Shown: positions 1 to 64,000, counted from the stretch's first letter. The stretch: 64,000 bases of DNA from Bacteroidales bacterium (GCA_963664245.1 OY760934.1:2300376-2364375); one strand, 5' to 3'. The notes: generated by a model from the letters alone, not told the origin. Numbers and translations are program-made.

Positions 1-251
1 TTATTCTCATGCAGTTTTTATTCGAAGCAATTTTTCTGGCAATATTCGGAGGGGCTTTAGGTTTGCTAATTATTTTCTTATTGGTTTTAATTATTAATAT
101 GGGAAATTTTCCATTGCAATTGGTCCTTACCCAAGGAAATATTATTTTAGGTATTGGCGTTTCAGCTTTGATAGGATTAATATCCGGTTTTATACCGGCA
201 TATAATGCTTCAAAACTAGATCCGGTTGAAGCTATGCGTTCGAATTTTTAG
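1..251 (+). CDS. ABC transporter permease, FtsX-type, C-terminal end only (gene starts upstream of window)
   Basis: Reading frame is open to the window edge. It has hydrophobic helices and the tail PAYNASKLDPVEAMRSNF typical of FtsX/MacB/LolE-family permease C-termini. Confidence 0.6.
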   Translation, partial: ILMQFLFEAIFLAIFGGALGLLIIFLLVLIINMGNFPLQLVLTQGNIILGIGVSALIGLISGFIPAYNASKLDPVEAMRSNF

Positions 252-312
252 TTTCTAAATAATTTATAAAACCCCCAAATATCTTTATCTTTACATAAAG
301 AAAAAACGTACT

Positions 313-2082
313 ATGGAAAAACGCTGGATAATTAAGGAACAAGCCAAATCAGAAGATGTTCAGGATTTATCCGGCCACCTTAATATTGACGAATCTCTTG
401 CCAATTTATTAATTCAGCGAGAAATCACCAATTTTGATGAAGCCAAAGAATTTTTTCGTCCGTCCCTGAATCAATTGCACGATCCGTTTTTAATGGAAGA
501 CATGGGAAAAGCCGTCGAACGTATTTCGCAGGCTCTTTCGAATGATGAAAAAATATTGATATACGGCGATTATGATGTGGATGGAACCACAGCTGTCGCT
601 TTGGTTTTTACTTATTTCCATTCGTTTTACGAACACCTTGAATTTTATTTGCCCGACCGCTACGCCGAAGGTTACGGAATTTCTTACCAGGCCATTGATT
701 ATGCCAAAGAAAACAATTTTAAACTGGTGATTGCCCTTGATTGTGGTATTAAAGCCGTTGAAAAAATTGAATACGCCAATACGTTAGGAATTGATTTTAT
801 TATTTGCGACCATCACCGTCCGGGCGATATTTTACCTCCGGCTTATGCGGTTCTTGATCCTAAAATTCCCGGTTGCAAATATCCTTTTAAAGAACTTTCG
901 GGATGTGGTGTTGGTTATAAACTGGTTCAGGCATTTGAGCAAAAAAATACTATTTCTTCTTTAGAAATTGAAAGTTTATTGGATTTGGTTGCAATGAGCA
1001 TTGCGTCAGATATTGTTCCTTTACGGGGCGAAAACCGCATTTTAGCCTATTATGGTTTGAAGTTGATTAATACCAATCCCCGCCCGGGAATAGAAACCAT
1101 TTTAAAATTTACAAATGTTACCCGTCGGGAACCCGATAAAAAAGGCAATGTTTTTAATCGAGAACTTACCATCAGTGATCTTGTTTTTATGGTAGGGCCA
1201 AGGATTAATGCTGCAGGTCGGATTGAAAGTGCCAAAGATTCCGTAAAAATATTGATTACCGACAATGTTGAATATGCTACCCGAAAAGGGGAACAAATCA
1301 ATAAATTAAATACCGAACGCAGAAACCTTGATTCTACAGCCACGCAGCAAGCCCTTGAAATGATTAACAATAGCGAAGAGCTTAAAATGCGTAAATCAAC
1401 GGTTGTTTATGATCCGGAATGGCACAAGGGGGTTATTGGTATTGTTGCTTCGCGTTTAACCGAATCTTATTATCGCCCAACCGTTGTGTTTACTAAATCG
1501 GATGATTTGTTAACAGGTTCAGCCCGATCGATCAAAGATTTTGATGTGTACGATGCTATTGATTCGTGCAGTGATCTTTTAGAACATTTTGGGGGCCATA
1601 AATATGCGGCCGGATTATCCATTAAACCCGAAAGGTTTGATGAATTTAGCCAACGTTTTGAAGAATATGTTTCTTCTCGTTTATCTGATGAAATGATGAT
1701 TCCTGAAGTTGAAATAGATTCCTTGTTGAGCTTGAATAAAATCAATAACAAATTTTATAATATCCTGCGGCAATTTTCGCCTTTCGGCCCCGAAAATATG
1801 GCTCCGGTATTTTTAGCAAAAAAAGTTGTTGATACGGGATTTGTCCGTATTGTAGGTCAAAACCACCTAAAATTAAATGTTATTCACCGTGATATTTCCG
1901 GACTACCTTTTCCGGCTATCGCTTTTCAGCAGGGGCATCATTTAGAATATATCAAAAACGGAAATCCGTTTGATATTTGTTATCACATCGAAGAAAATGA
2001 ATGGAACAATAAAATTACGCTTCAATTAAACATTAAGGATATTAAACCTTCATCAGAAAGCAACAATAGCTCTTCCTATTAA
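313..2082 (+). CDS. recJ: single-stranded-DNA-specific exonuclease RecJ
   Basis: 589 aa. DHH-family motifs are present (ILIYGDYDVDGTTA, ALDCG, ICDHHRPG) plus the DHHA1 motif GGHKYAAG; length and domain order fit RecJ. Confidence 0.9.
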   Translation: MEKRWIIKEQAKSEDVQDLSGHLNIDESLANLLIQREITNFDEAKEFFRPSLNQLHDPFLMEDMGKAVERISQALSNDEKILIYGDYDVDGTTAVALVFTYFHSFYEHLEFYLPDRYAEGYGISYQAIDYAKENNFKLVIALDCGIKAVEKIEYANTLGIDFIICDHHRPGDILPPAYAVLDPKIPGCKYPFKELSGCGVGYKLVQAFEQKNTISSLEIESLLDLVAMSIASDIVPLRGENRILAYYGLKLINTNPRPGIETILKFTNVTRREPDKKGNVFNRELTISDLVFMVGPRINAAGRIESAKDSVKILITDNVEYATRKGEQINKLNTERRNLDSTATQQALEMINNSEELKMRKSTVVYDPEWHKGVIGIVASRLTESYYRPTVVFTKSDDLLTGSARSIKDFDVYDAIDSCSDLLEHFGGHKYAAGLSIKPERFDEFSQRFEEYVSSRLSDEMMIPEVEIDSLLSLNKINNKFYNILRQFSPFGPENMAPVFLAKKVVDTGFVRIVGQNHLKLNVIHRDISGLPFPAIAFQQGHHLEYIKNGNPFDICYHIEENEWNNKITLQLNIKDIKPSSESNNSSSY

Positions 2083-2688
2083 AAACAAGCCAAAAATAAC
2101 TAAACAAATTCCGGCAAAATGGTTAATTCTTTGCATGATTTTTTGGGTAAGGAATCGCTTGATTTTATAAGACGCAAAACACTTTAAAATATCGGTTGCC
2201 AAAACAGTTAATAAAGCTGCTGCAAAAAAGATGGTAACCGAATATTTTTCTCCTTCGTAAGACGATGTAACACTCACCACCACCGGAATCCAAAATAACC
2301 ACACAAAAGGATTGGTAAGATTCAGGAAAAAACCTTTGAGGACAAAAGTAATTTTCCAAGGAGTATCATTTTTCTTCAGTTTACTTTTTTTGTCTTTTTC
2401 AAGTTCTACTTTGCGGGTGTAGGTAACAATTCCAAATCCAATTAAAATAACACCACTGATAATTCCAAAAGCCAGATTGTTTTCGGGTTTGCTGATAACT
2501 TGCAGGGCACCAATCAGGCAAAGCCCAACCAAAACCATATCGCTAAGAAATACGCCGATAGCCAGAAAAATTCCGGATAAAAAACCCCGGTGTATGGTGG
2601 TTTGAAGTAACGCAAATAAAGCCGGGCCAAAACCAAAAAAAACGGCTAAGGTAAATCCAAGAATTATGCCTTCGGTTAAAGGCCCCAT
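2053..2688 (-). CDS. LysE/RhtB-type amino-acid exporter family protein
   Basis: 211 aa, all hydrophobic helices, with an N-terminal GFTLAVFFGFGPALFALLQT pattern typical of LysE-type translocators. It converges on recJ with a 30-nt overlap. Confidence 0.65.
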   Translation of the reverse strand: MGPLTEGIILGFTLAVFFGFGPALFALLQTTIHRGFLSGIFLAIGVFLSDMVLVGLCLIGALQVISKPENNLAFGIISGVILIGFGIVTYTRKVELEKDKKSKLKKNDTPWKITFVLKGFFLNLTNPFVWLFWIPVVVSVTSSYEGEKYSVTIFFAAALLTVLATDILKCFASYKIKRFLTQKIMQRINHFAGICLVIFGLFLIGRAIVAF

Positions 2689-2705
2689 ACACTTTATCTT
2701 TTTTT

Positions 2706-4235
2706 TTATTTATTTTCTGTCAGGAACGCTTCCCAGTCGGCTAATTGTTTAGCTTTAAGTACGCGTGGAAATTTTGTTGCCCCACCTTCTTTGCCATGTT
2801 TTTTCATGTATTGGTAAAATAAATTTACCGGATGTATTTCAACAAAAACATCTTTGATAGCTTCAATGCGCTCAACCCGGTAATCGTCGTTCAAAACTTT
2901 TAAATACGAATCGATTTTTTCACGGGCTACTTCCGGATCAAGTTTGTCATTTGTTCCCAGGAACCATTTGTGTGCAAACATTGAATGATGACGAATTCCC
3001 GAAACAGTAAACTCGTTGATTTCAATATTCATTTCGTCCTGCAACATTTTTATGGCGCGGTTCATATTTTCTTGCGAAAGGTGTTCACCGCAAATACTTA
3101 AAAAATGTTTGGTTCGTCCGGTAATTACAATTTCTTGTTGTTCTTTCGAAACAAATTTAACCGTATCGCCAATTAAGTAACGATAAGCACCGGCACAGGT
3201 TGTCATCAATAAAGCATATTCTTTGTTTTCTTCAACATCTTCAATAAAAAGAGCTTCGGGATTTTCTTTAATGTTGCCTTCTGAATCAAAATTTTCATCG
3301 GTAAAAGGAACAAACTCGTAAAAAATACCGGAATCCAAAACCATTTTCATCCCTGGTCGGTTAGCATCTCTTTTGTAGGCAACATAACCTTCAGAGGCCA
3401 AGTACGACTCATTAAATAATATGGGATGGGCAAAAAGTTTTTCCAGGCTTTTTTTATAAGGATCAACAGCTACACCGCTATGAACATAAACTTTTAAATT
3501 TGGCCAAAGATCATGAATGGTTTCCAGATTATAGTGTTCAATGATTTTTTCCAACATAATTTGTATCCATGCAGGAACCCCAACAATAACCCCAATATCC
3601 CAATGTTCGGCTTTTTTAACAATTTCTTCTAATTTGGTGGACCAGTCACGTTCTTTAGAAATGCGTTTTCCGGGTTTGTAAAAATGCTGGAACCAAAATG
3701 GAATTGTTCCGGCTTGTATGCCTGAAAGGTCTCCCTCGTAATATGTCCCGTTAAAGTTAAGGTGCGTACTTCCGCCAATCATCAGCATTCCTTTTTCGTA
3801 GAAATCGAGCGGAAAATCGTAATTAACTACTGATACCAGTTGGCGGACACTGTTTTTGCGAATGGCCCGGATCATATCGGAAGTAACCGGAATTTGTTTG
3901 CTGGAAGCTTCGGAAGTACCCGAAGTTAAAGCAAAATATTTTACCCTGCCCGGCCAGCTTACATAAGGTTCGCCATTTACTGAGCGATACCACCAGTTTT
4001 TAAACATTTTATTGTAATCAAAAACAGGAACCTTTTTTTGATAGGCGGCAATAAAATCTTTTTCCTTTAAAATTTCAGAGAATTTATAATTTTCCCCAAA
4101 AGCAGTATGTTGAGCTTTTTTTAAAAGCCTGGTTAAAACTTTTTTTTGAGCTGTTACTGCATTAAACTTACGGTGTTTTTCCGGAAGGTTTCTTAACTCG
4201 TAAGCTTTTTTAATGATTGACCCTAGAATAGGCAT
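2706..4235 (-). CDS. GH3 (auxin-responsive promoter) family protein, adenylate-forming acyl-acid amido synthetase fold
   Basis: 509 aa with FALTSGTSEASSKQIPVT (GH3 P-loop-like motif). Overall size and pattern match bacterial GH3-family proteins common in Bacteroidota. Confidence 0.7.
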   Translation of the reverse strand: MPILGSIIKKAYELRNLPEKHRKFNAVTAQKKVLTRLLKKAQHTAFGENYKFSEILKEKDFIAAYQKKVPVFDYNKMFKNWWYRSVNGEPYVSWPGRVKYFALTSGTSEASSKQIPVTSDMIRAIRKNSVRQLVSVVNYDFPLDFYEKGMLMIGGSTHLNFNGTYYEGDLSGIQAGTIPFWFQHFYKPGKRISKERDWSTKLEEIVKKAEHWDIGVIVGVPAWIQIMLEKIIEHYNLETIHDLWPNLKVYVHSGVAVDPYKKSLEKLFAHPILFNESYLASEGYVAYKRDANRPGMKMVLDSGIFYEFVPFTDENFDSEGNIKENPEALFIEDVEENKEYALLMTTCAGAYRYLIGDTVKFVSKEQQEIVITGRTKHFLSICGEHLSQENMNRAIKMLQDEMNIEINEFTVSGIRHHSMFAHKWFLGTNDKLDPEVAREKIDSYLKVLNDDYRVERIEAIKDVFVEIHPVNLFYQYMKKHGKEGGATKFPRVLKAKQLADWEAFLTENK

Positions 4236-4314
4236 ATAACAAATGTTTAAACAATGAGCAAAATTATAAAAATTTGGTTTAATTTAAACATCTAAAAATT
4301 TAAATGGAAAAACT

Positions 4315-5376
4315 GTGTCTAAATTTGTCAAAGTATTTGTTGTAGCACTATTGGTGATAATACTGATACCATTTGTATTTTTGGCGTATATTCACTTCAA
4401 TGATTTCAAACCGGAAGAGCTATCTTCGTTAGAGTTATCGGTAAAAACCGATCGCTTGATTGAAACTCAAAACAAGTTTAGTTTGATTAGTTGGAACATT
4501 GGCTATTGTGGTTTGGGAAAAGAAATGGATTTTTTTTATGATGGCGGAACACGGGTTCGGGCAGATAAGAAACTAACACAGAAATATATCAATCAAAACC
4601 TAAATTTTATCTGTTCAAACGATAGCGTGGATTTCTGGTTTTTCCAGGAAGTTGACCAGGATTCAAAACGTACCTATTCCATTAATCAGGTGGAAAAAAT
4701 CCAACAAAAATTACAAAACTATAATTCGGTATATGTGTTAAATTACGATGTTTCTTTTGTGCCTATGCCGCTTACAAATCCTTTGGGAAAAATTAAGGCC
4801 GGGATGATGACGTTAAGCAAATTCCTGTCGGTTGAACAAAGCAGGTATGCTTACCCGAACATTGCCGCCTGGCCTGAAAAATTGTTTTTACTGGATCGCT
4901 GTTTAATATTGACTCGTTATACTTTACCTTCAGGGAAAGATTTGGTTTTAATCAACACGCATAATTCTTATTTTGTGGATGAAGATTCATTGCGAATGAT
5001 AGAATTAAACGTAATGAAAAAAGTAATGACAGCAGAATATGCCAAAGGAAATTATGTAGTAGCGGGTGGCGATTGGAACAAATACCCGCCTGGGTTTTTA
5101 GCTAAGCCAACCATTGAAATAAATCTTCTCCAGGAAAATGTAAAAGAATTAAAAGCTGATTTTTTGCCCCCGGACTGGCAATATATTTATGATGCCGATG
5201 TTTTCTCCAACCGTGATTTATTGGCTCCATTAAACGTGCAAACAAAATTTGCCGTGATTGATTTTTTTGTGCTTTCGCCCAATATAAAAGCCGATACCGT
5301 TAAATGCATTGATTTAGGCTTTAAAAACTCGGATCATAACCCGGTTAAACTCGAATTTCATTTGGTTAATCAATAA
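4315..5376 (+). CDS. endonuclease/exonuclease/phosphatase (EEP) family protein, membrane anchored
   Basis: GTG start and an N-terminal TM helix. EEP motifs are SWNIGYCG, FFQEVD, NTHNSYF, GGDWN and SDHNPV. Confidence 0.7.
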   Translation: MSKFVKVFVVALLVIILIPFVFLAYIHFNDFKPEELSSLELSVKTDRLIETQNKFSLISWNIGYCGLGKEMDFFYDGGTRVRADKKLTQKYINQNLNFICSNDSVDFWFFQEVDQDSKRTYSINQVEKIQQKLQNYNSVYVLNYDVSFVPMPLTNPLGKIKAGMMTLSKFLSVEQSRYAYPNIAAWPEKLFLLDRCLILTRYTLPSGKDLVLINTHNSYFVDEDSLRMIELNVMKKVMTAEYAKGNYVVAGGDWNKYPPGFLAKPTIEINLLQENVKELKADFLPPDWQYIYDADVFSNRDLLAPLNVQTKFAVIDFFVLSPNIKADTVKCIDLGFKNSDHNPVKLEFHLVNQ

Positions 5377-6493
5377 ACAAATCGGCAGCAATGCCGTCGG
5401 CATATAATTTGCCAAAAGTGGTGAGATACAGACAATTTTTTTTGTGGATAATTTTCTTTTCTTCCATAAATTTTTGAGAGGATTTTAGCAGGTATTTGGC
5501 TTTATCAGTACCAAAAACATTTTCGATATGCAGCAAATCACAACCCCAGCAGGTGCGTAGTGAAGTCATTACATACTCGTTGAATTTTTGCGATTCGGTA
5601 AGCACCTCTTTTTCGTAATCAATATTTTCTGCAAAATTCGATTTGATATACGTTGAAATATTGGAGACATTCCACTGCCGACTTGTTCCGTTAAAGGAAT
5701 GAGCCGAAGGTCCTAGTCCTAAATAATTTCCTCCCAGCCAGTATAAACTGTTGTGTTTTGAATAGAACCCTTTTTTGCTGAAGTTGGAAATTTCGTAATG
5801 AATAAACTCATTTTCGGCGGTTCTTTTAATGAGTTCATTAAAATGAACAATACTTTGTAACTCATCGGTGCCAGGCAGTTTCTTTTTTTGGATCAATACA
5901 TTCAGGGCGGTTTTGGGTTCAACCGTTAAAGAATAAGCCGAGAGGTGGGGAATGTTTAATTTGAAAAACAATTCCAGGTTTTGAATCCATTTTTCGTTGG
6001 TCAGTGTTGGAATTCCGTAAATTAAATCAATGCTTATGTTTCCGAAACCTGCATCTTGTGAGGCTTTTACAGAATCAATGGCTTGTTGTGCATGGTGAAC
6101 CCGATTCAGATATTTTAAATCATCTTCAAAAAATGATTGAATACCGATACTTAAACGGTTAATCATTGAGGCTGACAAGTCTTTAATTTTTTTGGCCGAT
6201 AAATCATCCGGGTTGGCCTCCATCGTAATTTCGGCGGTTTGCGAAATATTGTGGTTTTGTACCAGTGCTAAAAAAATGTCTTCAATTTCGGTTTTGCTTA
6301 ACAGAGAGGGGGTTCCCCCGCCAAAATAAATGGTATTTATGATTTCGTTATTGAGGTATTTTTTTTGTGCAACAATTTCTTTTTTCAGGGCTTCGATAAA
6401 TTCATTCTTGTGTTTAACTGAAGCCACAGAAAAGAAATTACAATAATGACATTTTTGTTTACAAAAAGGAATATGAATATAAATACCCGCCAT
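5366..6493 (-). CDS. hemW: radical SAM heme chaperone HemW (HemN-like, oxygen-independent coproporphyrinogen oxidase family)
   Basis: 375 aa with the radical-SAM CxxxCxxC motif in IPFCKQKCHYCNF, plus GGGTPS and a HemN C-terminal-like domain. The size fits HemW rather than HemN. Confidence 0.85.
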   Translation of the reverse strand: MAGIYIHIPFCKQKCHYCNFFSVASVKHKNEFIEALKKEIVAQKKYLNNEIINTIYFGGGTPSLLSKTEIEDIFLALVQNHNISQTAEITMEANPDDLSAKKIKDLSASMINRLSIGIQSFFEDDLKYLNRVHHAQQAIDSVKASQDAGFGNISIDLIYGIPTLTNEKWIQNLELFFKLNIPHLSAYSLTVEPKTALNVLIQKKKLPGTDELQSIVHFNELIKRTAENEFIHYEISNFSKKGFYSKHNSLYWLGGNYLGLGPSAHSFNGTSRQWNVSNISTYIKSNFAENIDYEKEVLTESQKFNEYVMTSLRTCWGCDLLHIENVFGTDKAKYLLKSSQKFMEEKKIIHKKNCLYLTTFGKLYADGIAADLFID

Positions 6494-6525
6494 AATTAGG
6501 GGCGAATTTAGTGGATAAATATGAA

Positions 6526-8028
6526 TTAAAGGGTCTTTTTAAGAACGATTCTGAAAATAGTTCCTTGTTCAATCACCGATGATTTTACAAATATCTTTCC
6601 TTTGTGGTAATCTTTAATGATGCGTTTTGACAAGGTTAATCCAAGCCCCCACCCTCTTATTTTACTGGTGTAGCCCGGATCAAATACCGTTTTGAAATTT
6701 GATTTGGCAATGCCTTTTCCACTGTCTTTAAAATCAAGAATAACGTATTTGCTTACGTCAATAATTTTAATTTCAAGCTTGCCAACCCCATTCATGGCAT
6801 CAATGGCATTTTTACAAAGATTTTCAACCACCCACCCAAATAAATGTTTGTTAATGGGAGCCATAATGATGCTGTCTTTTTCTGGTTCAACTTTATAATT
6901 GATTTTTTTAGAGGCTCGTCGTTTAATGTATTCTATCGAATCATAGATTACTGTTACAATATTTTGGATTTCAAGGTTTGGCGGAGATCCTATTTTGGAA
7001 AAACGTTCGGTAATTTTTTGTAAGCGGGATAGATCATTTTCAATCTCTAGCAGTATTTCTTCATCGGCTTCTTTCATGCGTAAAATTTCCACCCAGGCCA
7101 GCATCGAAGACAAAGGTGTGCCTAATTGATGAGCCGTTTCTTTTGACATTCCTACCCAAACCTGGTTTTGTTCCGATTTTCGTGTGGTATTAAATACCAA
7201 GTATACAATGAAAAAGAATAAACCAATTACCGCAAATTGCACATAAGGATAATACTTAATTTGAGTTAATAACGATGAATTATGGTAAAAAATGTAGGCA
7301 TTTCCGCTATTGGGTAGTTTAATTTTTATCGGGTCGTTTTCGTGATCCATTTCGTGGATCGTATTTTTTACAAACTCCGGATTTGACATTTTTACAGAAT
7401 CAATGTTTCCAAAAGCAAATACTTTTTGTAATAGGCTATCTGTTACAATAACAGGTACCGAAACAGAATTTTCTACAATTTCTGAGAAAAACGATTCAAT
7501 TAAATCATCCAAAACTCGTTCTAATTCTGAATAAATAGTTGATTTGCTATAATACAGGTATTGTTTTTCGTTGGGGGAAATATTAATATTAATGGACTTA
7601 AACTCCGTCAAATTAAAATCTTTTATGTTTTTAATTTGTTCTTCGCCCGGATCAACATTAACCGAACTAATAATGCTTCCGTCTTCTTTGGTAAGTATAA
7701 CAGGAATGGTTGTATTATCTCCGATAATGTGTGCGTAAAAAGTAATGTCTTTGGAATTGCTTTCGCGTTCAATACGTTTGTATGTTTCAGCAAAAAGTTC
7801 AGCCCGTTTAAATTCTTCCTGTTCGATGAGTTCAAAAAACCGGTTGGTATAATTTACCAGGTTGGCTTTTCGTTGAATTGCATTGGCCCAGACGTTTACA
7901 TTGGTTCGTTCATTCTCGGCAAATTGCCTTACCAGCATATTGGTAAACCATAACGAAGCCAAAACAATAATACTTGCAATCATGATTAATGCAATTTTCC
8001 AGCGCCGCTTTTGAAGATAAATGTTCAA
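6526..8028 (-). CDS. sensor histidine kinase (two TM helices flanking an extracytoplasmic domain)
   Basis: H-box ETAHQLGTPLSS, N-box VVENLCKNAIDA and G-boxes DSGKGI / GWGLGL. No cognate response regulator gene lies adjacent. Confidence 0.8.
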   Translation of the reverse strand: MNIYLQKRRWKIALIMIASIIVLASLWFTNMLVRQFAENERTNVNVWANAIQRKANLVNYTNRFFELIEQEEFKRAELFAETYKRIERESNSKDITFYAHIIGDNTTIPVILTKEDGSIISSVNVDPGEEQIKNIKDFNLTEFKSININISPNEKQYLYYSKSTIYSELERVLDDLIESFFSEIVENSVSVPVIVTDSLLQKVFAFGNIDSVKMSNPEFVKNTIHEMDHENDPIKIKLPNSGNAYIFYHNSSLLTQIKYYPYVQFAVIGLFFFIVYLVFNTTRKSEQNQVWVGMSKETAHQLGTPLSSMLAWVEILRMKEADEEILLEIENDLSRLQKITERFSKIGSPPNLEIQNIVTVIYDSIEYIKRRASKKINYKVEPEKDSIIMAPINKHLFGWVVENLCKNAIDAMNGVGKLEIKIIDVSKYVILDFKDSGKGIAKSNFKTVFDPGYTSKIRGWGLGLTLSKRIIKDYHKGKIFVKSSVIEQGTIFRIVLKKTL

Positions 8029-8164
8029 AACAAATTATTTAAGGTGTAATACAAACGCAAACAATATAAAATTATTCTGTAAGGAATCATCTTCAGTAAT
8101 CAAACCATTGACAGATCGTCTAAGGTATAAATAACCTGTGAATTTTTAAAATTTTCTTGACATG

Positions 8165-8205
8165 AACTAAAATTTTAGTTATAATTGTAAACTAAAACTT
8201 TAGTT
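8165..8205 (+). promoter_or_regulatory. two 16-bp palindromic operators (AACTAAAATTTTAGTT at 8165-8180; AACTAAAACTTTAGTT at 8190-8205), putative BlaI-family repressor sites
   Basis: One perfect and one near-perfect palindrome lie 25 bp apart centre to centre, ending 3 nt before the blaI-like ATG. A TTGACA hexamer sits at 8157-8162. Confidence 0.5.
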
Positions 8206-8207
8206 AC

Positions 8208-8603
8208 ATGGAAAAGATGAAAGAACTAACCAAAGCCGAAGAACAAATCATGCAAATCCTTTGGGATATTGAAAAGGGATTTGTAAATGATATTCTGGAC
8301 AAGTTACCTTTACCCAAGCCAGCTTATAATACTGTTTCTACCATTGTAAGGATTCTGGAAAAAAAGGGATTTGTATCGCATAAAGCTTATGGTAAAACCC
8401 ATGAATATTATCCTTTAATCAGTAAAAAAGATTATACCAAAACCTATTTTAAAGGGTTCATGAAAAATTATTTTGAGAACTCTTACCAGAACCTGGCATC
8501 TTTTTTTACCAAAGAAAGCAAACTCAGCCTTCAGGAACTGGAAGAAATCAAACAATTAATGGAGGAAGAAATCCGCAAACAAAAAGAAAACAACAATGAA
8601 TGA
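8208..8603 (+). CDS. BlaI/MecI/CopY family transcriptional repressor
   Basis: 131 aa with a winged-helix N-terminus (LTKAEEQIMQILW...YNTVSTIVRILEKKGFV) and a coiled C-terminal dimerisation tail. It overlaps the downstream M56 gene by 8 nt. Confidence 0.8.
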   Translation: MEKMKELTKAEEQIMQILWDIEKGFVNDILDKLPLPKPAYNTVSTIVRILEKKGFVSHKAYGKTHEYYPLISKKDYTKTYFKGFMKNYFENSYQNLASFFTKESKLSLQELEEIKQLMEEEIRKQKENNNE

Positions 8604-10239
8604 TTTTTTGATTTATCTCATGCAATCGGCTTTTTGTTTGGCCGCTTTATACCTGATATACTGGTTGTTTTTACGTAAAGATACTTTTTTCAGGGCCAAC
8701 CGTTTTTACCTAATTTCTTCCTTGTTTTTATCGTTTACATTACCTTTGTTTAAGGTTCCGGTTTTTTATAGCGATCCGGAAGTGACCTACGTGGTTATAC
8801 TCGAAACTGTTAATATAACCGCCGAAAATATTTCATCGGGTATTATGAACAATTGGACCATTTATCAAACCCTGCTGATTATATATCTTACCGGGGTTGT
8901 TTTGTTTCTCATCCGTTTTATTTTTCAATTGTTTCAGCTGTTTTGGATCATTAATAAATATGGAGTAGCTGAAGAGAACGGCTTAAAAATTGTTAAGCTT
9001 GAAAAAAACTTTTCTTCTTTTTCCTATTTCAATTATGTTTTTTTGAGCGAAAGCATTACAAGTGATAAAAACCGCAATGAAATTATTAAGCATGAAATGG
9101 CTCACATTCAACAGCGCCATAGTTTAGATCTTATTATCCTGGAGCTTTTTATTGTTTTTCAATGGTTTAATCCGGTTATCTGGCTGTATAAGTTTTCACT
9201 AAAAGGAATTCATGAGTTTTTGGCTGATGACAAATTGCTTTCCAGCGGAACAAATAAATTGTTTTATCAAACCCTGTTATTAAATCAATTGGTCGGGATT
9301 CAAATCAACGACCTTACGAATAATTTTAACCAATCTTTAATTAAACAACGTTTTATTATGATGACAAAAATCAAATCGAAGGGAAAAGCAAAATGGAAAT
9401 ATATCTTGCCGGTTCCCGTAACTGTTTTATTGATTGCTTTTTTTGCAGTTAATTTAAACCAAAATACTTTTGCTTCCGAAACAAAAGAAGAAGTAAAAGC
9501 AACGGAAACAACAACTCCCAAAGAAGATTTGGCAAACCAGAAAGAAGACTCAAACGAGTCTATATTTATTGTGGTTGAAGATATGCCTAAATTTCCTGGT
9601 GGGGAACAAGCTCTAGGGCGATTTTTAAGAGACAATATTAAATATCCTGAAGAAGCCCGTAAAAAAGATATCCAGGGGAGAGTGTATCTCACTTTTATTG
9701 TTGAAAAGGATGGATCGTTAACCAATTTTAAAGTTGTCAGAGGTATTGGCCATGGATGTGATGAGGAAGCCATAAGGGTTGCTAAAATGATGCCTAAATG
9801 GGAACCGGGAAAACAAAGAGGAAAAGAAGTAAGGGTTCAGTTTCATTTACCGGTTAGATTTGTTCTTAATACGAATGCTAAAGTAGCTGATGATACTAAA
9901 AAAGTAGTTTTTGTTAAGGGAGGTACAGAAGAAGGTTTAGAAAATCTACTGGAATACCCGGGCGGAAAAGAAGAAGTGCGCAGATTTATTGCCGAAAACA
10001 TAAAATACCCGGAAGATGCAAGAAAAGAAAAACTTGAAGGAACCGTTTTTGTTACTATTGTTGTTCGGGAAGACGGGAGTGTTGATAATCCGAGAATTAA
10101 GAACGGGGACGGAATAAGTGCTAGCCTGGATGAAGAAGCAATAAGGGTCGTTAAATTGATGAAATTTAAACCATATAAACAAAACGGGAAACCGGCAATT
10201 GCCGTGATGACTTTGCCCATAAAATTTTCGTTAAACTAA
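8596..10239 (+). CDS. BlaR1-like M56 peptidase signal transducer fused to two TonB C-terminal domains
   Basis: N-terminal TM helices and the M56 zinc motif HEMAHIQQRHSLD. The C-terminal half carries two tandem TonB_C-like repeats (...FPGGEQALGRFLRDNIKYPEEARKKDIQGRVYLTFIV... and ...YPGGKEEVRRFIAENIKYPEDARKEKLEGTVFVTIVV...). Confidence 0.75.
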   Translation: MNDFLIYLMQSAFCLAALYLIYWLFLRKDTFFRANRFYLISSLFLSFTLPLFKVPVFYSDPEVTYVVILETVNITAENISSGIMNNWTIYQTLLIIYLTGVVLFLIRFIFQLFQLFWIINKYGVAEENGLKIVKLEKNFSSFSYFNYVFLSESITSDKNRNEIIKHEMAHIQQRHSLDLIILELFIVFQWFNPVIWLYKFSLKGIHEFLADDKLLSSGTNKLFYQTLLLNQLVGIQINDLTNNFNQSLIKQRFIMMTKIKSKGKAKWKYILPVPVTVLLIAFFAVNLNQNTFASETKEEVKATETTTPKEDLANQKEDSNESIFIVVEDMPKFPGGEQALGRFLRDNIKYPEEARKKDIQGRVYLTFIVEKDGSLTNFKVVRGIGHGCDEEAIRVAKMMPKWEPGKQRGKEVRVQFHLPVRFVLNTNAKVADDTKKVVFVKGGTEEGLENLLEYPGGKEEVRRFIAENIKYPEDARKEKLEGTVFVTIVVREDGSVDNPRIKNGDGISASLDEEAIRVVKLMKFKPYKQNGKPAIAVMTLPIKFSLN

Positions 10240-10310
10240 TTGCAATTTTTTTTAAATAAAACAACTAAGAGTATAGTTCAATAACTATGTCGTTAGTCGA
10301 GAAAAATCAA

Positions 10311-10345
10311 AAAAAACCGGCTTGAAATTCAGGCCGGTTTTTTTG
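10311..10345. terminator. bidirectional rho-independent terminator between convergent genes
   Basis: Stem AACCGGC (10315-10321) pairs with GCCGGTT (10333-10339). An A-run lies on the left and a T-run on the right. Confidence 0.7.
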
Positions 10346-10348
10346 ATG

Positions 10349-12454
10349 TTATTTTAATCCCCTGCTTTTTAAAAGCGGGTCAATACTTGGTTCTTTTCCC
10401 CTGAATTTTACATACATTTCCATCGGATCCATTAATCCGTTTGGCTCCAGTACATTTTTGCGATAACGTTTAGCTACTTCCTGATTAAACAAACTGGTTT
10501 CTTTGAAAGCTTCAAAACCATCGTTATCTAAAATTCCTGACCAGATGTAACTATAATATCCGGCAGAATATCCGCTTGCAAAAATATGATTGAAATACGT
10601 TGTGCGGTAGCGTGAAACAATTTCCGGGATGAGTTTTTTCTTGGCAAAAAATTTATTTTCAAATTTCTCAACATTCAAATCTTTTTCTTTGGTTTGCGAA
10701 TGATAAGCCATATCTAATAAAGCCGCCGCCAAATATTCAACGGTAATAAATCCTTGATTGAACAAGCTGGCATTTTGAATTTTCTGAATCAGCTCATCCG
10801 GGATAACTTCGCCGGTTTCGTAATGTTTGGCGTACACTTTCATAACCGCGGGTTCGGTGGCCCAGTGTTCCATAATTTGAGCCGGAAATTCGGTAAAATC
10901 CCTCGAACGGAAACTTGTTTGATAGCGAATGTTTGAGAACAAGCCGTCTAGTCCGTGGCCAAATTCGTGGAACAATGTAGTTACTTCATCAATGCTTAAT
11001 AATGCCGGAGCATTATCGGTTGGCTTGGTGAAGTTACAATTGATGGTCATTACTGGCTGAACCGGGTTCCCGTCGTTATAATTATATGAACGGTATGATC
11101 CGCACCATGCACCACCACGTTTGCTGGCCCGGGGATGATAATCCATATACATCACGCCAAGGTGTGTGCCGTCGGCACGTTTTACTTCGTAAGCTTCTGC
11201 ATCCCGGTGAGGTTTGGGGATGTTTTTGATTTCGGTCATGGTGATCCCGAATAATTTGTTTACTGTATAAAACAAGCCTTCTTTTACTGCTTTTAATGAA
11301 AAATAAGGCCTGATTTGGGCTTCGTCAAAATTGTATTTTTTCTGGCGAACCTTTTCGGCATAATGCCACCAGTCCCAGACTGCAATTTTAAATTTTTTGC
11401 CTTCTTCTTTAGCGACTTGTTGCATATCCCCGACTTCTTTTTTGGCAACATCTAAAGCCGGCCACCAGATTTTGGCAAGAAACTCTTCTACATTTTGTGC
11501 GTTTTTTGCCATTCGGTTTGACAAAACAATATCTGCGTGGCTGTTAAATCCTAAAATTTTAGCCCGGCGAACCCTTAGCTTGGCAATGTCGGAAGCTAAT
11601 TGTTTGTTGTCGTTTTCGTTGTTATTGTTGCCACGCATGGTGTAGGTTGTAAATAATTTCTTACGCAAATCCCTTCGTTTAGAATAGGTTAAAAACGGAT
11701 ACATGCTTGGACGGTGGGTGGTGTAAAGATATTTTCCGTCTTCCAGGCCTGCGCTTTTTGCTGCTTTTGCTCCGGCCGATTTGATGTTTTCAGGAAGTCC
11801 GTCCAAATCTTTTTCTTCCAAAACCATTTTAAAAGCATTGGTTTCAGCTAAAAGATTTTGTCCAAATTGTAAAGTTTTTGCTGAAATTTCCTGGTTTACA
11901 GCCTTTAGTTTTTCTTTTTCTTCTTCGTTAAGATTTGCCCCGCTTTTTACAAAACCATCGTAAAGGTTGGTCAGCAAATAAAGCTGATCGGGATCCAGAT
12001 TCAGGCTTTCGCGTTGTTCGTATACTGCTTTAATCCGTTTAAATAATTCGGGGTTCAACCTAATTTCATCATTATGGGTCGATAATTTAGGGGCAATTTC
12101 TTTGGCAATTTGTTGAAGCGTATCATTGGTATTTGTTCCCGATAATCCATAAAATACACTTGTAACCCTGCCTAAAAACTTTCCTGCTTTTGAATAAACC
12201 GCAATAGTGTTTTCAAATGTTGGAGCTTCCGGGTTATTGATGATAGCTTCAATTTCTTCTTTCTCCAGTTTAATTCCTTCTTCGATAGCCGGAACATAAT
12301 GTTCTGCGTTTATCTGGTCAAAGGGTGGCACCCCGAAAGGGGTATCATATTCATTGAAAAATGGATTGGGATGTTTGGCGTTCATTTTTTGATGACCAAA
12401 ACATGTAACAATCCCAATGCCGGCTAATAAGAAAATGGCAAAAAACTTTTTCAT
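10349..12454 (-). CDS. dcp: M3-family peptidyl-dipeptidase (Dcp-like), secreted
   Basis: 701 aa with signal peptide MKKFFAIFLLAGIG and the M3 zinc motif in TTLFHEFGHGLDG. It is similar end to end to the adjacent paralog. Confidence 0.85.
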   Translation of the reverse strand: MKKFFAIFLLAGIGIVTCFGHQKMNAKHPNPFFNEYDTPFGVPPFDQINAEHYVPAIEEGIKLEKEEIEAIINNPEAPTFENTIAVYSKAGKFLGRVTSVFYGLSGTNTNDTLQQIAKEIAPKLSTHNDEIRLNPELFKRIKAVYEQRESLNLDPDQLYLLTNLYDGFVKSGANLNEEEKEKLKAVNQEISAKTLQFGQNLLAETNAFKMVLEEKDLDGLPENIKSAGAKAAKSAGLEDGKYLYTTHRPSMYPFLTYSKRRDLRKKLFTTYTMRGNNNNENDNKQLASDIAKLRVRRAKILGFNSHADIVLSNRMAKNAQNVEEFLAKIWWPALDVAKKEVGDMQQVAKEEGKKFKIAVWDWWHYAEKVRQKKYNFDEAQIRPYFSLKAVKEGLFYTVNKLFGITMTEIKNIPKPHRDAEAYEVKRADGTHLGVMYMDYHPRASKRGGAWCGSYRSYNYNDGNPVQPVMTINCNFTKPTDNAPALLSIDEVTTLFHEFGHGLDGLFSNIRYQTSFRSRDFTEFPAQIMEHWATEPAVMKVYAKHYETGEVIPDELIQKIQNASLFNQGFITVEYLAAALLDMAYHSQTKEKDLNVEKFENKFFAKKKLIPEIVSRYRTTYFNHIFASGYSAGYYSYIWSGILDNDGFEAFKETSLFNQEVAKRYRKNVLEPNGLMDPMEMYVKFRGKEPSIDPLLKSRGLK

Positions 12455-12560
12455 GTTAATATTTTTTAAGTTAAAATTTTGGGGCTAAATTTATAAAAAA
12501 GCCTTGATAGTTATGTTTTTTTACAGATATAATCTACAAATGATAATTCGTAGCAGACAA

Positions 12561-12594
12561 ATAAAAAGGTGTGCCTTTTGACACACCTTTATTT
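12561..12594 (-). terminator. rho-independent terminator after the upstream Dcp paralog
   Basis: Stem AAAGGTGTG (12565-12573) pairs with CACACCTTT (12582-12590) across an 8-nt loop, followed by a T-run on the minus strand. Confidence 0.7.
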
Positions 12595-12611
12595 ATATAA
12601 TTTTGAGACTT

Positions 12612-14708
12612 CTAATTTAATCCCCTCGATTCAAGTAAATATTTAATTTGTGGTTCGCGGCCACGGAAATCTACAAACATTTTCATCGCATTTTCGATGC
12701 CGTTTTTAGCTAAAATATTTTCGCGGAAACTTTTGGCCGTTTCTTTATCAAAAATACCGTTTTCTTTAAAGGCTCCGTAAGCATCGTTATCCAAAACACC
12801 GGCCCAAATGTAGCTGTAATATCCGGCATCGTAACCACCAATAATATGCCCGAAATAAGTGGTTCGGTAACGGGAAACAATTTCCGGTATCAAACCAATT
12901 TTATCTAGATATTCTTTTTCAAATTTCTCTACACTGATTTCGGCAGGAGCTTCAAGAGAGTGATATGCCAGGTCTAATAAAGCAGCAGCCAAATATTCAA
13001 CCGTTGCAAAACCCTGGTTAAATTTGCTGGCAGCATCTAGTTTTTGAACCAGTTCATTCGGGATCACTTCACCGGTTTGATAATGTTTAGCATAGTGTTT
13101 TAATACTTCCGATTCTGTGGCCCAGTGTTCCATAATTTGTGAGGGAAGTTCAACAAAATCCCAGGCGATATAACTATCATTATAAGTGGTTTCAGAGAAT
13201 AACCCGTCTAAAGCATGGCCAAATTCGTGGAATAAAGTTGTAGCTTCATCAATACTTAGCAATGAAGGAGTGTTTTCGGTTGCTTTGGTGAAATTACAAA
13301 CAACAGTTACTACTGGTTTAATTTCTTTTCCATCGGCAATGTGGTGATCTCTGTAACTGCCGCACCATGCACCACCGCTTTTGCTGGTTCTGGGGAAGAA
13401 ATCCATATAAAGAACACCAACGTGTTTGCCATTGGCTTCTTTTACCTCAAAAGCTTGCGCATCAGGATGAGGTAACGGGATGTCTTCAATCCGCTCGAAG
13501 GTAATTCCGTAAAGTTTATTGGCCACCCAGAAAGCACCATCTCTTACATTGTTTAATTCAAAGTAAGGACGAACTTCGCTATCTTTAAGATTGTATTTTG
13601 CAGTCCGGATTTTTTCGGCGTAATACCACCAGTCCCACGATTTAAGTTTGAATTTGTTCCCTTCTTCGTAAATCATTTGCTGCATTTGATCCCGTTCTTG
13701 TTTGGCGACCACCAATGCTTTTTCCCAAAGCTGATCCAATAATTCGATGGCTTTATCAGGGGTGCCGGCCATCCGTGGTTCAAGGGTTAAATGGGCATGT
13801 GTTTTATAGCCCAATAATTTTGCTCGTTCGGCTCTTAATTTCATGATTTTTTCAACGATTGCTTTATTGTCTTTATCGTTGTTGTTATCTCCCCGGTGGG
13901 TGTAAGCATAATAGAGTTTTTCTCTCAGATCCCTTCTTTCGGAGTGAGTTAAGAACGAATACATGCTAGAGCGCTGAATGGTGTAAATATATTTACCGTC
14001 CAGCCCGGCGGCTTTTGCTTCGCTTGCACCGGCAGCTTTTACAGATTCTGTTAATCCGTCCAAATCTTTTTCATCCAATACCATTTTAAAATCGTTGGTT
14101 TCGGCCAATAGGTTTTGGTTAAACTGAACCCCCAGGGTTGAAAGCTGTTGATTGATGGCTTTTAACTCTTCTTTTTTATCAGCCGGAAGATTGGCCCCGT
14201 TACGGACAAAACCTTTGTATTGGTTTTCTAAAAGGAACAGCTCTTCGTCGGTTAAATCAAATTTGTCTTTGTTTTTATAAACTGCTTTTATGCGTTCAAA
14301 AACTTTTGGATTTAAACTTATTTCATCGGCATGAGCTGCAAGTAAAGGAGAAATTTCCATTTGTATCTGTTGCAGCGAATCATTGGTATTTGCGCCAGAC
14401 TGACTAAAAAACACACTGGAAACTTTTCCTAAAAGCTCACCGCTTTTATCAAGGGCGACAATGGTATTTTCGTAAGTTGGTTCTTCGGGGTTGTTGATTA
14501 TTTCTTCAACCTCTTGTTTGTGGATTTCCATTCCCCGTTTAAAGGCGGGCATGTAATGTGCTGCCATTATTTTTTCAAAAGGAGGAACCTGGAACGGAGT
14601 ATCGTACTCGCAGAAAAAAGGATTAGGATCACTACATTCCTTTTTAAATAAGTTACAGGCGGTAAAACCAACACCTGCAACAATTAGTAATATCATTAAT
14701 TTTTTCAC
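12612..14708 (-). CDS. dcp: M3-family peptidyl-dipeptidase (Dcp-like) paralog, lipoprotein-type signal
   Basis: HEFGHALDG zinc motif. I trimmed the start to GTG 14708 (MKKLMILLIVAGVGFTACN signal/lipobox); ATG 14696 is an alternative. The longer track ORF to 14774 would overlap the upstream gene by 41 nt. Confidence 0.85.
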   Translation of the reverse strand: MKKLMILLIVAGVGFTACNLFKKECSDPNPFFCEYDTPFQVPPFEKIMAAHYMPAFKRGMEIHKQEVEEIINNPEEPTYENTIVALDKSGELLGKVSSVFFSQSGANTNDSLQQIQMEISPLLAAHADEISLNPKVFERIKAVYKNKDKFDLTDEELFLLENQYKGFVRNGANLPADKKEELKAINQQLSTLGVQFNQNLLAETNDFKMVLDEKDLDGLTESVKAAGASEAKAAGLDGKYIYTIQRSSMYSFLTHSERRDLREKLYYAYTHRGDNNNDKDNKAIVEKIMKLRAERAKLLGYKTHAHLTLEPRMAGTPDKAIELLDQLWEKALVVAKQERDQMQQMIYEEGNKFKLKSWDWWYYAEKIRTAKYNLKDSEVRPYFELNNVRDGAFWVANKLYGITFERIEDIPLPHPDAQAFEVKEANGKHVGVLYMDFFPRTSKSGGAWCGSYRDHHIADGKEIKPVVTVVCNFTKATENTPSLLSIDEATTLFHEFGHALDGLFSETTYNDSYIAWDFVELPSQIMEHWATESEVLKHYAKHYQTGEVIPNELVQKLDAASKFNQGFATVEYLAAALLDLAYHSLEAPAEISVEKFEKEYLDKIGLIPEIVSRYRTTYFGHIIGGYDAGYYSYIWAGVLDNDAYGAFKENGIFDKETAKSFRENILAKNGIENAMKMFVDFRGREPQIKYLLESRGLN

Positions 14709-14733
14709 GTTAATTGATGTTTTAGTTAATATG

Positions 14734-16413
14734 TTAGTTAAGGTCGAGTTTATCCGGTCCTTGTTCAAAAACAATATCTACCGGAATATTTGCCGATCCT
14801 AAACGATTTAAATCTTTTTGAAGCATTTCTTTGATGATGCCTTCTTCTTTTATCCATTTAGCAGCAGCCTCATAATTTCCGTCTCCCTGAATGTGAAGGA
14901 TTTCCTGCATGATAGAAATCATAGCTTTGTGCATTTTGTCGAAATTAATAGTGTAATATCCTTTTTTGTCTTGGGTAAAAGCACCTTTTTCGGCGAAATA
15001 GTTAAAGCGCATCATGTTGGCTTTTCCGTGGGCACTGGCTGCTCCGAAACGGCTCGAGCGGAAAATCCCGGCAAAGAAAGTAACAAAATTGTCCATTACT
15101 TCACCTTCGGTTAGTTCGCCCATTTCGTAAAGTTTGGTAACCAGGTAAAGCCCCATAATGTCGGCTTTTCCTTCTTCAATGGAAGAATATTTTTCTTTTA
15201 AGGCTTCGCGAACCGTTTGACTTCCGTCGATGGTATTTTTAATTCCCATGGCGTGGCCTACTTCGTGGAACATGGTGTTTTCGAAAAATGCGTTAAACGT
15301 AACGTGTTTTAACTGTTTCGGATTGATAAGTATTTCGGCGATTGGCACCAAAATTTTATCAAATTTAGCTTTCATTGCATTTTTAAGTTGCAATTTGCGC
15401 GAACCGCATTTTAAATGAACTTCTTCGTCATTGGGTAAATTAATGGCGATGGTTTTGCTGCCTGCGTTACAATCGCCGGCATAATAAATCACATCGTAGG
15501 CGTTCATATCGGCATTGGCCCCCGGAATTTCTTTTTTGTATTCATCTTCAATCGGCAGACCTTTTTGAAGTTCGGGAAGCATGGCTCCGAATTTTGCCAG
15601 TTTTTTGCTCCAGTCTAAATCTTTTAATAAAATGAAAGATTCATTGGCTGCTTTGTAGCCGTAAAGAGCGTCTTCGTAATTTTCAATCGGGCCTACCACA
15701 AAATCGATGTTTGAATTTTTCATTTCCATCCAGGCAAAATCACTGGGTTGGTAGTCGTCGGTAATTAATGCTTCAGCGCGGAGGGTTAAATATTTTTTCA
15801 AACCTTCGTCTTCAGCCAGGTCAGCAGCTTTTAATAGTAAATCGTGTGCTTTTTGAAGTTTTTCGGCGTAAGCCTCGTGATACCAAACTACTTTTAAATC
15901 GCCGGCTTTATTACGGCGAATCAACGTATACAAACTGGTTTTGTTTGGATCTTCAATGGCTTCAAATTCTTTTTTGGTCATGTCGGCAGGATAAAAATTT
16001 GCCCCGGCCGGTTTGGTTCCGATTTCTTTGATGAACGGTTTATTTCCGTTTAAACGATCCCAGGGACCATAATTGATTTTTGCAAACTTTTTGGTGTTCT
16101 CATCGGTAATTTTGTTAAAGAACGCTTCTTTGTTACCAATGGTTTGCTCCCAATAAATTTCCTGCATAATATCAGCTATTTCAAACAAAATCGGAAGCAT
16201 TTGTTTTTCTTTAACCGACAAATGGCTTACGTCAGCGGTCAATTCAAAAGGCGCGTAAATGGCTAAGCGGTTTTGGATTACTTCATCAGAAACCGGCGTT
16301 AATGCTTCTGCATCCGGAATGATGGTTTGTGAATAATAGGATTTGTCCATGTTACAAGCAGTTATTAATACGAATGTAAAAACAACTAATGAAATTAAAT
16401 GTTTTGTTCTCAT
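14734..16413 (-). CDS. secreted zinc hydrolase, DPP3 (M49)-like family
   Basis: Start trimmed to ATG 16413 (MRTKHLISLVVFTFVLITACN lipoprotein signal). It has an HExxH-type motif MFHEVGHAMG followed by EEGKAD, resembling the two-motif arrangement of DPP3-family enzymes. The family assignment is by recollection only. Confidence 0.5.
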   Translation of the reverse strand: MRTKHLISLVVFTFVLITACNMDKSYYSQTIIPDAEALTPVSDEVIQNRLAIYAPFELTADVSHLSVKEKQMLPILFEIADIMQEIYWEQTIGNKEAFFNKITDENTKKFAKINYGPWDRLNGNKPFIKEIGTKPAGANFYPADMTKKEFEAIEDPNKTSLYTLIRRNKAGDLKVVWYHEAYAEKLQKAHDLLLKAADLAEDEGLKKYLTLRAEALITDDYQPSDFAWMEMKNSNIDFVVGPIENYEDALYGYKAANESFILLKDLDWSKKLAKFGAMLPELQKGLPIEDEYKKEIPGANADMNAYDVIYYAGDCNAGSKTIAINLPNDEEVHLKCGSRKLQLKNAMKAKFDKILVPIAEILINPKQLKHVTFNAFFENTMFHEVGHAMGIKNTIDGSQTVREALKEKYSSIEEGKADIMGLYLVTKLYEMGELTEGEVMDNFVTFFAGIFRSSRFGAASAHGKANMMRFNYFAEKGAFTQDKKGYYTINFDKMHKAMISIMQEILHIQGDGNYEAAAKWIKEEGIIKEMLQKDLNRLGSANIPVDIVFEQGPDKLDLN

Positions 16414-16552
16414 TATTTTATAATTTATTTGTAAAAAATTCAACAACCAAAAATAAAGATATTATTCGGAAGTTTTAAGGGATTGGTCAACAAACTGCTT
16501 TTAAATAAGAGTTTAAAGCCAGGTTTAAAAATTGAAAAACAAACGCAAAAAT

Positions 16553-18364
16553 TTAAATGGTAATTCCCATTTGTTTCATTAAATAACTCGCGTTCATGTT
16601 TTGCGAAATCCCATCCCGAAGTTTATAATCAAATTCAAGCTTATCGCCGCTAAGGTCAACTTCAAAACATTTGTTGATAATGTTTTGGGGATAACTATCG
16701 GCCAGTTTTCCTAAAATAAGATCATGGGTGGCAATAATGCCGGAAGCATTTAAACTGATAAGTTGTTCAATAAGTTGCATGCTTCCGTTTTGCTTGTCTT
16801 TAGAGTTGGTTCCTTTTAAAATTTCATCCAGAATAATAAACAACGGTTGGCCGCTGTTAAGCATGTCAATAATTTCTTTGAGCCGTTTTAACTCGGCAAA
16901 AAAGTAAGACTCGTTTTTGTCCAGCGAATCTTTGGTTCTTAGGCTGGTGTATATCTGCACAGGAACCCACTCAAAATATTGTGCACATACCGACGAACCC
17001 ATATTGGCCAAAACCATGTTTACCCCAAGGGTGCGAAGAAACGTGCTTTTTCCGGCCATATTGGCCCCGGTAATGATTATAAAGTTTTTCCAATCGTTAA
17101 AATGAATGTCATTGTTTACCCGTTGTTTTTCTAAAATCATCGGGTGTCCCATTTCTTTGGCATCGATAACAAAATCTTTATCAGCGGGTATAGGAAAACT
17201 ATTTTCGGGATTGTTAAAATAAAAATTAGCCAAGCTGTTCAGGGCATCCAGTTCGGCCATACTTTTAAACCAGTTTAACAAAGCATGGCCATATTTTCTT
17301 TTCCATTTGTTTAAACGAACGCTTTGCAGTAGATCCCATAAAAAAAAAGCATTCAGCAATATTCCGACAAGCACATTCAAGCGGTTATCAAAAGCCGAAG
17401 AAATCCGGGATAGTTTTTTCAGGATTTTACTGGGCTTTTCGTTCCCGTGTTCAAAAGATTGTTTTAGTTTTTTTAAATGGTCGGCTTTGAAATCAACCTC
17501 TTCGATGATTTTCAGCAACCGGGAATATTTTTTAAGCAAATCGGTTTTTTTCCCCAGTCGTTTATGAACCAAATTTACTTTTTTGAAATTTACCCAGGTT
17601 ATTGTTATCGGCACGAATAATACATACATTAAAAACAAGCGTTCGCTAATTTCGCCGAGTATGGCCAACGTTAACAAGGTAAAAGTGATTAAAGGGACTG
17701 CGAAAAGCAGTGTGGTGTAAAACCAATGATTAAAATCTGTTTTTTCTTCGAGCCAGTGTTTTATATCGTCATGATCTTCAATTTTGTCTTTTGACCGCAA
17801 ACCTATCGCCCTGAATTTTTGCCGCCACTTACTTAATGTGCTTAGTTCTTCAACAGCATTTTGGCGTTCTGTGATGGCTTGTTTGTTTTTTAAAGGATGC
17901 AAAAACCATTGGGCCAGTTTATTTTTGCCCATTTCGGAACAACAGCGGTTTATAGCCTGGTATAGTGAGTTTTTCCCAAAAAGATCCAGGTCATCAGAAT
18001 AAGGGTGTTCGTGGGTGTTGAATTCTTCCCCATCTTCAAATTCTTCATAATTTCCATCCAGGCTTTTAAGCTCAGATTTGTTGATGTTCCATAAAATCTC
18101 ATAAAAGGATTTTTTTTCAAGAGATTTTAAATGCCAAAAAACCAAACAAGAAAAACCAATAATAAATAAACCCAATACGCTAAAAGTAACCAGCAGATTA
18201 TAATTTGTTGCCAGGTAAACCAACAAAACACCCACCACAAAAGTGATTAATCTTAACACTGCAATCCGGTTTGTTTGTCTGGAAAATTTATCAAAAAGCT
18301 TGTAATAATTATCTGCCTGAGTTTTGTAAAAAGAGTATGGATTGTTCATTTTTTGTTTTTTCAA
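16553..18364 (-). CDS. MutS-related ATPase (MutS domain III/V only) with N-terminal transmembrane helices
   Basis: 603 aa with Walker A GANMAGKSTFLRTLG, Walker B LFIILDEILKGTN and ATHD. The N-terminus has hydrophobic helices instead of a mismatch-binding domain. Confidence 0.75.
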   Translation of the reverse strand: MKKQKMNNPYSFYKTQADNYYKLFDKFSRQTNRIAVLRLITFVVGVLLVYLATNYNLLVTFSVLGLFIIGFSCLVFWHLKSLEKKSFYEILWNINKSELKSLDGNYEEFEDGEEFNTHEHPYSDDLDLFGKNSLYQAINRCCSEMGKNKLAQWFLHPLKNKQAITERQNAVEELSTLSKWRQKFRAIGLRSKDKIEDHDDIKHWLEEKTDFNHWFYTTLLFAVPLITFTLLTLAILGEISERLFLMYVLFVPITITWVNFKKVNLVHKRLGKKTDLLKKYSRLLKIIEEVDFKADHLKKLKQSFEHGNEKPSKILKKLSRISSAFDNRLNVLVGILLNAFFLWDLLQSVRLNKWKRKYGHALLNWFKSMAELDALNSLANFYFNNPENSFPIPADKDFVIDAKEMGHPMILEKQRVNNDIHFNDWKNFIIITGANMAGKSTFLRTLGVNMVLANMGSSVCAQYFEWVPVQIYTSLRTKDSLDKNESYFFAELKRLKEIIDMLNSGQPLFIILDEILKGTNSKDKQNGSMQLIEQLISLNASGIIATHDLILGKLADSYPQNIINKCFEVDLSGDKLEFDYKLRDGISQNMNASYLMKQMGITI

Positions 18365-18671
18365 AAGTAGGGAATTGTTAAATCGGATTTTTTTAAAAAA
18401 TGTTAAAGCTTGAGGTTAATTTTTTAAAGATTTTAGAACGATCGGATTTTGAATCTCGCAAATAATCAAGTAAATAGAAGGGATGTAAAAAAAGTTTTTT
18501 AAAAAACGGGACTTTTTCAATGGCAGGGTATAAACAGATAGTAGGTGAAAACCTGCTGTCATGTTAATTTCATAGTTATATCTGTTAGGTTCTGGGAAGG
18601 TTGACGATCTATAGGAGGGGGAGCCAATAGAAAATTCTTCAACTTCCCTAATCATTTTTTAAAAAATGATG

Positions 18672-18701
18672 ACAAAAAAAGAGGCAACACCGCCTCTTTT
18701 T
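18672..18701 (-). terminator. rho-independent terminator directly after the guanylyltransferase gene
   Basis: Stem AGAGGC (18680-18685) pairs with GCCTCT (18692-18697), flanked by A- and T-runs. It abuts the stop codon at 18702-18704. Confidence 0.7.
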
Positions 18702-19799
18702 TTATACATATTCTTTTCCTTTTTGTTCTCGGACGTCGTCTACAAACTGTCGTATTTTTTGTTCGTCCTGTTTTTTACAAACCAATAATACGCCATCATC
18801 CTCTACCACGATATAATCGTCTAGGCCCTGCAGAACAACTAATTTATCTTTGGGTACATTCACAATACAATTTTGCGAATCGTAAACCATAACATTATTC
18901 CCAAGAATAGCATTTTGACTTTCGTCTTTTTCGCGAATGGTATAAAGTGAGCCCCAGGTTCCTAAATCGGACCATCCAAATTCCGATTGCATAACGTATA
19001 CATTTTGAGCTTTTTCCATCACGCCGTAGTCGATTGAAATGTTTTCGCAAACGGGATACGTTTTATCTACGAAATCTTGTTCATCGGTGGTATGATAAAT
19101 TCCGAGTCCCTCCTTAAAAAGTTTGTTTACTTCGGGAAGGAATTTTTCAAAGGCATTTAAAATACTTTTTAGCGACCAAACAAAAATCCCGGCATTCCAT
19201 AAATAATCGCCACTGGCTAAAAATTCTTTGGCTTTATCGAGCTGCGGTTTTTCGGTAAATTGTTTAACCTTACGGATTCGTTCATCCAGTCCTTGCAATT
19301 TATCGCCTTCGTATTGGATGTAACCGTATCCGGTGTCGGGTCGGCTTGGTTTTATTCCAAGGGTGAGCAACCAATCGTTGTTTGAAGCTGCTTCCAGGGC
19401 GGTTTTAATAATGCTTGTAAAATCATCCTGTTTTAAAATAATATGATCCGACGGAGCCACAACGACACAGGCATCCGGATTTTGCTGGTGGATTTTATAG
19501 CTGGCGTAGGCAATGCAGGGAGCCGTGTTTCTTCGGCAGGGTTCGCACAAAACCTGGCCTTCTGAAATTCCTTCCAGTTGATCCATAACCTGTTGGCGGT
19601 AAATTTCGTTGGTTACAATCAGTATGTTTTCTTTCGGACAAATATTCAGAAAGCGATCAAAGGTTTGTTGAATGAGGGTTCGCCCGCTTCCTAAAATATC
19701 GATAAATTGTTTGGGACGCGAGGTTTTGCTCATGGGCCAAAAACGGGCACCAATACCCCCGGCCATAATAATGCAATAATAGTTTTTGTTGATTTCCAT
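18702..19799 (-). CDS. mannose-1-phosphate guanylyltransferase (short form)
   Basis: Start trimmed to ATG 19799. It has the nucleotidyltransferase N-terminus IIMAGGIGARFWPMS and a left-handed-helix-like C-terminal part. Confidence 0.8.
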   Translation of the reverse strand: MEINKNYYCIIMAGGIGARFWPMSKTSRPKQFIDILGSGRTLIQQTFDRFLNICPKENILIVTNEIYRQQVMDQLEGISEGQVLCEPCRRNTAPCIAYASYKIHQQNPDACVVVAPSDHIILKQDDFTSIIKTALEAASNNDWLLTLGIKPSRPDTGYGYIQYEGDKLQGLDERIRKVKQFTEKPQLDKAKEFLASGDYLWNAGIFVWSLKSILNAFEKFLPEVNKLFKEGLGIYHTTDEQDFVDKTYPVCENISIDYGVMEKAQNVYVMQSEFGWSDLGTWGSLYTIREKDESQNAILGNNVMVYDSQNCIVNVPKDKLVVLQGLDDYIVVEDDGVLLVCKKQDEQKIRQFVDDVREQKGKEYV

Positions 19800-19837
19800 A
19801 AGGTCGATTTTTAATCTATACAAATATAAATATTTGC

Positions 19838-20452
19838 TTATTCATTTGTGGGATAAACCTTTGTTAAGGGGTCAAATAAATATAACTTATTATTATCCAA
19901 ACATAAACATTTAATGCGTTTTCGCCGTTGTTCGATGCGCTCAAACATTTTCCCGTTGCGATACGTGAAGCGGCTTTTATCGGGGAGTTCTTCAACAAAA
20001 GTTCCGTCTTCTTGATTGGTATCGTATTTTTTGAGAACCCTTGCCATGGTTAAATTTGCATTGCTTGAAGCACTCGGGTTTTTTAAATAATTTTTCAGGG
20101 CAATTTCAACCTCATAAGGAAAAATATTTTTGGCAAAATAGGGCTGCATCAATTCCCTGAAACAATATTTCCATTCTTTCCCGTGTGGGCGAGCTTGGTG
20201 TTTATAATTTTCGAATACCACCAAATGGGCAATTTCATGAACAAGAGTAATTAAAAACGAATACGGATTTAAATTGTGATTGATAGAAATCCGATAAGGC
20301 TCTCCCTTCAATCCAGGACGGAAATCCCCCAATTTTGTATGCCTGTTTTTGCTGATCCTTAGGTGGATTTTATATCGGACAATGCTTTCAAAAATCCCTT
20401 CAACAGCATCTTTTGGAAGATATTTTTTAAGAATTTCTATGTACTGTTGCAT
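19838..20452 (-). CDS. SprT-like zinc metalloprotease domain protein
   Basis: 204 aa with the HExxH motif in LVHEIAHLVV and the SprT-like context YRISINHNLNPYSFLITL. Confidence 0.65.
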   Translation of the reverse strand: MQQYIEILKKYLPKDAVEGIFESIVRYKIHLRISKNRHTKLGDFRPGLKGEPYRISINHNLNPYSFLITLVHEIAHLVVFENYKHQARPHGKEWKYCFRELMQPYFAKNIFPYEVEIALKNYLKNPSASSNANLTMARVLKKYDTNQEDGTFVEELPDKSRFTYRNGKMFERIEQRRKRIKCLCLDNNKLYLFDPLTKVYPTNE

Positions 20453-20609
20453 GAAATTGATTTTGGGTTTGGTTGAATGTCCAGGTTGGGCAGTTGCATT
20501 TTTTCTTTACCCGTCGGCGTTTATATTGTGTGTTTTTGCTGCTTTGGCAAGAACAAAATAAAAATATCAAAAAGATAAAAATGAAAAAATAGTTGTTTTT
20601 CAATCGCAT
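20427..20609 (-). CDS. possible small lipoprotein (60 aa)
   Basis: Signal-peptide-like N-terminus with the lipobox-like LFCSC and a basic stretch KRRRVKKKCNCPTW. It overlaps the SprT-like start by 26 nt and has no other support. Confidence 0.2.
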   Translation of the reverse strand: MRLKNNYFFIFIFLIFLFCSCQSSKNTQYKRRRVKKKCNCPTWTFNQTQNQFHATVHRNS

Positions 20610-20801
20610 TTGTTTTTTATTTCAAAACTACACAAAACACAAAATATTGTTTGGGCTTTTGGGTAAAAAAATGAAATAAGCATAAATTTTTTTAATCAAG
20701 GGTTTATCGGTTAAAATGATTAAAAATTTTAAACAGATGAAAAATATCTTTTTAGTCGGTCGGTAAATATTCATTAACTTAGCAAAAACAAAGCGATTTT
20801 T

Positions 20802-21536
20802 ATGATTAGTTCTGTTGGAAGGTATGTCTTGTTGATGCGCGAAGCTTTTCGTCGCCCAGACAAAAGTCGCGTATTTCGTAAGCAGTTGATGTTTGAGTTT
20901 GAGAGCCTGGGGATTCAATCGCTAGGGATTGTTTTGTTTATTTCGGCTTTCACTGGCGGAATCGCCGCACTTCAAACGGCTTATAATATCGATAGCCCGC
21001 TGATTCCTTTAACCATGGTTGGTTTTGTTACCCGCCAATCCATTGTTCTTGAATTTTCACCAACCATTATCAGTTTGATTTTAGTGGGCAAGGTGGGTTC
21101 GCGCATTACTTCCGAAATTGGTACCATGAAGGTTACCGAACAAATTGATGCTTTGAAGATTATGGGCGTAAATCCAGCCAATTATTTGATTTTACCCAAG
21201 ATTACGGCTGCCATGATTATCAATCCTATACTTATTATATTCAGTATTTTCATCAGTTTGCTTGGTGGTTATTTGGCTTGCGAACTCTCGGGTCTGGTTA
21301 CGCTGGCCGATTATTTTGCCGGCTTGCGCTATGACTTTGAACCCTTCACCATTACTTATGCATTGATTAAAACCGTGGTTTTTGCATTTTTGATTACTTC
21401 GGTTTCCGGTTTTTACGGGTATTATACCGAGGGGGGAGCCATTGAAGTGGGAAGTTCCAGTACAAAAGCGGTGGTAAACACCAGTATATTAATAATTATT
21501 TTCGATTTGGTTTTAACACAATTACTGTTGGTATGA
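20802..21536 (+). CDS. mlaE: MlaE-family ABC transporter permease
   Basis: 244 aa. Typical MlaE/YrbE pattern (GVGxxxxEIGTMKVTEQIDALKIMGVNP) with hydrophobic helices throughout. Confidence 0.85.
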   Translation: MISSVGRYVLLMREAFRRPDKSRVFRKQLMFEFESLGIQSLGIVLFISAFTGGIAALQTAYNIDSPLIPLTMVGFVTRQSIVLEFSPTIISLILVGKVGSRITSEIGTMKVTEQIDALKIMGVNPANYLILPKITAAMIINPILIIFSIFISLLGGYLACELSGLVTLADYFAGLRYDFEPFTITYALIKTVVFAFLITSVSGFYGYYTEGGAIEVGSSSTKAVVNTSILIIIFDLVLTQLLLV

Positions 21537-22294
21537 TAGAGGTTCGGAATATTTATAAATCCTTTGGCGATCATCACGTGTTAAAAGATGTTTCGGCGAC
21601 CTTTGAAAACGGGCAAACCAACCTGATTATTGGGCAAAGCGGTTCAGGTAAAACTGTTTTGATGAAATGCCTGGTGGGGCTGTATTCGGCCGACAAAGGC
21701 GAGGTGATTTACGATGGGCGGATTTTCTCGCAGATGCCTGAAAAAGAAAAAATGAGCATCCGGAAAGAAGTGGGCATGCTTTTCCAGGGAGGGGCTTTGT
21801 TCGACTCTAAAACCGTTGAAGAAAATGTAATGTTTCCGCTTTCGATGTTTACCAATCAGTCGTTCGAAGAAAAACGCGAGCGGGTAAATTTTTGTTTAAA
21901 ACGGGTGAACCTCGAAAATGCTAATAAATTATATCCTTCCGAATTAAGCGGCGGTATGACTAAAAGGGTGGCCATTGCAAGGGCGATTTCAGTAAACCCC
22001 AAATATTTGTTTTGTGATGAACCAAACTCCGGGCTCGATCCACGAACAGCAGGAGTAATTGATAATTTAATTAGCGAAATTACCGAAGAATATAAAATGA
22101 CTACCATTGTTAACACCCACGATATGAACTCAGTGCTGGAAATAGGGACAAAAGTTATTTTTGTTCACAAAGGGCAACTGTGGTGGACCGGGGATAAAAA
22201 CGAAATTTTAGATACAGATAACGAAGAATTAAGTGATTTTATATTTGCCAGTGAGTTAACCCGCCGGTTAAAAAAATGGCGCAAAAAAAACTAA
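21533..22294 (+). CDS. mlaF: ABC transporter ATP-binding protein (MlaF-like)
   Basis: Walker A GQSGSGKT, signature LSGGMTKR and Walker B LFCDEP. It overlaps mlaE by 4 nt. Confidence 0.85.
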   Translation: MIEVRNIYKSFGDHHVLKDVSATFENGQTNLIIGQSGSGKTVLMKCLVGLYSADKGEVIYDGRIFSQMPEKEKMSIRKEVGMLFQGGALFDSKTVEENVMFPLSMFTNQSFEEKRERVNFCLKRVNLENANKLYPSELSGGMTKRVAIARAISVNPKYLFCDEPNSGLDPRTAGVIDNLISEITEEYKMTTIVNTHDMNSVLEIGTKVIFVHKGQLWWTGDKNEILDTDNEELSDFIFASELTRRLKKWRKKN

Positions 22295-22298
22295 TAGC

Positions 22299-22832
22299 AT
22301 GAATGTTTTAGATATTATTTTACTGGTTCCTGTTTTATGGTTTGCCTATCGTGGCTTTAACAAAGGTTTTATAATTGAACTAAGTTCATTGGTAGCTTTG
22401 GTATTGGGAATTTATGTTGCCATTAATTTTTCGGGTTTTACCGCTTCGTGGCTGGTTAAGAATTTTGAGATCAGCGAAAAATATTTAACCATCATTTCAT
22501 TTATTGTCACGTTCATCGCGGTGGTATTTGGGGTGTTTATGGTTGGAAAAATACTGGAAAAATTTGTAGACGTTTTATTGCTGGGCTTTATTAACAAATT
22601 AGCCGGAGGTGCTTTTGGTATTGTAAAAGCGGCTTTTTTAATGAGTGTCATCCTTTGGATCATCAACAGCCTCGATCCGGGCGATTTTATCATTAAACAA
22701 AAAACCCGCGAAGGATCTATGTTGTACGAACATGTTGAATGGTTTGCCCCAGCCGTTATCCCGAAATTGAAATTGGAAAAATTCAATGAGATAAATATTC
22801 CTGATCCAGAAGATATTGTCCGCGGAATTTAA
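22299..22832 (+). CDS. CvpA-family membrane protein
   Basis: 177 aa with four hydrophobic helices and an N-terminal pattern (LDIILLVPVLWFAYRGFNKGFI) typical of CvpA. Confidence 0.65.
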   Translation: MNVLDIILLVPVLWFAYRGFNKGFIIELSSLVALVLGIYVAINFSGFTASWLVKNFEISEKYLTIISFIVTFIAVVFGVFMVGKILEKFVDVLLLGFINKLAGGAFGIVKAAFLMSVILWIINSLDPGDFIIKQKTREGSMLYEHVEWFAPAVIPKLKLEKFNEINIPDPEDIVRGI

Positions 22833-23341
22833 TTTTCCAGGTCTTTTTTTATGGCTTCAATAATTCGTTCGAACCCTTCTTCGGAATACCCACATTCCTG
22901 GAGAATAACTCTCCCATCTTTACCGATCACTATGTTTCTCGGGATATATTTTGAAAAGAAAATTTCATAAACAGTCTGGTTTTCGTCCGGGCAAATAGGA
23001 AAAGTAAATCCTTTCTCCTTGTTCCATTTTATCAAGTCTTCGGCATTATGCCCCCGGCCAAAGGCTAAAATTACAAGGTTCTCATCGGTAATTCCTTCTT
23101 TAATTTGTTTCTGTATCACGGGCAATCCTTTCAGGCAGGGCGAACACCAGGTTGAAAAAAAGTTGAGAAAAATAGTTTTTCCTTCAAAATCTTTGATGTT
23201 GGCTATTGTGCCATCCAAAGTTGTGAACGAAAACGCAGGAATTTTATCCCCGGTGTTTAACAAATTATGGCTATTCGGATCGTCCGAACAGGAAAAAGAA
23301 AAAAATGAGATGAACAAAAAAACAAAAATGCTTTTTTTCAT
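22829..23341 (-). CDS. TlpA/redoxin-family thiol:disulfide oxidoreductase, lipoprotein
   Basis: Signal plus lipobox (FSFSCSDD), with the thioredoxin-fold active site WCSPC. Confidence 0.75.
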   Translation of the reverse strand: MKKSIFVFLFISFFSFSCSDDPNSHNLLNTGDKIPAFSFTTLDGTIANIKDFEGKTIFLNFFSTWCSPCLKGLPVIQKQIKEGITDENLVILAFGRGHNAEDLIKWNKEKGFTFPICPDENQTVYEIFFSKYIPRNIVIGKDGRVILQECGYSEEGFERIIEAIKKDLEN

Positions 23342-23347
23342 GATCGA

Positions 23348-24538
23348 TTATTTTTCGATGGCTTTAACCCCGGGAAGTTCTTTGCCTTCAATGTATTCAA
23401 GCATGGCTCCTCCCCCGGTTGAAACGTAACTTACTTTTTCTTTTAAGTTGTATTTATTAATGGCTGCCACAGAATCTCCGCCGCCAATCAATGAAAAAGC
23501 GCCTTTAGAGGTAGCTTTGGCAATGTTTTCGGCAATGACCTTAGTTCCTTCCTCAAAGTTCGACATTTCAAAAACGCCCATGGGCCCGTTCCATAAAATA
23601 CTGGCTGAACCGGCAATGACTTCTGAGAATTTTTTAATGGTTTTTGGCCCAATGTCCAATCCCATCCAGCCATCAGGAATGTCATAAGAACTACAATAAT
23701 TACTTTCAGCTTCGTTTGAAAACTCATGAGCAATTTTGGCATCCAGTGGGAGGAACAGTTTTACATTTTTTTCTTTCGCTTTTTCAATGGCAGCATGAGC
23801 AGTTTCGAGCAATTCTTCTTCAATTAACGAGTTCCCGATATTTCCATTCATGGCTTTAATAAAGGTGAACATCATGCCTCCGCCAATGATTAAATTATCA
23901 ACCTTGTCCAGTAAATTATTAATGATCTCGATTTTCCCGGAAACCTTTGCACCGCCCAATATTGCCGTTAATGGCTGAGCCGGGTTGTGTAAAATTTTAT
24001 TAATGTTTTCAACCTCGTTTCCCATGATGTACCCAAACGCTTTTTGTTCGCCAAAAAATTGTGCAATTACCGCCGTGGAAGCATGCGCCCGGTGGGCAGT
24101 TCCAAAAGCATCATTCACGTAAATATCGCCCAAAGCTGAAAGTTTTTGGGCAAATTTTAAATCACCCTTGGTTTCTTCTTTATAAAAACGAAGATTTTCC
24201 AGTAACAAAACTTCATTTCTTTTCAAACCTTTTGAAAATTTAAGGGCCTCTTCGCCAATACAATCGTTCGCAAACAAAACATTTACGCCTAATTGTTCTT
24301 TCAGGTAAGGAAGCAAATGTTTTAACGAAAATTTTTCTTCCGGACCTTCTTTGGGTCGGCCTAAATGCGACATTAAAACAACCGATCCGTCTTCTTCCAA
24401 TATTTTTTTAATGGTTGGCAGGGCGGCATCAATGCGGGTGGTGTCGGTAATTTCAAATTTATCATTCAGGGGAACGTTGAAATCTACTCTGATTAAAACT
24501 TTTTTATCCTTTAAATTAAGAGAATCAATTGTTTTCAT
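23348..24538 (-). CDS. pgk: phosphoglycerate kinase
   Basis: 396 aa with RVDFNVP, SHLGRPKG-like SHLGRPKEG and GGGDS...STGGGA motifs. Confidence 0.95.
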   Translation of the reverse strand: MKTIDSLNLKDKKVLIRVDFNVPLNDKFEITDTTRIDAALPTIKKILEEDGSVVLMSHLGRPKEGPEEKFSLKHLLPYLKEQLGVNVLFANDCIGEEALKFSKGLKRNEVLLLENLRFYKEETKGDLKFAQKLSALGDIYVNDAFGTAHRAHASTAVIAQFFGEQKAFGYIMGNEVENINKILHNPAQPLTAILGGAKVSGKIEIINNLLDKVDNLIIGGGMMFTFIKAMNGNIGNSLIEEELLETAHAAIEKAKEKNVKLFLPLDAKIAHEFSNEAESNYCSSYDIPDGWMGLDIGPKTIKKFSEVIAGSASILWNGPMGVFEMSNFEEGTKVIAENIAKATSKGAFSLIGGGDSVAAINKYNLKEKVSYVSTGGGAMLEYIEGKELPGVKAIEK

Positions 24539-24595
24539 GTTAACAAATTTATGAGGTTGAGATAGTTCAAATTTACGATTTCTGTGAATATTATC

Positions 24596-24603
24596 TAACT
24601 TTG
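24596..24603 (+). promoter_or_regulatory. Bacteroidota -7 promoter box TAACTTTG
   Basis: Matches TAnnTTTG, with 19 nt between the box and the ATG at 24623. Confidence 0.4.
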
Positions 24604-24622
24604 TGTGATAAATTAAAGAAAC

Positions 24623-25780
24623 ATGTTAGAGTTCGAAGGTAATATCATTTCAAAACTTCCCAGTGTGCAAACATCTATTTTTGCGGTGATGAGCGGGATG
24701 GCTGTTGAACACAAAGCCGTAAACTTATCGCAGGGTTTCCCCGATTTTCCGGTGGCTCCCAAATTGATTGACCGCATTCATCACTACATGAAAAAAGGGA
24801 TGAACCAATATGCTCCCATGCCGGGAGTTCCGGTGCTGAGAAAACAAATTGCAGAAACCGTTGAAAAACTGCACGGGGTAGCCTATGATCCGGATAAAGA
24901 AATTAATATTGTTGCCGGTGCCACCGAAGGAATTTTTGCAATTATTTCGGCGGTTATCAAAGACGAAGACGAGGCCATTATTTTTGAACCGGCTTACGAC
25001 AGTTATGCTCCGGCTATAAAATTAAATGGGGGCATTGTAAAATATGCCGAGCTTAAAATGCCCGATTATCACGTAGATTGGGAAGAAGTAAGTCGTATGA
25101 TTACCCATCGCACCAAACTGATAATTATTAATACTCCTCATAATCCTACCGGAAGTATTTTACGGGCCGAAGACATGCATCGTTTGGGCGAGCTTATCAA
25201 AAATACTGACATCATGGTTTTGAGCGATGAGGTTTATGAACACATTATTTTTGATGGAATTACACACGAAAGTGCCTGTCGCTTTCCCGATTTGGTGAAT
25301 CGCACCTTTATAGTTGGTTCGTTTGGAAAAACTTTTCATGCCACCGGCTGGAAAATGGGATTTGTGCTGGCCCCGGCTCAGTTAATGGCCGAATTCCGCA
25401 AGACCCACCAGTTTGTTGTTTTTGCCGTGAACACCCCCATCCAATACGCCATCGCTGATTTTCTTAAAAATGAAAAAAACTACACAGGCGTGAGCGCGAT
25501 GTATGAAAAAAAACGCGATTATTTTGTTTCCAGGTTGGAAAAATCCCGCTTTAAAGTAGTTCCTTGTTATGGTACTTATTTTCAATTGCTCGATTATTCC
25601 GAAATTTCAGATGAACCGGAAATGGAATTTGCCAGCCGTTTGGTTAAAGAATTTAAAATCGCTTCGGTTCCGATTTCATCATTTTATCACGACGGGCAAA
25701 ATAACAAGCGGTTGCGTTTTTGTTTTGCCAAAGAAGAAAAAACCCTTGATAAAGCAGCTAAAATTTTATGCAAGATTTAA
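24623..25780 (+). CDS. class I/II PLP-dependent aminotransferase (methionine/glutamine transaminase YbdL-like)
   Basis: 385 aa with NTPHNPTG and the PLP lysine context SFGKTFHATGWKMG. Confidence 0.8.
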   Translation: MLEFEGNIISKLPSVQTSIFAVMSGMAVEHKAVNLSQGFPDFPVAPKLIDRIHHYMKKGMNQYAPMPGVPVLRKQIAETVEKLHGVAYDPDKEINIVAGATEGIFAIISAVIKDEDEAIIFEPAYDSYAPAIKLNGGIVKYAELKMPDYHVDWEEVSRMITHRTKLIIINTPHNPTGSILRAEDMHRLGELIKNTDIMVLSDEVYEHIIFDGITHESACRFPDLVNRTFIVGSFGKTFHATGWKMGFVLAPAQLMAEFRKTHQFVVFAVNTPIQYAIADFLKNEKNYTGVSAMYEKKRDYFVSRLEKSRFKVVPCYGTYFQLLDYSEISDEPEMEFASRLVKEFKIASVPISSFYHDGQNNKRLRFCFAKEEKTLDKAAKILCKI

Positions 25781-26559
25781 AACTTAGTATCATTCAAAGC
25801 GATTTAATTTGGGAAGATATTCAGGCGAATATTGATGTTTTCGATCAAAAAATAAATCAAATCCCCGATGAGGTTGATTTAATTGTTTTGCCCGAAGCTT
25901 TCAACACGGGTTTCCCGGTTGATCCGGAAAAATTTGCCGAAACCTACGAAGGAAAAACTCTTAGCTGGATGAAAGCCAAAGCTGCTGAAAAAAATACCGT
26001 AATTACGGGCAGCCTGCTCATCGAAGAAAATGCTAAATATTACAACATGTTGGTTTGGATGCAGCCTGATGGCCGCTTTGAAACCTATGCCAAACGGCAT
26101 TTATTTCATTTGGGCGAAGAAGCCGACACCATTAGTCCCGGACAAAAACAATTGGTTTGTGAATTAAAAGGATGGAAAATCAAACCCTTGATTTGTTACG
26201 ATCTCCGTTTTCCGGTATGGAGCAAAAACACTTTTGACGGAACAAATTTTGAGTACGATCTATTAATTTACGTGGCCAACTGGCCTTCGGCCCGGATGTA
26301 CCCCTGGCGACAATTATTGATTGCCCGTGCCCTGGAAAACCAGAGTTACGTTGTTGGTTTGAACCGCATCGGGAAAGATGAGGTTGGTAATACTTATACC
26401 GGCGAATCCATAATTGTTGATCCCAAGGGGCAAATTATTTCTGATCTTCCGAAGAATAACGAAAGTATTTTTACCACTTCCCTTTCTGTAAAAATGATGA
26501 ACGATTTCAGAAAAAAATTTAATGTCGGCTACGATTGGGATCAGTTTAAAATCATTTAA
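25768..26559 (+). CDS. nitrilase-superfamily amidohydrolase (omega-amidase YafV-like)
   Basis: 263 aa with the CN-hydrolase catalytic triad context LPEAFNTGF, YAKRHLF and LICYDLRFP. It overlaps the aminotransferase gene by 13 nt. Confidence 0.8.
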   Translation: MQDLKLSIIQSDLIWEDIQANIDVFDQKINQIPDEVDLIVLPEAFNTGFPVDPEKFAETYEGKTLSWMKAKAAEKNTVITGSLLIEENAKYYNMLVWMQPDGRFETYAKRHLFHLGEEADTISPGQKQLVCELKGWKIKPLICYDLRFPVWSKNTFDGTNFEYDLLIYVANWPSARMYPWRQLLIARALENQSYVVGLNRIGKDEVGNTYTGESIIVDPKGQIISDLPKNNESIFTTSLSVKMMNDFRKKFNVGYDWDQFKII

Positions 26560-26654
26560 ACCGGCATTCTTTTGGTGGAAATAAAATTTCCTGTTTTTAT
26601 TTTATTATATTTGAGAATAAGAATTAATTTCGCAGCCGAAAAAAAATAAGCATA

Positions 26655-27995
26655 ATGAATATTATTATTGCCGGCGATGGGGAGGTTGGGTTGCACTTAG
26701 CCAAGCAGTTAGCTGACGAAAACCACAACATCACTATTGTTGACCCACATGAAGATTTATTGAAAATGGTTGAATCGCACACCGATTTAATGACCATTAC
26801 CGGAGATTCTTCCACCATTTCTGTTCTCAACAGGGCTAATGTTAAAAAAGCGGATTTGCTAATTTCTGTTGTTCACGACGAACACGTTAACATAATCACA
26901 GCTATTCTCGGTAAAAAACTCGGAGCCAAAAAAGCAATTGCTCGTGTAAACAGTATGGAAAATCTCAGCGAAGAAAATCTTCAGATTTATGAGAGCCTGG
27001 GGATTGATGAACTGGTTTGTCCTGAAGAAATTGCAGCTACCGAAATTACCCATCTTTTACGGCAAACGGCAGCTACTGAAGTCTTTGATTTTTCAGACGG
27101 GAAGTTGTCTCTTTTTATGATTAAAATTGAAGAAGATGCTCCGGTAGCGAACAAAACACTTAATGAAATTGCTAAAGAATACCCGCATCTAAATTTTAGG
27201 GCGGTGGCCTTTCATCGTGATTCAAAAACAGTTATTCCGAGCGGAGATGATAAAATTCTTCCCGGGGATCTTTCTTATGTAATTACCAAAGAAGAAGGCA
27301 TTGACGAATTTATGACCCTGGGCGGTAAACAAAAAATTGATATTACCAATATCATGGTTGTTGGTGGAGGCCGTGTTGGAAGAACCACCTGTAAACGTCT
27401 GGAGCGGGAAATCAATATTAAACTGTTTGAAATGGACAAGGAAAAATGCATGCAACTAACAGATTTCCTTGACGAAACCTTGGTCATTAATGGTGATGCA
27501 AGGGACATTCAGTTATTGGTGGATGAAGATATTCAGGGTGTGGATGCGTTTATTGCCGTTACCGACAATTCCGAAACAAATATTTTAACCTGCTTGCATG
27601 CCCGGAAATTTGGGGTTAAAAAAACTATTGCACTGGTTGAAAACGTTGATTACATTGATATTTCCCAAAACATAGGTATTGATACTATCATCAACAAAAA
27701 ATTAATCACGGCCAGTTATATTGTCAGGTTTACCATGGGAGCCGAGGTAACATCAATCAAATGCTTGAGCGGTGTTGATGCTGAGGTGATGGAACTGGTT
27801 ACTAAACCGGGTTCTGCCGTTACAAAAAAACCAATAAAAAATTTGAATTTCCCGGAAGGAGCCATCATTGGGGGAATTGTCCGCGATGGCAAAAGTTTTA
27901 TTGCTACCGGCGATTTTCAAATTGCTGAGAACGACAAAGTGGTTGTGTTTTCAATGCCTTATGCCATTCAAAAAGTGGATAAGCTGTTTAACTAG
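26655..27995 (+). CDS. trkA: Trk system potassium uptake protein TrkA (two RCK/NAD-binding units)
   Basis: 446 aa with duplicated Rossmann motifs IIIAGDGEVG and IMVVGGGRVG. Confidence 0.9.
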   Translation: MNIIIAGDGEVGLHLAKQLADENHNITIVDPHEDLLKMVESHTDLMTITGDSSTISVLNRANVKKADLLISVVHDEHVNIITAILGKKLGAKKAIARVNSMENLSEENLQIYESLGIDELVCPEEIAATEITHLLRQTAATEVFDFSDGKLSLFMIKIEEDAPVANKTLNEIAKEYPHLNFRAVAFHRDSKTVIPSGDDKILPGDLSYVITKEEGIDEFMTLGGKQKIDITNIMVVGGGRVGRTTCKRLEREINIKLFEMDKEKCMQLTDFLDETLVINGDARDIQLLVDEDIQGVDAFIAVTDNSETNILTCLHARKFGVKKTIALVENVDYIDISQNIGIDTIINKKLITASYIVRFTMGAEVTSIKCLSGVDAEVMELVTKPGSAVTKKPIKNLNFPEGAIIGGIVRDGKSFIATGDFQIAENDKVVVFSMPYAIQKVDKLFN

Positions 27996-28048
27996 TATTT
28001 TGCCGTTGTTTTCAAATTGTTTAAATTCACCCCCTATTTTTTAATCTT

Positions 28049-29509
28049 ATGCCAAACCGGGTAGAAATAAATTTTAGGTTAATCTTTCGAATCATTGGCT
28101 TTTTATTGATGATTGAAGGAGCCTTTATGATGACCGGCTTGCCGTTTTCTTTTTTGTATGCCGATTCTTCGGGGCTTTCCCTTCTGTATGCCAGCCTTAT
28201 TACATTTACAACCGGGGCTTTTTTGCATTTTACACTGAAAAACGGCCATAAAAATATTTCCAAACGCGAAGGGTATTTAATTGTTACCCTAACCTGGGTT
28301 TGTACTTCTGTTTTTGGTTCTTTGCCCTTTATTTTTAGTGGAGCCATTCCTAACATAACCGATGCTTTTTTTGAAACCATGTCGGGGTTTACCACTACCG
28401 GGGCAAGTATTTTAAATGATATTGAAGCGGTTCCTAAAGATATTTTGTTTTGGAGGAGCATGACACACTGGATCGGTGGAATGGGAATCATTGTTCTTTC
28501 GGTGGCAATATTACCGGTTCTGGGAATTGGCGGCATGCAGCTTTTTGTGGCGGAAATGCCTGGCCCAACACCTGATAAACTTCATCCACGGATCACCCAA
28601 ACAGCCAAGCGCCTTTGGGGAATCTATGTTTTGTTGACCTTTGCCGAAACCGTCCTGCTTATGTTTGGTGGCATGGATATTTTTGAAGCTCTTTGCCACG
28701 CCTTTGGAACCATGGCAACCGGAGGGTTCTCAACACAAAACGACAGTGTTACTTCGTTCTCGCCATACATCCAGTATATTATTATTGTATTTATGGTTTT
28801 GGCCGGAACCAATTTTACGCTCCATTATTATGCGCTGATGGGAAAATTCGGGCAGGTTTGGAAAAACGAAGAATTCAAATATTATTTAAGTATTTTGTTT
28901 TTTGTTACCCTGATTATTTCGGTTTCCATCATCATTATTTCCAACACCAATGCCGAACAAGCAATCCGGGATTCATTATTCCAGGTGGTTTCTATTTTAA
29001 CCACTACGGGTTACGTTACTTCCGATTATTTGCTGTGGCCAGGAATACTTTGGTTTATCATATTTCTGCTGATGTTTATTGGAGGTAGTGCCGGATCAAC
29101 CGGCGGTGGGATGAAAATTATCCGTCAGTTATTATTGCTGAAAAACAGTGCCCTGGAACTAAAACGCTCGCTTCATCCAAATGCTATTATTCCGGTTAAG
29201 TATAACCAAAAATCGGTATCGGGGGAAATTATTTACAAGGTCATGGCGTTTTTCTTTATTTATATGCTAATTTTTGCTTTTGGAACCATGGTAATGACCA
29301 TTCTTGGATTGGACTTTGAAACATCCATTGGGGCTACTATTGCAACCCTTGGTAATATTGGTCCGGGCTTGGGCGATGTTGGGCCAACCGGTAATTATGC
29401 AGCAATTCCTGCTTTTGGAAAATGGTTCTTGTCGTTTTTAATGTTGCTCGGAAGACTTGAACTATTCACCGTCTTGATTATCTTTGCTCCATCATTCTGG
29501 AAAAAATAA
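28049..29509 (+). CDS. trkH: TrkH-family potassium transporter
   Basis: 486 aa polytopic membrane protein with repeated selectivity-filter-like motifs (TTTG, ATGG, TTTGY, GSTGGGMK). Confidence 0.9.
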   Translation: MPNRVEINFRLIFRIIGFLLMIEGAFMMTGLPFSFLYADSSGLSLLYASLITFTTGAFLHFTLKNGHKNISKREGYLIVTLTWVCTSVFGSLPFIFSGAIPNITDAFFETMSGFTTTGASILNDIEAVPKDILFWRSMTHWIGGMGIIVLSVAILPVLGIGGMQLFVAEMPGPTPDKLHPRITQTAKRLWGIYVLLTFAETVLLMFGGMDIFEALCHAFGTMATGGFSTQNDSVTSFSPYIQYIIIVFMVLAGTNFTLHYYALMGKFGQVWKNEEFKYYLSILFFVTLIISVSIIIISNTNAEQAIRDSLFQVVSILTTTGYVTSDYLLWPGILWFIIFLLMFIGGSAGSTGGGMKIIRQLLLLKNSALELKRSLHPNAIIPVKYNQKSVSGEIIYKVMAFFFIYMLIFAFGTMVMTILGLDFETSIGATIATLGNIGPGLGDVGPTGNYAAIPAFGKWFLSFLMLLGRLELFTVLIIFAPSFWKK

Positions 29510-29510
29510 A

Positions 29511-30281
29511 ATGCCAAAGCTGTCTGTTGTAATCATTACGTTTAATGAAGAAAAAAACATTGGAAGGTGTTTGGAATCGGTAAAAGACATTGCCGATGAG
29601 ATTGTTGTGGTCGATTCACTTTCTACAGACAGAACCAAAGAAATTTGTAAAAATTTTAATGTTCAGTTTTTTGAACAAAAATTCCTCGGATATATTGAGC
29701 AAAAAAATTTCGCACTAACAAAATCTACCCATCCTTTTGTGTTATCATTAGATGCTGATGAAGCTTTGTCGGAAGAGTTAAAACAATCGGTTCTTGAAGC
29801 AAAAAAAACGAATGGAAGTTATTGTTATACTGTAAACCGTTTAACCAATTATTGCGGAAGCTGGATCAAATACGGGGGCTGGTATCCCGATAAAAAACTT
29901 CGTTTGTTTGATAAAAATGCAGGAGCCTGGGGAGGTGTGAACCCGCACGATAGTTTTATCTTGAGTGAAAATGTTGAGGTAAAACATTTAAAAGGAGACC
30001 TGCTCCATTATTCGTATTATACCAAAGAAGATCACCTAAAACAGATCGAACATTTTACCAATATTCTTTCAAAATCGTTGTTTGAAAAAGGTAAAAAACC
30101 CCGATTTTTAAATTTTGTTTTTAATCCGGCATTTAAATTTATACGTGATTATATGTTGCGTTCGGGATTTTTGGACGGGAAAGCCGGCTTTCGAATAGCC
30201 CGCTTATCGGCTTATGCTACGTATTTAAAATATTTGAAGTTAAAACGTTTGTACAAACAACACCAGCATGAAAGTATTTAA
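29511..30281 (+). CDS. family 2 glycosyltransferase
   Basis: Start trimmed to ATG 29511, 2 nt after the trkH stop. It has the GT2 N-terminus LSVVIITFNEE and DSLSTD...DADE motifs. Confidence 0.8.
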   Translation: MPKLSVVIITFNEEKNIGRCLESVKDIADEIVVVDSLSTDRTKEICKNFNVQFFEQKFLGYIEQKNFALTKSTHPFVLSLDADEALSEELKQSVLEAKKTNGSYCYTVNRLTNYCGSWIKYGGWYPDKKLRLFDKNAGAWGGVNPHDSFILSENVEVKHLKGDLLHYSYYTKEDHLKQIEHFTNILSKSLFEKGKKPRFLNFVFNPAFKFIRDYMLRSGFLDGKAGFRIARLSAYATYLKYLKLKRLYKQHQHESI

Positions 30282-31266
30282 CAAAATCATTATCAGCCGG
30301 ACCGACAATATCGGGGATGTTGTTTTAACGCTTCCGTTGGCCGGTATTTTAAAAAAATATTTTCCGAACCTACATATTATTTTTCTGGGCAAGTTGTACA
30401 CCCGAAACATTATTTTTCTGTCGAAATATGTGGATGAATTTTTAGATTGGGATGCCTTGTCTAAATTACCCGATAACGAAAAAATTGAAAAATTCAAGGA
30501 ATTAAACGCTGATGCTATCATCCATGTTTTCCCTAATAAAAAAATCGGGGAAATTGCCAAGAAAGCAAAAATCCCTTACCGGATAGGAACCGCCGGGCGG
30601 ATTCACCATCGGTTCACCTGTAATAAATTAGTTTATTTCAGCCGGAGAAAATCCAATTTGCACGAGGCCGAACTGAACCAGGAATTATTGAAAGGCTTGG
30701 GCATTACCAGTATTGTTCCCAAGGAACGCATCCATAAATTTTACGGCTTTGAGGTTCCTCAAAAGGGATTCGATATTTTGGATAAAAAGAAAATAAATGT
30801 CATCATCCATCCAAAATCCAAAGGCAGTGCCCGCGAGTGGGGACTGGATAATTTTAATAAATTGGTTGAACTGCTTCCTGAAAAGAAATTTAAAATATTT
30901 ATGACCGGGGTTGCCGAAGATAAGGAACTTGTCAAAGGTTCTGTACTTGATAAAAATCCCCGGGTTCACAATGTGATGGGCGAATTTTCGTTTGCTGATT
31001 TTATTGCATTTATTGCCTCGGCCGATGTGATGGTTGCCGCCAGTACCGGTCCTTTGCACATTGCTGCCGCGTTAGAAAAAATTGCCATTGGTTTGTTTGC
31101 GCCGATGCGTCCCATTCACCCCGGGCGTTGGGCTCCTCTTGGTTCAAAAGCTTCGTATTTGGTGTTGGACAAAGAATGTAACGATTGCAAAAAAAGCCTT
31201 CGTTGTGAGTGCATCGAAAGCATTACATCCGAAGCCGTGTATAAACGAATTTTGGAAATGGTTTAA
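30268..31266 (+). CDS. family 9 glycosyltransferase (heptosyltransferase-like)
   Basis: 332 aa with RTDNIGDVVLTLP at the N-terminus and a C-terminal GPLHIAAAL motif typical of GT9. Confidence 0.75.
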   Translation: MKVFNKIIISRTDNIGDVVLTLPLAGILKKYFPNLHIIFLGKLYTRNIIFLSKYVDEFLDWDALSKLPDNEKIEKFKELNADAIIHVFPNKKIGEIAKKAKIPYRIGTAGRIHHRFTCNKLVYFSRRKSNLHEAELNQELLKGLGITSIVPKERIHKFYGFEVPQKGFDILDKKKINVIIHPKSKGSAREWGLDNFNKLVELLPEKKFKIFMTGVAEDKELVKGSVLDKNPRVHNVMGEFSFADFIAFIASADVMVAASTGPLHIAAALEKIAIGLFAPMRPIHPGRWAPLGSKASYLVLDKECNDCKKSLRCECIESITSEAVYKRILEMV

Positions 31267-32210
31267 TGAAAGCGGGTTCAAAATATTTTGTCATCATCAA
31301 TCCGAATTCCGGCCGCCAAAAAGGGGCTAGAGACTGGGAAACCATAAAATCCTTATTGCACCAAAACGATCTCGATTTTGATTTTGCCTTTACCCAGTAC
31401 AGAACCCACGCCATTGATTTAAGTTTGAATTCGGTTTTAAACGGATACCGGAAATTTATTGTAATAAGCGGTGATGGAACCATGAACGAAGTTGTGAATG
31501 GCATTTTTCTGCAAAGGGAGGTTTCAACCGAAGAAATTATTTTGGGTATGATTCCGATAGGAACCGGCAATGATTGGGGACGGATGTACGGCATTGGCAA
31601 CGATTATGAAAAAGCAGTTCGAATTATTAAAGAAGAACACACTTTTATTCAGGATGCGGCCGTGGTTACGTATTTCGAAAAGGATGATAAACACACCCGC
31701 TATTTTGTCAATATGGCAGGAATGGGCTTCGATGCCATGGTTGCCAATAAAACCAACGCCATGAAAGAAAAAGGCAAAGGTGGTACCCTGGCTTATTTAA
31801 AGAACCTTGCCCTCGGTTTGGTGCAGTACAAATTTAAACTTGCCAAAATTGAAGTAGACGGGAAAACGGTTTTTGAGGGTGATCTTTTCAGTGCAACCAT
31901 TGCCATTTGCAAGTACAATGGCGGAGGAATGATGCAATCGCCGCAAGCTATCCCGGATGACGGATTGCTGGATTTGAATGTTACTTGTAAAGCTTCAAAG
32001 CTTAAAGTGCTTGCACAAATTAAACGCCTGTACGATGGTTCTTTGCTAAAGATTAAAGAAATTGAAGATTTTAAAGGAAAGAAAATCAACGTTTTGGCTG
32101 CTACCGAAAATCCAATATTTCTGGAAACTGAAGGAGAATCGTTAGGTCATACTCCCTTTGAGTTCGAAATTATACCACGAAGTATACGGATAATTATCAG
32201 GAAATTCTAG
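31266..32210 (+). CDS. diacylglycerol/lipid kinase family protein (YegS/BmrU-like)
   Basis: 314 aa with the DAGK catalytic motif GGDGT-like SGDGTMNEVVNG, plus GTGNDW. Confidence 0.75.
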   Translation: MKAGSKYFVIINPNSGRQKGARDWETIKSLLHQNDLDFDFAFTQYRTHAIDLSLNSVLNGYRKFIVISGDGTMNEVVNGIFLQREVSTEEIILGMIPIGTGNDWGRMYGIGNDYEKAVRIIKEEHTFIQDAAVVTYFEKDDKHTRYFVNMAGMGFDAMVANKTNAMKEKGKGGTLAYLKNLALGLVQYKFKLAKIEVDGKTVFEGDLFSATIAICKYNGGGMMQSPQAIPDDGLLDLNVTCKASKLKVLAQIKRLYDGSLLKIKEIEDFKGKKINVLAATENPIFLETEGESLGHTPFEFEIIPRSIRIIIRKF

Positions 32211-33810
32211 GTTCTTTCCAGTCGCCATTGGTTTTAATTAGCTCAATAAGCTCCTCAATGGCGTTTTCTTCCGGGATTCCTTTTTTAACCAGTTCGCGGG
32301 TTTTGTACAGGTTCACTTTTCCTTTTCCGGCACCCACGTAACCGTAATGTGCATCGGCCATTTCGCCCGGGCCGTTTACCACGCAACCCATCACAGCTAT
32401 TTTTAAGCCCACCAGGTGATTGGTGGCTTCCTTTACTTTTTTCAGGGCTTCCTGGATGTTGTACTGGGTTCGCCCACACGAAGGGCAGGCAATGTACTCG
32501 GTTGAGCTGATGCGTGTTCCGCAGGCCTGTAATATTTTTTTTGTAAGCTCAATAAGATCGCCTTTATAGGTTTCGTTTTCGATCCAGATGCCATCGCCCA
32601 GGCCGTCTATTTGTAAGGAGCCGAAATCAATAGCCGAGCGGACAATAAAATCCTCTTCATTCATCCCCGAATAATCGCCCCTTAAAATTACTGGGTATTG
32701 GTTCTGATCAGAAATAAGTTTATCGAACTGAGATTTCAGCTTTGCTTTCACGTCCATCACAGGGAGGTTTTGCACCTCTTTTACTAAAACGTCCTCGCCG
32801 ATAATTTGCGGAAAGTTGTTCCCTCCAAATTTCCCGACTTTTTCCGTTTTCCGTTTATTGTATTCAAAAGGGTTAATGTTGGAGAAAAAATGAATGGTTT
32901 TAGTGTCTTGTGTTCGGAACGTGTTGTGTTTTTTTACAATAGATCGAGCCACGGGAATTTCGTATTCGGGGTCTTCGGTTAGCGAAACCCGGATAGTGTC
33001 ACCTATCCCCTCTTCCAGCAAAGTGCCGATTCCGGCCGCCGATTTTATCCGTCCTTCCAAATCATTTCCGGCTTCAGTAACTCCCAGGTGAAGCGGGTAA
33101 TCCATGCCTTCTGCCAACATGCGGTTCGCCAGCAAACGGTAAGCCTGAACCATCACTTTCAGGTTGCTCGATTTCATCGAAAGGATGATATTTTTGAACC
33201 GGAACGCTTCGCAAATTTTTACAAATTCCATGGCCGATTCCACCATTCCCCGGGGGGTGTCTCCATACCTTGAGGTGATGCGCTGCGACAAAGAACCGTG
33301 ATTGGTTCCTATACGGATGACTGTTCCGTTGGTTTGGCAAATACCCAACAAGGGTTTGAGACGGTCGGCAATTTTTTCAAGTTCTAATTGGTATTCTTTT
33401 TCGGAATATTCGGTTTTAGAAACGGGTTTCCGATCCACATAATTTCCGGGGTTAATGCGAACCTTTTCCACGAAACGGGCCACTTCTTCGGCAACTTTAG
33501 GGTTGTAATGAACATCGGCAATAAGTGGCGTTTTATAACCTTTTTCCCGGAGTTTTTTTTGAATTTGTTTTAAAGCATCAACTTCTTTTAACGAAGGAAC
33601 CGTAATCCGAACCAGTTCGCAACCGGCTTCAATCATGCGGATGCTTTGGGCAAGGGTAGCCTCAATATCGTTGGTATTTGTGGAGGTCATGGATTGAACA
33701 CGGATCGGATTTTGGCATCCGATACCCAAGTTTCCAACCATTATTTCGCGGCTGATAAAAGGGATGTTAAAAATGCTTTTTTGCTGCATGACCGGCCATC
33801 TTTTATGCAA
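32197..33810 (-). CDS. ispG: 4-hydroxy-3-methylbut-2-enyl-diphosphate synthase IspG (long form with insert domain)
   Basis: NPIRVQSMT, the Fe-S cysteines CPSCGRT and GCVVNGPGE, and a large central insert as in Bacteroidota IspG. The start could be ATG 33810 or 33789. Confidence 0.9.
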   Translation of the reverse strand: MHKRWPVMQQKSIFNIPFISREIMVGNLGIGCQNPIRVQSMTSTNTNDIEATLAQSIRMIEAGCELVRITVPSLKEVDALKQIQKKLREKGYKTPLIADVHYNPKVAEEVARFVEKVRINPGNYVDRKPVSKTEYSEKEYQLELEKIADRLKPLLGICQTNGTVIRIGTNHGSLSQRITSRYGDTPRGMVESAMEFVKICEAFRFKNIILSMKSSNLKVMVQAYRLLANRMLAEGMDYPLHLGVTEAGNDLEGRIKSAAGIGTLLEEGIGDTIRVSLTEDPEYEIPVARSIVKKHNTFRTQDTKTIHFFSNINPFEYNKRKTEKVGKFGGNNFPQIIGEDVLVKEVQNLPVMDVKAKLKSQFDKLISDQNQYPVILRGDYSGMNEEDFIVRSAIDFGSLQIDGLGDGIWIENETYKGDLIELTKKILQACGTRISSTEYIACPSCGRTQYNIQEALKKVKEATNHLVGLKIAVMGCVVNGPGEMADAHYGYVGAGKGKVNLYKTRELVKKGIPEENAIEELIELIKTNGDWKEPRIS

Positions 33811-33870
33811 AGGTAGGAATAAAGGCTTTCTTTGCTTCCGCTATTACAATAATGTTATTAAATTTATAAT

Positions 33871-36183
33871 GTGAGAAATTTAGGTGTAATTATTATTCTT
33901 TGTGCCGTGTTTGGGGTTCAGGCCCAGCAGGTTGGCATTGGCGAGTGGCGCGATCATTTTCCATATAAAAATTGTATTGCTGTAGAAGATGCCGGCGACA
34001 TTGTATGCGCCGCAACTTATTATGCTCTTTTTAGTTATAATAAAACGGATAACAGTGTCGAACGCATTTCAAAAATCAACGGTTTGTCGGATATTGGGAT
34101 TCGGCAAATTGCTTACCATCAGGCATCGCAATGTTTGCTGGTTGCTTATCAGAACACCAATTTGGATCTTATAAAAGAAGACGGCATTATTAATTTAACC
34201 GATATAAAACGAAAACAGGATATCGAAAATCACAATATTAATCATGTTTTTTTAGATGGAAATTATGCTTACCTCGCTTGTGGGTTTGGCATTGTGGTGC
34301 TCGATTTGGTTCGGGAAGAAATAAAAGACACCTATTACATTGGCGAAAATGCCTCTGCGGTGAATGTGCTGGACATCACTAAAAACGACACGGCATTTTT
34401 TGCGGCCACCGAAGAAGGTATTTATTCGGCAAATGTGAACAGTCCAAATTTGGCCGATTTTAATTATTGGCGGAAAGAAACAGATGTGCCTTACCAGGAC
34501 ATGTCTTATAATTTGACTACCGTTTTTTCGGGCAAAGTTTTTTTTAACCGAAACAATACTGGCTTTAACAACGATTCTTTATTTTACTGGGATGGCGCGG
34601 AATGGAATAAATTGGAAGATGATTTTCCTTCGGATATTCAAGCGTTGGAAGTTTCTGGTGGAGCCTTATTGGTTAGCCGGAACGAAGATGTATTGGTGTA
34701 TCAGCCAAATTTAAATCTCGATTATCGAATTTGGAATCCCTCGCAATTGGCTGTTTCTGCCAGTGATGCCCAAGCAGATGCCAATGGAAATATTTGGATC
34801 GCCGACACAAAATTGGGTTTGGTAAAAACATTTGATGAAGGAAACTCAGTTGAAACTATTTCGCTTCAAAGTCCTGATTTTGCCGATGTTTTTGCCATGG
34901 ATGCACAGGGAGAGCAACTTTGGCTTGTGTCGGGAGGCTATGATAAAGATTTTAATCCCGAAGAAAACAGCAATGGTTTTGCTTCTTTTGTCGACGAAAG
35001 CTGGACCTCTTATTATTGTCAATCGTCAGATTGTAATTGGCCGGATTTATTAAACGTGCAGGATTTTGTGGATGTGGAAATTAATCCCAACGATGCGGAC
35101 AATGTTTTTCTGTCCTGTTGGGGATCAGGCGTAATTGAAATTCAAGACGGGCAAATAGCTACTGTTTTTAATGCCGGAAATTCGAGCCTGGAGGGGTCTC
35201 CTGAAATTTTGGTTGGAGGGGTAATGTTCGACGGTTTAAATAATTTGTGGGTGGTAAATTCCGGGGCAGAAAACATTTTGTCGGTTAAAACCAGCGACAA
35301 CCAATGGATTTCGTTCAATTTAGGTTCGAGCAATACCAATATTACGACAGACAAACTTTTTGTTGATTCATATAATCAAAAATGGATCATCCCGGATCGA
35401 TCCCAATCTTTAATCGTATTTTCTGAAAACGGAACCCTTGAAAATACTTCGGATGATTTGGTAAAAAACCTGAATTCTTTGTCGGGAAACGGAGCCCTTA
35501 CATCTGATCAAATCAATTGTATGGCACAGGATTTTGATGATGAAATTTGGCTGGGAACCAGCGAGGGTATCGGGGTTATTTATGCGCCCTACAGTGTGTT
35601 TGGTGGGGGGAATTTCGACATGGAACGCATCCTTGTAAAATGGGAAGGCAATGTGCAGTACCTGCTCGAAACGGAAAATATTACGGCGATAACTGTCGAT
35701 CAGGCAAACCGTAAATGGATAGGAACGAAACAGTCGGGAATATTTTTATTGTCGGAAGATGGTAGCGAACAAATCCATCATTTTACCACTGAAAACAGTC
35801 CGTTAATTTCCAATCGAATTACGGATATTGCCATTCGTGATGACGGCGAAGTTTTTATTGGTACCGATTTGGGTCTTGTTTCATATCGTGGAATGGCAGC
35901 ATCGTCTTCAAATAGTGGTTCAAATGTTTATGCCTTTCCGAACCCGGTTCCGGCGGGGTACACGGGTTCCATTGCCATTAAAAATTTATACCAGGATGCC
36001 AATGTAAAAATCACGGATATTACCGGAAACGTGGTTTATGAAACCCGGGCACTGGGTGGGCAAGCCATTTGGGACGGTCATAATTTTTCCGGAAGAAAAG
36101 CCCATACCGGGGTGTACCTGGTTTTTGCCTCCAACGAAGATGGTTCGGTTTCTTTGGTAACTAAAATTCTATTTGTAAACTAA
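33871..36183 (+). CDS. two-propeller protein with T9SS C-terminal sorting domain (PorZ-like)
   Basis: 770 aa with a signal peptide and repeated WIGT/WLGT propeller motifs (two-component-regulator propeller type). The C-terminal CTD-like segment is VYAFPNPV...GVYLVFA...KILFVN. The size matches PorZ. Confidence 0.55.
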   Translation: MRNLGVIIILCAVFGVQAQQVGIGEWRDHFPYKNCIAVEDAGDIVCAATYYALFSYNKTDNSVERISKINGLSDIGIRQIAYHQASQCLLVAYQNTNLDLIKEDGIINLTDIKRKQDIENHNINHVFLDGNYAYLACGFGIVVLDLVREEIKDTYYIGENASAVNVLDITKNDTAFFAATEEGIYSANVNSPNLADFNYWRKETDVPYQDMSYNLTTVFSGKVFFNRNNTGFNNDSLFYWDGAEWNKLEDDFPSDIQALEVSGGALLVSRNEDVLVYQPNLNLDYRIWNPSQLAVSASDAQADANGNIWIADTKLGLVKTFDEGNSVETISLQSPDFADVFAMDAQGEQLWLVSGGYDKDFNPEENSNGFASFVDESWTSYYCQSSDCNWPDLLNVQDFVDVEINPNDADNVFLSCWGSGVIEIQDGQIATVFNAGNSSLEGSPEILVGGVMFDGLNNLWVVNSGAENILSVKTSDNQWISFNLGSSNTNITTDKLFVDSYNQKWIIPDRSQSLIVFSENGTLENTSDDLVKNLNSLSGNGALTSDQINCMAQDFDDEIWLGTSEGIGVIYAPYSVFGGGNFDMERILVKWEGNVQYLLETENITAITVDQANRKWIGTKQSGIFLLSEDGSEQIHHFTTENSPLISNRITDIAIRDDGEVFIGTDLGLVSYRGMAASSSNSGSNVYAFPNPVPAGYTGSIAIKNLYQDANVKITDITGNVVYETRALGGQAIWDGHNFSGRKAHTGVYLVFASNEDGSVSLVTKILFVN

Positions 36184-36184
36184 A

Positions 36185-36574
36185 ATGGTGAAATTAAACG
36201 ACATCATAGAACAACTTGAAGATTTTGAGCTGGCAGCTTTATACTTTTATCGCTTTTCCGGTTTAATGGATGATTCGAAACAAAAAGTTTTAAATGCTTT
36301 AAAAGAAAGAAATATTGATGTTAATAAGATTGAAAAATATCTTCAAAAACACACACCATCTTCAACAAATCAGGATGTTTGTCCGAGATGTTTGAGTAAT
36401 AAATTTTATTTGTCATTGGAAAATCAGGAGGTTACTTTTAGCCAGTCGACAACAAAATATGAAACCAGGTTTAAAACCTGTATGATTTGCTTGTATAGCG
36501 AGGATAAGGGAATTCATGAAAAAGAAAAATCAAATTTGTTTTCATTTGTGAATTTTTTGTCCAAGAGAAAATAA
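36185..36574 (+). CDS. hypothetical protein with CxxC...CxxC zinc-ribbon-like pairs
   Basis: 129 aa starting 2 nt after the preceding stop, with CPRC and CMIC pairs. No family recognised. Confidence 0.4.
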   Translation: MVKLNDIIEQLEDFELAALYFYRFSGLMDDSKQKVLNALKERNIDVNKIEKYLQKHTPSSTNQDVCPRCLSNKFYLSLENQEVTFSQSTTKYETRFKTCMICLYSEDKGIHEKEKSNLFSFVNFLSKRK

Positions 36575-36611
36575 TGAATAAATCAGGTATCATCAACACA
36601 GTATTTAACAA

Positions 36612-37337
36612 ATGTTAGTCAAAACCCGGGGTATTATTTTTCATCAAATCAAGTATTCGGAAACGAGTTTGATCGTGAAGATTTATACCCGTGAGCTTGG
36701 CCTGCAATCTTATCTTATCAAGGGGGCGCGTTCCAAAAAATCGAAAATGAGCCCGGCTTTGTTGCAGCATTTATCGTTGATTGAAATTGTTACTTCACAT
36801 AAAGAAAAAGGTGGTTTGCAACACCTCCGTGAAATCCAATCGGCTCATCAGTATAACAGCATCCCGTTTGATGTGGTAAAAAGTTCTATTACGGTTTTTA
36901 TAAATGAGCTCCTGGCAAAAGCCATTCGTGAAGAAGAATCAAACCTGCCTCTTTTTGATTTTATTTTTCAAAATATGCAATGGCTCGATTTGGCACATGA
37001 AAAGTTTGTGAACTTTCATTTGATTTTCACCTTGCAGTTGACCCGCTTTCTGGGCTTTTATCCGCGTGGAATTTACGCACCTTCTACGCCTTATTTTGAT
37101 TTGGAAGAAGGTTGTTTCGAAAACCGAAAACCGGTTCACCCCAATGTTTTAAAAAACCGGGAGGCCGAACTTTTTAGCGATCTTACAGACTATTCTCTCG
37201 AAAATATGGGTAATTTAAAATTGAACCACGATTTACGCAATCAACTATTAAATCAGTTGGTTCAGTATTATCAATTGCACCTTCCGGGTTTTGGCGAACT
37301 CAAATCGCTGGATGTTTTGCGGGCGGTGTTAAGCTAA
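36612..37337 (+). CDS. recO: DNA repair protein RecO
   Basis: 241 aa with an N-terminal OB-fold pattern (GIIFHQIKYSETSLIVKIYTRELG). Length is typical of RecO. Confidence 0.8.
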   Translation: MLVKTRGIIFHQIKYSETSLIVKIYTRELGLQSYLIKGARSKKSKMSPALLQHLSLIEIVTSHKEKGGLQHLREIQSAHQYNSIPFDVVKSSITVFINELLAKAIREEESNLPLFDFIFQNMQWLDLAHEKFVNFHLIFTLQLTRFLGFYPRGIYAPSTPYFDLEEGCFENRKPVHPNVLKNREAELFSDLTDYSLENMGNLKLNHDLRNQLLNQLVQYYQLHLPGFGELKSLDVLRAVLS

Positions 37338-37342
37338 ACCTA

Positions 37343-37732
37343 TTAGATATATTTCTTATAATCTTGGTCAGATGTGCTTACATGATTTACCCACCAGCCA
37401 GCAAGAAATTCAGTCATTTCAATACGAACATTTAAATTTTTCATTAGAATATCTTTATAAAAATCAGCTATTTTACGAACGAACTGTTTGTGAACCTTTA
37501 TGTGCTCTTCAATTTTGGGGTAATTGTGCGATTTTAACAGCGACTCTTCGTCTTTGAAATGGGTTTGGGTATATTCTATTAAATCATTAAAATGAATTTT
37601 ATATAGGTTGGGGTTCTCTTCGTCTTTGGCACTTGCAATTATTTGGTTTACGATTTTAAAAAGTTTTTTGTGCTGATTGTCGATGATTTGGTTATTTACG
37701 CTAAGATTCTCCGTCCACTTTATTTCTTCCAT
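37343..37732 (-). CDS. bacteriohemerythrin
   Basis: Start trimmed to ATG 37732 (MEEIKWTENLSVNNQIIDNQHKKLF). His/Asp ligand motifs are HF.DEE, H...H and W..NH....D. Confidence 0.75.
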   Translation of the reverse strand: MEEIKWTENLSVNNQIIDNQHKKLFKIVNQIIASAKDEENPNLYKIHFNDLIEYTQTHFKDEESLLKSHNYPKIEEHIKVHKQFVRKIADFYKDILMKNLNVRIEMTEFLAGWWVNHVSTSDQDYKKYI

Positions 37733-37898
37733 TTTAAGTCTTATTAAGCTGGCAAAATTCTTTGATTGTCCAAATATAAAAAATATCAATATATGGTAAA
37801 CTATAGTTTGAGGTTTGTATAAAGTTGAGAGGAAGAATTTCATTCATTCTTGAAAAATTTTCGTAGATTTGAGATACTTACTACCTAACAAAATACAC

Positions 37899-38879
37899 AT
37901 GAGTCAACAAACAAAACACATTCCGATTGTGTCGGAGGGGGAGTTCCCTTTGATACAGGCGGTTGATCTGGAAGCCTTCCGCGAGCACAACCGCAATAAA
38001 CCCAAAGCTTTGATCGATAAACAAATGAGCGATGCCGAAGCCATCAATCGTTTTGTAAATGATGGCGATTACCTAGGAGTTGAGTTATATGGAACCGTCC
38101 GTTGTCCCATCAGTTTGATGCGGGCTTTGATCCGTTCGGGGAAAAAAGATTTCAGGATTGCCGGACAGGGCGTATTTGAAGCCGATTTATTGCTGGCTGC
38201 CGATTTGGTTCGGGAAATCGATTTTACCTACATCGGGCTTGAGGTTTACGGGGTTTCAAACTTGCTTCGTCAGCGGGTGGAGAACGGTTCGGTTCGTAAA
38301 ATAGTAGAATGGTCGAACGCGGCTCTGTCCTGGCGATTTAAAGCGGCGGCCATGGGCGTTCCTTTTGTGCCTACCCGTTGTATGCTGGGAACAGACACCC
38401 TGAAAAAATCATCGGCAAAAGTGATTGAGTGCCCCTTTACCGGGGATAAGGTGGCTTTATTGCCGGCTTTGGTTCTGGATGTGGGTTTTATTCATGTGAG
38501 CCGTGCCGATATTTATGGCAATTGCCAGATCGACGGCATCAGCGGATTTGCTTTTGAGATGGCTCGTGCCAGCAAAAACCTGATTATTTCTACCGAAGAA
38601 ATTGTTCCGACTGCCGAAATCCGCAAACATCCCGACCGCACCATTATTCCGTATTACTTGGTAGATGCGGTGGTTCATGCACCTTATGGTTCGTGGCCGG
38701 GCGAAATGGCCGGGAAATATGAACGCGATGAAGAGCATTACCGTCAGTTTATCGAGGGTTCGAAAACACCCGAAGGAACAGAAGCTTATTTAAAAGAATG
38801 GGTTCACGGTTTGCCTTCTCACCAGGCATTAATCGACAAAATTGGTGAGGATCGTTTACAGGAAATCAACATAAAATAA
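37899..38879 (+). CDS. CoA-transferase subunit A (glutaconate/3-oxoacid CoA-transferase family)
   Basis: Start trimmed to ATG 37899. Family I CoA-transferase alpha-subunit pattern, paired with a beta subunit 7 nt downstream. Confidence 0.75.
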   Translation: MSQQTKHIPIVSEGEFPLIQAVDLEAFREHNRNKPKALIDKQMSDAEAINRFVNDGDYLGVELYGTVRCPISLMRALIRSGKKDFRIAGQGVFEADLLLAADLVREIDFTYIGLEVYGVSNLLRQRVENGSVRKIVEWSNAALSWRFKAAAMGVPFVPTRCMLGTDTLKKSSAKVIECPFTGDKVALLPALVLDVGFIHVSRADIYGNCQIDGISGFAFEMARASKNLIISTEEIVPTAEIRKHPDRTIIPYYLVDAVVHAPYGSWPGEMAGKYERDEEHYRQFIEGSKTPEGTEAYLKEWVHGLPSHQALIDKIGEDRLQEINIK

Positions 38880-38886
38880 GAACATC

Positions 38887-39651
38887 ATGTCACAAGAATA
38901 TACTCCTTCAGAATTATTGATTTGTTTGGCTTCCCGGGTGATGGAAGACGAAAGCACGGCTTTTATCGGAACGGGAATCCCTATGCTGGCCGCCAGCCTG
39001 GCGCAAAATATGCATGCCCCCAACCTTATTCCTATTTTTGAGTTTGGCGGAACCGGGGCCGTTTTGGAAAAACTTCCGTTGGCCGTGGGCGATATGCGAA
39101 CTTTTAATAAAGGTATTGCTGCTTCCGGTATTTGCGATATCATGGAAACCGCCCAGCGTGGTTTTGTGGAATTTGGTTTTTTGGGCGGGGCTCAAATTGA
39201 TGCCTATGGTAATTTGAACTCCACGGTGATTGGCGATTATGCCAAGCCCAAGGTGCGCTTGCCCGGTAGTGGCGGTGCCAACGATGTGGGTTCGTGTTGC
39301 TGGCGAACCATTGCCATTATGCGCCACGACAAACGCCGCTTTTTGGAAAAGATAGATTTTGTTACCACTCCCGGATACTTGGATGGTCCCAATTCCCGCG
39401 AAGAAGCCGGCTTACCCAAAGGTAGCGGCCCCTACCGCGTGGTGACCAATTTATGTGTGATGGGTTATGACGACGAAAGCAAGCGCATGAAACTATTAAG
39501 TTTGAATCCAGGCGTTACCAAAGAAGAAGTGATTGAAAACACTGGCTTTGAGCTTTTGTTTGCCGATGAAATTACCCATAACCACCCACCCACCACCGAA
39601 GAACTTAAAATCTTACGCGAACAGGTTGACCCGGATGGGTTGTATAGGTAG
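38887..39651 (+). CDS. CoA-transferase subunit B
   Basis: 254 aa with the beta-subunit pattern IPIFEFGG...LPGSGGANDV. Confidence 0.75.
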   Translation: MSQEYTPSELLICLASRVMEDESTAFIGTGIPMLAASLAQNMHAPNLIPIFEFGGTGAVLEKLPLAVGDMRTFNKGIAASGICDIMETAQRGFVEFGFLGGAQIDAYGNLNSTVIGDYAKPKVRLPGSGGANDVGSCCWRTIAIMRHDKRRFLEKIDFVTTPGYLDGPNSREEAGLPKGSGPYRVVTNLCVMGYDDESKRMKLLSLNPGVTKEEVIENTGFELLFADEITHNHPPTTEELKILREQVDPDGLYR

Positions 39652-39660
39652 TAAAAATTT

Positions 39661-40431
39661 TTAATTTAACGCAAATTCAGAATTACACAGTTCTTTTTTG
39701 CTCCAAGGGATATGTTTAACATTATAATTATCTAAAGCACTAACTATATCTTTTGAAACCTCTTTTTCAATGTCATTGTATAGAACAAAGTTTCTTGTTT
39801 GGGTTTCTCTTGTTTGATTAATGTCATTAAATGCCATTATTGAAGACAAAATGTTATCTTTTTTTACATTATTTATTGTCCTAATTAATCTTTCTGGTTT
39901 GTTTTTTGATTCTGGTATTAAAAAATCAATATTATGATCAAAACCACTTTTTCCAGTAAGCTTAATATCTTTTGAGAAAAATACATTATTACTTCTAAAA
40001 TATAATTCAACGTCTTCTTTAAATAATGAATAAACTGTTTCTTGGGCAAGATTAAATAAATCATTAACTGCTAAAATAGCTTGAAGTAAATAATGTTTTT
40101 TTTGTCCAACACTATTTAATGTTGCATCTACATATAATTGATCATCATCTGAGATTTTAACTCCAAACCCATTTAAAGCTGTTTTTAAAATACTTTCTCT
40201 TTTTGGTGTATTTATTTCTAACCCAGACATTCTTAAATCTGAAATTGTATAACCATTATCTGTAAGCTGAAAATTCCCATTATTTTTTATTAAATATATA
40301 TCTAAATGATCATTATGTCTATCAAGAAAAGGAGTAGATATAGAACATATTTCCCCCTCTTCAATAGTTTTAACTATTGTATTGTTTTTTATCCAATTGA
40401 TATATTCGGTAATTACGTTTTGACAATTCAT
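39661..40431 (-). CDS. DUF1828/DUF1829-like protein (unknown function)
   Basis: 256 aa. The N-terminal pattern ISTPFLDRHNDHLDIYL...LTDNGYTISDL is as I recall for DUF1828, and the C-terminal half is DUF1829-like. The start shares one base with the upstream stop (TAATG). Confidence 0.5.
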   Translation of the reverse strand: MNCQNVITEYINWIKNNTIVKTIEEGEICSISTPFLDRHNDHLDIYLIKNNGNFQLTDNGYTISDLRMSGLEINTPKRESILKTALNGFGVKISDDDQLYVDATLNSVGQKKHYLLQAILAVNDLFNLAQETVYSLFKEDVELYFRSNNVFFSKDIKLTGKSGFDHNIDFLIPESKNKPERLIRTINNVKKDNILSSIMAFNDINQTRETQTRNFVLYNDIEKEVSKDIVSALDNYNVKHIPWSKKELCNSEFALN

Positions 40432-40871
40432 TAATCAAATATTGAAAATTCAACACTTGGTAACCGTTTAATATTACAAAAGTACATTAATTTAGTGAAA
40501 ATTTTTTCAATAGAATCTTCCTTGTTAATCCCAATCTTTGATATTGGAAATGCAAATTTATCATTATATCCTTCTCTGTATAAATGTATATGTGGCCCAT
40601 CAAAAGTAATTCCATCAGGGTTTGTATGCCTTCCCCCATTATCATATCGAAATAATATTATGGTTTGTCTATAACGTTTATTATAAGTGTATTTTGATAG
40701 TTCAAAGCTTCCCCTATAAAAATCTAATAAAAAGATTTCTTTAGTTTCTAAGGAATTAATCTGTCTCGTCCATTTGATTGGAGCCGGTCCTAATTTTATC
40801 GAAGTTTTATAGTCGTCAAAGCCCTTTTCTTGTTTTATTAAATATTCGTATTCGCTTTGAGTAATAGCCAT
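40431..40871 (-). CDS. hypothetical 146-aa protein (His/Asp-rich motif RHTNPDG...GPHIHLY)
   Basis: Clean ORF and first gene of the coupled pair. No family I can name. Confidence 0.5.
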   Translation of the reverse strand: MAITQSEYEYLIKQEKGFDDYKTSIKLGPAPIKWTRQINSLETKEIFLLDFYRGSFELSKYTYNKRYRQTIILFRYDNGGRHTNPDGITFDGPHIHLYREGYNDKFAFPISKIGINKEDSIEKIFTKLMYFCNIKRLPSVEFSIFD

Positions 40872-40979
40872 AATTGTAAATGTTTAATAAAATTATAGGC
40901 AAAAACTATAAAGTTCTGCCAAATCTTTTGGGGAGTACTCAAATATACAAAAAATCCACTTGAAAAAAAATATTAATTT

Positions 40980-41110
40980 CCCTCCTGTTTTAGGAGGGGG
41001 GGGTCGCCAGCTGGCGGACGGGGGGGTAATGCTTCGACTCCGCTCAGCATGACCGGAATCTGAGTTTTTGTCAAACCTTCCTTTAATTCCCCTCCTTGCC
41101 AAGGAGGGGA
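40980..41110. repeat. mosaic of GC-rich hairpin repeat units (REP-like)
   Basis: Hairpins: CCCTCCT/AGGAGGG (40980-40998), the palindrome CGCCAGCTGGCG (41005-41016) and TCCCCTCCTT/AAGGAGGGGA (41088-41110). The unit TTCGACTCCGCTCAGCATGACC (41033-41054) is also found at 63406-63448. Confidence 0.7.
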
Positions 41111-41119
41111 GTAAGAGTT

Positions 41120-41791
41120 TTAAAATTCCATTTTGAAAACCTCTACAAAATAATGCTTCAGTTTTTCCTGTACTTCGGCCAGGTCAACTTCTTTTCCGAG
41201 TTCGGCTTTTAAAGAAGTTACGCTTTTGTCAGTAATGCCACAGGGATTTATGTACGAATAATAATTCAAATCAGTATTGATATTAAAGGCAAAGCCGTGC
41301 ATGGTCACGTAGCGGCTGGCACGAACTCCGATGGCACAAATTTTACGGGATTTTGGTGTTTCGGTGTCCAACCAAACCCCGGTGGCTCCGTCCAGACGTT
41401 CCGTTTTTAAGCCGTAATCGGTCAGGGTTTGGATAATTACCTCCTCCATGGCATGAATGTATTGCTTTACGCCCATTTCGAATTGTTCCAGATCGAGTAT
41501 GGGGTAACCCACAATCTGTCCGGGGCCGTGAAAGGTAATATCACCCCCACGATTGATTTTGAAATACTCAATGCCGTGTTTTTCCAAGAAATCTTTACTC
41601 ATCAGCAAATTGCTTTCAGCTCCGCTTTTCCCCAGAGTGAACACGGGTGGGTGTTCGCAAAACAACAGGTAATTATCGTTGATTTTTTTGTTTTGTTTTG
41701 CTTTCAGCAATTCCTGAAACAACTCTTCCTGGTAATCCCAGGCTTTTTGGTAGGATATGTTTTTAAAATCTTGGTAAATCGTTTTTTTCAT
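41120..41791 (-). CDS. lipB: lipoyl(octanoyl) transferase LipB
   Basis: Start trimmed to ATG 41791. Motifs are RGGDITFHGPGQ and KICAIGV. Confidence 0.9.
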   Translation of the reverse strand: MKKTIYQDFKNISYQKAWDYQEELFQELLKAKQNKKINDNYLLFCEHPPVFTLGKSGAESNLLMSKDFLEKHGIEYFKINRGGDITFHGPGQIVGYPILDLEQFEMGVKQYIHAMEEVIIQTLTDYGLKTERLDGATGVWLDTETPKSRKICAIGVRASRYVTMHGFAFNINTDLNYYSYINPCGITDKSVTSLKAELGKEVDLAEVQEKLKHYFVEVFKMEF

Positions 41792-41821
41792 AATAATCAA
41801 TCATCAATAAAAAATCAACAA

Positions 41822-42685
41822 TTACTTTACATGTTTCTCTGCATGGTACGATGACCTCACCAGTGGGCTACTTTCCACGTGTTTAAACCCTTTTTCCAGA
41901 CCGATAATTTCGTATTTTTTAAATGTATCCGGGTGGATGTATTCCTGAACCGGCAAATGTTTGGTGGTGGGTTGCAGGTATTGTCCGATGGTAAAAACCT
42001 TGCACCCAACGGCTAATAAATCATCCATGGTTTGGAGGATTTCTTCTTCTGTTTCGCCCAGTCCCAGCATAATTCCCGATTTTGCAATTAAACCGGAGGC
42101 TGCAATTTGCCGGATTACTTCCAGGCTTGTTTGGTAGTCGGCAACGCTTCTGATTTTTGGGGTTAGGCGTTTAACGGTTTCCAGGTTGTGGGAGATTACC
42201 TCGGGTTGGGCATCAATCACTTGCTGTATTAATTCCTTTTTCCCCTGGAAGTCCGGGATCAATGTTTCCTGGGTGGTTCCCGGTGAAAGTTTTTTGATCT
42301 CTTTGATGGTTGTGGCCCAAATGCCGGCTCCGCCATCTTCCAAATCGTCGCGGTCAACCGAAGTCAGCACTACGTGTTTTAGTTTCATCAGTTTTACAGA
42401 TTCGGCAACCCGTTTGGGTTCTTCCCAATCGGCAGCCAATGGTTTCCCGGTTTTTACGGCACAAAATTTACACGAACGGGTACAAATATCACCTAAAATC
42501 ATCAGGGTAGCTGTTCCCCTGCCCCAGCAATCGCACATATTTGGGCATAGCCCGCTCGAACAAATGGTGTGTAATTTATATTTGTTTACAATTTCTTTTA
42601 CACGCAGATATTCTTTACCAATCGGTACTTTTATTTTGAGCCAGTCGGGTTTTACCCGTTTTGTCTGTTTTTTCTTTTCCATCAT
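41822..42685 (-). CDS. lipA: lipoyl synthase LipA
   Basis: 287 aa with the auxiliary cluster CxxxxCxxxxxC (CSSGLCPNMCDC) and the radical SAM motif CTRSCKFC. Confidence 0.95.
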   Translation of the reverse strand: MMEKKKQTKRVKPDWLKIKVPIGKEYLRVKEIVNKYKLHTICSSGLCPNMCDCWGRGTATLMILGDICTRSCKFCAVKTGKPLAADWEEPKRVAESVKLMKLKHVVLTSVDRDDLEDGGAGIWATTIKEIKKLSPGTTQETLIPDFQGKKELIQQVIDAQPEVISHNLETVKRLTPKIRSVADYQTSLEVIRQIAASGLIAKSGIMLGLGETEEEILQTMDDLLAVGCKVFTIGQYLQPTTKHLPVQEYIHPDTFKKYEIIGLEKGFKHVESSPLVRSSYHAEKHVK

Positions 42686-42705
42686 TCATTATTCTTCCTG
42701 TTCTT

Positions 42706-42756
42706 CTCCCCTAATTTTAGGGGAGATGTCTGCGAAAGCAGACAGAAGGGTTTTTT
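42706..42756. repeat. double hairpin element plus T-run in the lipA/lysS divergent intergenic region
   Basis: Stem CTCCCCT/AGGGGAG (42706-42725) and stem GTCTGC-GAAA-GCAGAC (42728-42743), then TTTTTT (42751-42756). The style resembles the hairpin units at 40980-41110. Confidence 0.55.
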
Positions 42757-42819
42757 GCAAAATTAACCAAAACTAACGTTATGTACTTTAAATACGCTAA
42801 ATACTTTACGTACTTTAAT

Positions 42820-42827
42820 TATCTTTG
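42820..42827 (+). promoter_or_regulatory. Bacteroidota -7 promoter box TATCTTTG (lysS)
   Basis: Matches TAnnTTTG, with 16 nt between the box and the ATG at 42844. Confidence 0.5.
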
Positions 42828-42843
42828 CAAAAATTTTTTAAAA

Positions 42844-44565
42844 ATGAGCACAGTATTGAGTGAACAGGAAATAGTTAGACGAAAATCGTTAAAAGAGTTG
42901 ATTGATTTGGGCATTGATCCGTACCCGGCTGCCCGGTATGAGGTAAGCGTTACTGCTAAAGAGATTCATGAGAATTTTCCGAAGGATAGCAGCTTATACC
43001 AGGAAATCAGTTTTGCTGGACGTATCATGAGTCGTCGTATTATGGGAGCGGCTTCGTTTGTGGAGTTGCAGGATTCAACCGGAAAAATTCAGGTGTATGT
43101 AAAGCGCGATGAAATTTGTGAAGGTGAAGACAAAACCATGTATAATACGGTATTTAAGCGTTTGCTCGATATTGGCGACATCATTGGCGTAAAAGGCTAT
43201 GTGTTTACTACCAAAATGGGTGAAATAACCATTCATGCCACGGGTTATACCATTTTGAGTAAATCGTTGAAACCACTGCCAATTGTTAAAGAAAAAGACG
43301 ACCAGGTGTTTGATGCATTTACCGATGCAGAACAACGTTATCGTCAGCGTTATTTGGATTTAATTGTGAACCCCGAGGTTCGTGAATTATTTAAAAAAAG
43401 AACGCAAATTTATAATTCTATGCGTGAGTTGTTTAACAGCAAGGGCTACCTGGAAGTTGAAACCCCGATTCTTCAACCTATTCCGGGAGGAGCCGCAGCG
43501 CGTCCGTTTATCACCCATCACAATGCGTTGAATATTCCACTTTATATGCGTATTGCCAACGAGCTTTATCTGAAACGCCTGATTGTTGGTGGTTACGATG
43601 GGGTTTACGAATTTTCCAAAGATTTCCGTAACGAAGGTATGGATCGGACCCACAACCCCGAATTTACGGTGATGGAAATTTACGTGGCTTACAAAGACTA
43701 CAACTGGATGATGGATTTTACCGAGGAGATGATTGAAAAAGTAGCCATGGATCTTCACGGAACAACCAAGGTTAAGGTGGGAGACAAAGAAATTGATTTT
43801 AAACGTCCGTTCAAACGTATTTCCATGATTGATTCTATCAAGGAACACACGGGAATTGACATTAACGGAATGGATGAAGCCCAATTAGTAGAGGTTTGTA
43901 AAAAACTGGATATTGAAGTTGATCCGTCGATGGGTAAAGGGAAATTGATTGATGAGATTTTTGGCGAAAAATGTGAAGGAAATTATATTCAGCCGACATT
44001 TATTACCGACTATCCCAAAGAAATGTCGCCACTGTGTAAAAAACACCGCGAAAATCCTGAGCTTACCGAACGCTTTGAATTGATGGTAAACGGAAAAGAA
44101 TTGTGTAATGCTTATTCTGAGCTGAACGATCCGATCGATCAATTGGAACGCTTCCAGGAACAACTAAAACTAAGCGAAAAAGGCGATGACGAAGCTATGT
44201 TTATCGACATGGATTTTGTTCGTGCGCTGGAATACGGTATGCCTCCAACTTCCGGTATGGGAATTGGAATGGATCGTTTAACTATGCTGATGACCAATTC
44301 TTTGTCTATTCAGGATGTGTTGTTTTTCCCGCAAATGAAACCGGAAGTAAAAGCGAAAGCGTCTACCGATGCTGATTTTGTTGTTTTAGGAATTCCTGAA
44401 GCCTGGGTTCCGGCCATTCGTAAAGCTGGCTTTAATACGGTTCAGGAATTTAAAGAAGCCAACCCCAATAAGCTGATGAATGATTTGGGAGGTCTTCGTA
44501 AAAAAATGAAATTAGATATTCCCGGTTTACGAAAAGAAGATCTGGAAGCTTGGATGAATGCTTAA
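42844..44565 (+). CDS. lysS: lysine--tRNA ligase (class II) with C-terminal extension
   Basis: Start trimmed to ATG 42844 (MSTVLSEQE). It has an OB anticodon-binding domain, class II motifs ([14 protein letters not shown]) and a tail of about 70 aa after FFPQMK. Confidence 0.95.
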
Positions 44566-44576
44566 AAATAGATATA

Positions 44577-44612
44577 AAATCCTGTTCATTTATTTGGGCA
44601 GGGTTTTTGTTT
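44577..44612 (+). terminator. probable terminator after lysS
   Basis: AAATCCTG (44577-44584) pairs with CAGGGTTT (44599-44606), with one G-U pair and a 14-nt loop, followed by a T-rich tract. Confidence 0.45.
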
Positions 44613-44733
44613 TATCTTGATAAATTTCAATAGGGTAAGCTGTAATAATATTATCCCTTATTAAGAAAGACTTTAAAATAATTTATTAAATTGAAATTCA
44701 AAGATATAAATTTTGCATTTTTTTTATAATTTA

Positions 44734-44741
44734 TATATTTG
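44734..44741 (+). promoter_or_regulatory. Bacteroidota -7 promoter box TATATTTG
   Basis: Matches TAnnTTTG, with 28 nt between the box and the ORF start at 44770. Confidence 0.4.
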
Positions 44742-44769
44742 CAGTCCAAATATTCACTAACATAAAACG

Positions 44770-45720
44770 ATGCACATTATGAACAAATTAAGATTGGTAT
44801 TAAGTGTTGCTTTTATAAGCTTTGGTTTGCTTGCTTTTTCGCAAACAATTAACGAAGCGGGCGATGCCCTTAATAATGCAATAAGCCATTATAAGGCGAA
44901 AAATTTCACTTCGGCCATAGAAGAGTACAAAAAATGTATTGAAATTTGTCAATCATTAGACAGCGATGCTGCTTATGATTTATTAGATAAAGCCGAATCG
45001 TCACTAACCAAAACATATTTAAGCTTGGGATTGGCTCAATATAAAGCAAAAAAATTCGATCAGGCTATTTCTACTTTCGAAACAGCCCAAAAACAAGCCA
45101 AAGATAGTAATAGCCAAAAAGCGGCTACACAATATTTATCACGGGTTTATAATTCAAAAGGAACTCTTTTTTTTAACAAAGATAAATTTGCGGAAGCCCT
45201 TGCGGCTTTTGATAAAAGTTTGCAGTTAGATCCTAAATATGTGAAAGCGGTATATTGCAAAACCCTGGTTTATAAAAAACAGGATAATATTCCAGCCTTT
45301 GTTGCTGAAATGGACAAGTTAATTGCGATGGGATCGGAAACAGACAAAACCGTTAGAAAAGCAAAATCTGTTGCTTCAGGATTTTTTATTGCTGAAGGAG
45401 GAAAAGCTTTACAGGTTCAAAAATATGCCAAAGCAGTTGAGATGTTAAACAAAGGATTTGCTTATAAATCCGGGAATTCTCAGGCGTATTATTTTGCCGC
45501 AATTGCGTATAACGGATTGAAACAATGGAATAAAGCCATTGAATCTGCAAACAAAGCTTTGAGTCTTGAAAAAGGAAGCAAATCAAACATTTATTTTGAA
45601 CTGGCAAAAGCTTATGAAGGTGCCGGAAATAAAACCCAGGCTCGTACAACCTACGCTAAAGTAACCGATGGCCCAAATGTTGCCGCTGCAAAACATAAAA
45701 TAGAAAACGAATTAAAATAG
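44770..45720 (+). CDS. tetratricopeptide-repeat protein, secreted
   Basis: Signal peptide (alternative start ATG 44779, MNKLRLVL...) and repeated A..Y....A..aF TPR-like units. Confidence 0.65.
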   Translation: MHIMNKLRLVLSVAFISFGLLAFSQTINEAGDALNNAISHYKAKNFTSAIEEYKKCIEICQSLDSDAAYDLLDKAESSLTKTYLSLGLAQYKAKKFDQAISTFETAQKQAKDSNSQKAATQYLSRVYNSKGTLFFNKDKFAEALAAFDKSLQLDPKYVKAVYCKTLVYKKQDNIPAFVAEMDKLIAMGSETDKTVRKAKSVASGFFIAEGGKALQVQKYAKAVEMLNKGFAYKSGNSQAYYFAAIAYNGLKQWNKAIESANKALSLEKGSKSNIYFELAKAYEGAGNKTQARTTYAKVTDGPNVAAAKHKIENELK

Positions 45721-45745
45721 TAATCGTTTAAATATATTATTGAAA

Positions 45746-45773
45746 AAGGGAAGCTTTATGCCTCCCTTTTTTT
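45746..45773 (+). terminator. rho-independent terminator after the TPR gene
   Basis: GGGAAGC (45748-45754) pairs with GCCTCCC (45760-45766) with one mismatch, followed by a T-run at 45767-45773. Confidence 0.6.
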
Positions 45774-45813
45774 ATATATTTTCTACCTTTGTCATAACCT
45801 TTAACTGTTCTCA

Positions 45814-45900
45814 ATGGAAAAATTATCTCCGAACGAACGACTTTTTATTTGGCTGATAACTATAGCCTTAACCATTTTCTTGTATTTTGTTGTAATATAA
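45814..45900 (+). CDS. possible 28-aa single-TM micro-protein (MEKLSPNERLFIWLITIALTIFLYFVVI)
   Basis: An ATG..TAA ORF missing from the track (it is too short), preceded by the TAnnTTTG box TACCTTTG at 45784-45791. Composition is the only other support. Confidence 0.2.
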   Translation: MEKLSPNERLFIWLITIALTIFLYFVVI

Positions 45901-45961
45901 TACCTGAAAACAGGAACTTTAAATTACAAATATTTCACGCTAATAACGCTGTAAAATTTTA

Positions 45962-45969
45962 TATATTTG
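45962..45969 (+). promoter_or_regulatory. Bacteroidota -7 promoter box TATATTTG
   Basis: Matches TAnnTTTG, with 39 nt between the box and the hybrid kinase ATG at 46009. Confidence 0.35.
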
Positions 45970-46008
45970 GTATTAGGATTATCTTATACATAGGGTGATT
46001 CATTTGTT

Positions 46009-47544
46009 ATGACCGATACTAAAGATAAAATTTTAAATAGTTTAACAGAAAAGGAACTAATTAGCTCGCTAAAGTTTTCTAATGATTGGTATTGGGAGGC
46101 CGATGAAAAATTTTTCTTTTCCAATTTTGATGGCGAATTCACAAAAAAGCTTTTTTACGAACCCTCTGAACTTAAATCAAAATCTATTTTTGAAATTATT
46201 CCGGAAGAAGTCAGGAGTTCGTTGAAGATAGAAATACTGGAATTATTGGTCAAAAGCAAATCATTATCTTTTTCTCCTTTGCCCCGTATTTCTAAAAAGA
46301 ATGAAGTTTTTTATACGCAGTTGTATTTAATGGTAAGGCAAAATCCGGCAGGGGAAAAAACATACTTCGGTTTTGAAAAAGACATTACCAATTTGGTGGT
46401 CGAAAAAAATCAAGCTCTTAAAGCAACCAAAGAAAAATCGTTGTTTTTGGCTAAAATGAGTCACGAAATTCGCACGCCAATGAACGGGATTATTGGTACA
46501 GCCGAATTGCTAAAAACATCCGAAGGCCTGGATGAAGAGCAAAAAGATTTGTTAAATATTATTGATGTTTCGGCAAACAACCTGCTCTCCATCATAAACG
46601 ATATATTGGATATTTCGAAACTTGAAGCCGGTAAGATTGAACTGGAAAATGAAGCGTTCAGCATTTATGATTTGGTGAAAGATGTAATAACTATGCTTGG
46701 GGTAAGGGTGATGAATAACGAAGTTAAGCTGATTTCGGAAATTAACCCGGATATTCCTGCCACCTTGTATGGCGACGAACTGCGCTTAAAACAAATCATT
46801 TTAAATTTTGTAAATAATGCCATAAAATTTACCAAAAAGGGAAGCATAAAAATTATGGTTGATCGTTTATCGGATACTTCTGATAAAATAAAACTGAAGG
46901 TAAAAGTTATTGATACTGGTATTGGAATATCGAAAAGTGGCCAGGAAAAGCTTTTCCAGGAATTTTCGCAGGTCGATCAATCGAGGCATCGAAGATTTGG
47001 CGGTACCGGATTGGGTTTGATGATTTCAAAAAAATTAACAGAATTGATGGAAGGAGAAATCGGCGTTGAGAGTGAACAGGATAAAGGTTCTACCTTTTGG
47101 ATTGAAATTGGTTTTTTGAAGAATGCTGAAACACCCAACAAAAATATAAACAATGTAAGCGATATGGATACTTCAACTCAAAAACTCAAAATTCTAGTTG
47201 CAGAAGATAATGTGATCAATCAAAAAGTAGCAATGATTAACTTACGACAATTGGGACATGAAGTAGAAATAGCGGTAAATGGCCAAATGGCTGTTGATAT
47301 GTTCAAAAACTCTAAGTATGATGTGGTGTTGATGGATATCCAGATGCCGGTGCTGGATGGTTTGGAAGCAACCTTAGCCATTCGGGAGCATGAAAAAGAA
47401 AACAATTTGGAAAAAACACCTATTGTGGCTATTACAGCCAATGCTTTGAAGGAGGACAAAGACCGCTGTTTTGAAGTGGGTATGGATGATTATATTACCA
47501 AGCCGTTTAAATCGGAAGATTTGGTTAGAATCCTTTCAAAATAA
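46009..47544 (+). CDS. hybrid sensor histidine kinase/response regulator (PAS-like, HisKA, HATPase, REC)
   Basis: H-box MSHEIRTPMNGI, N-box NNAIKFT, G-boxes DTGIGI / GGTGLGL, and a receiver domain with ILVAEDN...LMDIQMP...TANA...K. Confidence 0.85.
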   Translation: MTDTKDKILNSLTEKELISSLKFSNDWYWEADEKFFFSNFDGEFTKKLFYEPSELKSKSIFEIIPEEVRSSLKIEILELLVKSKSLSFSPLPRISKKNEVFYTQLYLMVRQNPAGEKTYFGFEKDITNLVVEKNQALKATKEKSLFLAKMSHEIRTPMNGIIGTAELLKTSEGLDEEQKDLLNIIDVSANNLLSIINDILDISKLEAGKIELENEAFSIYDLVKDVITMLGVRVMNNEVKLISEINPDIPATLYGDELRLKQIILNFVNNAIKFTKKGSIKIMVDRLSDTSDKIKLKVKVIDTGIGISKSGQEKLFQEFSQVDQSRHRRFGGTGLGLMISKKLTELMEGEIGVESEQDKGSTFWIEIGFLKNAETPNKNINNVSDMDTSTQKLKILVAEDNVINQKVAMINLRQLGHEVEIAVNGQMAVDMFKNSKYDVVLMDIQMPVLDGLEATLAIREHEKENNLEKTPIVAITANALKEDKDRCFEVGMDDYITKPFKSEDLVRILSK

Positions 47545-47586
47545 GCCTGTTGTGTTTTTTATTTGTTTTGGCTAAGCTTTTAATTA

Positions 47587-47594
47587 TATCTTTG
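47587..47594 (+). promoter_or_regulatory. Bacteroidota -7 promoter box TATCTTTG (tatA)
   Basis: Matches TAnnTTTG, with 22 nt between the box and the ATG at 47617. Confidence 0.5.
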
Positions 47595-47616
47595 TAAAAA
47601 TTTTAAACACAGAATT

Positions 47617-47805
47617 ATGAATACTCTATTATTTCTTGGAAGATTGGGTCCTGTTGAACTTATTATCATTGCCGTGATAGTTTTGCTTTTGTTTGGAGGT
47701 AAAAAAATACCCGAAATGATGAGAGGCATAGGCCGAGGGGTAAAAGAGTTTAAAGAGGGAATAAATCCCGATAATGAAAAAGAAAAAGATAAAAAAGAAG
47801 AATAA
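47617..47805 (+). CDS. tatA: twin-arginine translocase subunit TatA/E
   Basis: 62 aa with a TM helix followed by LLFGGKKIPEMMRGIGRGVKEFK. Confidence 0.85.
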   Translation: MNTLLFLGRLGPVELIIIAVIVLLLFGGKKIPEMMRGIGRGVKEFKEGINPDNEKEKDKKEE

Positions 47806-47826
47806 AATACGACAATTTTGTTTGAT

Positions 47827-47860
47827 AGCTTGGTTTATATTTTTAAGCCAGGCTTTTTTA
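47827..47860 (+). terminator. rho-independent terminator after tatA
   Basis: AGCTTGG (47827-47833) pairs with CCAGGCT (47848-47854), including one G-U pair, followed by a T-run. Confidence 0.55.
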
Positions 47861-47955
47861 TTTCCAAATGTTAAAAGGTGTTAAAAAAGGTTTAATGCAA
47901 AAGTCGGCGAACCAACAGATAGAAAAAACTTTATTTTTGTAAGCAGTATTAAAGC

Positions 47956-49626
47956 ATGAAGTTAAAGGAAAAGACGATGAAGAGAAAATTAAATTTATTT
48001 TTTTTAGCTGTTTTTTTAATAAATGGCGCATTATTTGCAAGTGAAACGCAAATTAAAAAGGATACTTTGGTTCAGGATGTTGGACTGATTGAAGATTCGC
48101 CAATAGTTAGTATGTTAGATAGTTTATTAACCATAAAATATTTTAAAACCAGTTTTTTGGTCGAAGATTCAGCCTATCTGAATGTTTATAAATTTCCGGA
48201 AGACAGCATCCCTACCTATTCCGATTCGATCTATGAAACCCGTATTGAAATTTTAAATGCCGAAACCCCCATTGAACTTACTTTTAACAATGTTGTTAGA
48301 AATTATATTAATCTATATGGTGTTCGTAAGCGAGAGTTAACCCAAAAAATGTTGGGCCTTTCAAAAATATATTTCCCGTTTTTTGAAGAACAACTGGATC
48401 GTTTTAACCTCCCGCTGGAGTTAAAATACATGGCCATTGTAGAATCGGCTTTAAATCCTGGAGCGGGTTCCCGGGTTGGAGCCAAAGGGCTTTGGCAGTT
48501 TATGTATGGAACCGGAAAAGTATACGGTTTAAAAGTTAGCTCTTATGTTGATGACCGTTTTGATCCGATGAAATCAACCATTGCTGCTTGCCAGCACCTG
48601 TCTGATTTGTACGATATTTATAACGACTGGTCTTTAGCTTTAGCTGCATATAATTCGGGAGCGGGCAATGTAAACCGTGCCATTCGTTATGCCGGCGGAG
48701 TGAAAAATTACTGGGCCATTTGGCCGTTCTTGCCAAAAGAAACCAGGGGTTATGTTCCGGCATTTATTGCGGTGACTTACATCATGAACTTTGCTCCCGA
48801 ACATAATTTGTTTCCGTACGATCCGGGAATGTTGTATGCTGGTATTGACACCGTTACGGTTCGCGATGTTTTGTCGTTCGATCAAATACACGAAATGCTA
48901 AATATCCCGATGGAGGATATTAAATTCCTAAACCCGCAATTTAAATTGGGAATTATTCCGGCAACTAATGGTAAAAAATATAAACTTCGCATCCCCAACG
49001 AATTTGTAGCTGCTTATTTGAACAATGAAGATTCGTTGTATAATTTTAAAAGTACCAAAGGTTTAGAGCGGGATAAATTATTGGCTCAAATTAAAAAAGC
49101 AAAAGATCGCAGCATTCATATTGTTAGGTCCGGCGAAAACCTAGGATACATTGCAAAACGTTACCGTTGTTATGTAAGCCAGCTAAAACGCTGGAATAAT
49201 TTGCGGAACAACACCATTTATCCTGGGCAAAAGCTAATTGTGTACGGCGAAGCTGCCCGGTCATCGCAACCAACGAAAACCATTGCGCGATCAACCGATA
49301 AATCACACCATGTGGTTCGGTCGGGCGAAAACTTAGCTATTATTGCCAAAGCCTACAATTGTTCCGTAACCGATTTAAAAGAATGGAACAACTTAGGTAA
49401 AAGTACTATTTATCCAAACCAGAAATTAATTGTATATAAACCCCAAACTGTTGTTGATAAAAATGCGAAGTACATGTACCATACGGTTAAAAAAGGTGAT
49501 ACTTTGTGGGATATTGCCCGTTCGTACGACGGGGTAACTGTTGAACAGATTAAACAATTAAATAACATAAGAAATTCAAAACGATTAAAACCGGGTCAAA
49601 AAATCAAGGTTGCTGTAATTGGTTAA
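47956..49626 (+). CDS. lytic murein transglycosylase (MltD-like) with three LysM domains
   Basis: SLT catalytic context AIVESALNPGAGSRVGAKGLWQFM and AYNSGAGNV. Three C-terminal LysM repeats are present (H.V..GENL..IA..Y...V..L..WN). An alternative start is ATG 47977. Confidence 0.8.
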   Translation: MKLKEKTMKRKLNLFFLAVFLINGALFASETQIKKDTLVQDVGLIEDSPIVSMLDSLLTIKYFKTSFLVEDSAYLNVYKFPEDSIPTYSDSIYETRIEILNAETPIELTFNNVVRNYINLYGVRKRELTQKMLGLSKIYFPFFEEQLDRFNLPLELKYMAIVESALNPGAGSRVGAKGLWQFMYGTGKVYGLKVSSYVDDRFDPMKSTIAACQHLSDLYDIYNDWSLALAAYNSGAGNVNRAIRYAGGVKNYWAIWPFLPKETRGYVPAFIAVTYIMNFAPEHNLFPYDPGMLYAGIDTVTVRDVLSFDQIHEMLNIPMEDIKFLNPQFKLGIIPATNGKKYKLRIPNEFVAAYLNNEDSLYNFKSTKGLERDKLLAQIKKAKDRSIHIVRSGENLGYIAKRYRCYVSQLKRWNNLRNNTIYPGQKLIVYGEAARSSQPTKTIARSTDKSHHVVRSGENLAIIAKAYNCSVTDLKEWNNLGKSTIYPNQKLIVYKPQTVVDKNAKYMYHTVKKGDTLWDIARSYDGVTVEQIKQLNNIRNSKRLKPGQKIKVAVIG

Positions 49627-49647
49627 TTGGCCCTTAATTTACAACCT

Positions 49648-50664
49648 ATGAAAAAGATAAAAATATTTAGCCTGATTGTATTATTGAGCTTTTTGTTCAA
49701 TCAATCATGTAATTATTCTAAATCGACCCTGCCTTATTCATTGGGTAAAACCCTGGAGCTTGTTGTGGTAACAAATAATAAAGAACAATGGAACGGACGA
49801 ATGGGAGACGCAATTCGGGAACATTTCGAACAATTGTTTCCTGGTTTACCACAGGATGAGCCCCTGTTCCAAATTTTTTATTTGCCACAGGAAGCATTTG
49901 GAAATTTGCATAAACCCAACCATTTAATTTTTATTGGAAATATTGATTCTAAGCTTAAAGAACCTTTGGTAGAAAACAAAAAAGATTTATGGGCCAAACC
50001 CCAACGGGTGATAAAAATATCGGCACCCGATATAGAATCTTTTTTAAAGGTATTTGACGAGAAAAAAGATGGTATTACCCAGCTTTACCAAGAGCTTAGT
50101 CGCGAACGAATTATTAATTTCTTTAAAACGGCTCAGGAGCGAAAAACAATAGAAACCTTAAGAAAATCTTTCCATATAAATATGGTATTTCCGAGTGGGT
50201 TTAATGTTGCAAAACGGGTAGAAGATAATTTTATATGGATTCGTAAAGAAACCAATAGATTCAGTCAGGGGATTTTTATCTATACTTATGATTATACCAG
50301 TACCAATGCGTTTGATCTTCAGAAAATTATTGCCCGCCGAAACATATTAACTAAAACCCATGTTCCAGGTCCTTTGGACAATACCTATATGAAAGTGGCC
50401 GACGAAGTTGTGGAGCCGGTTGTCAAAAAGCTGACTTTTAATGATATGTATGCTGTTGAGGTTCGTGGATTATGGGAAGTTGAGGGCGATTTCATGGGCG
50501 GTCCATTTTTGAGCTACACTTTTGTTGATGAGAAAAACAATAAAGTTATTACACTTGATTCGTATGTTTATGCTCCGCACGATAAAAAACGTATTTACAT
50601 GAAAGAAATGGAAGCAATCATGTATTCGTTTAAACTTTTAGCACCAGAAGATACAACTAATTAA
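49648..50664 (+). CDS. DUF4837-like lipoprotein (unknown function)
   Basis: Start trimmed to ATG 49648 (MKKIKIFSLIVLLSFLFNQSC lipobox). The family name is from recollection of a Bacteroidota-specific family. Confidence 0.45.
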   Translation: MKKIKIFSLIVLLSFLFNQSCNYSKSTLPYSLGKTLELVVVTNNKEQWNGRMGDAIREHFEQLFPGLPQDEPLFQIFYLPQEAFGNLHKPNHLIFIGNIDSKLKEPLVENKKDLWAKPQRVIKISAPDIESFLKVFDEKKDGITQLYQELSRERIINFFKTAQERKTIETLRKSFHINMVFPSGFNVAKRVEDNFIWIRKETNRFSQGIFIYTYDYTSTNAFDLQKIIARRNILTKTHVPGPLDNTYMKVADEVVEPVVKKLTFNDMYAVEVRGLWEVEGDFMGGPFLSYTFVDEKNNKVITLDSYVYAPHDKKRIYMKEMEAIMYSFKLLAPEDTTN

Positions 50665-50690
50665 TTCATTTATTAACCAATACATTTTTC

Positions 50691-51146
50691 ATGAAAAACA
50701 TTAAAAAAATAATGTTAATGGTTTTTGCTGTGATTTTTATGGCACCGTTTACTTTTGGACAAAAATCAGCAGACGATATTTTAGGGGTTTGGATGAATGA
50801 GGATCAGGACGCACATATTGAAATTTTTAAACGAGGCGATAAATATTACGGGAAATTGGTGTGGTTAAAATTCCCTATTGATGAGGAAACCGGAAAACTT
50901 AAAACCGATAAAAACAATCCCGACAAAAGTTTAAAAACCCGCCCTACTTTAGGGTTGGAATTATTAACAGATTTTGTTTTTGACGGGGATGATTGTTGGG
51001 AAGATGGTGATATCTACGATCCGAAAAAAGGGAAAACATATAGCTGCTATATGAAGTTTAATGACGACGGCAAACTTAAAATTCGTGGCTATATTGGCGT
51101 TTCTTTGTTAGGAAGGACAACCTACTGGACAAACGTTAAAAATTGA
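50691..51146 (+). CDS. DUF2147 domain protein, secreted
   Basis: 151 aa with a signal peptide and the pattern GVW...D..A.IEIFK.G.KYYGK..W...........D..NPD..L..RP..G. Confidence 0.65.
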   Translation: MKNIKKIMLMVFAVIFMAPFTFGQKSADDILGVWMNEDQDAHIEIFKRGDKYYGKLVWLKFPIDEETGKLKTDKNNPDKSLKTRPTLGLELLTDFVFDGDDCWEDGDIYDPKKGKTYSCYMKFNDDGKLKIRGYIGVSLLGRTTYWTNVKN

Positions 51147-51248
51147 TTCAAGATAATAGCGATGCTTTCTGTACTATGCTTTAATCTGTCTTTTTGCTTT
51201 TAAAAAGATTAAAGAATTAGTATATTTATTTCAAATAAAAAATTTTGT

Positions 51249-52694
51249 ATGAATAACAAAATTCATGGTTGGTGGATTCTTGTTTTATTTTTCGTTGCAA
51301 TTATATGTTCATCTTGTTTGAATAATAATGGGAAGAAACTCTCGAAAAATCCTAACCAGCTCGATACCACCAATTCGGTTCTGAAAAAAATCAGAGAAAC
51401 CGGAACCCTGATTGCCTTAACCGATTATAATTCGACCAATTATTTTATTTACCGGGGCGAACCCATGGGCTACCAGTTTGATCTTTTAAAAGTTTTTGCC
51501 GACCATATCGGTGTTGATTTGGAAGTTGTAACCAGCAACGATTTGGGCGAAAGCTTTGCAAGTCTTCAAAAAGGCGAAATCGATTTGCTTGCTATCGGAC
51601 TGGCCAAAACCAGCGAACGTAAAGAAATAGTTGATTTTACAGATCCCCTGGATCAAACCCGCCAGGTTTTGGTTCAGCGTAAGCCTGAAAACTGGCGCAA
51701 AATAAAAACCATGGACGAATTAGAAACCTACCTTATTCGGAAGCCATTGGATTTGGCCGGGAAAACCGTTTATATTCAAAAAAACACTTCACATAAAACC
51801 CGTTTAGTCAATTTAATGGAAGAGATCGGGGACAGCATTAATATTGTTGAAGTTAACCGTGAGACGGAAGAATTAATTTCTGACGTGGCTTCTGGGGCGA
51901 TTGATTATACTATTAGTGATGAAAATGTAGCTCTGGTAAACAGCAAATATTACCCGGATATTGATGTAAAAACCCCTATTAGTTTTACGCAAAACTTATC
52001 CTGGGCAGTAGCCAAGGGGCAGGATAGCCTGCTTATGCTTATCAATGATTGGCTTGCGGGCTTTAAAAAATCGTATGTTGCCGGGCTTTTGTACAATAAA
52101 TATTTTGAAAATACCCGTACAATTAATTATGCCAAAAGCGAATACCATAGTATTGGGGGCGGAAAGATTTCGCGATACGATGATATTGTTAAGGAAATAA
52201 GCAAAAAATATGATTTAGATTGGCGTTTGGTTTCTTCTATTATTTACCAGGAATCGGGATTTAAACCCAATGCCCGCTCGTGGGTAGGTGCTTACGGCTT
52301 GATGCAGCTAATGCCCAAAACCGCTCAAATGTTTGGTGCCGATACGCTTTCGGGGCCTAAAGAGCAAATTGAAGCCGGTGTTAAATTTATTAAATGGCTC
52401 GATCAAAATATTCCGGAAGAAATTACTGATGCCAATGAACGGACCAAATTTGTTTTAGCAGCATATAATGTTGGATTGGCACATGTTTTTGATGCACGAC
52501 GTTTAGCTGAAAAATACAACCGGAATCCAAATATTTGGACCGGAAATGTTGATACGTTTATTCTGAAAAAATCAAATCCGAAATATTACAGAGACAGCGT
52601 TGTTCGTTACGGTTATTGTCGGGGAGAAGAACCCTATAATTTTGTAAGAGAAATCCTGGATCGTTACGAACATTACAAAAACCTGATTAAATAA
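51249..52694 (+). CDS. MltF-like protein: solute-binding-protein family 3 domain fused to an SLT lytic transglycosylase domain
   Basis: 481 aa with an N-terminal periplasmic-binding-like half and the C-terminal SLT motif IIYQESGFKPNARSWVGAYGLMQLM and AAYNVG. Confidence 0.8.
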   Translation: MNNKIHGWWILVLFFVAIICSSCLNNNGKKLSKNPNQLDTTNSVLKKIRETGTLIALTDYNSTNYFIYRGEPMGYQFDLLKVFADHIGVDLEVVTSNDLGESFASLQKGEIDLLAIGLAKTSERKEIVDFTDPLDQTRQVLVQRKPENWRKIKTMDELETYLIRKPLDLAGKTVYIQKNTSHKTRLVNLMEEIGDSINIVEVNRETEELISDVASGAIDYTISDENVALVNSKYYPDIDVKTPISFTQNLSWAVAKGQDSLLMLINDWLAGFKKSYVAGLLYNKYFENTRTINYAKSEYHSIGGGKISRYDDIVKEISKKYDLDWRLVSSIIYQESGFKPNARSWVGAYGLMQLMPKTAQMFGADTLSGPKEQIEAGVKFIKWLDQNIPEEITDANERTKFVLAAYNVGLAHVFDARRLAEKYNRNPNIWTGNVDTFILKKSNPKYYRDSVVRYGYCRGEEPYNFVREILDRYEHYKNLIK

Positions 52695-52697
52695 GTG

Positions 52698-53216
52698 TTA
52701 CATTTCAGTTTTTAGTTGTGCCAGCCATTTGTCAATGCGTTCGTTTGTTAGCTCTGGTTGTTGATCCTCATCCAGCACTAAACCATGAAAATAGCCGCTT
52801 TCTATCGCTTCTGAATCCGTAAAATTATACCCATCCACGGGCCATTTTCCAATAAGTTTGGCTCCTCTTTTTTTGAATTCATTGCGAATAACATCCATGC
52901 TGTCCACAAAGTTTTCTGGATAAAGCACCTGGTCTCCTAGCCCGTACAGGGCAATATACTTGTTTTTCAGGTTAATTTTATTCAGTTCTGAAAACAACAG
53001 GTGCCATTTATTGTTGTTTTCAACATCTTGCCAGGTTTCGGCACCAACGGTTGAGCTTCCAATAATTAAACAATCATAATTGACCAAGTCTGTTGTTTCG
53101 ATAGAAAGAATATCATAAACATCTGCTTTGGCTTTGTCAAAGCGATTGTAAATTTTCTGTGCGACTTTTTCAACATTTCCGCCTTTCGGCCAGTAAATGA
53201 TTCCCAATTTTTCCAT
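52698..53216 (-). CDS. long-chain flavodoxin
   Basis: 172 aa. The N-terminal FMN phosphate loop region (IIYWPKGGNVEKVA is an atypical variant), STVGAE, YGLGDQ and the long-chain insert are present. Confidence 0.7.
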   Translation of the reverse strand: MEKLGIIYWPKGGNVEKVAQKIYNRFDKAKADVYDILSIETTDLVNYDCLIIGSSTVGAETWQDVENNNKWHLLFSELNKINLKNKYIALYGLGDQVLYPENFVDSMDVIRNEFKKRGAKLIGKWPVDGYNFTDSEAIESGYFHGLVLDEDQQPELTNERIDKWLAQLKTEM

Positions 53217-53307
53217 AGTAAATTGAAATTTGAAAAGAAATAATTAATTCCGGTACTAAAATATATATAATAAATCTATGACGTAAGGATTTATTAATTC
53301 TTAACAA

Positions 53308-54318
53308 TTATTTTTTATGTTCTAATAAGAACCTTAGTGCCGTTTCTTTTACTGTTTTTTGAAACGGTTCAAATTTATAGTTAATGGCTAAGCAAATCTT
53401 CTCATTTGAGAAGTAATATTTTTTATTTGCCGTTCGAGCAGTTTCTCGAGTGACTAATGGGGGCTTTCGTATTATAAAGCTACGCATTTTTTCTAATCGC
53501 CAAACAATTCCACTCAAAAATTTATTTGCGAAAAATTTTGGTTTAGCAACATTAAGCTCTAGGGCAATGGTTTCAAAGCATTTTTTGTAGCTTACATTTT
53601 CTCCGTTTAATATGTAGCGTTCGTTGTTAATGTTGCTGTTCATTAGCTTAATCATGCAATGAACCACATCTTTCACCCCAACAAAACCGGTTATGCCTTT
53701 GGTATAAAATTTTAATCCGGTCCAAACTTTGGAAAAAATAGCCGAACTTCCTTCGCCCCAATGTCCCGGTCCAAAAATAATCGACGGGTTTACGATCACG
53801 GCATCCAGCCCTTCGGCGATGCCCCGCCAAACTTCCCGTTCCGATTCAAACTTGCTAATGCCATAGGCCGATTGTTTTTTAGAATAAACCCATTGCTCAT
53901 TTTCTGTAACCATGTTTTGGGTATTATCTCGTCCTATCGCAGCCACCGAGCTTACATGACAAAGCCGGGCTTTGTGTTCAATACATAGGTTGACAATATT
54001 GGCTGTTCCTTTAATATTGTTTTCAATCATCTGTTGGTGATCCTTGGGGTTAAAAGAAACAATGGCCGCTACATGATAAACCTTGTCAATACCTTTCATG
54101 GCGTCTTCCAGCGAAAAAACATCCAGAATATCGGCCTCTGTCCATTCCAGGTTCTTTAAAAGCTCATCGGGATTTTCATGGTAATAAGAAATAATTTTCC
54201 TGACCTTTTCTGTTTTGCTGTTTTTTCGTTTAATGGCACGAACATTTTCGCCCGAATTTAACAATTCGTAAATCAGGTGTGTGCCAACCAGTCCTGTTCC
54301 TCCTGTAACCAATATCAT
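53308..54318 (-). CDS. NAD-dependent epimerase/dehydratase family (extended SDR) protein
   Basis: Rossmann motif VTGGTGLVG and the catalytic YxxxK context YGISKFESE. Confidence 0.75.
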   Translation of the reverse strand: MILVTGGTGLVGTHLIYELLNSGENVRAIKRKNSKTEKVRKIISYYHENPDELLKNLEWTEADILDVFSLEDAMKGIDKVYHVAAIVSFNPKDHQQMIENNIKGTANIVNLCIEHKARLCHVSSVAAIGRDNTQNMVTENEQWVYSKKQSAYGISKFESEREVWRGIAEGLDAVIVNPSIIFGPGHWGEGSSAIFSKVWTGLKFYTKGITGFVGVKDVVHCMIKLMNSNINNERYILNGENVSYKKCFETIALELNVAKPKFFANKFLSGIVWRLEKMRSFIIRKPPLVTRETARTANKKYYFSNEKICLAINYKFEPFQKTVKETALRFLLEHKK

Positions 54319-54365
54319 GGGTTAAAGGTAAGCATTTTCAATTTTTCAAATTAATTCTTTAGTTC

Positions 54366-54373
54366 TATCTTTG
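54366..54373 (+). promoter_or_regulatory. Bacteroidota -7 promoter box TATCTTTG (tyrS)
   Basis: Matches TAnnTTTG, with 15 nt between the box and the ATG at 54389. Confidence 0.5.
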
Positions 54374-54388
54374 TGCAAAATTTACCTT

Positions 54389-55678
54389 ATGAGTTTTATT
54401 GAAGAGTTAAAATGGCGTGGAATGATCCACGATGTAATGCCTGGAACCGAAGATTTATTAGCCAAAGAAATGACCAGTGCTTATGTTGGTTTCGACCCAA
54501 CAGCCGATTCGTTGCACATTGGCCATTTGGTAAGTGTGATGATTTTAAAGCATTTCCAGGAAAGCGGCCACAAACCTTTTGCGTTAATTGGCGGTGCAAC
54601 GGGGATGATTGGTGATCCTTCCGGAAAATCGGAAGAAAGAAACCTTTTAAACGAAGAAACCCTGCGCTATAACGAAGGATGTATCAAAAAACAACTGGCA
54701 AAGTTTTTGGATTTTGATTCGGAAGAGCCCAATAAAGCCGTATTGGTAAATAATTACGACTGGATGAAAGACTATTCTTTCCTGGATTTTGCCCGTGATA
54801 TTGGCAAGCACATTACCGTTAATTACATGATGTCGAAGGATTCGGTGAAAAAACGCCTGAGTGCCGAATCGAAAGAAGGAATGTCGTTTACCGAGTTTAC
54901 GTACCAGTTAATTCAGGGCTATGATTTTCTTCACCTCTACCGAACCTATGGCCTAAAACTTCAATTGGGTGGTTCTGACCAGTGGGGAAACATTACCACC
55001 GGTTCTGAACTTATCCGGAGAATTGAAGGGGGCGAGGCTTTTGCCCTAACCTGTCCGTTGATTACCAAAGCCGATGGAACTAAATTTGGTAAAACCGAAT
55101 CGGGAAATATTTGGCTCGATCCCGAAAAAACGTCTCCTTATGCTTTTTACCAGTTTTGGATGAATGTTTCGGATGAAGATGCAGCCAGATACATCAAAAT
55201 ATTTACTCTTCTTGGTAAAGAAGAAATTGATGATTTAATTGCTAAACATGCCGAAGCACCTCATTTGCGCGAATTGCAAAAAGTATTAGCCAAAGAAATT
55301 ACTGTTCGGGCTCACTCGGAAGAAGAATACAATGCAGCTGTTGAAGCTTCCCAGATTTTGTTTGGTAAAGGAACCACCGAAAGCCTGAAAAAATTAGATG
55401 AACGTACTTTATTAAGTGTTTTTGAAGGAGTTCCTCAAAGCGAGGTAAACAAAGCGGAGATAGAAGCCGGTATGGGAATTATTCAGTTTTTGGTGGAGAA
55501 AACCAATATTTTTGCTTCTAACGGAGAAGCCCGCCGTATGCTGAAAGATAATGGGGTTTCGGTAAATAAAGAAAAAGTAAAAGATACGTACGAAGTTTCA
55601 GCCAGCGATTTGCTGAATGAAAAATACATTTTGGTTCAAAAAGGGAAAAAGAATTATTTCTTGGTGAAAGTTGTATAG
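54389..55678 (+). CDS. tyrS: tyrosine--tRNA ligase
   Basis: Start trimmed to ATG 54389. It has the class I HIGH motif (SLHIGH), the KMSKS variant KFGKT, and a C-terminal S4-like domain. Confidence 0.95.
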
Positions 55679-55708
55679 CTGAAACTGCTTGATATAAAAC
55701 ATAATTAC

Positions 55709-55737
55709 AAAACCCATCACTTAAGCGATGGGTTTTT
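55709..55737. terminator. bidirectional rho-independent terminator between tyrS and the 13-gene operon
   Basis: The 10-bp stem AAAACCCATC (55709-55718) pairs with GATGGGTTTT (55727-55736) across an 8-nt loop. Confidence 0.7.
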
Positions 55738-55754
55738 GTATGTTCGTTTGTTTT

Positions 55755-56198
55755 TTAATTGTAAGCCAGGCGGGTTTCTTTATCGCTCAATGTTGGCTTA
55801 ATTAATTCTTGCCATTTTTCCGATTTCCAGGTTCCCATTTTTTGGTGCGTCAAATAATATTTTTCCGGGATGGGATGTGTTCCCACCACGACTTTAACGC
55901 CAAATTTTTGTTCAATATAATTTTTGAAGTGATTAATACGGGTACATGGCGGATAACCAACCACCATTCCGGTAGCAAAATGAATCACCTCCACGCCGTT
56001 TTTTATCATTTCTTCGGGGGAGTACTCAATGTTTCCGCCGGGGCAACCTCCGCAAGTGGTATAACCGGCAATTTCAACGTCTTCATCTTTTCCGTAAATA
56101 CTAAAACCTCCTTCACGGTTTTGCAATGCCCTGAAACATTTTCCTCCGGCGCAATTGTGGTAACGGTGACAAATGACGATTCCAATCTTTTTACTCAT
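55755..56198 (-). CDS. CGGC-domain protein (Cys/His-rich, putative metal binding)
   Basis: Start trimmed to ATG 56198 (MSKKIGIVICHRYHNCAGGKC), with the CGGCPG motif. It overlaps the upstream gene by 8 nt (ATGAGTAA). Confidence 0.7.
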   Translation of the reverse strand: MSKKIGIVICHRYHNCAGGKCFRALQNREGGFSIYGKDEDVEIAGYTTCGGCPGGNIEYSPEEMIKNGVEVIHFATGMVVGYPPCTRINHFKNYIEQKFGVKVVVGTHPIPEKYYLTHQKMGTWKSEKWQELIKPTLSDKETRLAYN

Positions 56199-56859
56199 GG
56201 TTTTGTAATTTTTGATGCTCGTTAATAATATCTTTAATTTCCTGCATGCTAAAGTTATATTGTTTCCGTAAACGCCCGATGCGTTCGTCATCAGAAATAC
56301 CGGAAGGAATTCCCAGTTTCTTTTTTAATTCGCTGCACGAAATTTTGTATTCCTTTGAAATTTGACCCAGGCTCATTTGCCCGTTAATATCGATGGATGA
56401 ATAAGTATGTTCTTCATCGAGACTACCTGTTTTTTTCTCCTGAATCAGCAGATCATTATTTTTATTTCGGTAATGCGATTCGTCTTCGCCAATTTGAGGT
56501 TTTAATATAAAAGGAATCAAAACAATTAAAACCATGATGACTAAAAAAGCCCAGGCTAGCAATATCCGCAAGACTTTTGCTTTGATCCATTGGGTGTAAA
56601 TACATACGATTTGTTTCCAGTGGAGCAAAATATGTAAGATAAGCAGAACGATTAATACAATGCCTAAAATATAATGGATTTCGCCCCATTGGTGTCGGTC
56701 GAGGTTCATGAATAAAAACTCTCGGTTTTCTCCGTACAGTTCCCATTTTTCCTGACCGGTGGGCAGCATATATTTTACTAATAAACCAATACTTAAAATA
56801 ATAGCCATCACTAGTAACATGATGACATCAATAATGAAGTTTAACCTGTTTTTCCTCAT
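56191..56859 (-). CDS. DUF4405-like membrane protein (His-containing helices, possible b-type heme binding) with a soluble C-terminal tail
   Basis: 222 aa with helices carrying RHQWGEIHYILG and LHILLHWKQI. The C-terminal tail of about 70 aa is hydrophilic. Confidence 0.55.
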   Translation of the reverse strand: MRKNRLNFIIDVIMLLVMAIILSIGLLVKYMLPTGQEKWELYGENREFLFMNLDRHQWGEIHYILGIVLIVLLILHILLHWKQIVCIYTQWIKAKVLRILLAWAFLVIMVLIVLIPFILKPQIGEDESHYRNKNNDLLIQEKKTGSLDEEHTYSSIDINGQMSLGQISKEYKISCSELKKKLGIPSGISDDERIGRLRKQYNFSMQEIKDIINEHQKLQNHE

Positions 56860-56863
56860 AGCT

Positions 56864-57643
56864 TTAAATATTTATTTGGATGCCTGCCTTTATTTCGGGG
56901 CAGTTAAAGTTTTTTTGAAGTTCGGTCAACGCCTCGGATTGGGTGCAATGCGATGGGTAAATCGTGTTTATTTCTTGGCACTTTAAATATGCAATGGTTT
57001 TTTGGGTTTGTGTGTTGTTTTCTTTTAGATGCAAGCCTCCCAAAAGGGTTTTAATGGTTTGGATTCCCGTAACTTTTTTGGCGTGTTCAACAATATTGCA
57101 AATGCCCGAATGGGCGCAACCCGAAATAATTATTAATTCATTGTTTTGGATGATTGCCAGTGCTGAATCATCTAAAACATAATCCGGTTTGTTGTGTTCG
57201 TCAACAAAGGTGGTTTCTTTTGCCTCAAAGTCGTTGGTTCGGGGAATTTCTCCCAAAAAAATAATTGAATTGCTTATATTGTAAGGATTCCGGGTGTTTA
57301 CCAGTTTAAATTTTTTATTCAAATCGAGATAGCAAAGGTTTAAACCGATAAAAGAATGATCGGAATTACGGTAGCGTTTAATGAATGAATAAGGATGGCA
57401 GATTAAGGTTTTGTTGTTTAAAAATTTTAAGCCGTTTCCGTGATCCCAATGCCCGTGGCTTAGCACAATGGTTTCAACTTTTTCTAAATCGACATTGAGT
57501 TTTTTTGCGTTTTCCAGAAACAGCTTGGAGTGTCCGGCATCAAGCAATAAGCTTGTGCCTTCGTGTTCGATATAAAAAGATAAGCCGTGTTCGGCACCAA
57601 AGCCTTTTAAAGCCTGGTTGTCGGTTAAAACTGATAGTTTCAT
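56864..57643 (-). CDS. MBL-fold metallo-hydrolase (COG1237/MJ0301-like subgroup by appearance)
   Basis: 259 aa with HGHWDH and an N-terminal LSVLTDNQA...AEHGLSFYIE pattern. Confidence 0.75.
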   Translation of the reverse strand: MKLSVLTDNQALKGFGAEHGLSFYIEHEGTSLLLDAGHSKLFLENAKKLNVDLEKVETIVLSHGHWDHGNGLKFLNNKTLICHPYSFIKRYRNSDHSFIGLNLCYLDLNKKFKLVNTRNPYNISNSIIFLGEIPRTNDFEAKETTFVDEHNKPDYVLDDSALAIIQNNELIIISGCAHSGICNIVEHAKKVTGIQTIKTLLGGLHLKENNTQTQKTIAYLKCQEINTIYPSHCTQSEALTELQKNFNCPEIKAGIQINI

Positions 57644-58026
57644 TGCTTGCTGTTTTTTAGTTCAAACAAATTTCCGCTTTGGTCTTTTAGAAAAATTAAA
57701 TCATGGGTGCTATTTCGTTGTATTTGTATGATTTCGTAATGTCTCTTTTTTGCTTTGTTAAGAATTATTTCCAGGTTTGTGAATGACAAACACAGATGAT
57801 TACAATTCACCTGTGTTTGTTTATCTGTCAAAAATAGTTCAAAATAAAATTCATCGCTTTGTAATAAAAACACATTGACTTCTTTCTTGATATTAAAAAT
57901 TCTCAAGGCCAACTCTGACGAGAGTATAAAATTTCGAGTGTTATTCATTCCCAAAATATCAATGTAAAAATTTTGGATGTCCTCAAGGTGTGTAATCGTT
58001 ATTGCAATATGTTCTAATTTCATCAA
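57640..58026 (-). CDS. VOC (glyoxalase/bleomycin-resistance/dioxygenase fold) family protein
   Basis: 128 aa with an N-terminal LEHIAITITHLEDIQNFYIDILGM pattern. It overlaps the MBL gene by 4 nt. Confidence 0.55.
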   Translation of the reverse strand: MMKLEHIAITITHLEDIQNFYIDILGMNNTRNFILSSELALRIFNIKKEVNVFLLQSDEFYFELFLTDKQTQVNCNHLCLSFTNLEIILNKAKKRHYEIIQIQRNSTHDLIFLKDQSGNLFELKNSKQ

Positions 58027-58043
58027 AAAAATGAATAATGGAT

Positions 58044-59399
58044 TTATGAATTTGAAATGATTTTATCGTAAGCATTTTCGGCCGCTTTAATTAAAGGGTA
58101 TCCGGCTGGTGATGCTGTTAACAAAGGATGTGTTCCTATTTGAGCCGTCAACAGGGAATTTAGGTTCATCCTGTTTTGAATGATAATCCCGATGGTATTG
58201 GTTAGTTCACCGGATGAAAGTCCACCAAAAACCTCACCTCCTAAAATAATACCCGATTCTTTGCCGACAATTAATTTTATTAATTGTTTGTGGGTGTCGG
58301 CGAGGGTTCCGGGATGGCGGTCGATACCTTCAAATACCCCGGTTACAATATCAAAGCCTTCTTTTTTGGCCATGCTTTCGGTTAATCCGGCAACGCCGAA
58401 ACCATTGCTGCCAAAGGCGGTAGAGAAAATAGAAATGGTTCCGTTAAACGTTTTAATGGCCGAAAGTTTGTACAGGTTCATGCCTGCAATACGAGCTTCG
58501 GCACAAGCCGTTGAGGCTAACATGATTGGACTGGGTTTGCGGGTGAAAAAGTCCCTTTTTTCAGCACAATCGCCCACGGCAAATATATTGGAATCTTCGG
58601 TACGCATGTATTCGTCTACTTTGATGTAGCCGTTTTCCGACATGGGAAGATTTGCTTTTGTTGCAAGGTTTATGTCGGGTTTGTATCCCATGGCTAAAAT
58701 AACGGCATCAGCATCAATTTTTTCTCCGTTTTCGAGCTCAACTTGTTGAACCTTTTGATTCCCGAGAATTTGTTTGATCCCGTTTCCTTTGATGATTTTT
58801 AATCCACGTTCTTCTAAAATACTTTCTACTTTACTTGCAAATTCTTCATCAAAAGCCAGGCTTAAAATATGTGGTAATTTTTCGATGAGGGTAATATCTT
58901 TACCTTTTTTTATTAATTCGTCCGAGATTTCAGCACCGATGAACCCCCCGCCGACAACAACTATTTTTTTATACTCCGATAATTTGGGGATAATATTGTC
59001 GATATAGTTTTTGTTTTTCGGGATGGTGAATACATTTTCCAGATCATGACCTTTTAACCAATGAGGTACGCTGGGAACAGAGCCCGTTCCCATGACTAGT
59101 TTTTCGTAGCTCAGTTTCTGGCCGTTTTTTAATTCAACGCAATTATTTTTACGGTCGATGTCAGAAACTTCTTCATGGATGATGTTTATGCCCATTGATT
59201 CGCACATTTTTTCGGCCGGCAAAATGTTGTTGCTTGTTGATTCAACAGATCCGAACACGTATGGAATTCCACAAGGAATAAGGGTTTGAGATTGTTTTGA
59301 AATAATAGTTACATCCTTGTTTTTATAGATTCTTTTAGCGGTAGTTGCGGCAACCAATCCGGATGCACTACTACCAATAACGATAACATCTGATTTCAT
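58044..59399 (-). CDS. FAD-dependent pyridine nucleotide-disulfide oxidoreductase, CoA-disulfide reductase/NADH oxidase-peroxidase type
   Basis: 451 aa with dinucleotide motifs VIGSSASG and VVGGGFIGAE, a single redox Cys in LIPCGIPYVFG, and GDCA. Confidence 0.8.
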   Translation of the reverse strand: MKSDVIVIGSSASGLVAATTAKRIYKNKDVTIISKQSQTLIPCGIPYVFGSVESTSNNILPAEKMCESMGINIIHEEVSDIDRKNNCVELKNGQKLSYEKLVMGTGSVPSVPHWLKGHDLENVFTIPKNKNYIDNIIPKLSEYKKIVVVGGGFIGAEISDELIKKGKDITLIEKLPHILSLAFDEEFASKVESILEERGLKIIKGNGIKQILGNQKVQQVELENGEKIDADAVILAMGYKPDINLATKANLPMSENGYIKVDEYMRTEDSNIFAVGDCAEKRDFFTRKPSPIMLASTACAEARIAGMNLYKLSAIKTFNGTISIFSTAFGSNGFGVAGLTESMAKKEGFDIVTGVFEGIDRHPGTLADTHKQLIKLIVGKESGIILGGEVFGGLSSGELTNTIGIIIQNRMNLNSLLTAQIGTHPLLTASPAGYPLIKAAENAYDKIISNS

Positions 59400-59400
59400 T

Positions 59401-59739
59401 TTAAAATTTGTTTAGTGTTTTGTTTTTAAAGGCTTTATAAGCCTGTTCAATGTTCATGTCGTTGGCTCCGATATAAATCTCAATGCCGATTTTTTCGAGG
59501 ATTTGTGCAGCATTTCCGCCAGGACCGTTTCCTGTGATTAAAATATCCGGCTTCATTTCAAATAATTTTTGAGCTGTTTTTGGACCCGCACCATGCGCTT
59601 CGTTTTCAATTTCGCGGTTATCGAAACTGTTTATTTCCTGCGTGTCTTCGTCGTATATTAACAGGTAGTCAGTTCGTCCAAAACGGGGATCTATCATTGA
59701 ATCCCACTTGTTTCCTTTGCTTGTAAATGCAATTTTCAT
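59401..59739 (-). CDS. NifX/NifB-C-terminal-type (dinitrogenase FeMo-cofactor-binding fold, MTH1175-like) protein
   Basis: 112 aa with RFGRTDYLLIYD, ITGNGPGGNA and an overall ribonuclease-H-like NifX pattern. Confidence 0.75.
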   Translation of the reverse strand: MKIAFTSKGNKWDSMIDPRFGRTDYLLIYDEDTQEINSFDNREIENEAHGAGPKTAQKLFEMKPDILITGNGPGGNAAQILEKIGIEIYIGANDMNIEQAYKAFKNKTLNKF

Positions 59740-59746
59740 CTGATTT

Positions 59747-60619
59747 TTATATTAAATGTTTAATTTTTTCAAAACTCTCTTTAATAATTTCTTTGACCTT
59801 ACCATCATCGTACTCAACAATACATTTGCCCTGTATCATTGCTTTGGTGAAGCTTTCGTTGTATGGAACAACGTTCAACAGCTCAATGTTTTCTGCAATT
59901 AAATAAGCCTTGATTGTTTGGGTATATTCCGGGTTTATATCAAATTTATTAATGATGCAGCCGGCTTTTATTTTAAACTTTTTAACCAGTTCGTAAACCC
60001 GTTGTAAATCATGAAATCCTGATTTACTGGGTTCGGTAACCAGTACCACGTAATGTGCCCCCGAAAGCGATGAAATAACCGGGCATCCGATTCCTGGGGA
60101 GCCGTCTACCAGGATGATATTTTTGCCTTCTTTTTCTGCAATTTCCCGGGCCTTTTTTTTCACTTCAGCCACCAGTTTGCCAGAATTCTCTGCAGCTATT
60201 CCGAGCTTTGCATGAACCATGTTTTGTTTGTGCTTGGTGGTTGAAATATAAAGCTGTCCCACATTGTTGCTTTTCATTTGTATGGCCTGTGTGGGACAAA
60301 CTTTTTCGCAATACCCGCAACCTTCACAATCGAGTTCGTCAACGTAGAAATTGTTTGCCGTTTCTTTTATCGCATCAAAACGGCAGATGTTTTTACAAAT
60401 CCCGCATTGGGTACATTTTTCCGGGGCAATGTTTGCAATGAACCCGCTGTAGAAATCATTTTGTTCGAGGACATTTGGTTGTAACAATAAATGTAAATCA
60501 GCGGCATCTACATCACAATCGGCCACCACAATATCGTTTATGCCAAGGCATGCAAACGAAGCGGTTATTGAGGTTTTTCCGGTGCCCCCTTTTCCTGATA
60601 TTACCACAATTTCTTTCAT
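59747..60619 (-). CDS. MinD/ParA-type P-loop ATPase with inserted 2x[4Fe-4S] ferredoxin domain
   Basis: Deviant Walker A SGKGGTGKTS, CTQCGICKNIC and CEGCGYCEKVCP. It overlaps the upstream paralog by 4 nt. Confidence 0.8.
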   Translation of the reverse strand: MKEIVVISGKGGTGKTSITASFACLGINDIVVADCDVDAADLHLLLQPNVLEQNDFYSGFIANIAPEKCTQCGICKNICRFDAIKETANNFYVDELDCEGCGYCEKVCPTQAIQMKSNNVGQLYISTTKHKQNMVHAKLGIAAENSGKLVAEVKKKAREIAEKEGKNIILVDGSPGIGCPVISSLSGAHYVVLVTEPSKSGFHDLQRVYELVKKFKIKAGCIINKFDINPEYTQTIKAYLIAENIELLNVVPYNESFTKAMIQGKCIVEYDDGKVKEIIKESFEKIKHLI

Positions 60620-61482
60620 CTTGCTCCCTCCTGGTTTAATTCAAAAACCTGTTGTTTGATGGATTCGAAAACTGCTGGTATGCCAGGTATTTTATCATAA
60701 AATAATTCTCCTTTCGAGTATAATTCGGCAATGTTCCGGTCGTGTTTAATTTTGGCTAGGATGGCGATGTTTTCTTTCCGGCAGTATTTTTCCACTTCAT
60801 CGTTCCCGATCCCGTCGCGGTTTATAACCACCCCCATTTTTTTCTTTAATTTTTTAACGGTTTCTATGGCTAGTTTTAAATCGTGAAAACCAAAAGGAGT
60901 CGGTTCGGTAACCAAAATAACAAAATCAACCTTTTTAATGGTTTCGATAACCGGGCAGGATGTTCCCGGCGGGGCATCAAATATCACAATTGCCGAATTG
61001 TTGAAATGGTTTTCAATATAATCAACACTTTGGGCAATAAGCGGAACAGCTTGTTCCTGGCCGATCATCAAACGACTTTCGATAAAATTAAGTGTATTGT
61101 TTTTAAAATGACGGAGCTCTCCTATTTTTTCGGTAATCATGGGTAGAGAACCGGTAGGGCATAATTCTGAGCAAGCAAAACAACTGTGGCACAATTGAGG
61201 GAAAACGGAAATGTGTTTTCCCAGTTGTATAATTGCATTAAAATTGCAGTTTTTCTGGCAATTTCCACAGTAGGTACAATTGTCTTCTACCCATTCAGGA
61301 ACCATTTTAAATTTATCTTCGGTGTTTACCAGGTTTCCCTGGATAAACAAACCGGAATTGGGTTCCTCAACATCTAAATCAGCTAAAATTACGTCGGAAG
61401 ATTTTGACAAAAACGAAGCAAAATTTGTTGACAGGCTCGTTTTTCCTGTTCCTCCTTTTCCGCTGGCAATGGCTATTTTCAC
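60616..61482 (-). CDS. MinD/ParA-type P-loop ATPase with inserted 2x[4Fe-4S] ferredoxin domain (paralog)
   Basis: Deviant Walker A SGKGGTGKTS, CTYCGNCQKNC and CHSCFACSELCP. It overlaps the upstream gene by 4 nt. Confidence 0.8.
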   Translation of the reverse strand: MKIAIASGKGGTGKTSLSTNFASFLSKSSDVILADLDVEEPNSGLFIQGNLVNTEDKFKMVPEWVEDNCTYCGNCQKNCNFNAIIQLGKHISVFPQLCHSCFACSELCPTGSLPMITEKIGELRHFKNNTLNFIESRLMIGQEQAVPLIAQSVDYIENHFNNSAIVIFDAPPGTSCPVIETIKKVDFVILVTEPTPFGFHDLKLAIETVKKLKKKMGVVINRDGIGNDEVEKYCRKENIAILAKIKHDRNIAELYSKGELFYDKIPGIPAVFESIKQQVFELNQEGAR

Positions 61483-61964
61483 TTTTTTCGTAATATGGTT
61501 TGTTCGGGAACCTTTTGTCCGTTAAAATGTTTATCAACCCAACCGGAGTTTACGTTTTTGCGTTCATCAAAATGTTTAACAAAAGGCTTGATGTCCAGAA
61601 CTGGTGTGCCGTCAAAAACATCTACTTCTGAGAAGTAGAGTTTATGGTTTTCGATTATATTAATTTTTACAATGGAGAACCCGATTTTATTTGGCCGGTG
61701 CGGGCTCCTGATGGCAAAAATGCCATGCTTAACAGGCTCCAAAAATGGTTGCCCGACCAAGGTTGTTTTATCGGTTTGGTGAAAATAATAAATCAAAATA
61801 GCATGCGAAAACCCCTCCAGATCAAGAAGCCCTTCGGTAAATTCTTCCTTTAAGATACAACAGGCCTCGGTTTCGGGTTTAAAGCAACCCTGAATGGGCA
61901 TGTCTTTCGTCTCTTTATAAGGCGATTCAATGAATCCGATAGGTTCAAAACATATCTTTTCCAT
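61479..61964 (-). CDS. TsaA/TrmO-family (UPF0066) SAM-dependent methyltransferase-fold protein
   Basis: 161 aa with IGFIESPY, HRPNKIGFSIV and DGTPVLDIKPF. Confidence 0.75.
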   Translation of the reverse strand: MEKICFEPIGFIESPYKETKDMPIQGCFKPETEACCILKEEFTEGLLDLEGFSHAILIYYFHQTDKTTLVGQPFLEPVKHGIFAIRSPHRPNKIGFSIVKINIIENHKLYFSEVDVFDGTPVLDIKPFVKHFDERKNVNSGWVDKHFNGQKVPEQTILRKK

Positions 61965-61970
61965 GGACTG

Positions 61971-62309
61971 TTAGTGGTCGCAAAGGTTCTCTCCGGTTTT
62001 TAATTGATTGTTTAAGTAATCTGAAACTAATTGCTTGGGACTTCCTGCACCTACACCCATACACACGGCAATGTTGTTTTGTGTGAAAAGGTCTTGTGCT
62101 TTTTGGCCCATTCCGCCGGCAATAATAACATTTACGCCTTGCTCGGCTAAATACCTGGGATAAACCCCGGGTTGGTGAACCGGTGGGGTAATGCTTTGTT
62201 CGTTAGTGATTGTTCCGTTTTCGGTATCAATAATTGCAAATTTTTCGCAATGTCCGAAATGGGCGGTTAGTTCTCCGTTTAATGTTGGTATGGCAAATCT
62301 TTTATTCAT
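61971..62309 (-). CDS. NifX/NifB-C-terminal-type (MTH1175-like) protein
   Basis: 112 aa with HFGHCEKFAIID and VIIAGGMGQKA. Confidence 0.75.
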   Translation of the reverse strand: MNKRFAIPTLNGELTAHFGHCEKFAIIDTENGTITNEQSITPPVHQPGVYPRYLAEQGVNVIIAGGMGQKAQDLFTQNNIAVCMGVGAGSPKQLVSDYLNNQLKTGENLCDH

Positions 62310-62310
62310 G

Positions 62311-62493
62311 TTATTTATTTTTTAATAGTTCTTCCCTTATCATTGTTTTTCCACAGTTGGGGCATTTTAAAGTGGTGCATTTGACCCCTTTTTGATGAGG
62401 TATTTTGGTTCCGCATTTCGCGCAGATACAAAATCCTCCGGGACCAAATGCCCCGCCTTTGTTTTTTCCTTTTCCAGGATTGTTATTTTGCAT
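62311..62493 (-). CDS. 60-aa Gly/Lys-rich, Cys-rich zinc-ribbon-like mini-protein
   Basis: [10 protein letters not shown]....[10 protein letters not shown]. It overlaps the upstream stop by 11 nt and ends 1 nt before the next gene. Confidence 0.55.
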
Positions 62494-62785
62494 TTTTCGA
62501 CTCTAAATCTTTTAACCTGGATTCAAGCACAGAAATATGATCTTTGAACCGTTGGATTTCGTTTCTAAGATCACTTTCGTTGATTTCATTTTCGGGATAA
62601 TTTCTTCTGAAACCTCTTCCAAACCCTAAAAATGAGCGATGATACCTGCGGTTTCTGAACCCTCTTCCCATTCTTCCGAATGACTGGGTTTCGTATCCTG
62701 CCGAATCGTACCCGGCACAATATCCTAATTTTTTTCCGCTTAATGGACCTTTACCTTCCGGCCCTGTTTTGTTTCCTGCTGGCAT
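62483..62785 (-). CDS. DUF5320-like protein (Gly/Arg-rich N-half, coiled-coil C-half)
   Basis: Start trimmed to ATG 62785 ([26 protein letters not shown]...GRGFRN...), with a C-terminal heptad-like [23 protein letters not shown]. Confidence 0.6.
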
Positions 62786-63242
62786 AATGACCTCCTTTTT
62801 TTTGATTTCTGTTTGCACAACATCTGCCGTGACCAAAACCGCCTGCCAGGTTTAAAATGTTTTTTGAATGGCAGGACGGGCATTCTGAAACTGTTTCATG
62901 AATGTTTATATTGAACAAATGTCCACAACTTTTACATCGGATGATGTTTTTTCGGAAATGAACATTGCCCCCGTCAATGAAAAGCATTTTCCCGTCGATG
63001 ATTAATTCCGACACTTTTTTCCGTGCCTGTTCTATTAAACGTGTAAAAGTAGAGCGGGATATTTCCATTTCTTCCGAAGCTTCTTCGTGCGATAAACCAA
63101 GTTTATCAGCTAATCGGAGTGCTTCAAATTCATCCAATGATAAATTTACTTCTTCAAGCATGCTTCCTTTTACCCCTGTTGGTTTAAATTCGTTAAACAA
63201 AGGGGGCTCTTGTACTATCCGGTTGTTTTTTGGTCGAGGCAT
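62751..63242 (-). CDS. DUF134 (UPF0251) family putative DNA-binding regulator with C-terminal CxxC...CxxC zinc ribbon
   Basis: MPRPKNNR...LSLDEFEALRLAD..GLSHEEASEEMEISRSTFTRLIEQARKKV, a sigma70 region-4-like HTH, followed by CKSCGH...CPSCHS. It is the first gene of the operon. Confidence 0.75.
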   Translation of the reverse strand: MPRPKNNRIVQEPPLFNEFKPTGVKGSMLEEVNLSLDEFEALRLADKLGLSHEEASEEMEISRSTFTRLIEQARKKVSELIIDGKMLFIDGGNVHFRKNIIRCKSCGHLFNINIHETVSECPSCHSKNILNLAGGFGHGRCCANRNQKKGGHYASRKQNRAGR

Positions 63243-63259
63243 AATAAATATTTATACCA

Positions 63260-63267
63260 CAAAAGTA
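63260..63267 (-). promoter_or_regulatory. Bacteroidota -7 promoter box TACTTTTG for the DUF134-led operon
   Basis: The minus strand reads TACTTTTG (matches TAnnTTTG), with 17 nt between the box and the ATG at 63242. The palindrome ACATATGT lies just upstream at 63272-63279. Confidence 0.45.
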
Positions 63268-63313
63268 ATGAACATATGTGCAAAAAGCAATAGTGCAGTA
63301 AAATTTTTTTAGC

Positions 63314-63400
63314 ATGAAGTTTTGCAACGATTTGCTGAATAAAAAATGTATCCTTGTTCAGAAAGGGAAGAAGAACTATTTTTCAGTGAAAGTTATATAA
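63314..63400 (+). pseudogene. remnant copy of the tyrS 3' end (28 codons)
   Basis: 63329-63400 aligns with tyrS 55607-55678 at 58/72 nt and 19/23 aa ([23 protein letters not shown] versus [23 protein letters not shown]). Confidence 0.7.
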
Positions 63401-63405
63401 TGATC

Positions 63406-63448
63406 GCTGAGCGGAGTCGAAGCGTCATTTCGACTTCGCTCAATGACC
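63406..63448. repeat. inverted pair of REP-like units forming a 14-bp hairpin; probable convergent terminator of cysS and the ancestral tyrS
   Basis: TGAGCGGAGTCGAA (63408-63421) pairs with TTCGACTTCGCTCA (63429-63442), with one G-U pair and a 7-nt loop. 18 nt (63406-63423) are the exact reverse complement of 41031-41048. Confidence 0.7.
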
Positions 63449-63453
63449 ATTCT

Positions 63454-64000
63454 TTATTCTTTATTCTTTAATGCCTCATCAAAGATCTTTTTAATCATAT
63501 CTTTGAATTTATAACTTACACCATCCTTTTCGTCTAAAACTATAATTCCTTGTTCCGCTAGTTTATTTCTAATTTCATCTGCAGCCTCCCAATCCCTTCT
63601 TTCTTTTGCACTTTTACGGATTTTGCTTAAAACTTCCATCAATTTATCAGAGAGTTCATCATTAGCTGAATTAATTTTTTCTGTTTTTAATCCTAAAATC
63701 TCAAATACAAAATCATTGAAAAGTTGCTTAAGCAAATCAATATCTTCCTGTTTCAGGCTGGCTTTGCCATCGTTCACCGAGTTGATCCATTTTACGCCTT
63801 CAAATAAATGGGCAATCAAAATCGGGCTGTTAAAATCGTCGTTTAAGGCAGCATAGGCTTTTTCTTTTAGTTTGGCGAAATTATAATCAGACGTTTCTCC
63901 GGCTTTTAGTTTGTTAATGGTTTCAACGGCTTTCAATAATTTAGTCAGTCCTTTTTCGGCAGCTACCAAAGCTTCATTTGAAAAATCAAGCGTACTCCTG
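63454..64000 (-). CDS. cysS: cysteine--tRNA ligase, C-terminal part (gene continues beyond window end)
   Basis: The frame stays open to base 64000 (...FSNEALVAAEKGL...). It has LNDDFNSP and the C-terminal RRDWEAADEIRNKLAEQGI pattern typical of CysRS. Confidence 0.8.
   Translation of the reverse strand, partial: RSTLDFSNEALVAAEKGLTKLLKAVETINKLKAGETSDYNFAKLKEKAYAALNDDFNSPILIAHLFEGVKWINSVNDGKASLKQEDIDLLKQLFNDFVFEILGLKTEKINSANDELSDKLMEVLSKIRKSAKERRDWEAADEIRNKLAEQGIIVLDEKDGVSYKFKDMIKKIFDEALKNKE

What the first reader, a model, noticed from the sequence alone, without database searches (positions are those of the whole stretch)
59401..63242. Self-regulated metallocluster-handling module of unknown function: DUF134 + DUF5320 + Cys-rich mini-protein + 2 NifX-like + TsaA/TrmO-like + 2 MinD-ferredoxin ATPases
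Seen: eight consecutive minus-strand genes have junctions from a 35-nt overlap to a 7-nt gap, including 4-nt overlaps at 61479-61482 and 60616-60619. The motifs are as follows.
- A DUF134 HTH (LSLDEFEALRLAD...STFTRLIEQARKKV).
- A deviant Walker A GKGGTGKTS in both ATPases, each with two ferredoxin-type CxxCxxCxxxC motifs inserted after the P-loop.
- Two 112-aa NifX/NifB-C-type domains (HFGHCEKF, RFGRTDY).
- A TsaA/TrmO-fold protein (HRPNKIGFS, DGTPVLDIKPF).
Established: NifX/NafY/NifB-C domains bind FeMo-co or its precursors. MinD/Mrp/NBP35/CooC-type ATPases deliver metal clusters. TrmO is a SAM-dependent tRNA methyltransferase fold. DUF134 resembles sigma70 region 4.
Inference: no nitrogenase genes lie nearby, so this looks like an autonomous ATP-driven cluster assembly or delivery machine with its own regulator. 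To my recollection, NifX-like (MTH1175-like) genes recur next to MinD-ferredoxin ATPase genes in anaerobes (sulfate reducers, clostridia, methanogens), with no cofactor, client or phenotype assigned. That recollection needs checking. The TsaA/TrmO-like gene embedded between carrier and ATPases is the most unexpected member.
Basis: partly seen in the sequence, partly recalled or inferred. Interest (0 to 1): 0.8.

Follow-up and report, generated by a model that had tools for sequence, protein, structure and literature searches.

The report
Orange-protein-type metallocluster operon, Bacteroidota variant
The eight genes are real and co-conserved, but they are the front of a 13-gene operon encoding a Bacteroidota version of the partly studied "orange protein" complex of anaerobes, whose cellular job is still unknown; here it has a different regulator with a recognisable DNA site and an optional SAM-binding partner.

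Summary
All eight minus-strand ORFs, their junctions and all family calls hold.

The module is cut short. Five more co-directional, tightly packed genes follow: a CoADR/Nox-type flavoprotein, VOC, MBL-fold, DUF4405 and CGGC. The operon spans 55755-63242 and ends at a hairpin terminator.

The core is NifX-fold / MinD-ferredoxin ATPase x2 / NifX-fold. It matches the Desulfovibrio ORP (orange protein) core gene for gene. NifX-A carries the signature motifs of the MrpORP cluster-binding domain. The claim that no cofactor or phenotype is assigned is therefore outdated, although the physiological role of ORP remains unknown.

New here:
- DUF134 replaces the sigma54 activator OrpR. A conserved 14-bp CATATG-centred palindrome sits at a fixed distance upstream of 8 of 12 DUF134 genes, and three more carry a related GCATATGC variant.
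- Natural MinD1-MinD2 fusions and a NifX::DUF5320::ferredoxin fusion exist.
- The TrmO-like protein keeps the AdoMet-binding residues but lacks the C-terminal domain needed for tRNA methylation. It is an optional insert: absent from 7 other ORP-type loci, yet repeatedly adjacent to NifX-fold or MrpORP genes elsewhere.

Verdict: new variant of a known kind, moderate interest.

The parts
63269..63282 (.). 14-bp near-palindrome, TGCACATATGTTCA on the gene strand. Candidate operator of the DUF134 regulator.
   Evidence: It is the only exact site in the 64-kb window. The same CATATG-centred palindrome, with at most 2 mismatches to TGAACATATGTTCA, lies 40-49 nt upstream of the start codon of 8 of 12 DUF134 genes. 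Three more carry a GCATATGC variant at -31/-32. Among the upstream windows of the fetched loci, the only ones with 3 or fewer mismatches contain a DUF134 site.
63260..63267 (-). Candidate Bacteroidota -7 promoter box, TACTTTTG (TAnnTTTG). It lies 1 nt downstream of the palindrome and 17 nt upstream of the ATG.
   Evidence: Read directly from the sequence. Homologous loci have TACCTTTG, TATCTTTG, TAACTTTG or TATATTTG in the same position. The consensus itself is from my own knowledge of Bacteroides promoters. No sigma54-type -24/-12 site lies in 63243-63453.
62751..63242 (-). DUF134/UPF0251 protein, 163 aa: sigma70-region-4-like HTH, then a CxxC-x17-CxxC zinc-ribbon-like motif, then a GGFGHGRCC tail. 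Putative autoregulator.
   Evidence: PF02001 1e-22; Sigma70_r4_2 1e-6 (28.5 bits against a cutoff of 25.7). It is the first gene of the cluster in L009, L035 and L093-L096. The zinc-ribbon cysteines are conserved in most homologues.
62483..62785 (-). DUF5320 protein, 100 aa: Gly/Arg-rich N-terminal part with one Cys.
   Evidence: PF17253 5e-19. It is co-conserved in the cluster. In L022 it is fused between a NifX domain and a 2x[4Fe-4S] ferredoxin domain (1655-2581).
62311..62493 (-). 60-aa Cys-rich protein with the pattern CxCxxC-x5-H-x6-C-x5-CxxC.
   Evidence: It is conserved at 62-74% identity in Bacteroidota loci and 46% in a Planctomycetota locus. The Planctomycetota copy has a DUF5320-like N-terminus. 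This exact sequence is absent from the public protein collection.
61971..62309 (-). NifX-A, 112 aa: a stand-alone copy of the cluster-binding (Di-Nase) domain of MrpORP/Orp9.
   Evidence: PF02579 2e-17. It matches positions 265-365 of the NCBIfam MrpORP model at 2e-36. It carries HFGHCE, TPPVHQPGVYP and a C-terminal CDH, the three motifs reported for the MrpORP Di-Nase domain. It is 38% identical to the NifX gene that follows the ATPases in Desulfovibrio sp. X2.
61479..61964 (-). Single-domain, archaeal-type YaeB/TrmO_N AdoMet-binding beta-barrel, 161 aa. It occupies a variable slot of the operon.
   Evidence: PF01980 4e-36; AF0241 (2NV4) 6.5e-22. The AdoMet-contact residues Q25, R86, D115 and K126 are invariant in 35 homologues. 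There is no DPRxxY C-terminal domain. The conserved C-terminal tail is predicted with low confidence.
60616..61482 (-). MinD1, 288 aa: deviant-Walker-A ATPase with an inserted 2x[4Fe-4S] ferredoxin domain. Counterpart of the first ORP-locus ATPase.
   Evidence: CbiA/ParA plus Fer4 families. It is 37% identical (2e-70) to the first ATPase of the Desulfovibrio sp. X2 orp locus and only about 30% to the second. Walker A, eight ferredoxin cysteines and a ninth cysteine in PPGxxCP are invariant.
59747..60619 (-). MinD2, 290 aa: the paralogous ATPase with an inserted 2x[4Fe-4S] domain. Counterpart of the second ORP-locus ATPase.
   Evidence: It is 46% identical (8e-89) to the second Desulfovibrio sp. 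X2 ATPase. The AF2 model has pLDDT 87.8. The best PDB fold matches are MinD, then FleN/FlhG, NifH, Soj and Cfd1. Natural MinD1-MinD2 fusions of about 600 aa exist.
59401..59739 (-). NifX-B, 112 aa: orange-protein (Orp8)/MTH1175-type NifX-fold protein.
   Evidence: PF02579 5e-15. PDB sequence hits: TM1290 1e-11, D. gigas ORP 2WFB 7e-11 and MTH1175 4e-8. It is 31% identical to the ORP of Desulfovibrio sp. X2.
58044..59399 (-). FAD/NAD(P)H pyridine-nucleotide-disulfide oxidoreductase of the CoADR/Nox/Npx type, 451 aa, with a single candidate redox Cys in PCGIPY.
   Evidence: Pyr_redox_2 8e-60. The best NCBIfam models are CoA-disulfide reductases, but below their cutoffs. The gap to NifX-B is 1 nt. 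A homologue follows the cluster in L001, L004 (62% identical), L021, L094, L095 and L096.
57640..58026 (-). VOC/glyoxalase-fold protein, 128 aa.
   Evidence: PF00903 1e-5. It overlaps the next gene by 4 nt. No homologue was detected in the related loci.
56864..57643 (-). MBL-fold protein, 259 aa.
   Evidence: PF00753 1e-9. Homologues lie in the same position in L009, L095 and L096.
56191..56859 (-). DUF4405 membrane protein, 222 aa.
   Evidence: PF14358 2e-12. Syntenic in L009, L095 and L096.
55755..56198 (-). CGGC-domain Cys-rich protein, 147 aa.
   Evidence: PF08821 7e-29. It is the last gene of the cluster in L009 and L095. In L094 a CGGC gene sits in the slot that TrmO_N occupies here.
55709..55736 (.). 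Hairpin AAAACCCATC-N8-GATGGGTTTT between the convergent CGGC and tyrS genes. Likely a bidirectional terminator.
   Evidence: Terminator scan and direct reading.

Best explanation
The finding is the front part of a 13-gene, 7.5-kb operon (55755-63242, minus strand) of an anaerobic Bacteroidota chromosome. The operon encodes a lineage-specific version of the ORP (orange protein) system.

**Shown here**
- The four-gene core (NifX-A, MinD1, MinD2, NifX-B) corresponds one to one to the core of Desulfovibrio orp loci.
- Most of the surrounding genes recur with the core in other Bacteroidota and in Cloacimonadota: DUF134, DUF5320, the 60-aa Cys protein, the CoADR-type flavoprotein, MBL, DUF4405 and CGGC. 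No homologue of the VOC gene was seen in any related locus.

**Taken from the ORP literature**
- Orp3, Orp4 and Orp8 co-purify.
- The MrpORP NifX-like domain carries a low-potential [3Fe-4S] cluster.
- Expression is confined to low redox potential.

**Inferred mechanism**
1. MinD1 and MinD2 form an ATP-dependent heterodimer, as deviant-Walker-A ATPases do. Natural tandem fusions support this.
2. The inserted ferredoxin domains make the dimer redox-active.
3. The dimer docks the two NifX-fold proteins. The assembly holds, reduces or passes on a labile metal-sulfur cluster (Fe-S, possibly Mo/W-containing).
4. DUF5320 and the 60-aa Cys protein act as small subunits or adaptors.
5. The flavoprotein, MBL, DUF4405 and CGGC proteins supply reducing or sulfur chemistry.
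6. DUF134 binds the CATATG-centred palindrome that abuts the -7 promoter box and autoregulates the operon. It may sense metal or redox through its Cys motifs, taking the place of the sigma54 activator OrpR.
7. The TrmO-like protein is an AdoMet-binding accessory whose substrate is probably not tRNA.
For: **Core orthology**
- MinD1 and MinD2 each match a different ATPase of the Desulfovibrio sp. X2 orp locus best (2e-70 and 8e-89). NifX-B matches ORP and NifX-A matches the trailing NifX gene.
- NifX-B hits the D. gigas ORP structure 2WFB at 7e-11.
- NifX-A matches the C-terminal domain of the MrpORP model at 2e-36 and carries its published HFGHCE, TPPxHxPGxxP and CDH motifs.

**Synteny**
- Four of four loci fetched with MinD2 as bait show DUF134-DUF5320-small Cys-NifX-(slot)-MinD1-MinD2-NifX. 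Pyr_redox_2 follows in three of them, MBL and DUF4405 in two, and a trailing CGGC gene in one.
- L009 shows the DUF134 to NifX-B row followed by MBL, DUF4405 and CGGC, without the flavoprotein or VOC genes.

**Heterodimer**
- About 30 of the best 150 library representatives are proteins of about 600 aa with a MinD1-like first half and a MinD2-like second half.
- Walker A with the signature Lys, all eight ferredoxin cysteines and a ninth Cys after Walker B are invariant across four phyla.
- The fold is MinD/NifH-class.

**DUF5320 as part of the machine**
- A NifX::DUF5320::2x[4Fe-4S] fusion exists in L022.

**Regulation**
- The palindrome is conserved at a fixed distance upstream of DUF134 genes. 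Only windows containing a DUF134 site match it among the upstream windows of the fetched loci.
- There is a single exact site in the window, no riboswitch and no sigma54 promoter.

**Biochemistry of the homologues**
- PMC6345978 and PMC8359166.
Against: - No experiment exists for this organism, and the physiological role of the ORP system itself is still described as unclear.
- The only reported phenotype is altered cell morphology, which points to cell division rather than cluster handling.
- The Di-Nase cluster of MrpORP was transferred poorly in vitro.
- The Mrp/NBP35 half of MrpORP, the proven Fe-S donor, is missing from this operon and was not looked for elsewhere in the genome.
- DUF134 binding to the palindrome is inferred from conservation only. 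Another factor could use the site.
- The accessory genes vary between lineages, so their roles are guesses.
- Homology of the 60-aa protein to Orp5 was not tested, because no Orp5 sequence was available.
Confidence: 0.6

Rival explanations
1. Metal and sulfide homeostasis or storage island. The NifX-fold proteins sequester iron-sulfide (as IssA does with thioferrate) or thiomolybdate/thiotungstate. The ATPases and the CoADR-type (per)sulfide reductase load or unload this store. The system protects the cell from sulfide or metal excess rather than maturing a client enzyme.
For: - The orange protein binds a Mo-Cu-S cluster non-covalently, and IssA of the same domain family binds thioferrate (cited in PMC6345978).
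- Related loci carry sulfur and metal traffic genes inside or next to the cluster:
  - DsrE and TauE (L004)
  - ArsP_2 (L093)
  - rhodanese and a Cys/Met-metabolism PLP enzyme (L094)
  - MBL+rhodanese (L008)
  - a CDF transporter fused to a NifX domain (L073)
- A CoADR/Nox-type flavoprotein is a recurrent member.
Against: - NifX-A carries the Cys/His motifs of a protein-ligated [3Fe-4S] site, not the cationic tail reported for IssA.
- The ATPases with their own ferredoxin domains look like redox-active machinery rather than storage.
- No Mo/W transporter or riboswitch is present in the window region examined.
Confidence: 0.2
2. Spatial or cell-division function. The two MinD-like ATPases position something (septum, pole, or a protein complex) in an ATP- and redox-dependent way. 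The metalloproteins serve as sensors.
For: - The closest folds are MinD, FleN and FlhG.
- Loss of orp expression in D. vulgaris gives morphological defects, and MrpORP localises to a cell pole.
- Orp3 and Orp4 are reported to have a MinD-like C-terminal amphipathic helix.
Against: - No minC/minE-like or division genes lie in or near the operon.
- The operon partners are all redox or metal proteins.
- The authors themselves call the division link hypothetical.
- An amphipathic helix was not tested here.
Confidence: 0.1
3. The TrmO-like gene is an ordinary tRNA m6t6A methyltransferase that merely happens to lie inside the operon. The rest is a generic Fe-S carrier set.
For: - It passes the NCBIfam TrmO equivalog cutoff (122.6 against 93 bits), and public annotations name homologues TrmO or TsaA.
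- Two thirds of the loci of this subfamily that have enough flanking sequence show no ORP gene nearby.
- Seven ORP-type loci lack it.
Against: - It lacks the C-terminal DPRxxY domain whose mutation abolishes m6t6A formation. It resembles the archaeal-type homologues for which no m6t6A is known.
- In 13 of 78 dereplicated loci a NifX-domain gene is its direct neighbour, in four different architectures. These include a bona fide MrpORP directly downstream (L047, 547 bits against a cutoff of 450) and an OrpR-type locus (L022).
Confidence: 0.07

Closest known systems
ORP (orange protein) system of Desulfovibrio vulgaris, D. gigas and D. alaskensis (Orp3, Orp4, Orp5, Orp8, Orp9/MrpORP; regulator OrpR)
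   Same: - Two paralogous MinD-type ATPases, each with two [4Fe-4S] motifs, flanked by two NifX-fold proteins.
- One NifX-fold protein is ORP-like; the other is like the MrpORP Di-Nase domain.
- Small Cys-rich proteins lie in the locus.
- The system is restricted to anaerobes.
- One-to-one best matches to a Desulfovibrio sp. X2 orp locus.
   Different: - One operon instead of two divergent ones.
- A DUF134 HTH protein and a sigma70-type promoter with a palindrome replace OrpR, sigma54 and IHF.
- The Di-Nase domain stands alone, with no Mrp/NBP35 half in the operon.
- The order of the two NifX paralogues is swapped.
- Extra members are present: DUF5320, TrmO_N, a CoADR-type flavoprotein, VOC, MBL, DUF4405 and CGGC.
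NifX / NafY / NifB C-terminal domain (FeMo-cofactor carriers of nitrogenase maturation)
   Same: The same Pfam domain (PF02579) in both small proteins. They associate with a SIMIBI-class ATPase, whose fold also resembles NifH.
   Different: No nif genes among the window genes examined. The sequences group with the ORP/MTH1175 and MrpORP subgroups, not with nif-linked proteins.
TrmO/YaeB class VIII AdoMet-dependent methyltransferase (E. coli TrmO; archaeal AF0241, PDB 2NV4)
   Same: Beta-barrel UPF0066 domain. All four AdoMet-contacting residues are conserved.
   Different: - Single domain, without the DPRxxY C-terminal domain required for m6t6A formation.
- A subfamily-specific conserved tail (D133, R135, G141, W142, H146, F147, P153).
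- Recurrent linkage to NifX-fold and MrpORP genes.
MinD / ParA / NifH / Mrp-NBP35 deviant-Walker-A ATPases
   Same: GKGGxGKT Walker A with the signature lysine, Walker B, and a MinD-like fold.
   Different: - A 2x[4Fe-4S] ferredoxin domain of about 50-60 residues is inserted after the P-loop region.
- There is no Mrp-type CxxC and no NifH-type cluster ligand pair. A single invariant Cys sits in PPGxxCP.
- The proteins occur as an obligate paralogue pair or as a tandem fusion.
OrpR (sigma54 enhancer-binding protein with an Fe-S PAS sensor)
   Same: A dedicated regulator encoded at the locus. The ChIP-seq regulon of OrpR is only the orp operons, and it binds a palindrome upstream.
   Different: DUF134 is an unrelated small HTH protein with zinc-ribbon-like Cys motifs. 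Its site (TGAACATATGTTCA type) and its position against the -7 box suggest direct action on a sigma70-type promoter.

Membership tests
ORP (orange protein) system | A pair of paralogous MinD-type ATPases, each with two [4Fe-4S] ferredoxin motifs (Orp3/Orp4) | tested here: met
   Pfam CbiA/ParA plus Fer4 in both. Reciprocal-type best matches to the two ATPases of the Desulfovibrio sp. X2 orp locus (2e-70, 8e-89). All eight Cys are invariant.
ORP (orange protein) system | Single-domain orange-protein (Orp8) homologue | tested here: met
   NifX-B hits D. gigas ORP 2WFB at 7e-11 over residues 2-105. It is 31% identical to the ORP of Desulfovibrio sp. X2.
ORP (orange protein) system | MrpORP/Orp9: Mrp/NBP35 ATPase fused to a Di-Nase domain | tested here: not met
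   Only the Di-Nase part is present, as stand-alone NifX-A. It matches MrpORP model positions 265-365 at 2e-36, with a total score of 126 bits against a cutoff of 450. No Mrp-type gene lies in the operon. The rest of the genome was not searched.
ORP (orange protein) system | Di-Nase signature motifs CxHFGHCE, TPPPHxPGxxP and C-terminal CDH | tested here: met
   NifX-A has TAHFGHCE (the first Cys is replaced), TPPVHQPGVYP and ...NLCDH at its end. The motifs are as listed in PMC6345978.
ORP (orange protein) system | Sigma54 promoter plus the enhancer-binding protein OrpR | tested here: not met
   The first gene is a DUF134 HTH protein. No -24/-12 match lies in 63243-63453.
ORP (orange protein) system | Physical complex of the proteins; metal clusters (Mo-Cu-S on ORP, Fe-S on the others) | not testable with these tools
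   Needs anaerobic purification and spectroscopy. The only indirect support is the natural fusions.
TrmO (tRNA m6t6A37 methyltransferase) | UPF0066 beta-barrel with the AdoMet-binding residues (AF0241 Q22, R82, D111, K122) | tested here: met
   These align to Q25, R86, D115 and K126. All four are invariant in alignment A1. The residue list is from PMC4132733.
TrmO (tRNA m6t6A37 methyltransferase) | C-terminal domain with the DPRxxY motif, required for m6t6A formation | tested here: not met
   The protein ends 35 residues after the barrel (…HFDERKNVNSGWVDKHFNGQKVPEQTILRKK) and has no DPRxxY. The Pfam hit covers TrmO_N only.
TrmO (tRNA m6t6A37 methyltransferase) | Methylation of t6A37 in tRNA-Thr | not testable with these tools
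   Needs tRNA mass spectrometry or an in vitro assay.
NifX/NafY/NifB-C FeMo-cofactor carriers | Nitro_FeMo-Co domain | tested here: met
   PF02579 at 2e-17 and 5e-15.
NifX/NafY/NifB-C FeMo-cofactor carriers | Genomic association with nitrogenase structural or maturation genes | tested here: not met
   No nif gene was found among the ORFs of 42.8-64 kb read directly, nor among the 20 of the 33 ORFs of at least 180 aa in 1-42.8 kb that were scanned.
Mrp/NBP35 Fe-S carriers | Conserved CxxC motif that bridges a [4Fe-4S] cluster between monomers | tested here: not met
   MinD1 and MinD2 have one invariant Cys (PPGxxCP) after Walker B, not CxxC.
MinD cell-division ATPases | Deviant Walker A and MinD fold | tested here: met
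   GKGGTGKT. Foldseek top hits are MinD 3R9J and 1HYQ, E about 7e-12, TM 0.6-0.7.
MinD cell-division ATPases | MinC/MinE partners and a C-terminal membrane-targeting helix | not tested
   No minC/minE-like gene was seen in the operon. Amphipathicity of the C-termini was not analysed.
DUF134 / UPF0251 | Match to PF02001 above the gathering score | tested here: met
   80.8 bits against a cutoff of 27.

The most novel reading that the evidence does not exclude
The single-domain TrmO-like AdoMet-binding barrel does not act on tRNA. It acts on a NifX-fold or MrpORP-bound metal-sulfur cluster or on its carrier, for example by transferring a methyl (or another AdoMet-derived group) to a cluster sulfide or metal. 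In the lineages that carry it, the ORP-type system would then be a SAM-dependent route to a modified metallocluster, independent of the radical-SAM NifB route. The conserved, apparently disordered tail of the barrel would dock onto the NifX-fold partner.
Probability: 0.12. Interest if true: 0.85.

Novelty: new variant of a known kind. Interest (0 to 1): 0.55.

Why it matters
The ORP system is one of the widespread, anaerobe-specific metalloprotein sets whose cellular job has stayed open for about two decades. So far it has been studied almost only in Desulfovibrio, where genetics is slow and the regulator is a sigma54 activator.

This locus shows that the same core exists in Bacteroidota, Cloacimonadota and Planctomycetota as a single compact operon. 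It offers several concrete handles:
- A candidate operator for the uncharacterised DUF134 family. Only 3 incidental mentions were found in the held literature.
- A recurrent set of redox and sulfur accessory genes that constrains hypotheses on function.
- Natural fusions that predict the subunit contacts.
- An AdoMet-binding partner that public annotation names TrmO but that fails a defining TrmO feature.

Each of these can be tested directly by EMSA, pull-downs, metal analysis and tRNA mass spectrometry.

Tried and rejected
- **Genome-collection scan.** The systematic sample therefore comes from metagenome contigs, many of them short.
- **Founding ORP paper.** Fievet et al. 2011 (J Bacteriol) could not be read. 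What I say about it comes from later papers by the same group and from memory.
- **Orp5 and Orp7 counterparts.** I could not test whether the 60-aa Cys protein or DUF5320 are Orp5 or Orp7 homologues. The small unannotated proteins of the Desulfovibrio sp. X2 locus gave no BLAST or Pfam link.
- **Riboswitch.** An Rfam scan at permissive threshold found nothing, so a riboswitch (for example Moco or SAM) is rejected.
- **Sigma54 promoter.** No site lies in the upstream region, so this is rejected.
- **Second operator site.** A 2-mismatch site at 62912-62925 lies inside the DUF134 coding sequence and is at chance level.
- **Literature searches.** Searches linking TrmO/TsaA/YaeB with NifX or orange protein, and for DUF134/UPF0251, gave nothing relevant.
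- **Nitrogenase-related reading.** Rejected for lack of nif genes.
- **L002.** The 180-195-aa protein in the DUF134 position has a signal-peptide-like N-terminus and no Pfam hit. DUF134 is therefore not universal.
- **TrmO-like structure.** The prediction was only moderately confident (pLDDT 72) and was not taken to a fold search.

Full report
**1. Observation**

The ORF list shows the eight minus-strand genes exactly as described:
- DUF134, 62751-63242
- DUF5320, 62483-62785, taking the ATG at which the Pfam match starts
- a 60-aa Cys-rich ORF, 62311-62493
- NifX-A, 61971-62309
- a TrmO_N protein, 61479-61964
- MinD-Fer4 #1 (MinD1), 60616-61482
- MinD-Fer4 #2 (MinD2), 59747-60619
- NifX-B, 59401-59739

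Their junctions are -35, -11, +1, +6, -4, -4 and +7 nt. Pfam and NCBIfam confirm each family call. The 60-aa protein gives only sub-threshold zinc-ribbon matches.

**2. The unit is longer than reported**

One nucleotide after NifX-B the same strand continues with five more genes:
- a 451-aa pyridine-nucleotide-disulfide oxidoreductase of the CoADR/Nox type (58044-59399; single Cys in PCGIPY)
- a VOC-fold protein (57640-58026)
- an MBL-fold protein (56864-57643)
- a DUF4405 membrane protein (56191-56859)
- a CGGC-domain protein (55755-56198)

Their junctions are +17, -4, +4 and -8 nt.

A hairpin, AAAACCCATC-N8-GATGGGTTTT at 55709-55736, lies between the CGGC stop and the convergent tyrS gene. 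Upstream, the cysS gene ends at 63454 and is followed by its own 13-bp-stem hairpin. The operon therefore probably has its own promoter in 63243-63393.

No Rfam family matches the region and no sigma54-type promoter is present there. PorZ in the window places the organism in Bacteroidota. The exact proteins occur on a closed chromosome of about 3.73 Mb in public data. No nitrogenase gene was seen among the window ORFs inspected.

**3. What the core is**

*The two NifX-fold proteins differ.*
- NifX-B hits the solved structures of TM1290, the Desulfovibrio gigas orange protein (2WFB, 7e-11) and MTH1175.
- NifX-A hits TM1816 and PH0822.
- NifX-A also matches the C-terminal domain of NCBI's MrpORP model at 2e-36.

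*Direct comparison with an orp locus.* I fetched a Desulfovibrio sp. X2 orp locus (L008) through the ORP sequence. Its gene order is: sigma54 activator, two small genes, ORP, MinD-Fer4, MinD-Fer4, NifX, a small gene, MBL+rhodanese. BLASTP gives one-to-one correspondences:
- MinD1 with the first ATPase (37% identity, 2e-70)
- MinD2 with the second ATPase (46%, 8e-89)
- NifX-B with ORP (31%)
- NifX-A with the trailing NifX gene (38%)

Two further Desulfobacterota-type loci (L097, L098) have the same four-gene core.

*What the literature says (PMC6345978 and PMC8359166).*
- The ORP complex consists of Orp3 and Orp4 (two [4Fe-4S] motifs each), Orp5 (small, homologous to a [2Fe-2S] protein), Orp8 (orange protein, Mo-Cu-S cluster) and Orp9 = MrpORP.
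- Orp3 co-purifies with Orp4 and Orp8.
- MrpORP transfers Fe-S to them.
- Its NifX-like "Di-Nase" domain binds a [3Fe-4S] cluster (-445 mV) and carries the motifs CxHFGHCE, TPPPHxPGxxP and CDH.
- The orp operons are expressed only at low redox potential, through the sigma54 activator OrpR.
- The role of the proteins "is however still unclear".

NifX-A has HFGHCE, TPPVHQPGVYP and a terminal CDH.

**4. Co-conservation**

Four loci fetched with MinD2 homologues as bait all show the same layout. They are L093 (Cloacimonadota), L094 (Lentimicrobiaceae), L095 (Bacteroidales) and L096 (an unnamed 1.7-Mb contig).
- *Front of the cluster:* DUF134, DUF5320, small protein, NifX.
- *Variable slot:* Usp in L093, CGGC in L094, empty in L095 and L096.
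- *Core:* MinD1, MinD2, NifX.
- *After the core:* ArsP_2 in L093. Pyr_redox_2 in L094-L096, preceded in L094 by CobA and a PLP enzyme.
- *Tail:* MBL, ARMT1/DUF89 and DUF4405 in L095 and L096, with a final CGGC gene only in L095.

A Bacteroidales MAG (L009) shows homologues of DUF134, DUF5320, the 60-aa protein, NifX-A, TrmO_N, MinD1, MinD2, NifX-B, MBL, DUF4405 and CGGC in the window's order. It lacks the flavoprotein and VOC genes and has two unrelated genes in their place. Prolixibacteraceae (L001/L002) and Anaerohalosphaeraceae (L004) have rearranged versions.

The flavoprotein is 62% identical between the window and the Planctomycetota locus.

MinD2 has 670 relatives at E <= 1e-30 among representatives clustered at 50% identity.

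**5. Additional structural inferences**

- An alignment of both paralogues from four phyla keeps these positions invariant: Walker A (GKGGxGKT), the eight ferredoxin cysteines, Walker B, and a ninth cysteine in PPGxxCP just after Walker B.
- The AF2 model of MinD2 (pLDDT 87.8) is closest to MinD, then FleN/FlhG, NifH, Soj and Cfd1.
- About 30 of the best 150 library representatives are proteins of about 600 aa. In P0390 the first half is MinD1-like (40% to MinD1, 30% to MinD2). The second half is MinD2-like (46% to MinD2, 26% to MinD1). This predicts a MinD1-MinD2 heterodimer.
- In L022 one 308-aa protein joins a NifX domain, DUF5320 and a 2x[4Fe-4S] ferredoxin domain, which ties DUF5320 to the machine.
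- The 60-aa protein belongs to a conserved family with the pattern CxCxxC-x5-H-x6-C-x5-CxxC. Its Planctomycetota member starts with a DUF5320-like N-terminus. The exact window sequence is not in the public protein collection, so the gene is probably uncalled or called differently.

**6. Regulation**

The region upstream of DUF134 reads TGCACATATGTTCA (63269-63282). One nucleotide further on comes TACTTTTG, which fits the Bacteroidota -7 box TAnnTTTG (the consensus is from my own knowledge). The ATG follows 17 nt after the box.

| Locus | Palindrome | Box that follows |
|---|---|---|
| window | TGCACATATGTTCA | TACTTTTG |
| L009 | TGCACATATGTTCA | TACCTTTG |
| L035 | TGAACTTATGTTCA | TATCTTTG |
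| L084 | TACACATATGTTCA | - |
| L095 | TGAACATATGTTCA | TATATTTG |
| L096 | TGAACATAAGTTCA | TAACTTTG |
| L093 | TGCACATATGCTCA | TATATT |
| L047 | TGAGCATATGCTCA | - |

- L026, L077 and L091 carry a related TT(A/G)GCATATGC(C/T)AA.
- Eight of twelve DUF134 genes have a site with at most 2 mismatches to TGAACATATGTTCA, 40-49 nt before the start codon.
- Among the 756 100-nt upstream windows scored in loci L001-L092, the only ones with 3 or fewer mismatches are the DUF134 ones, plus the divergent neighbour of one of them, which shares the same site.
- Plain CATATG occurs in 1.3% of 60-nt upstream windows.
- The window holds a single exact site.

This is strong comparative evidence for an operator. 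That DUF134 is the protein binding it, and that binding represses, are inferences. DUF134 itself has an HTH (Sigma70_r4_2 above threshold), a CxxC-x17-CxxC motif conserved in most homologues, and a Cys-containing tail. This could make it a metal or redox sensor, analogous to the Fe-S PAS domain of OrpR.

**7. The TrmO-like gene**

*What it is.*
- It is 161 aa, with the TrmO_N domain only.
- The four AdoMet-contacting residues defined in AF0241 (Q22, R82, D111, K122) align to Q25, R86, D115 and K126. All four are invariant in 35 homologues.
- The C-terminal DPRxxY domain is absent. Its mutation abolishes m6t6A formation in E. coli.
- The TrmO paper notes that archaeal-type homologues lack this domain. 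[quoted passage not shown]
- The subfamily has its own conserved tail, which AF2 predicts with pLDDT below 50.

*Where it occurs.*
- Homologues 58-66% identical occur in Bacteroidota and Planctomycetota.
- I fetched 80 metagenome loci with the subfamily alignment, plus earlier loci, giving 78 after dereplication.
- Of the 49 loci with at least 4 kb of flanking sequence, 16 (33%) have an ORP-type gene within 5 kb.
- A NifX-domain gene is the direct neighbour in 13 of the 78, in four architectures:
  - NifX-A, TrmO_N, MinD1, MinD2, as in the window
  - TrmO_N followed directly by a bona fide MrpORP (L047, 547 bits against a cutoff of 450; L022, truncated by the contig end)
  - DUF134, NifX, TrmO_N, then two class-I methyltransferases (L077, L091)
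  - TrmO_N, NifX, DUF134 (L084)
- In L022 the operon reads: PAS-sigma54 activator, ORP-like protein, DUF89, TrmO_N, MrpORP. That is an OrpR-type locus.

*Where it does not occur.* None of the seven ORP-type loci sampled without TrmO as bait contains it. Many subfamily members also sit in unrelated contexts. It is therefore an optional accessory with a real, repeated linkage to NifX-fold proteins. It is not a core member, and by the published criteria it is not a TrmO.

**8. Mechanism and rivals**

The best-supported reading is an ORP-type complex:
- an ATP-dependent MinD1-MinD2 heterodimer with four [4Fe-4S] clusters
- two NifX-fold cluster binders docked to it
- small Cys/Gly-rich subunits
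- redox and sulfur support enzymes
- one DUF134-controlled promoter

It would handle a labile metal-sulfur cluster at low potential. The orthology, synteny, fusions and operator conservation are shown here. The biochemistry is borrowed from Desulfovibrio homologues. The direction of cluster flow, the client and the role of ATP are inferred.

The rivals are:
- a metal and sulfide storage or detoxification role, suggested by sulfur and metal traffic genes in related loci and by IssA and ORP chemistry
- a positioning or cell-division role, suggested by the MinD fold and the Desulfovibrio morphology phenotype
- a trivial reading in which the TrmO-like gene is an ordinary tRNA enzyme

**9. Novelty and score**

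The system belongs to a known, partly characterised kind. The new elements are:
- the single-operon Bacteroidota/Cloacimonadota architecture
- the DUF134 regulator and its candidate operator
- the recurrent flavoprotein, MBL, DUF4405 and CGGC tail
- the fusion evidence
- the link between an archaeal-type YaeB barrel and NifX-fold or MrpORP genes

I rate it a new variant of a known kind, with interest 0.55. It is not a surprise in kind. It does give direct experimental handles on a long-standing unknown and flags a probable mis-annotation (TrmO).

Noticed in passing
window 63394-63456: Inverted repeat GAGCGAAGTCGAA-N7-TTCGACTCCGCTC directly after the stop of the upstream cysS-like gene (63454-63969, which runs off the window). 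It is probably the cysS terminator, which would insulate the operon promoter.
   Followed up: partly
window 62311-62493: The 60-aa Cys-rich protein is not in the public protein collection as this exact sequence, although its nine operon neighbours that were looked up are. It is probably an uncalled or differently called small gene in the deposited annotation.
   Followed up: partly
L022 1655-2581 (minus strand): A single 308-aa protein fuses a Nitro_FeMo-Co domain, DUF5320 and a 2x[4Fe-4S] ferredoxin domain. The same locus has a PAS-sigma54 activator, an ORP-like gene, DUF89, TrmO_N and a truncated MrpORP in one row.
   Followed up: partly
L047 4905-6712: The TrmO_N gene ends at the start codon of a full-length MrpORP (432 aa; 547 bits against a cutoff of 450). 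A DUF134 gene with a GAGCATATGCTC palindrome lies upstream in the same locus.
   Followed up: yes
P0390 and about 30 other library representatives: Tandem MinD1-MinD2 fusion proteins of about 580-700 aa, in the same order as the two genes in the operon.
   Followed up: partly
window MinD1 residue C176 / MinD2 residue C179 (PPGxxCP after Walker B): A ninth cysteine, outside the ferredoxin insert, is invariant in both paralogues across four phyla. Its position after Walker B recalls the metal or cluster ligands of NifH, CooC and Mrp at the dimer interface.
   Followed up: no
L073 10353-11651 (also L015 and L039): A cation-diffusion-facilitator transporter (MamB/FieF-like) is fused to a C-terminal NifX-like domain. 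It lies in loci that also hold radical-SAM/SPASM (AhbD-like), PNPOx-like, 60-aa-family and TrmO_N genes.
   Followed up: no
L001/L002 1-3771: A phage-type integrase and a Phage_CRI replication gene lie just upstream of the Prolixibacteraceae version of the cluster. The flavoprotein (62%) and TrmO_N (about 61%) are also very similar between Bacteroidota and Planctomycetota. Together these hint at horizontal transfer of the module.
   Followed up: no
window 10349-14774: Two adjacent paralogous M3-family peptidase genes (701 and 720 aa), followed by an M49 peptidase gene. This is ordinary and unrelated to the finding.
   Followed up: no
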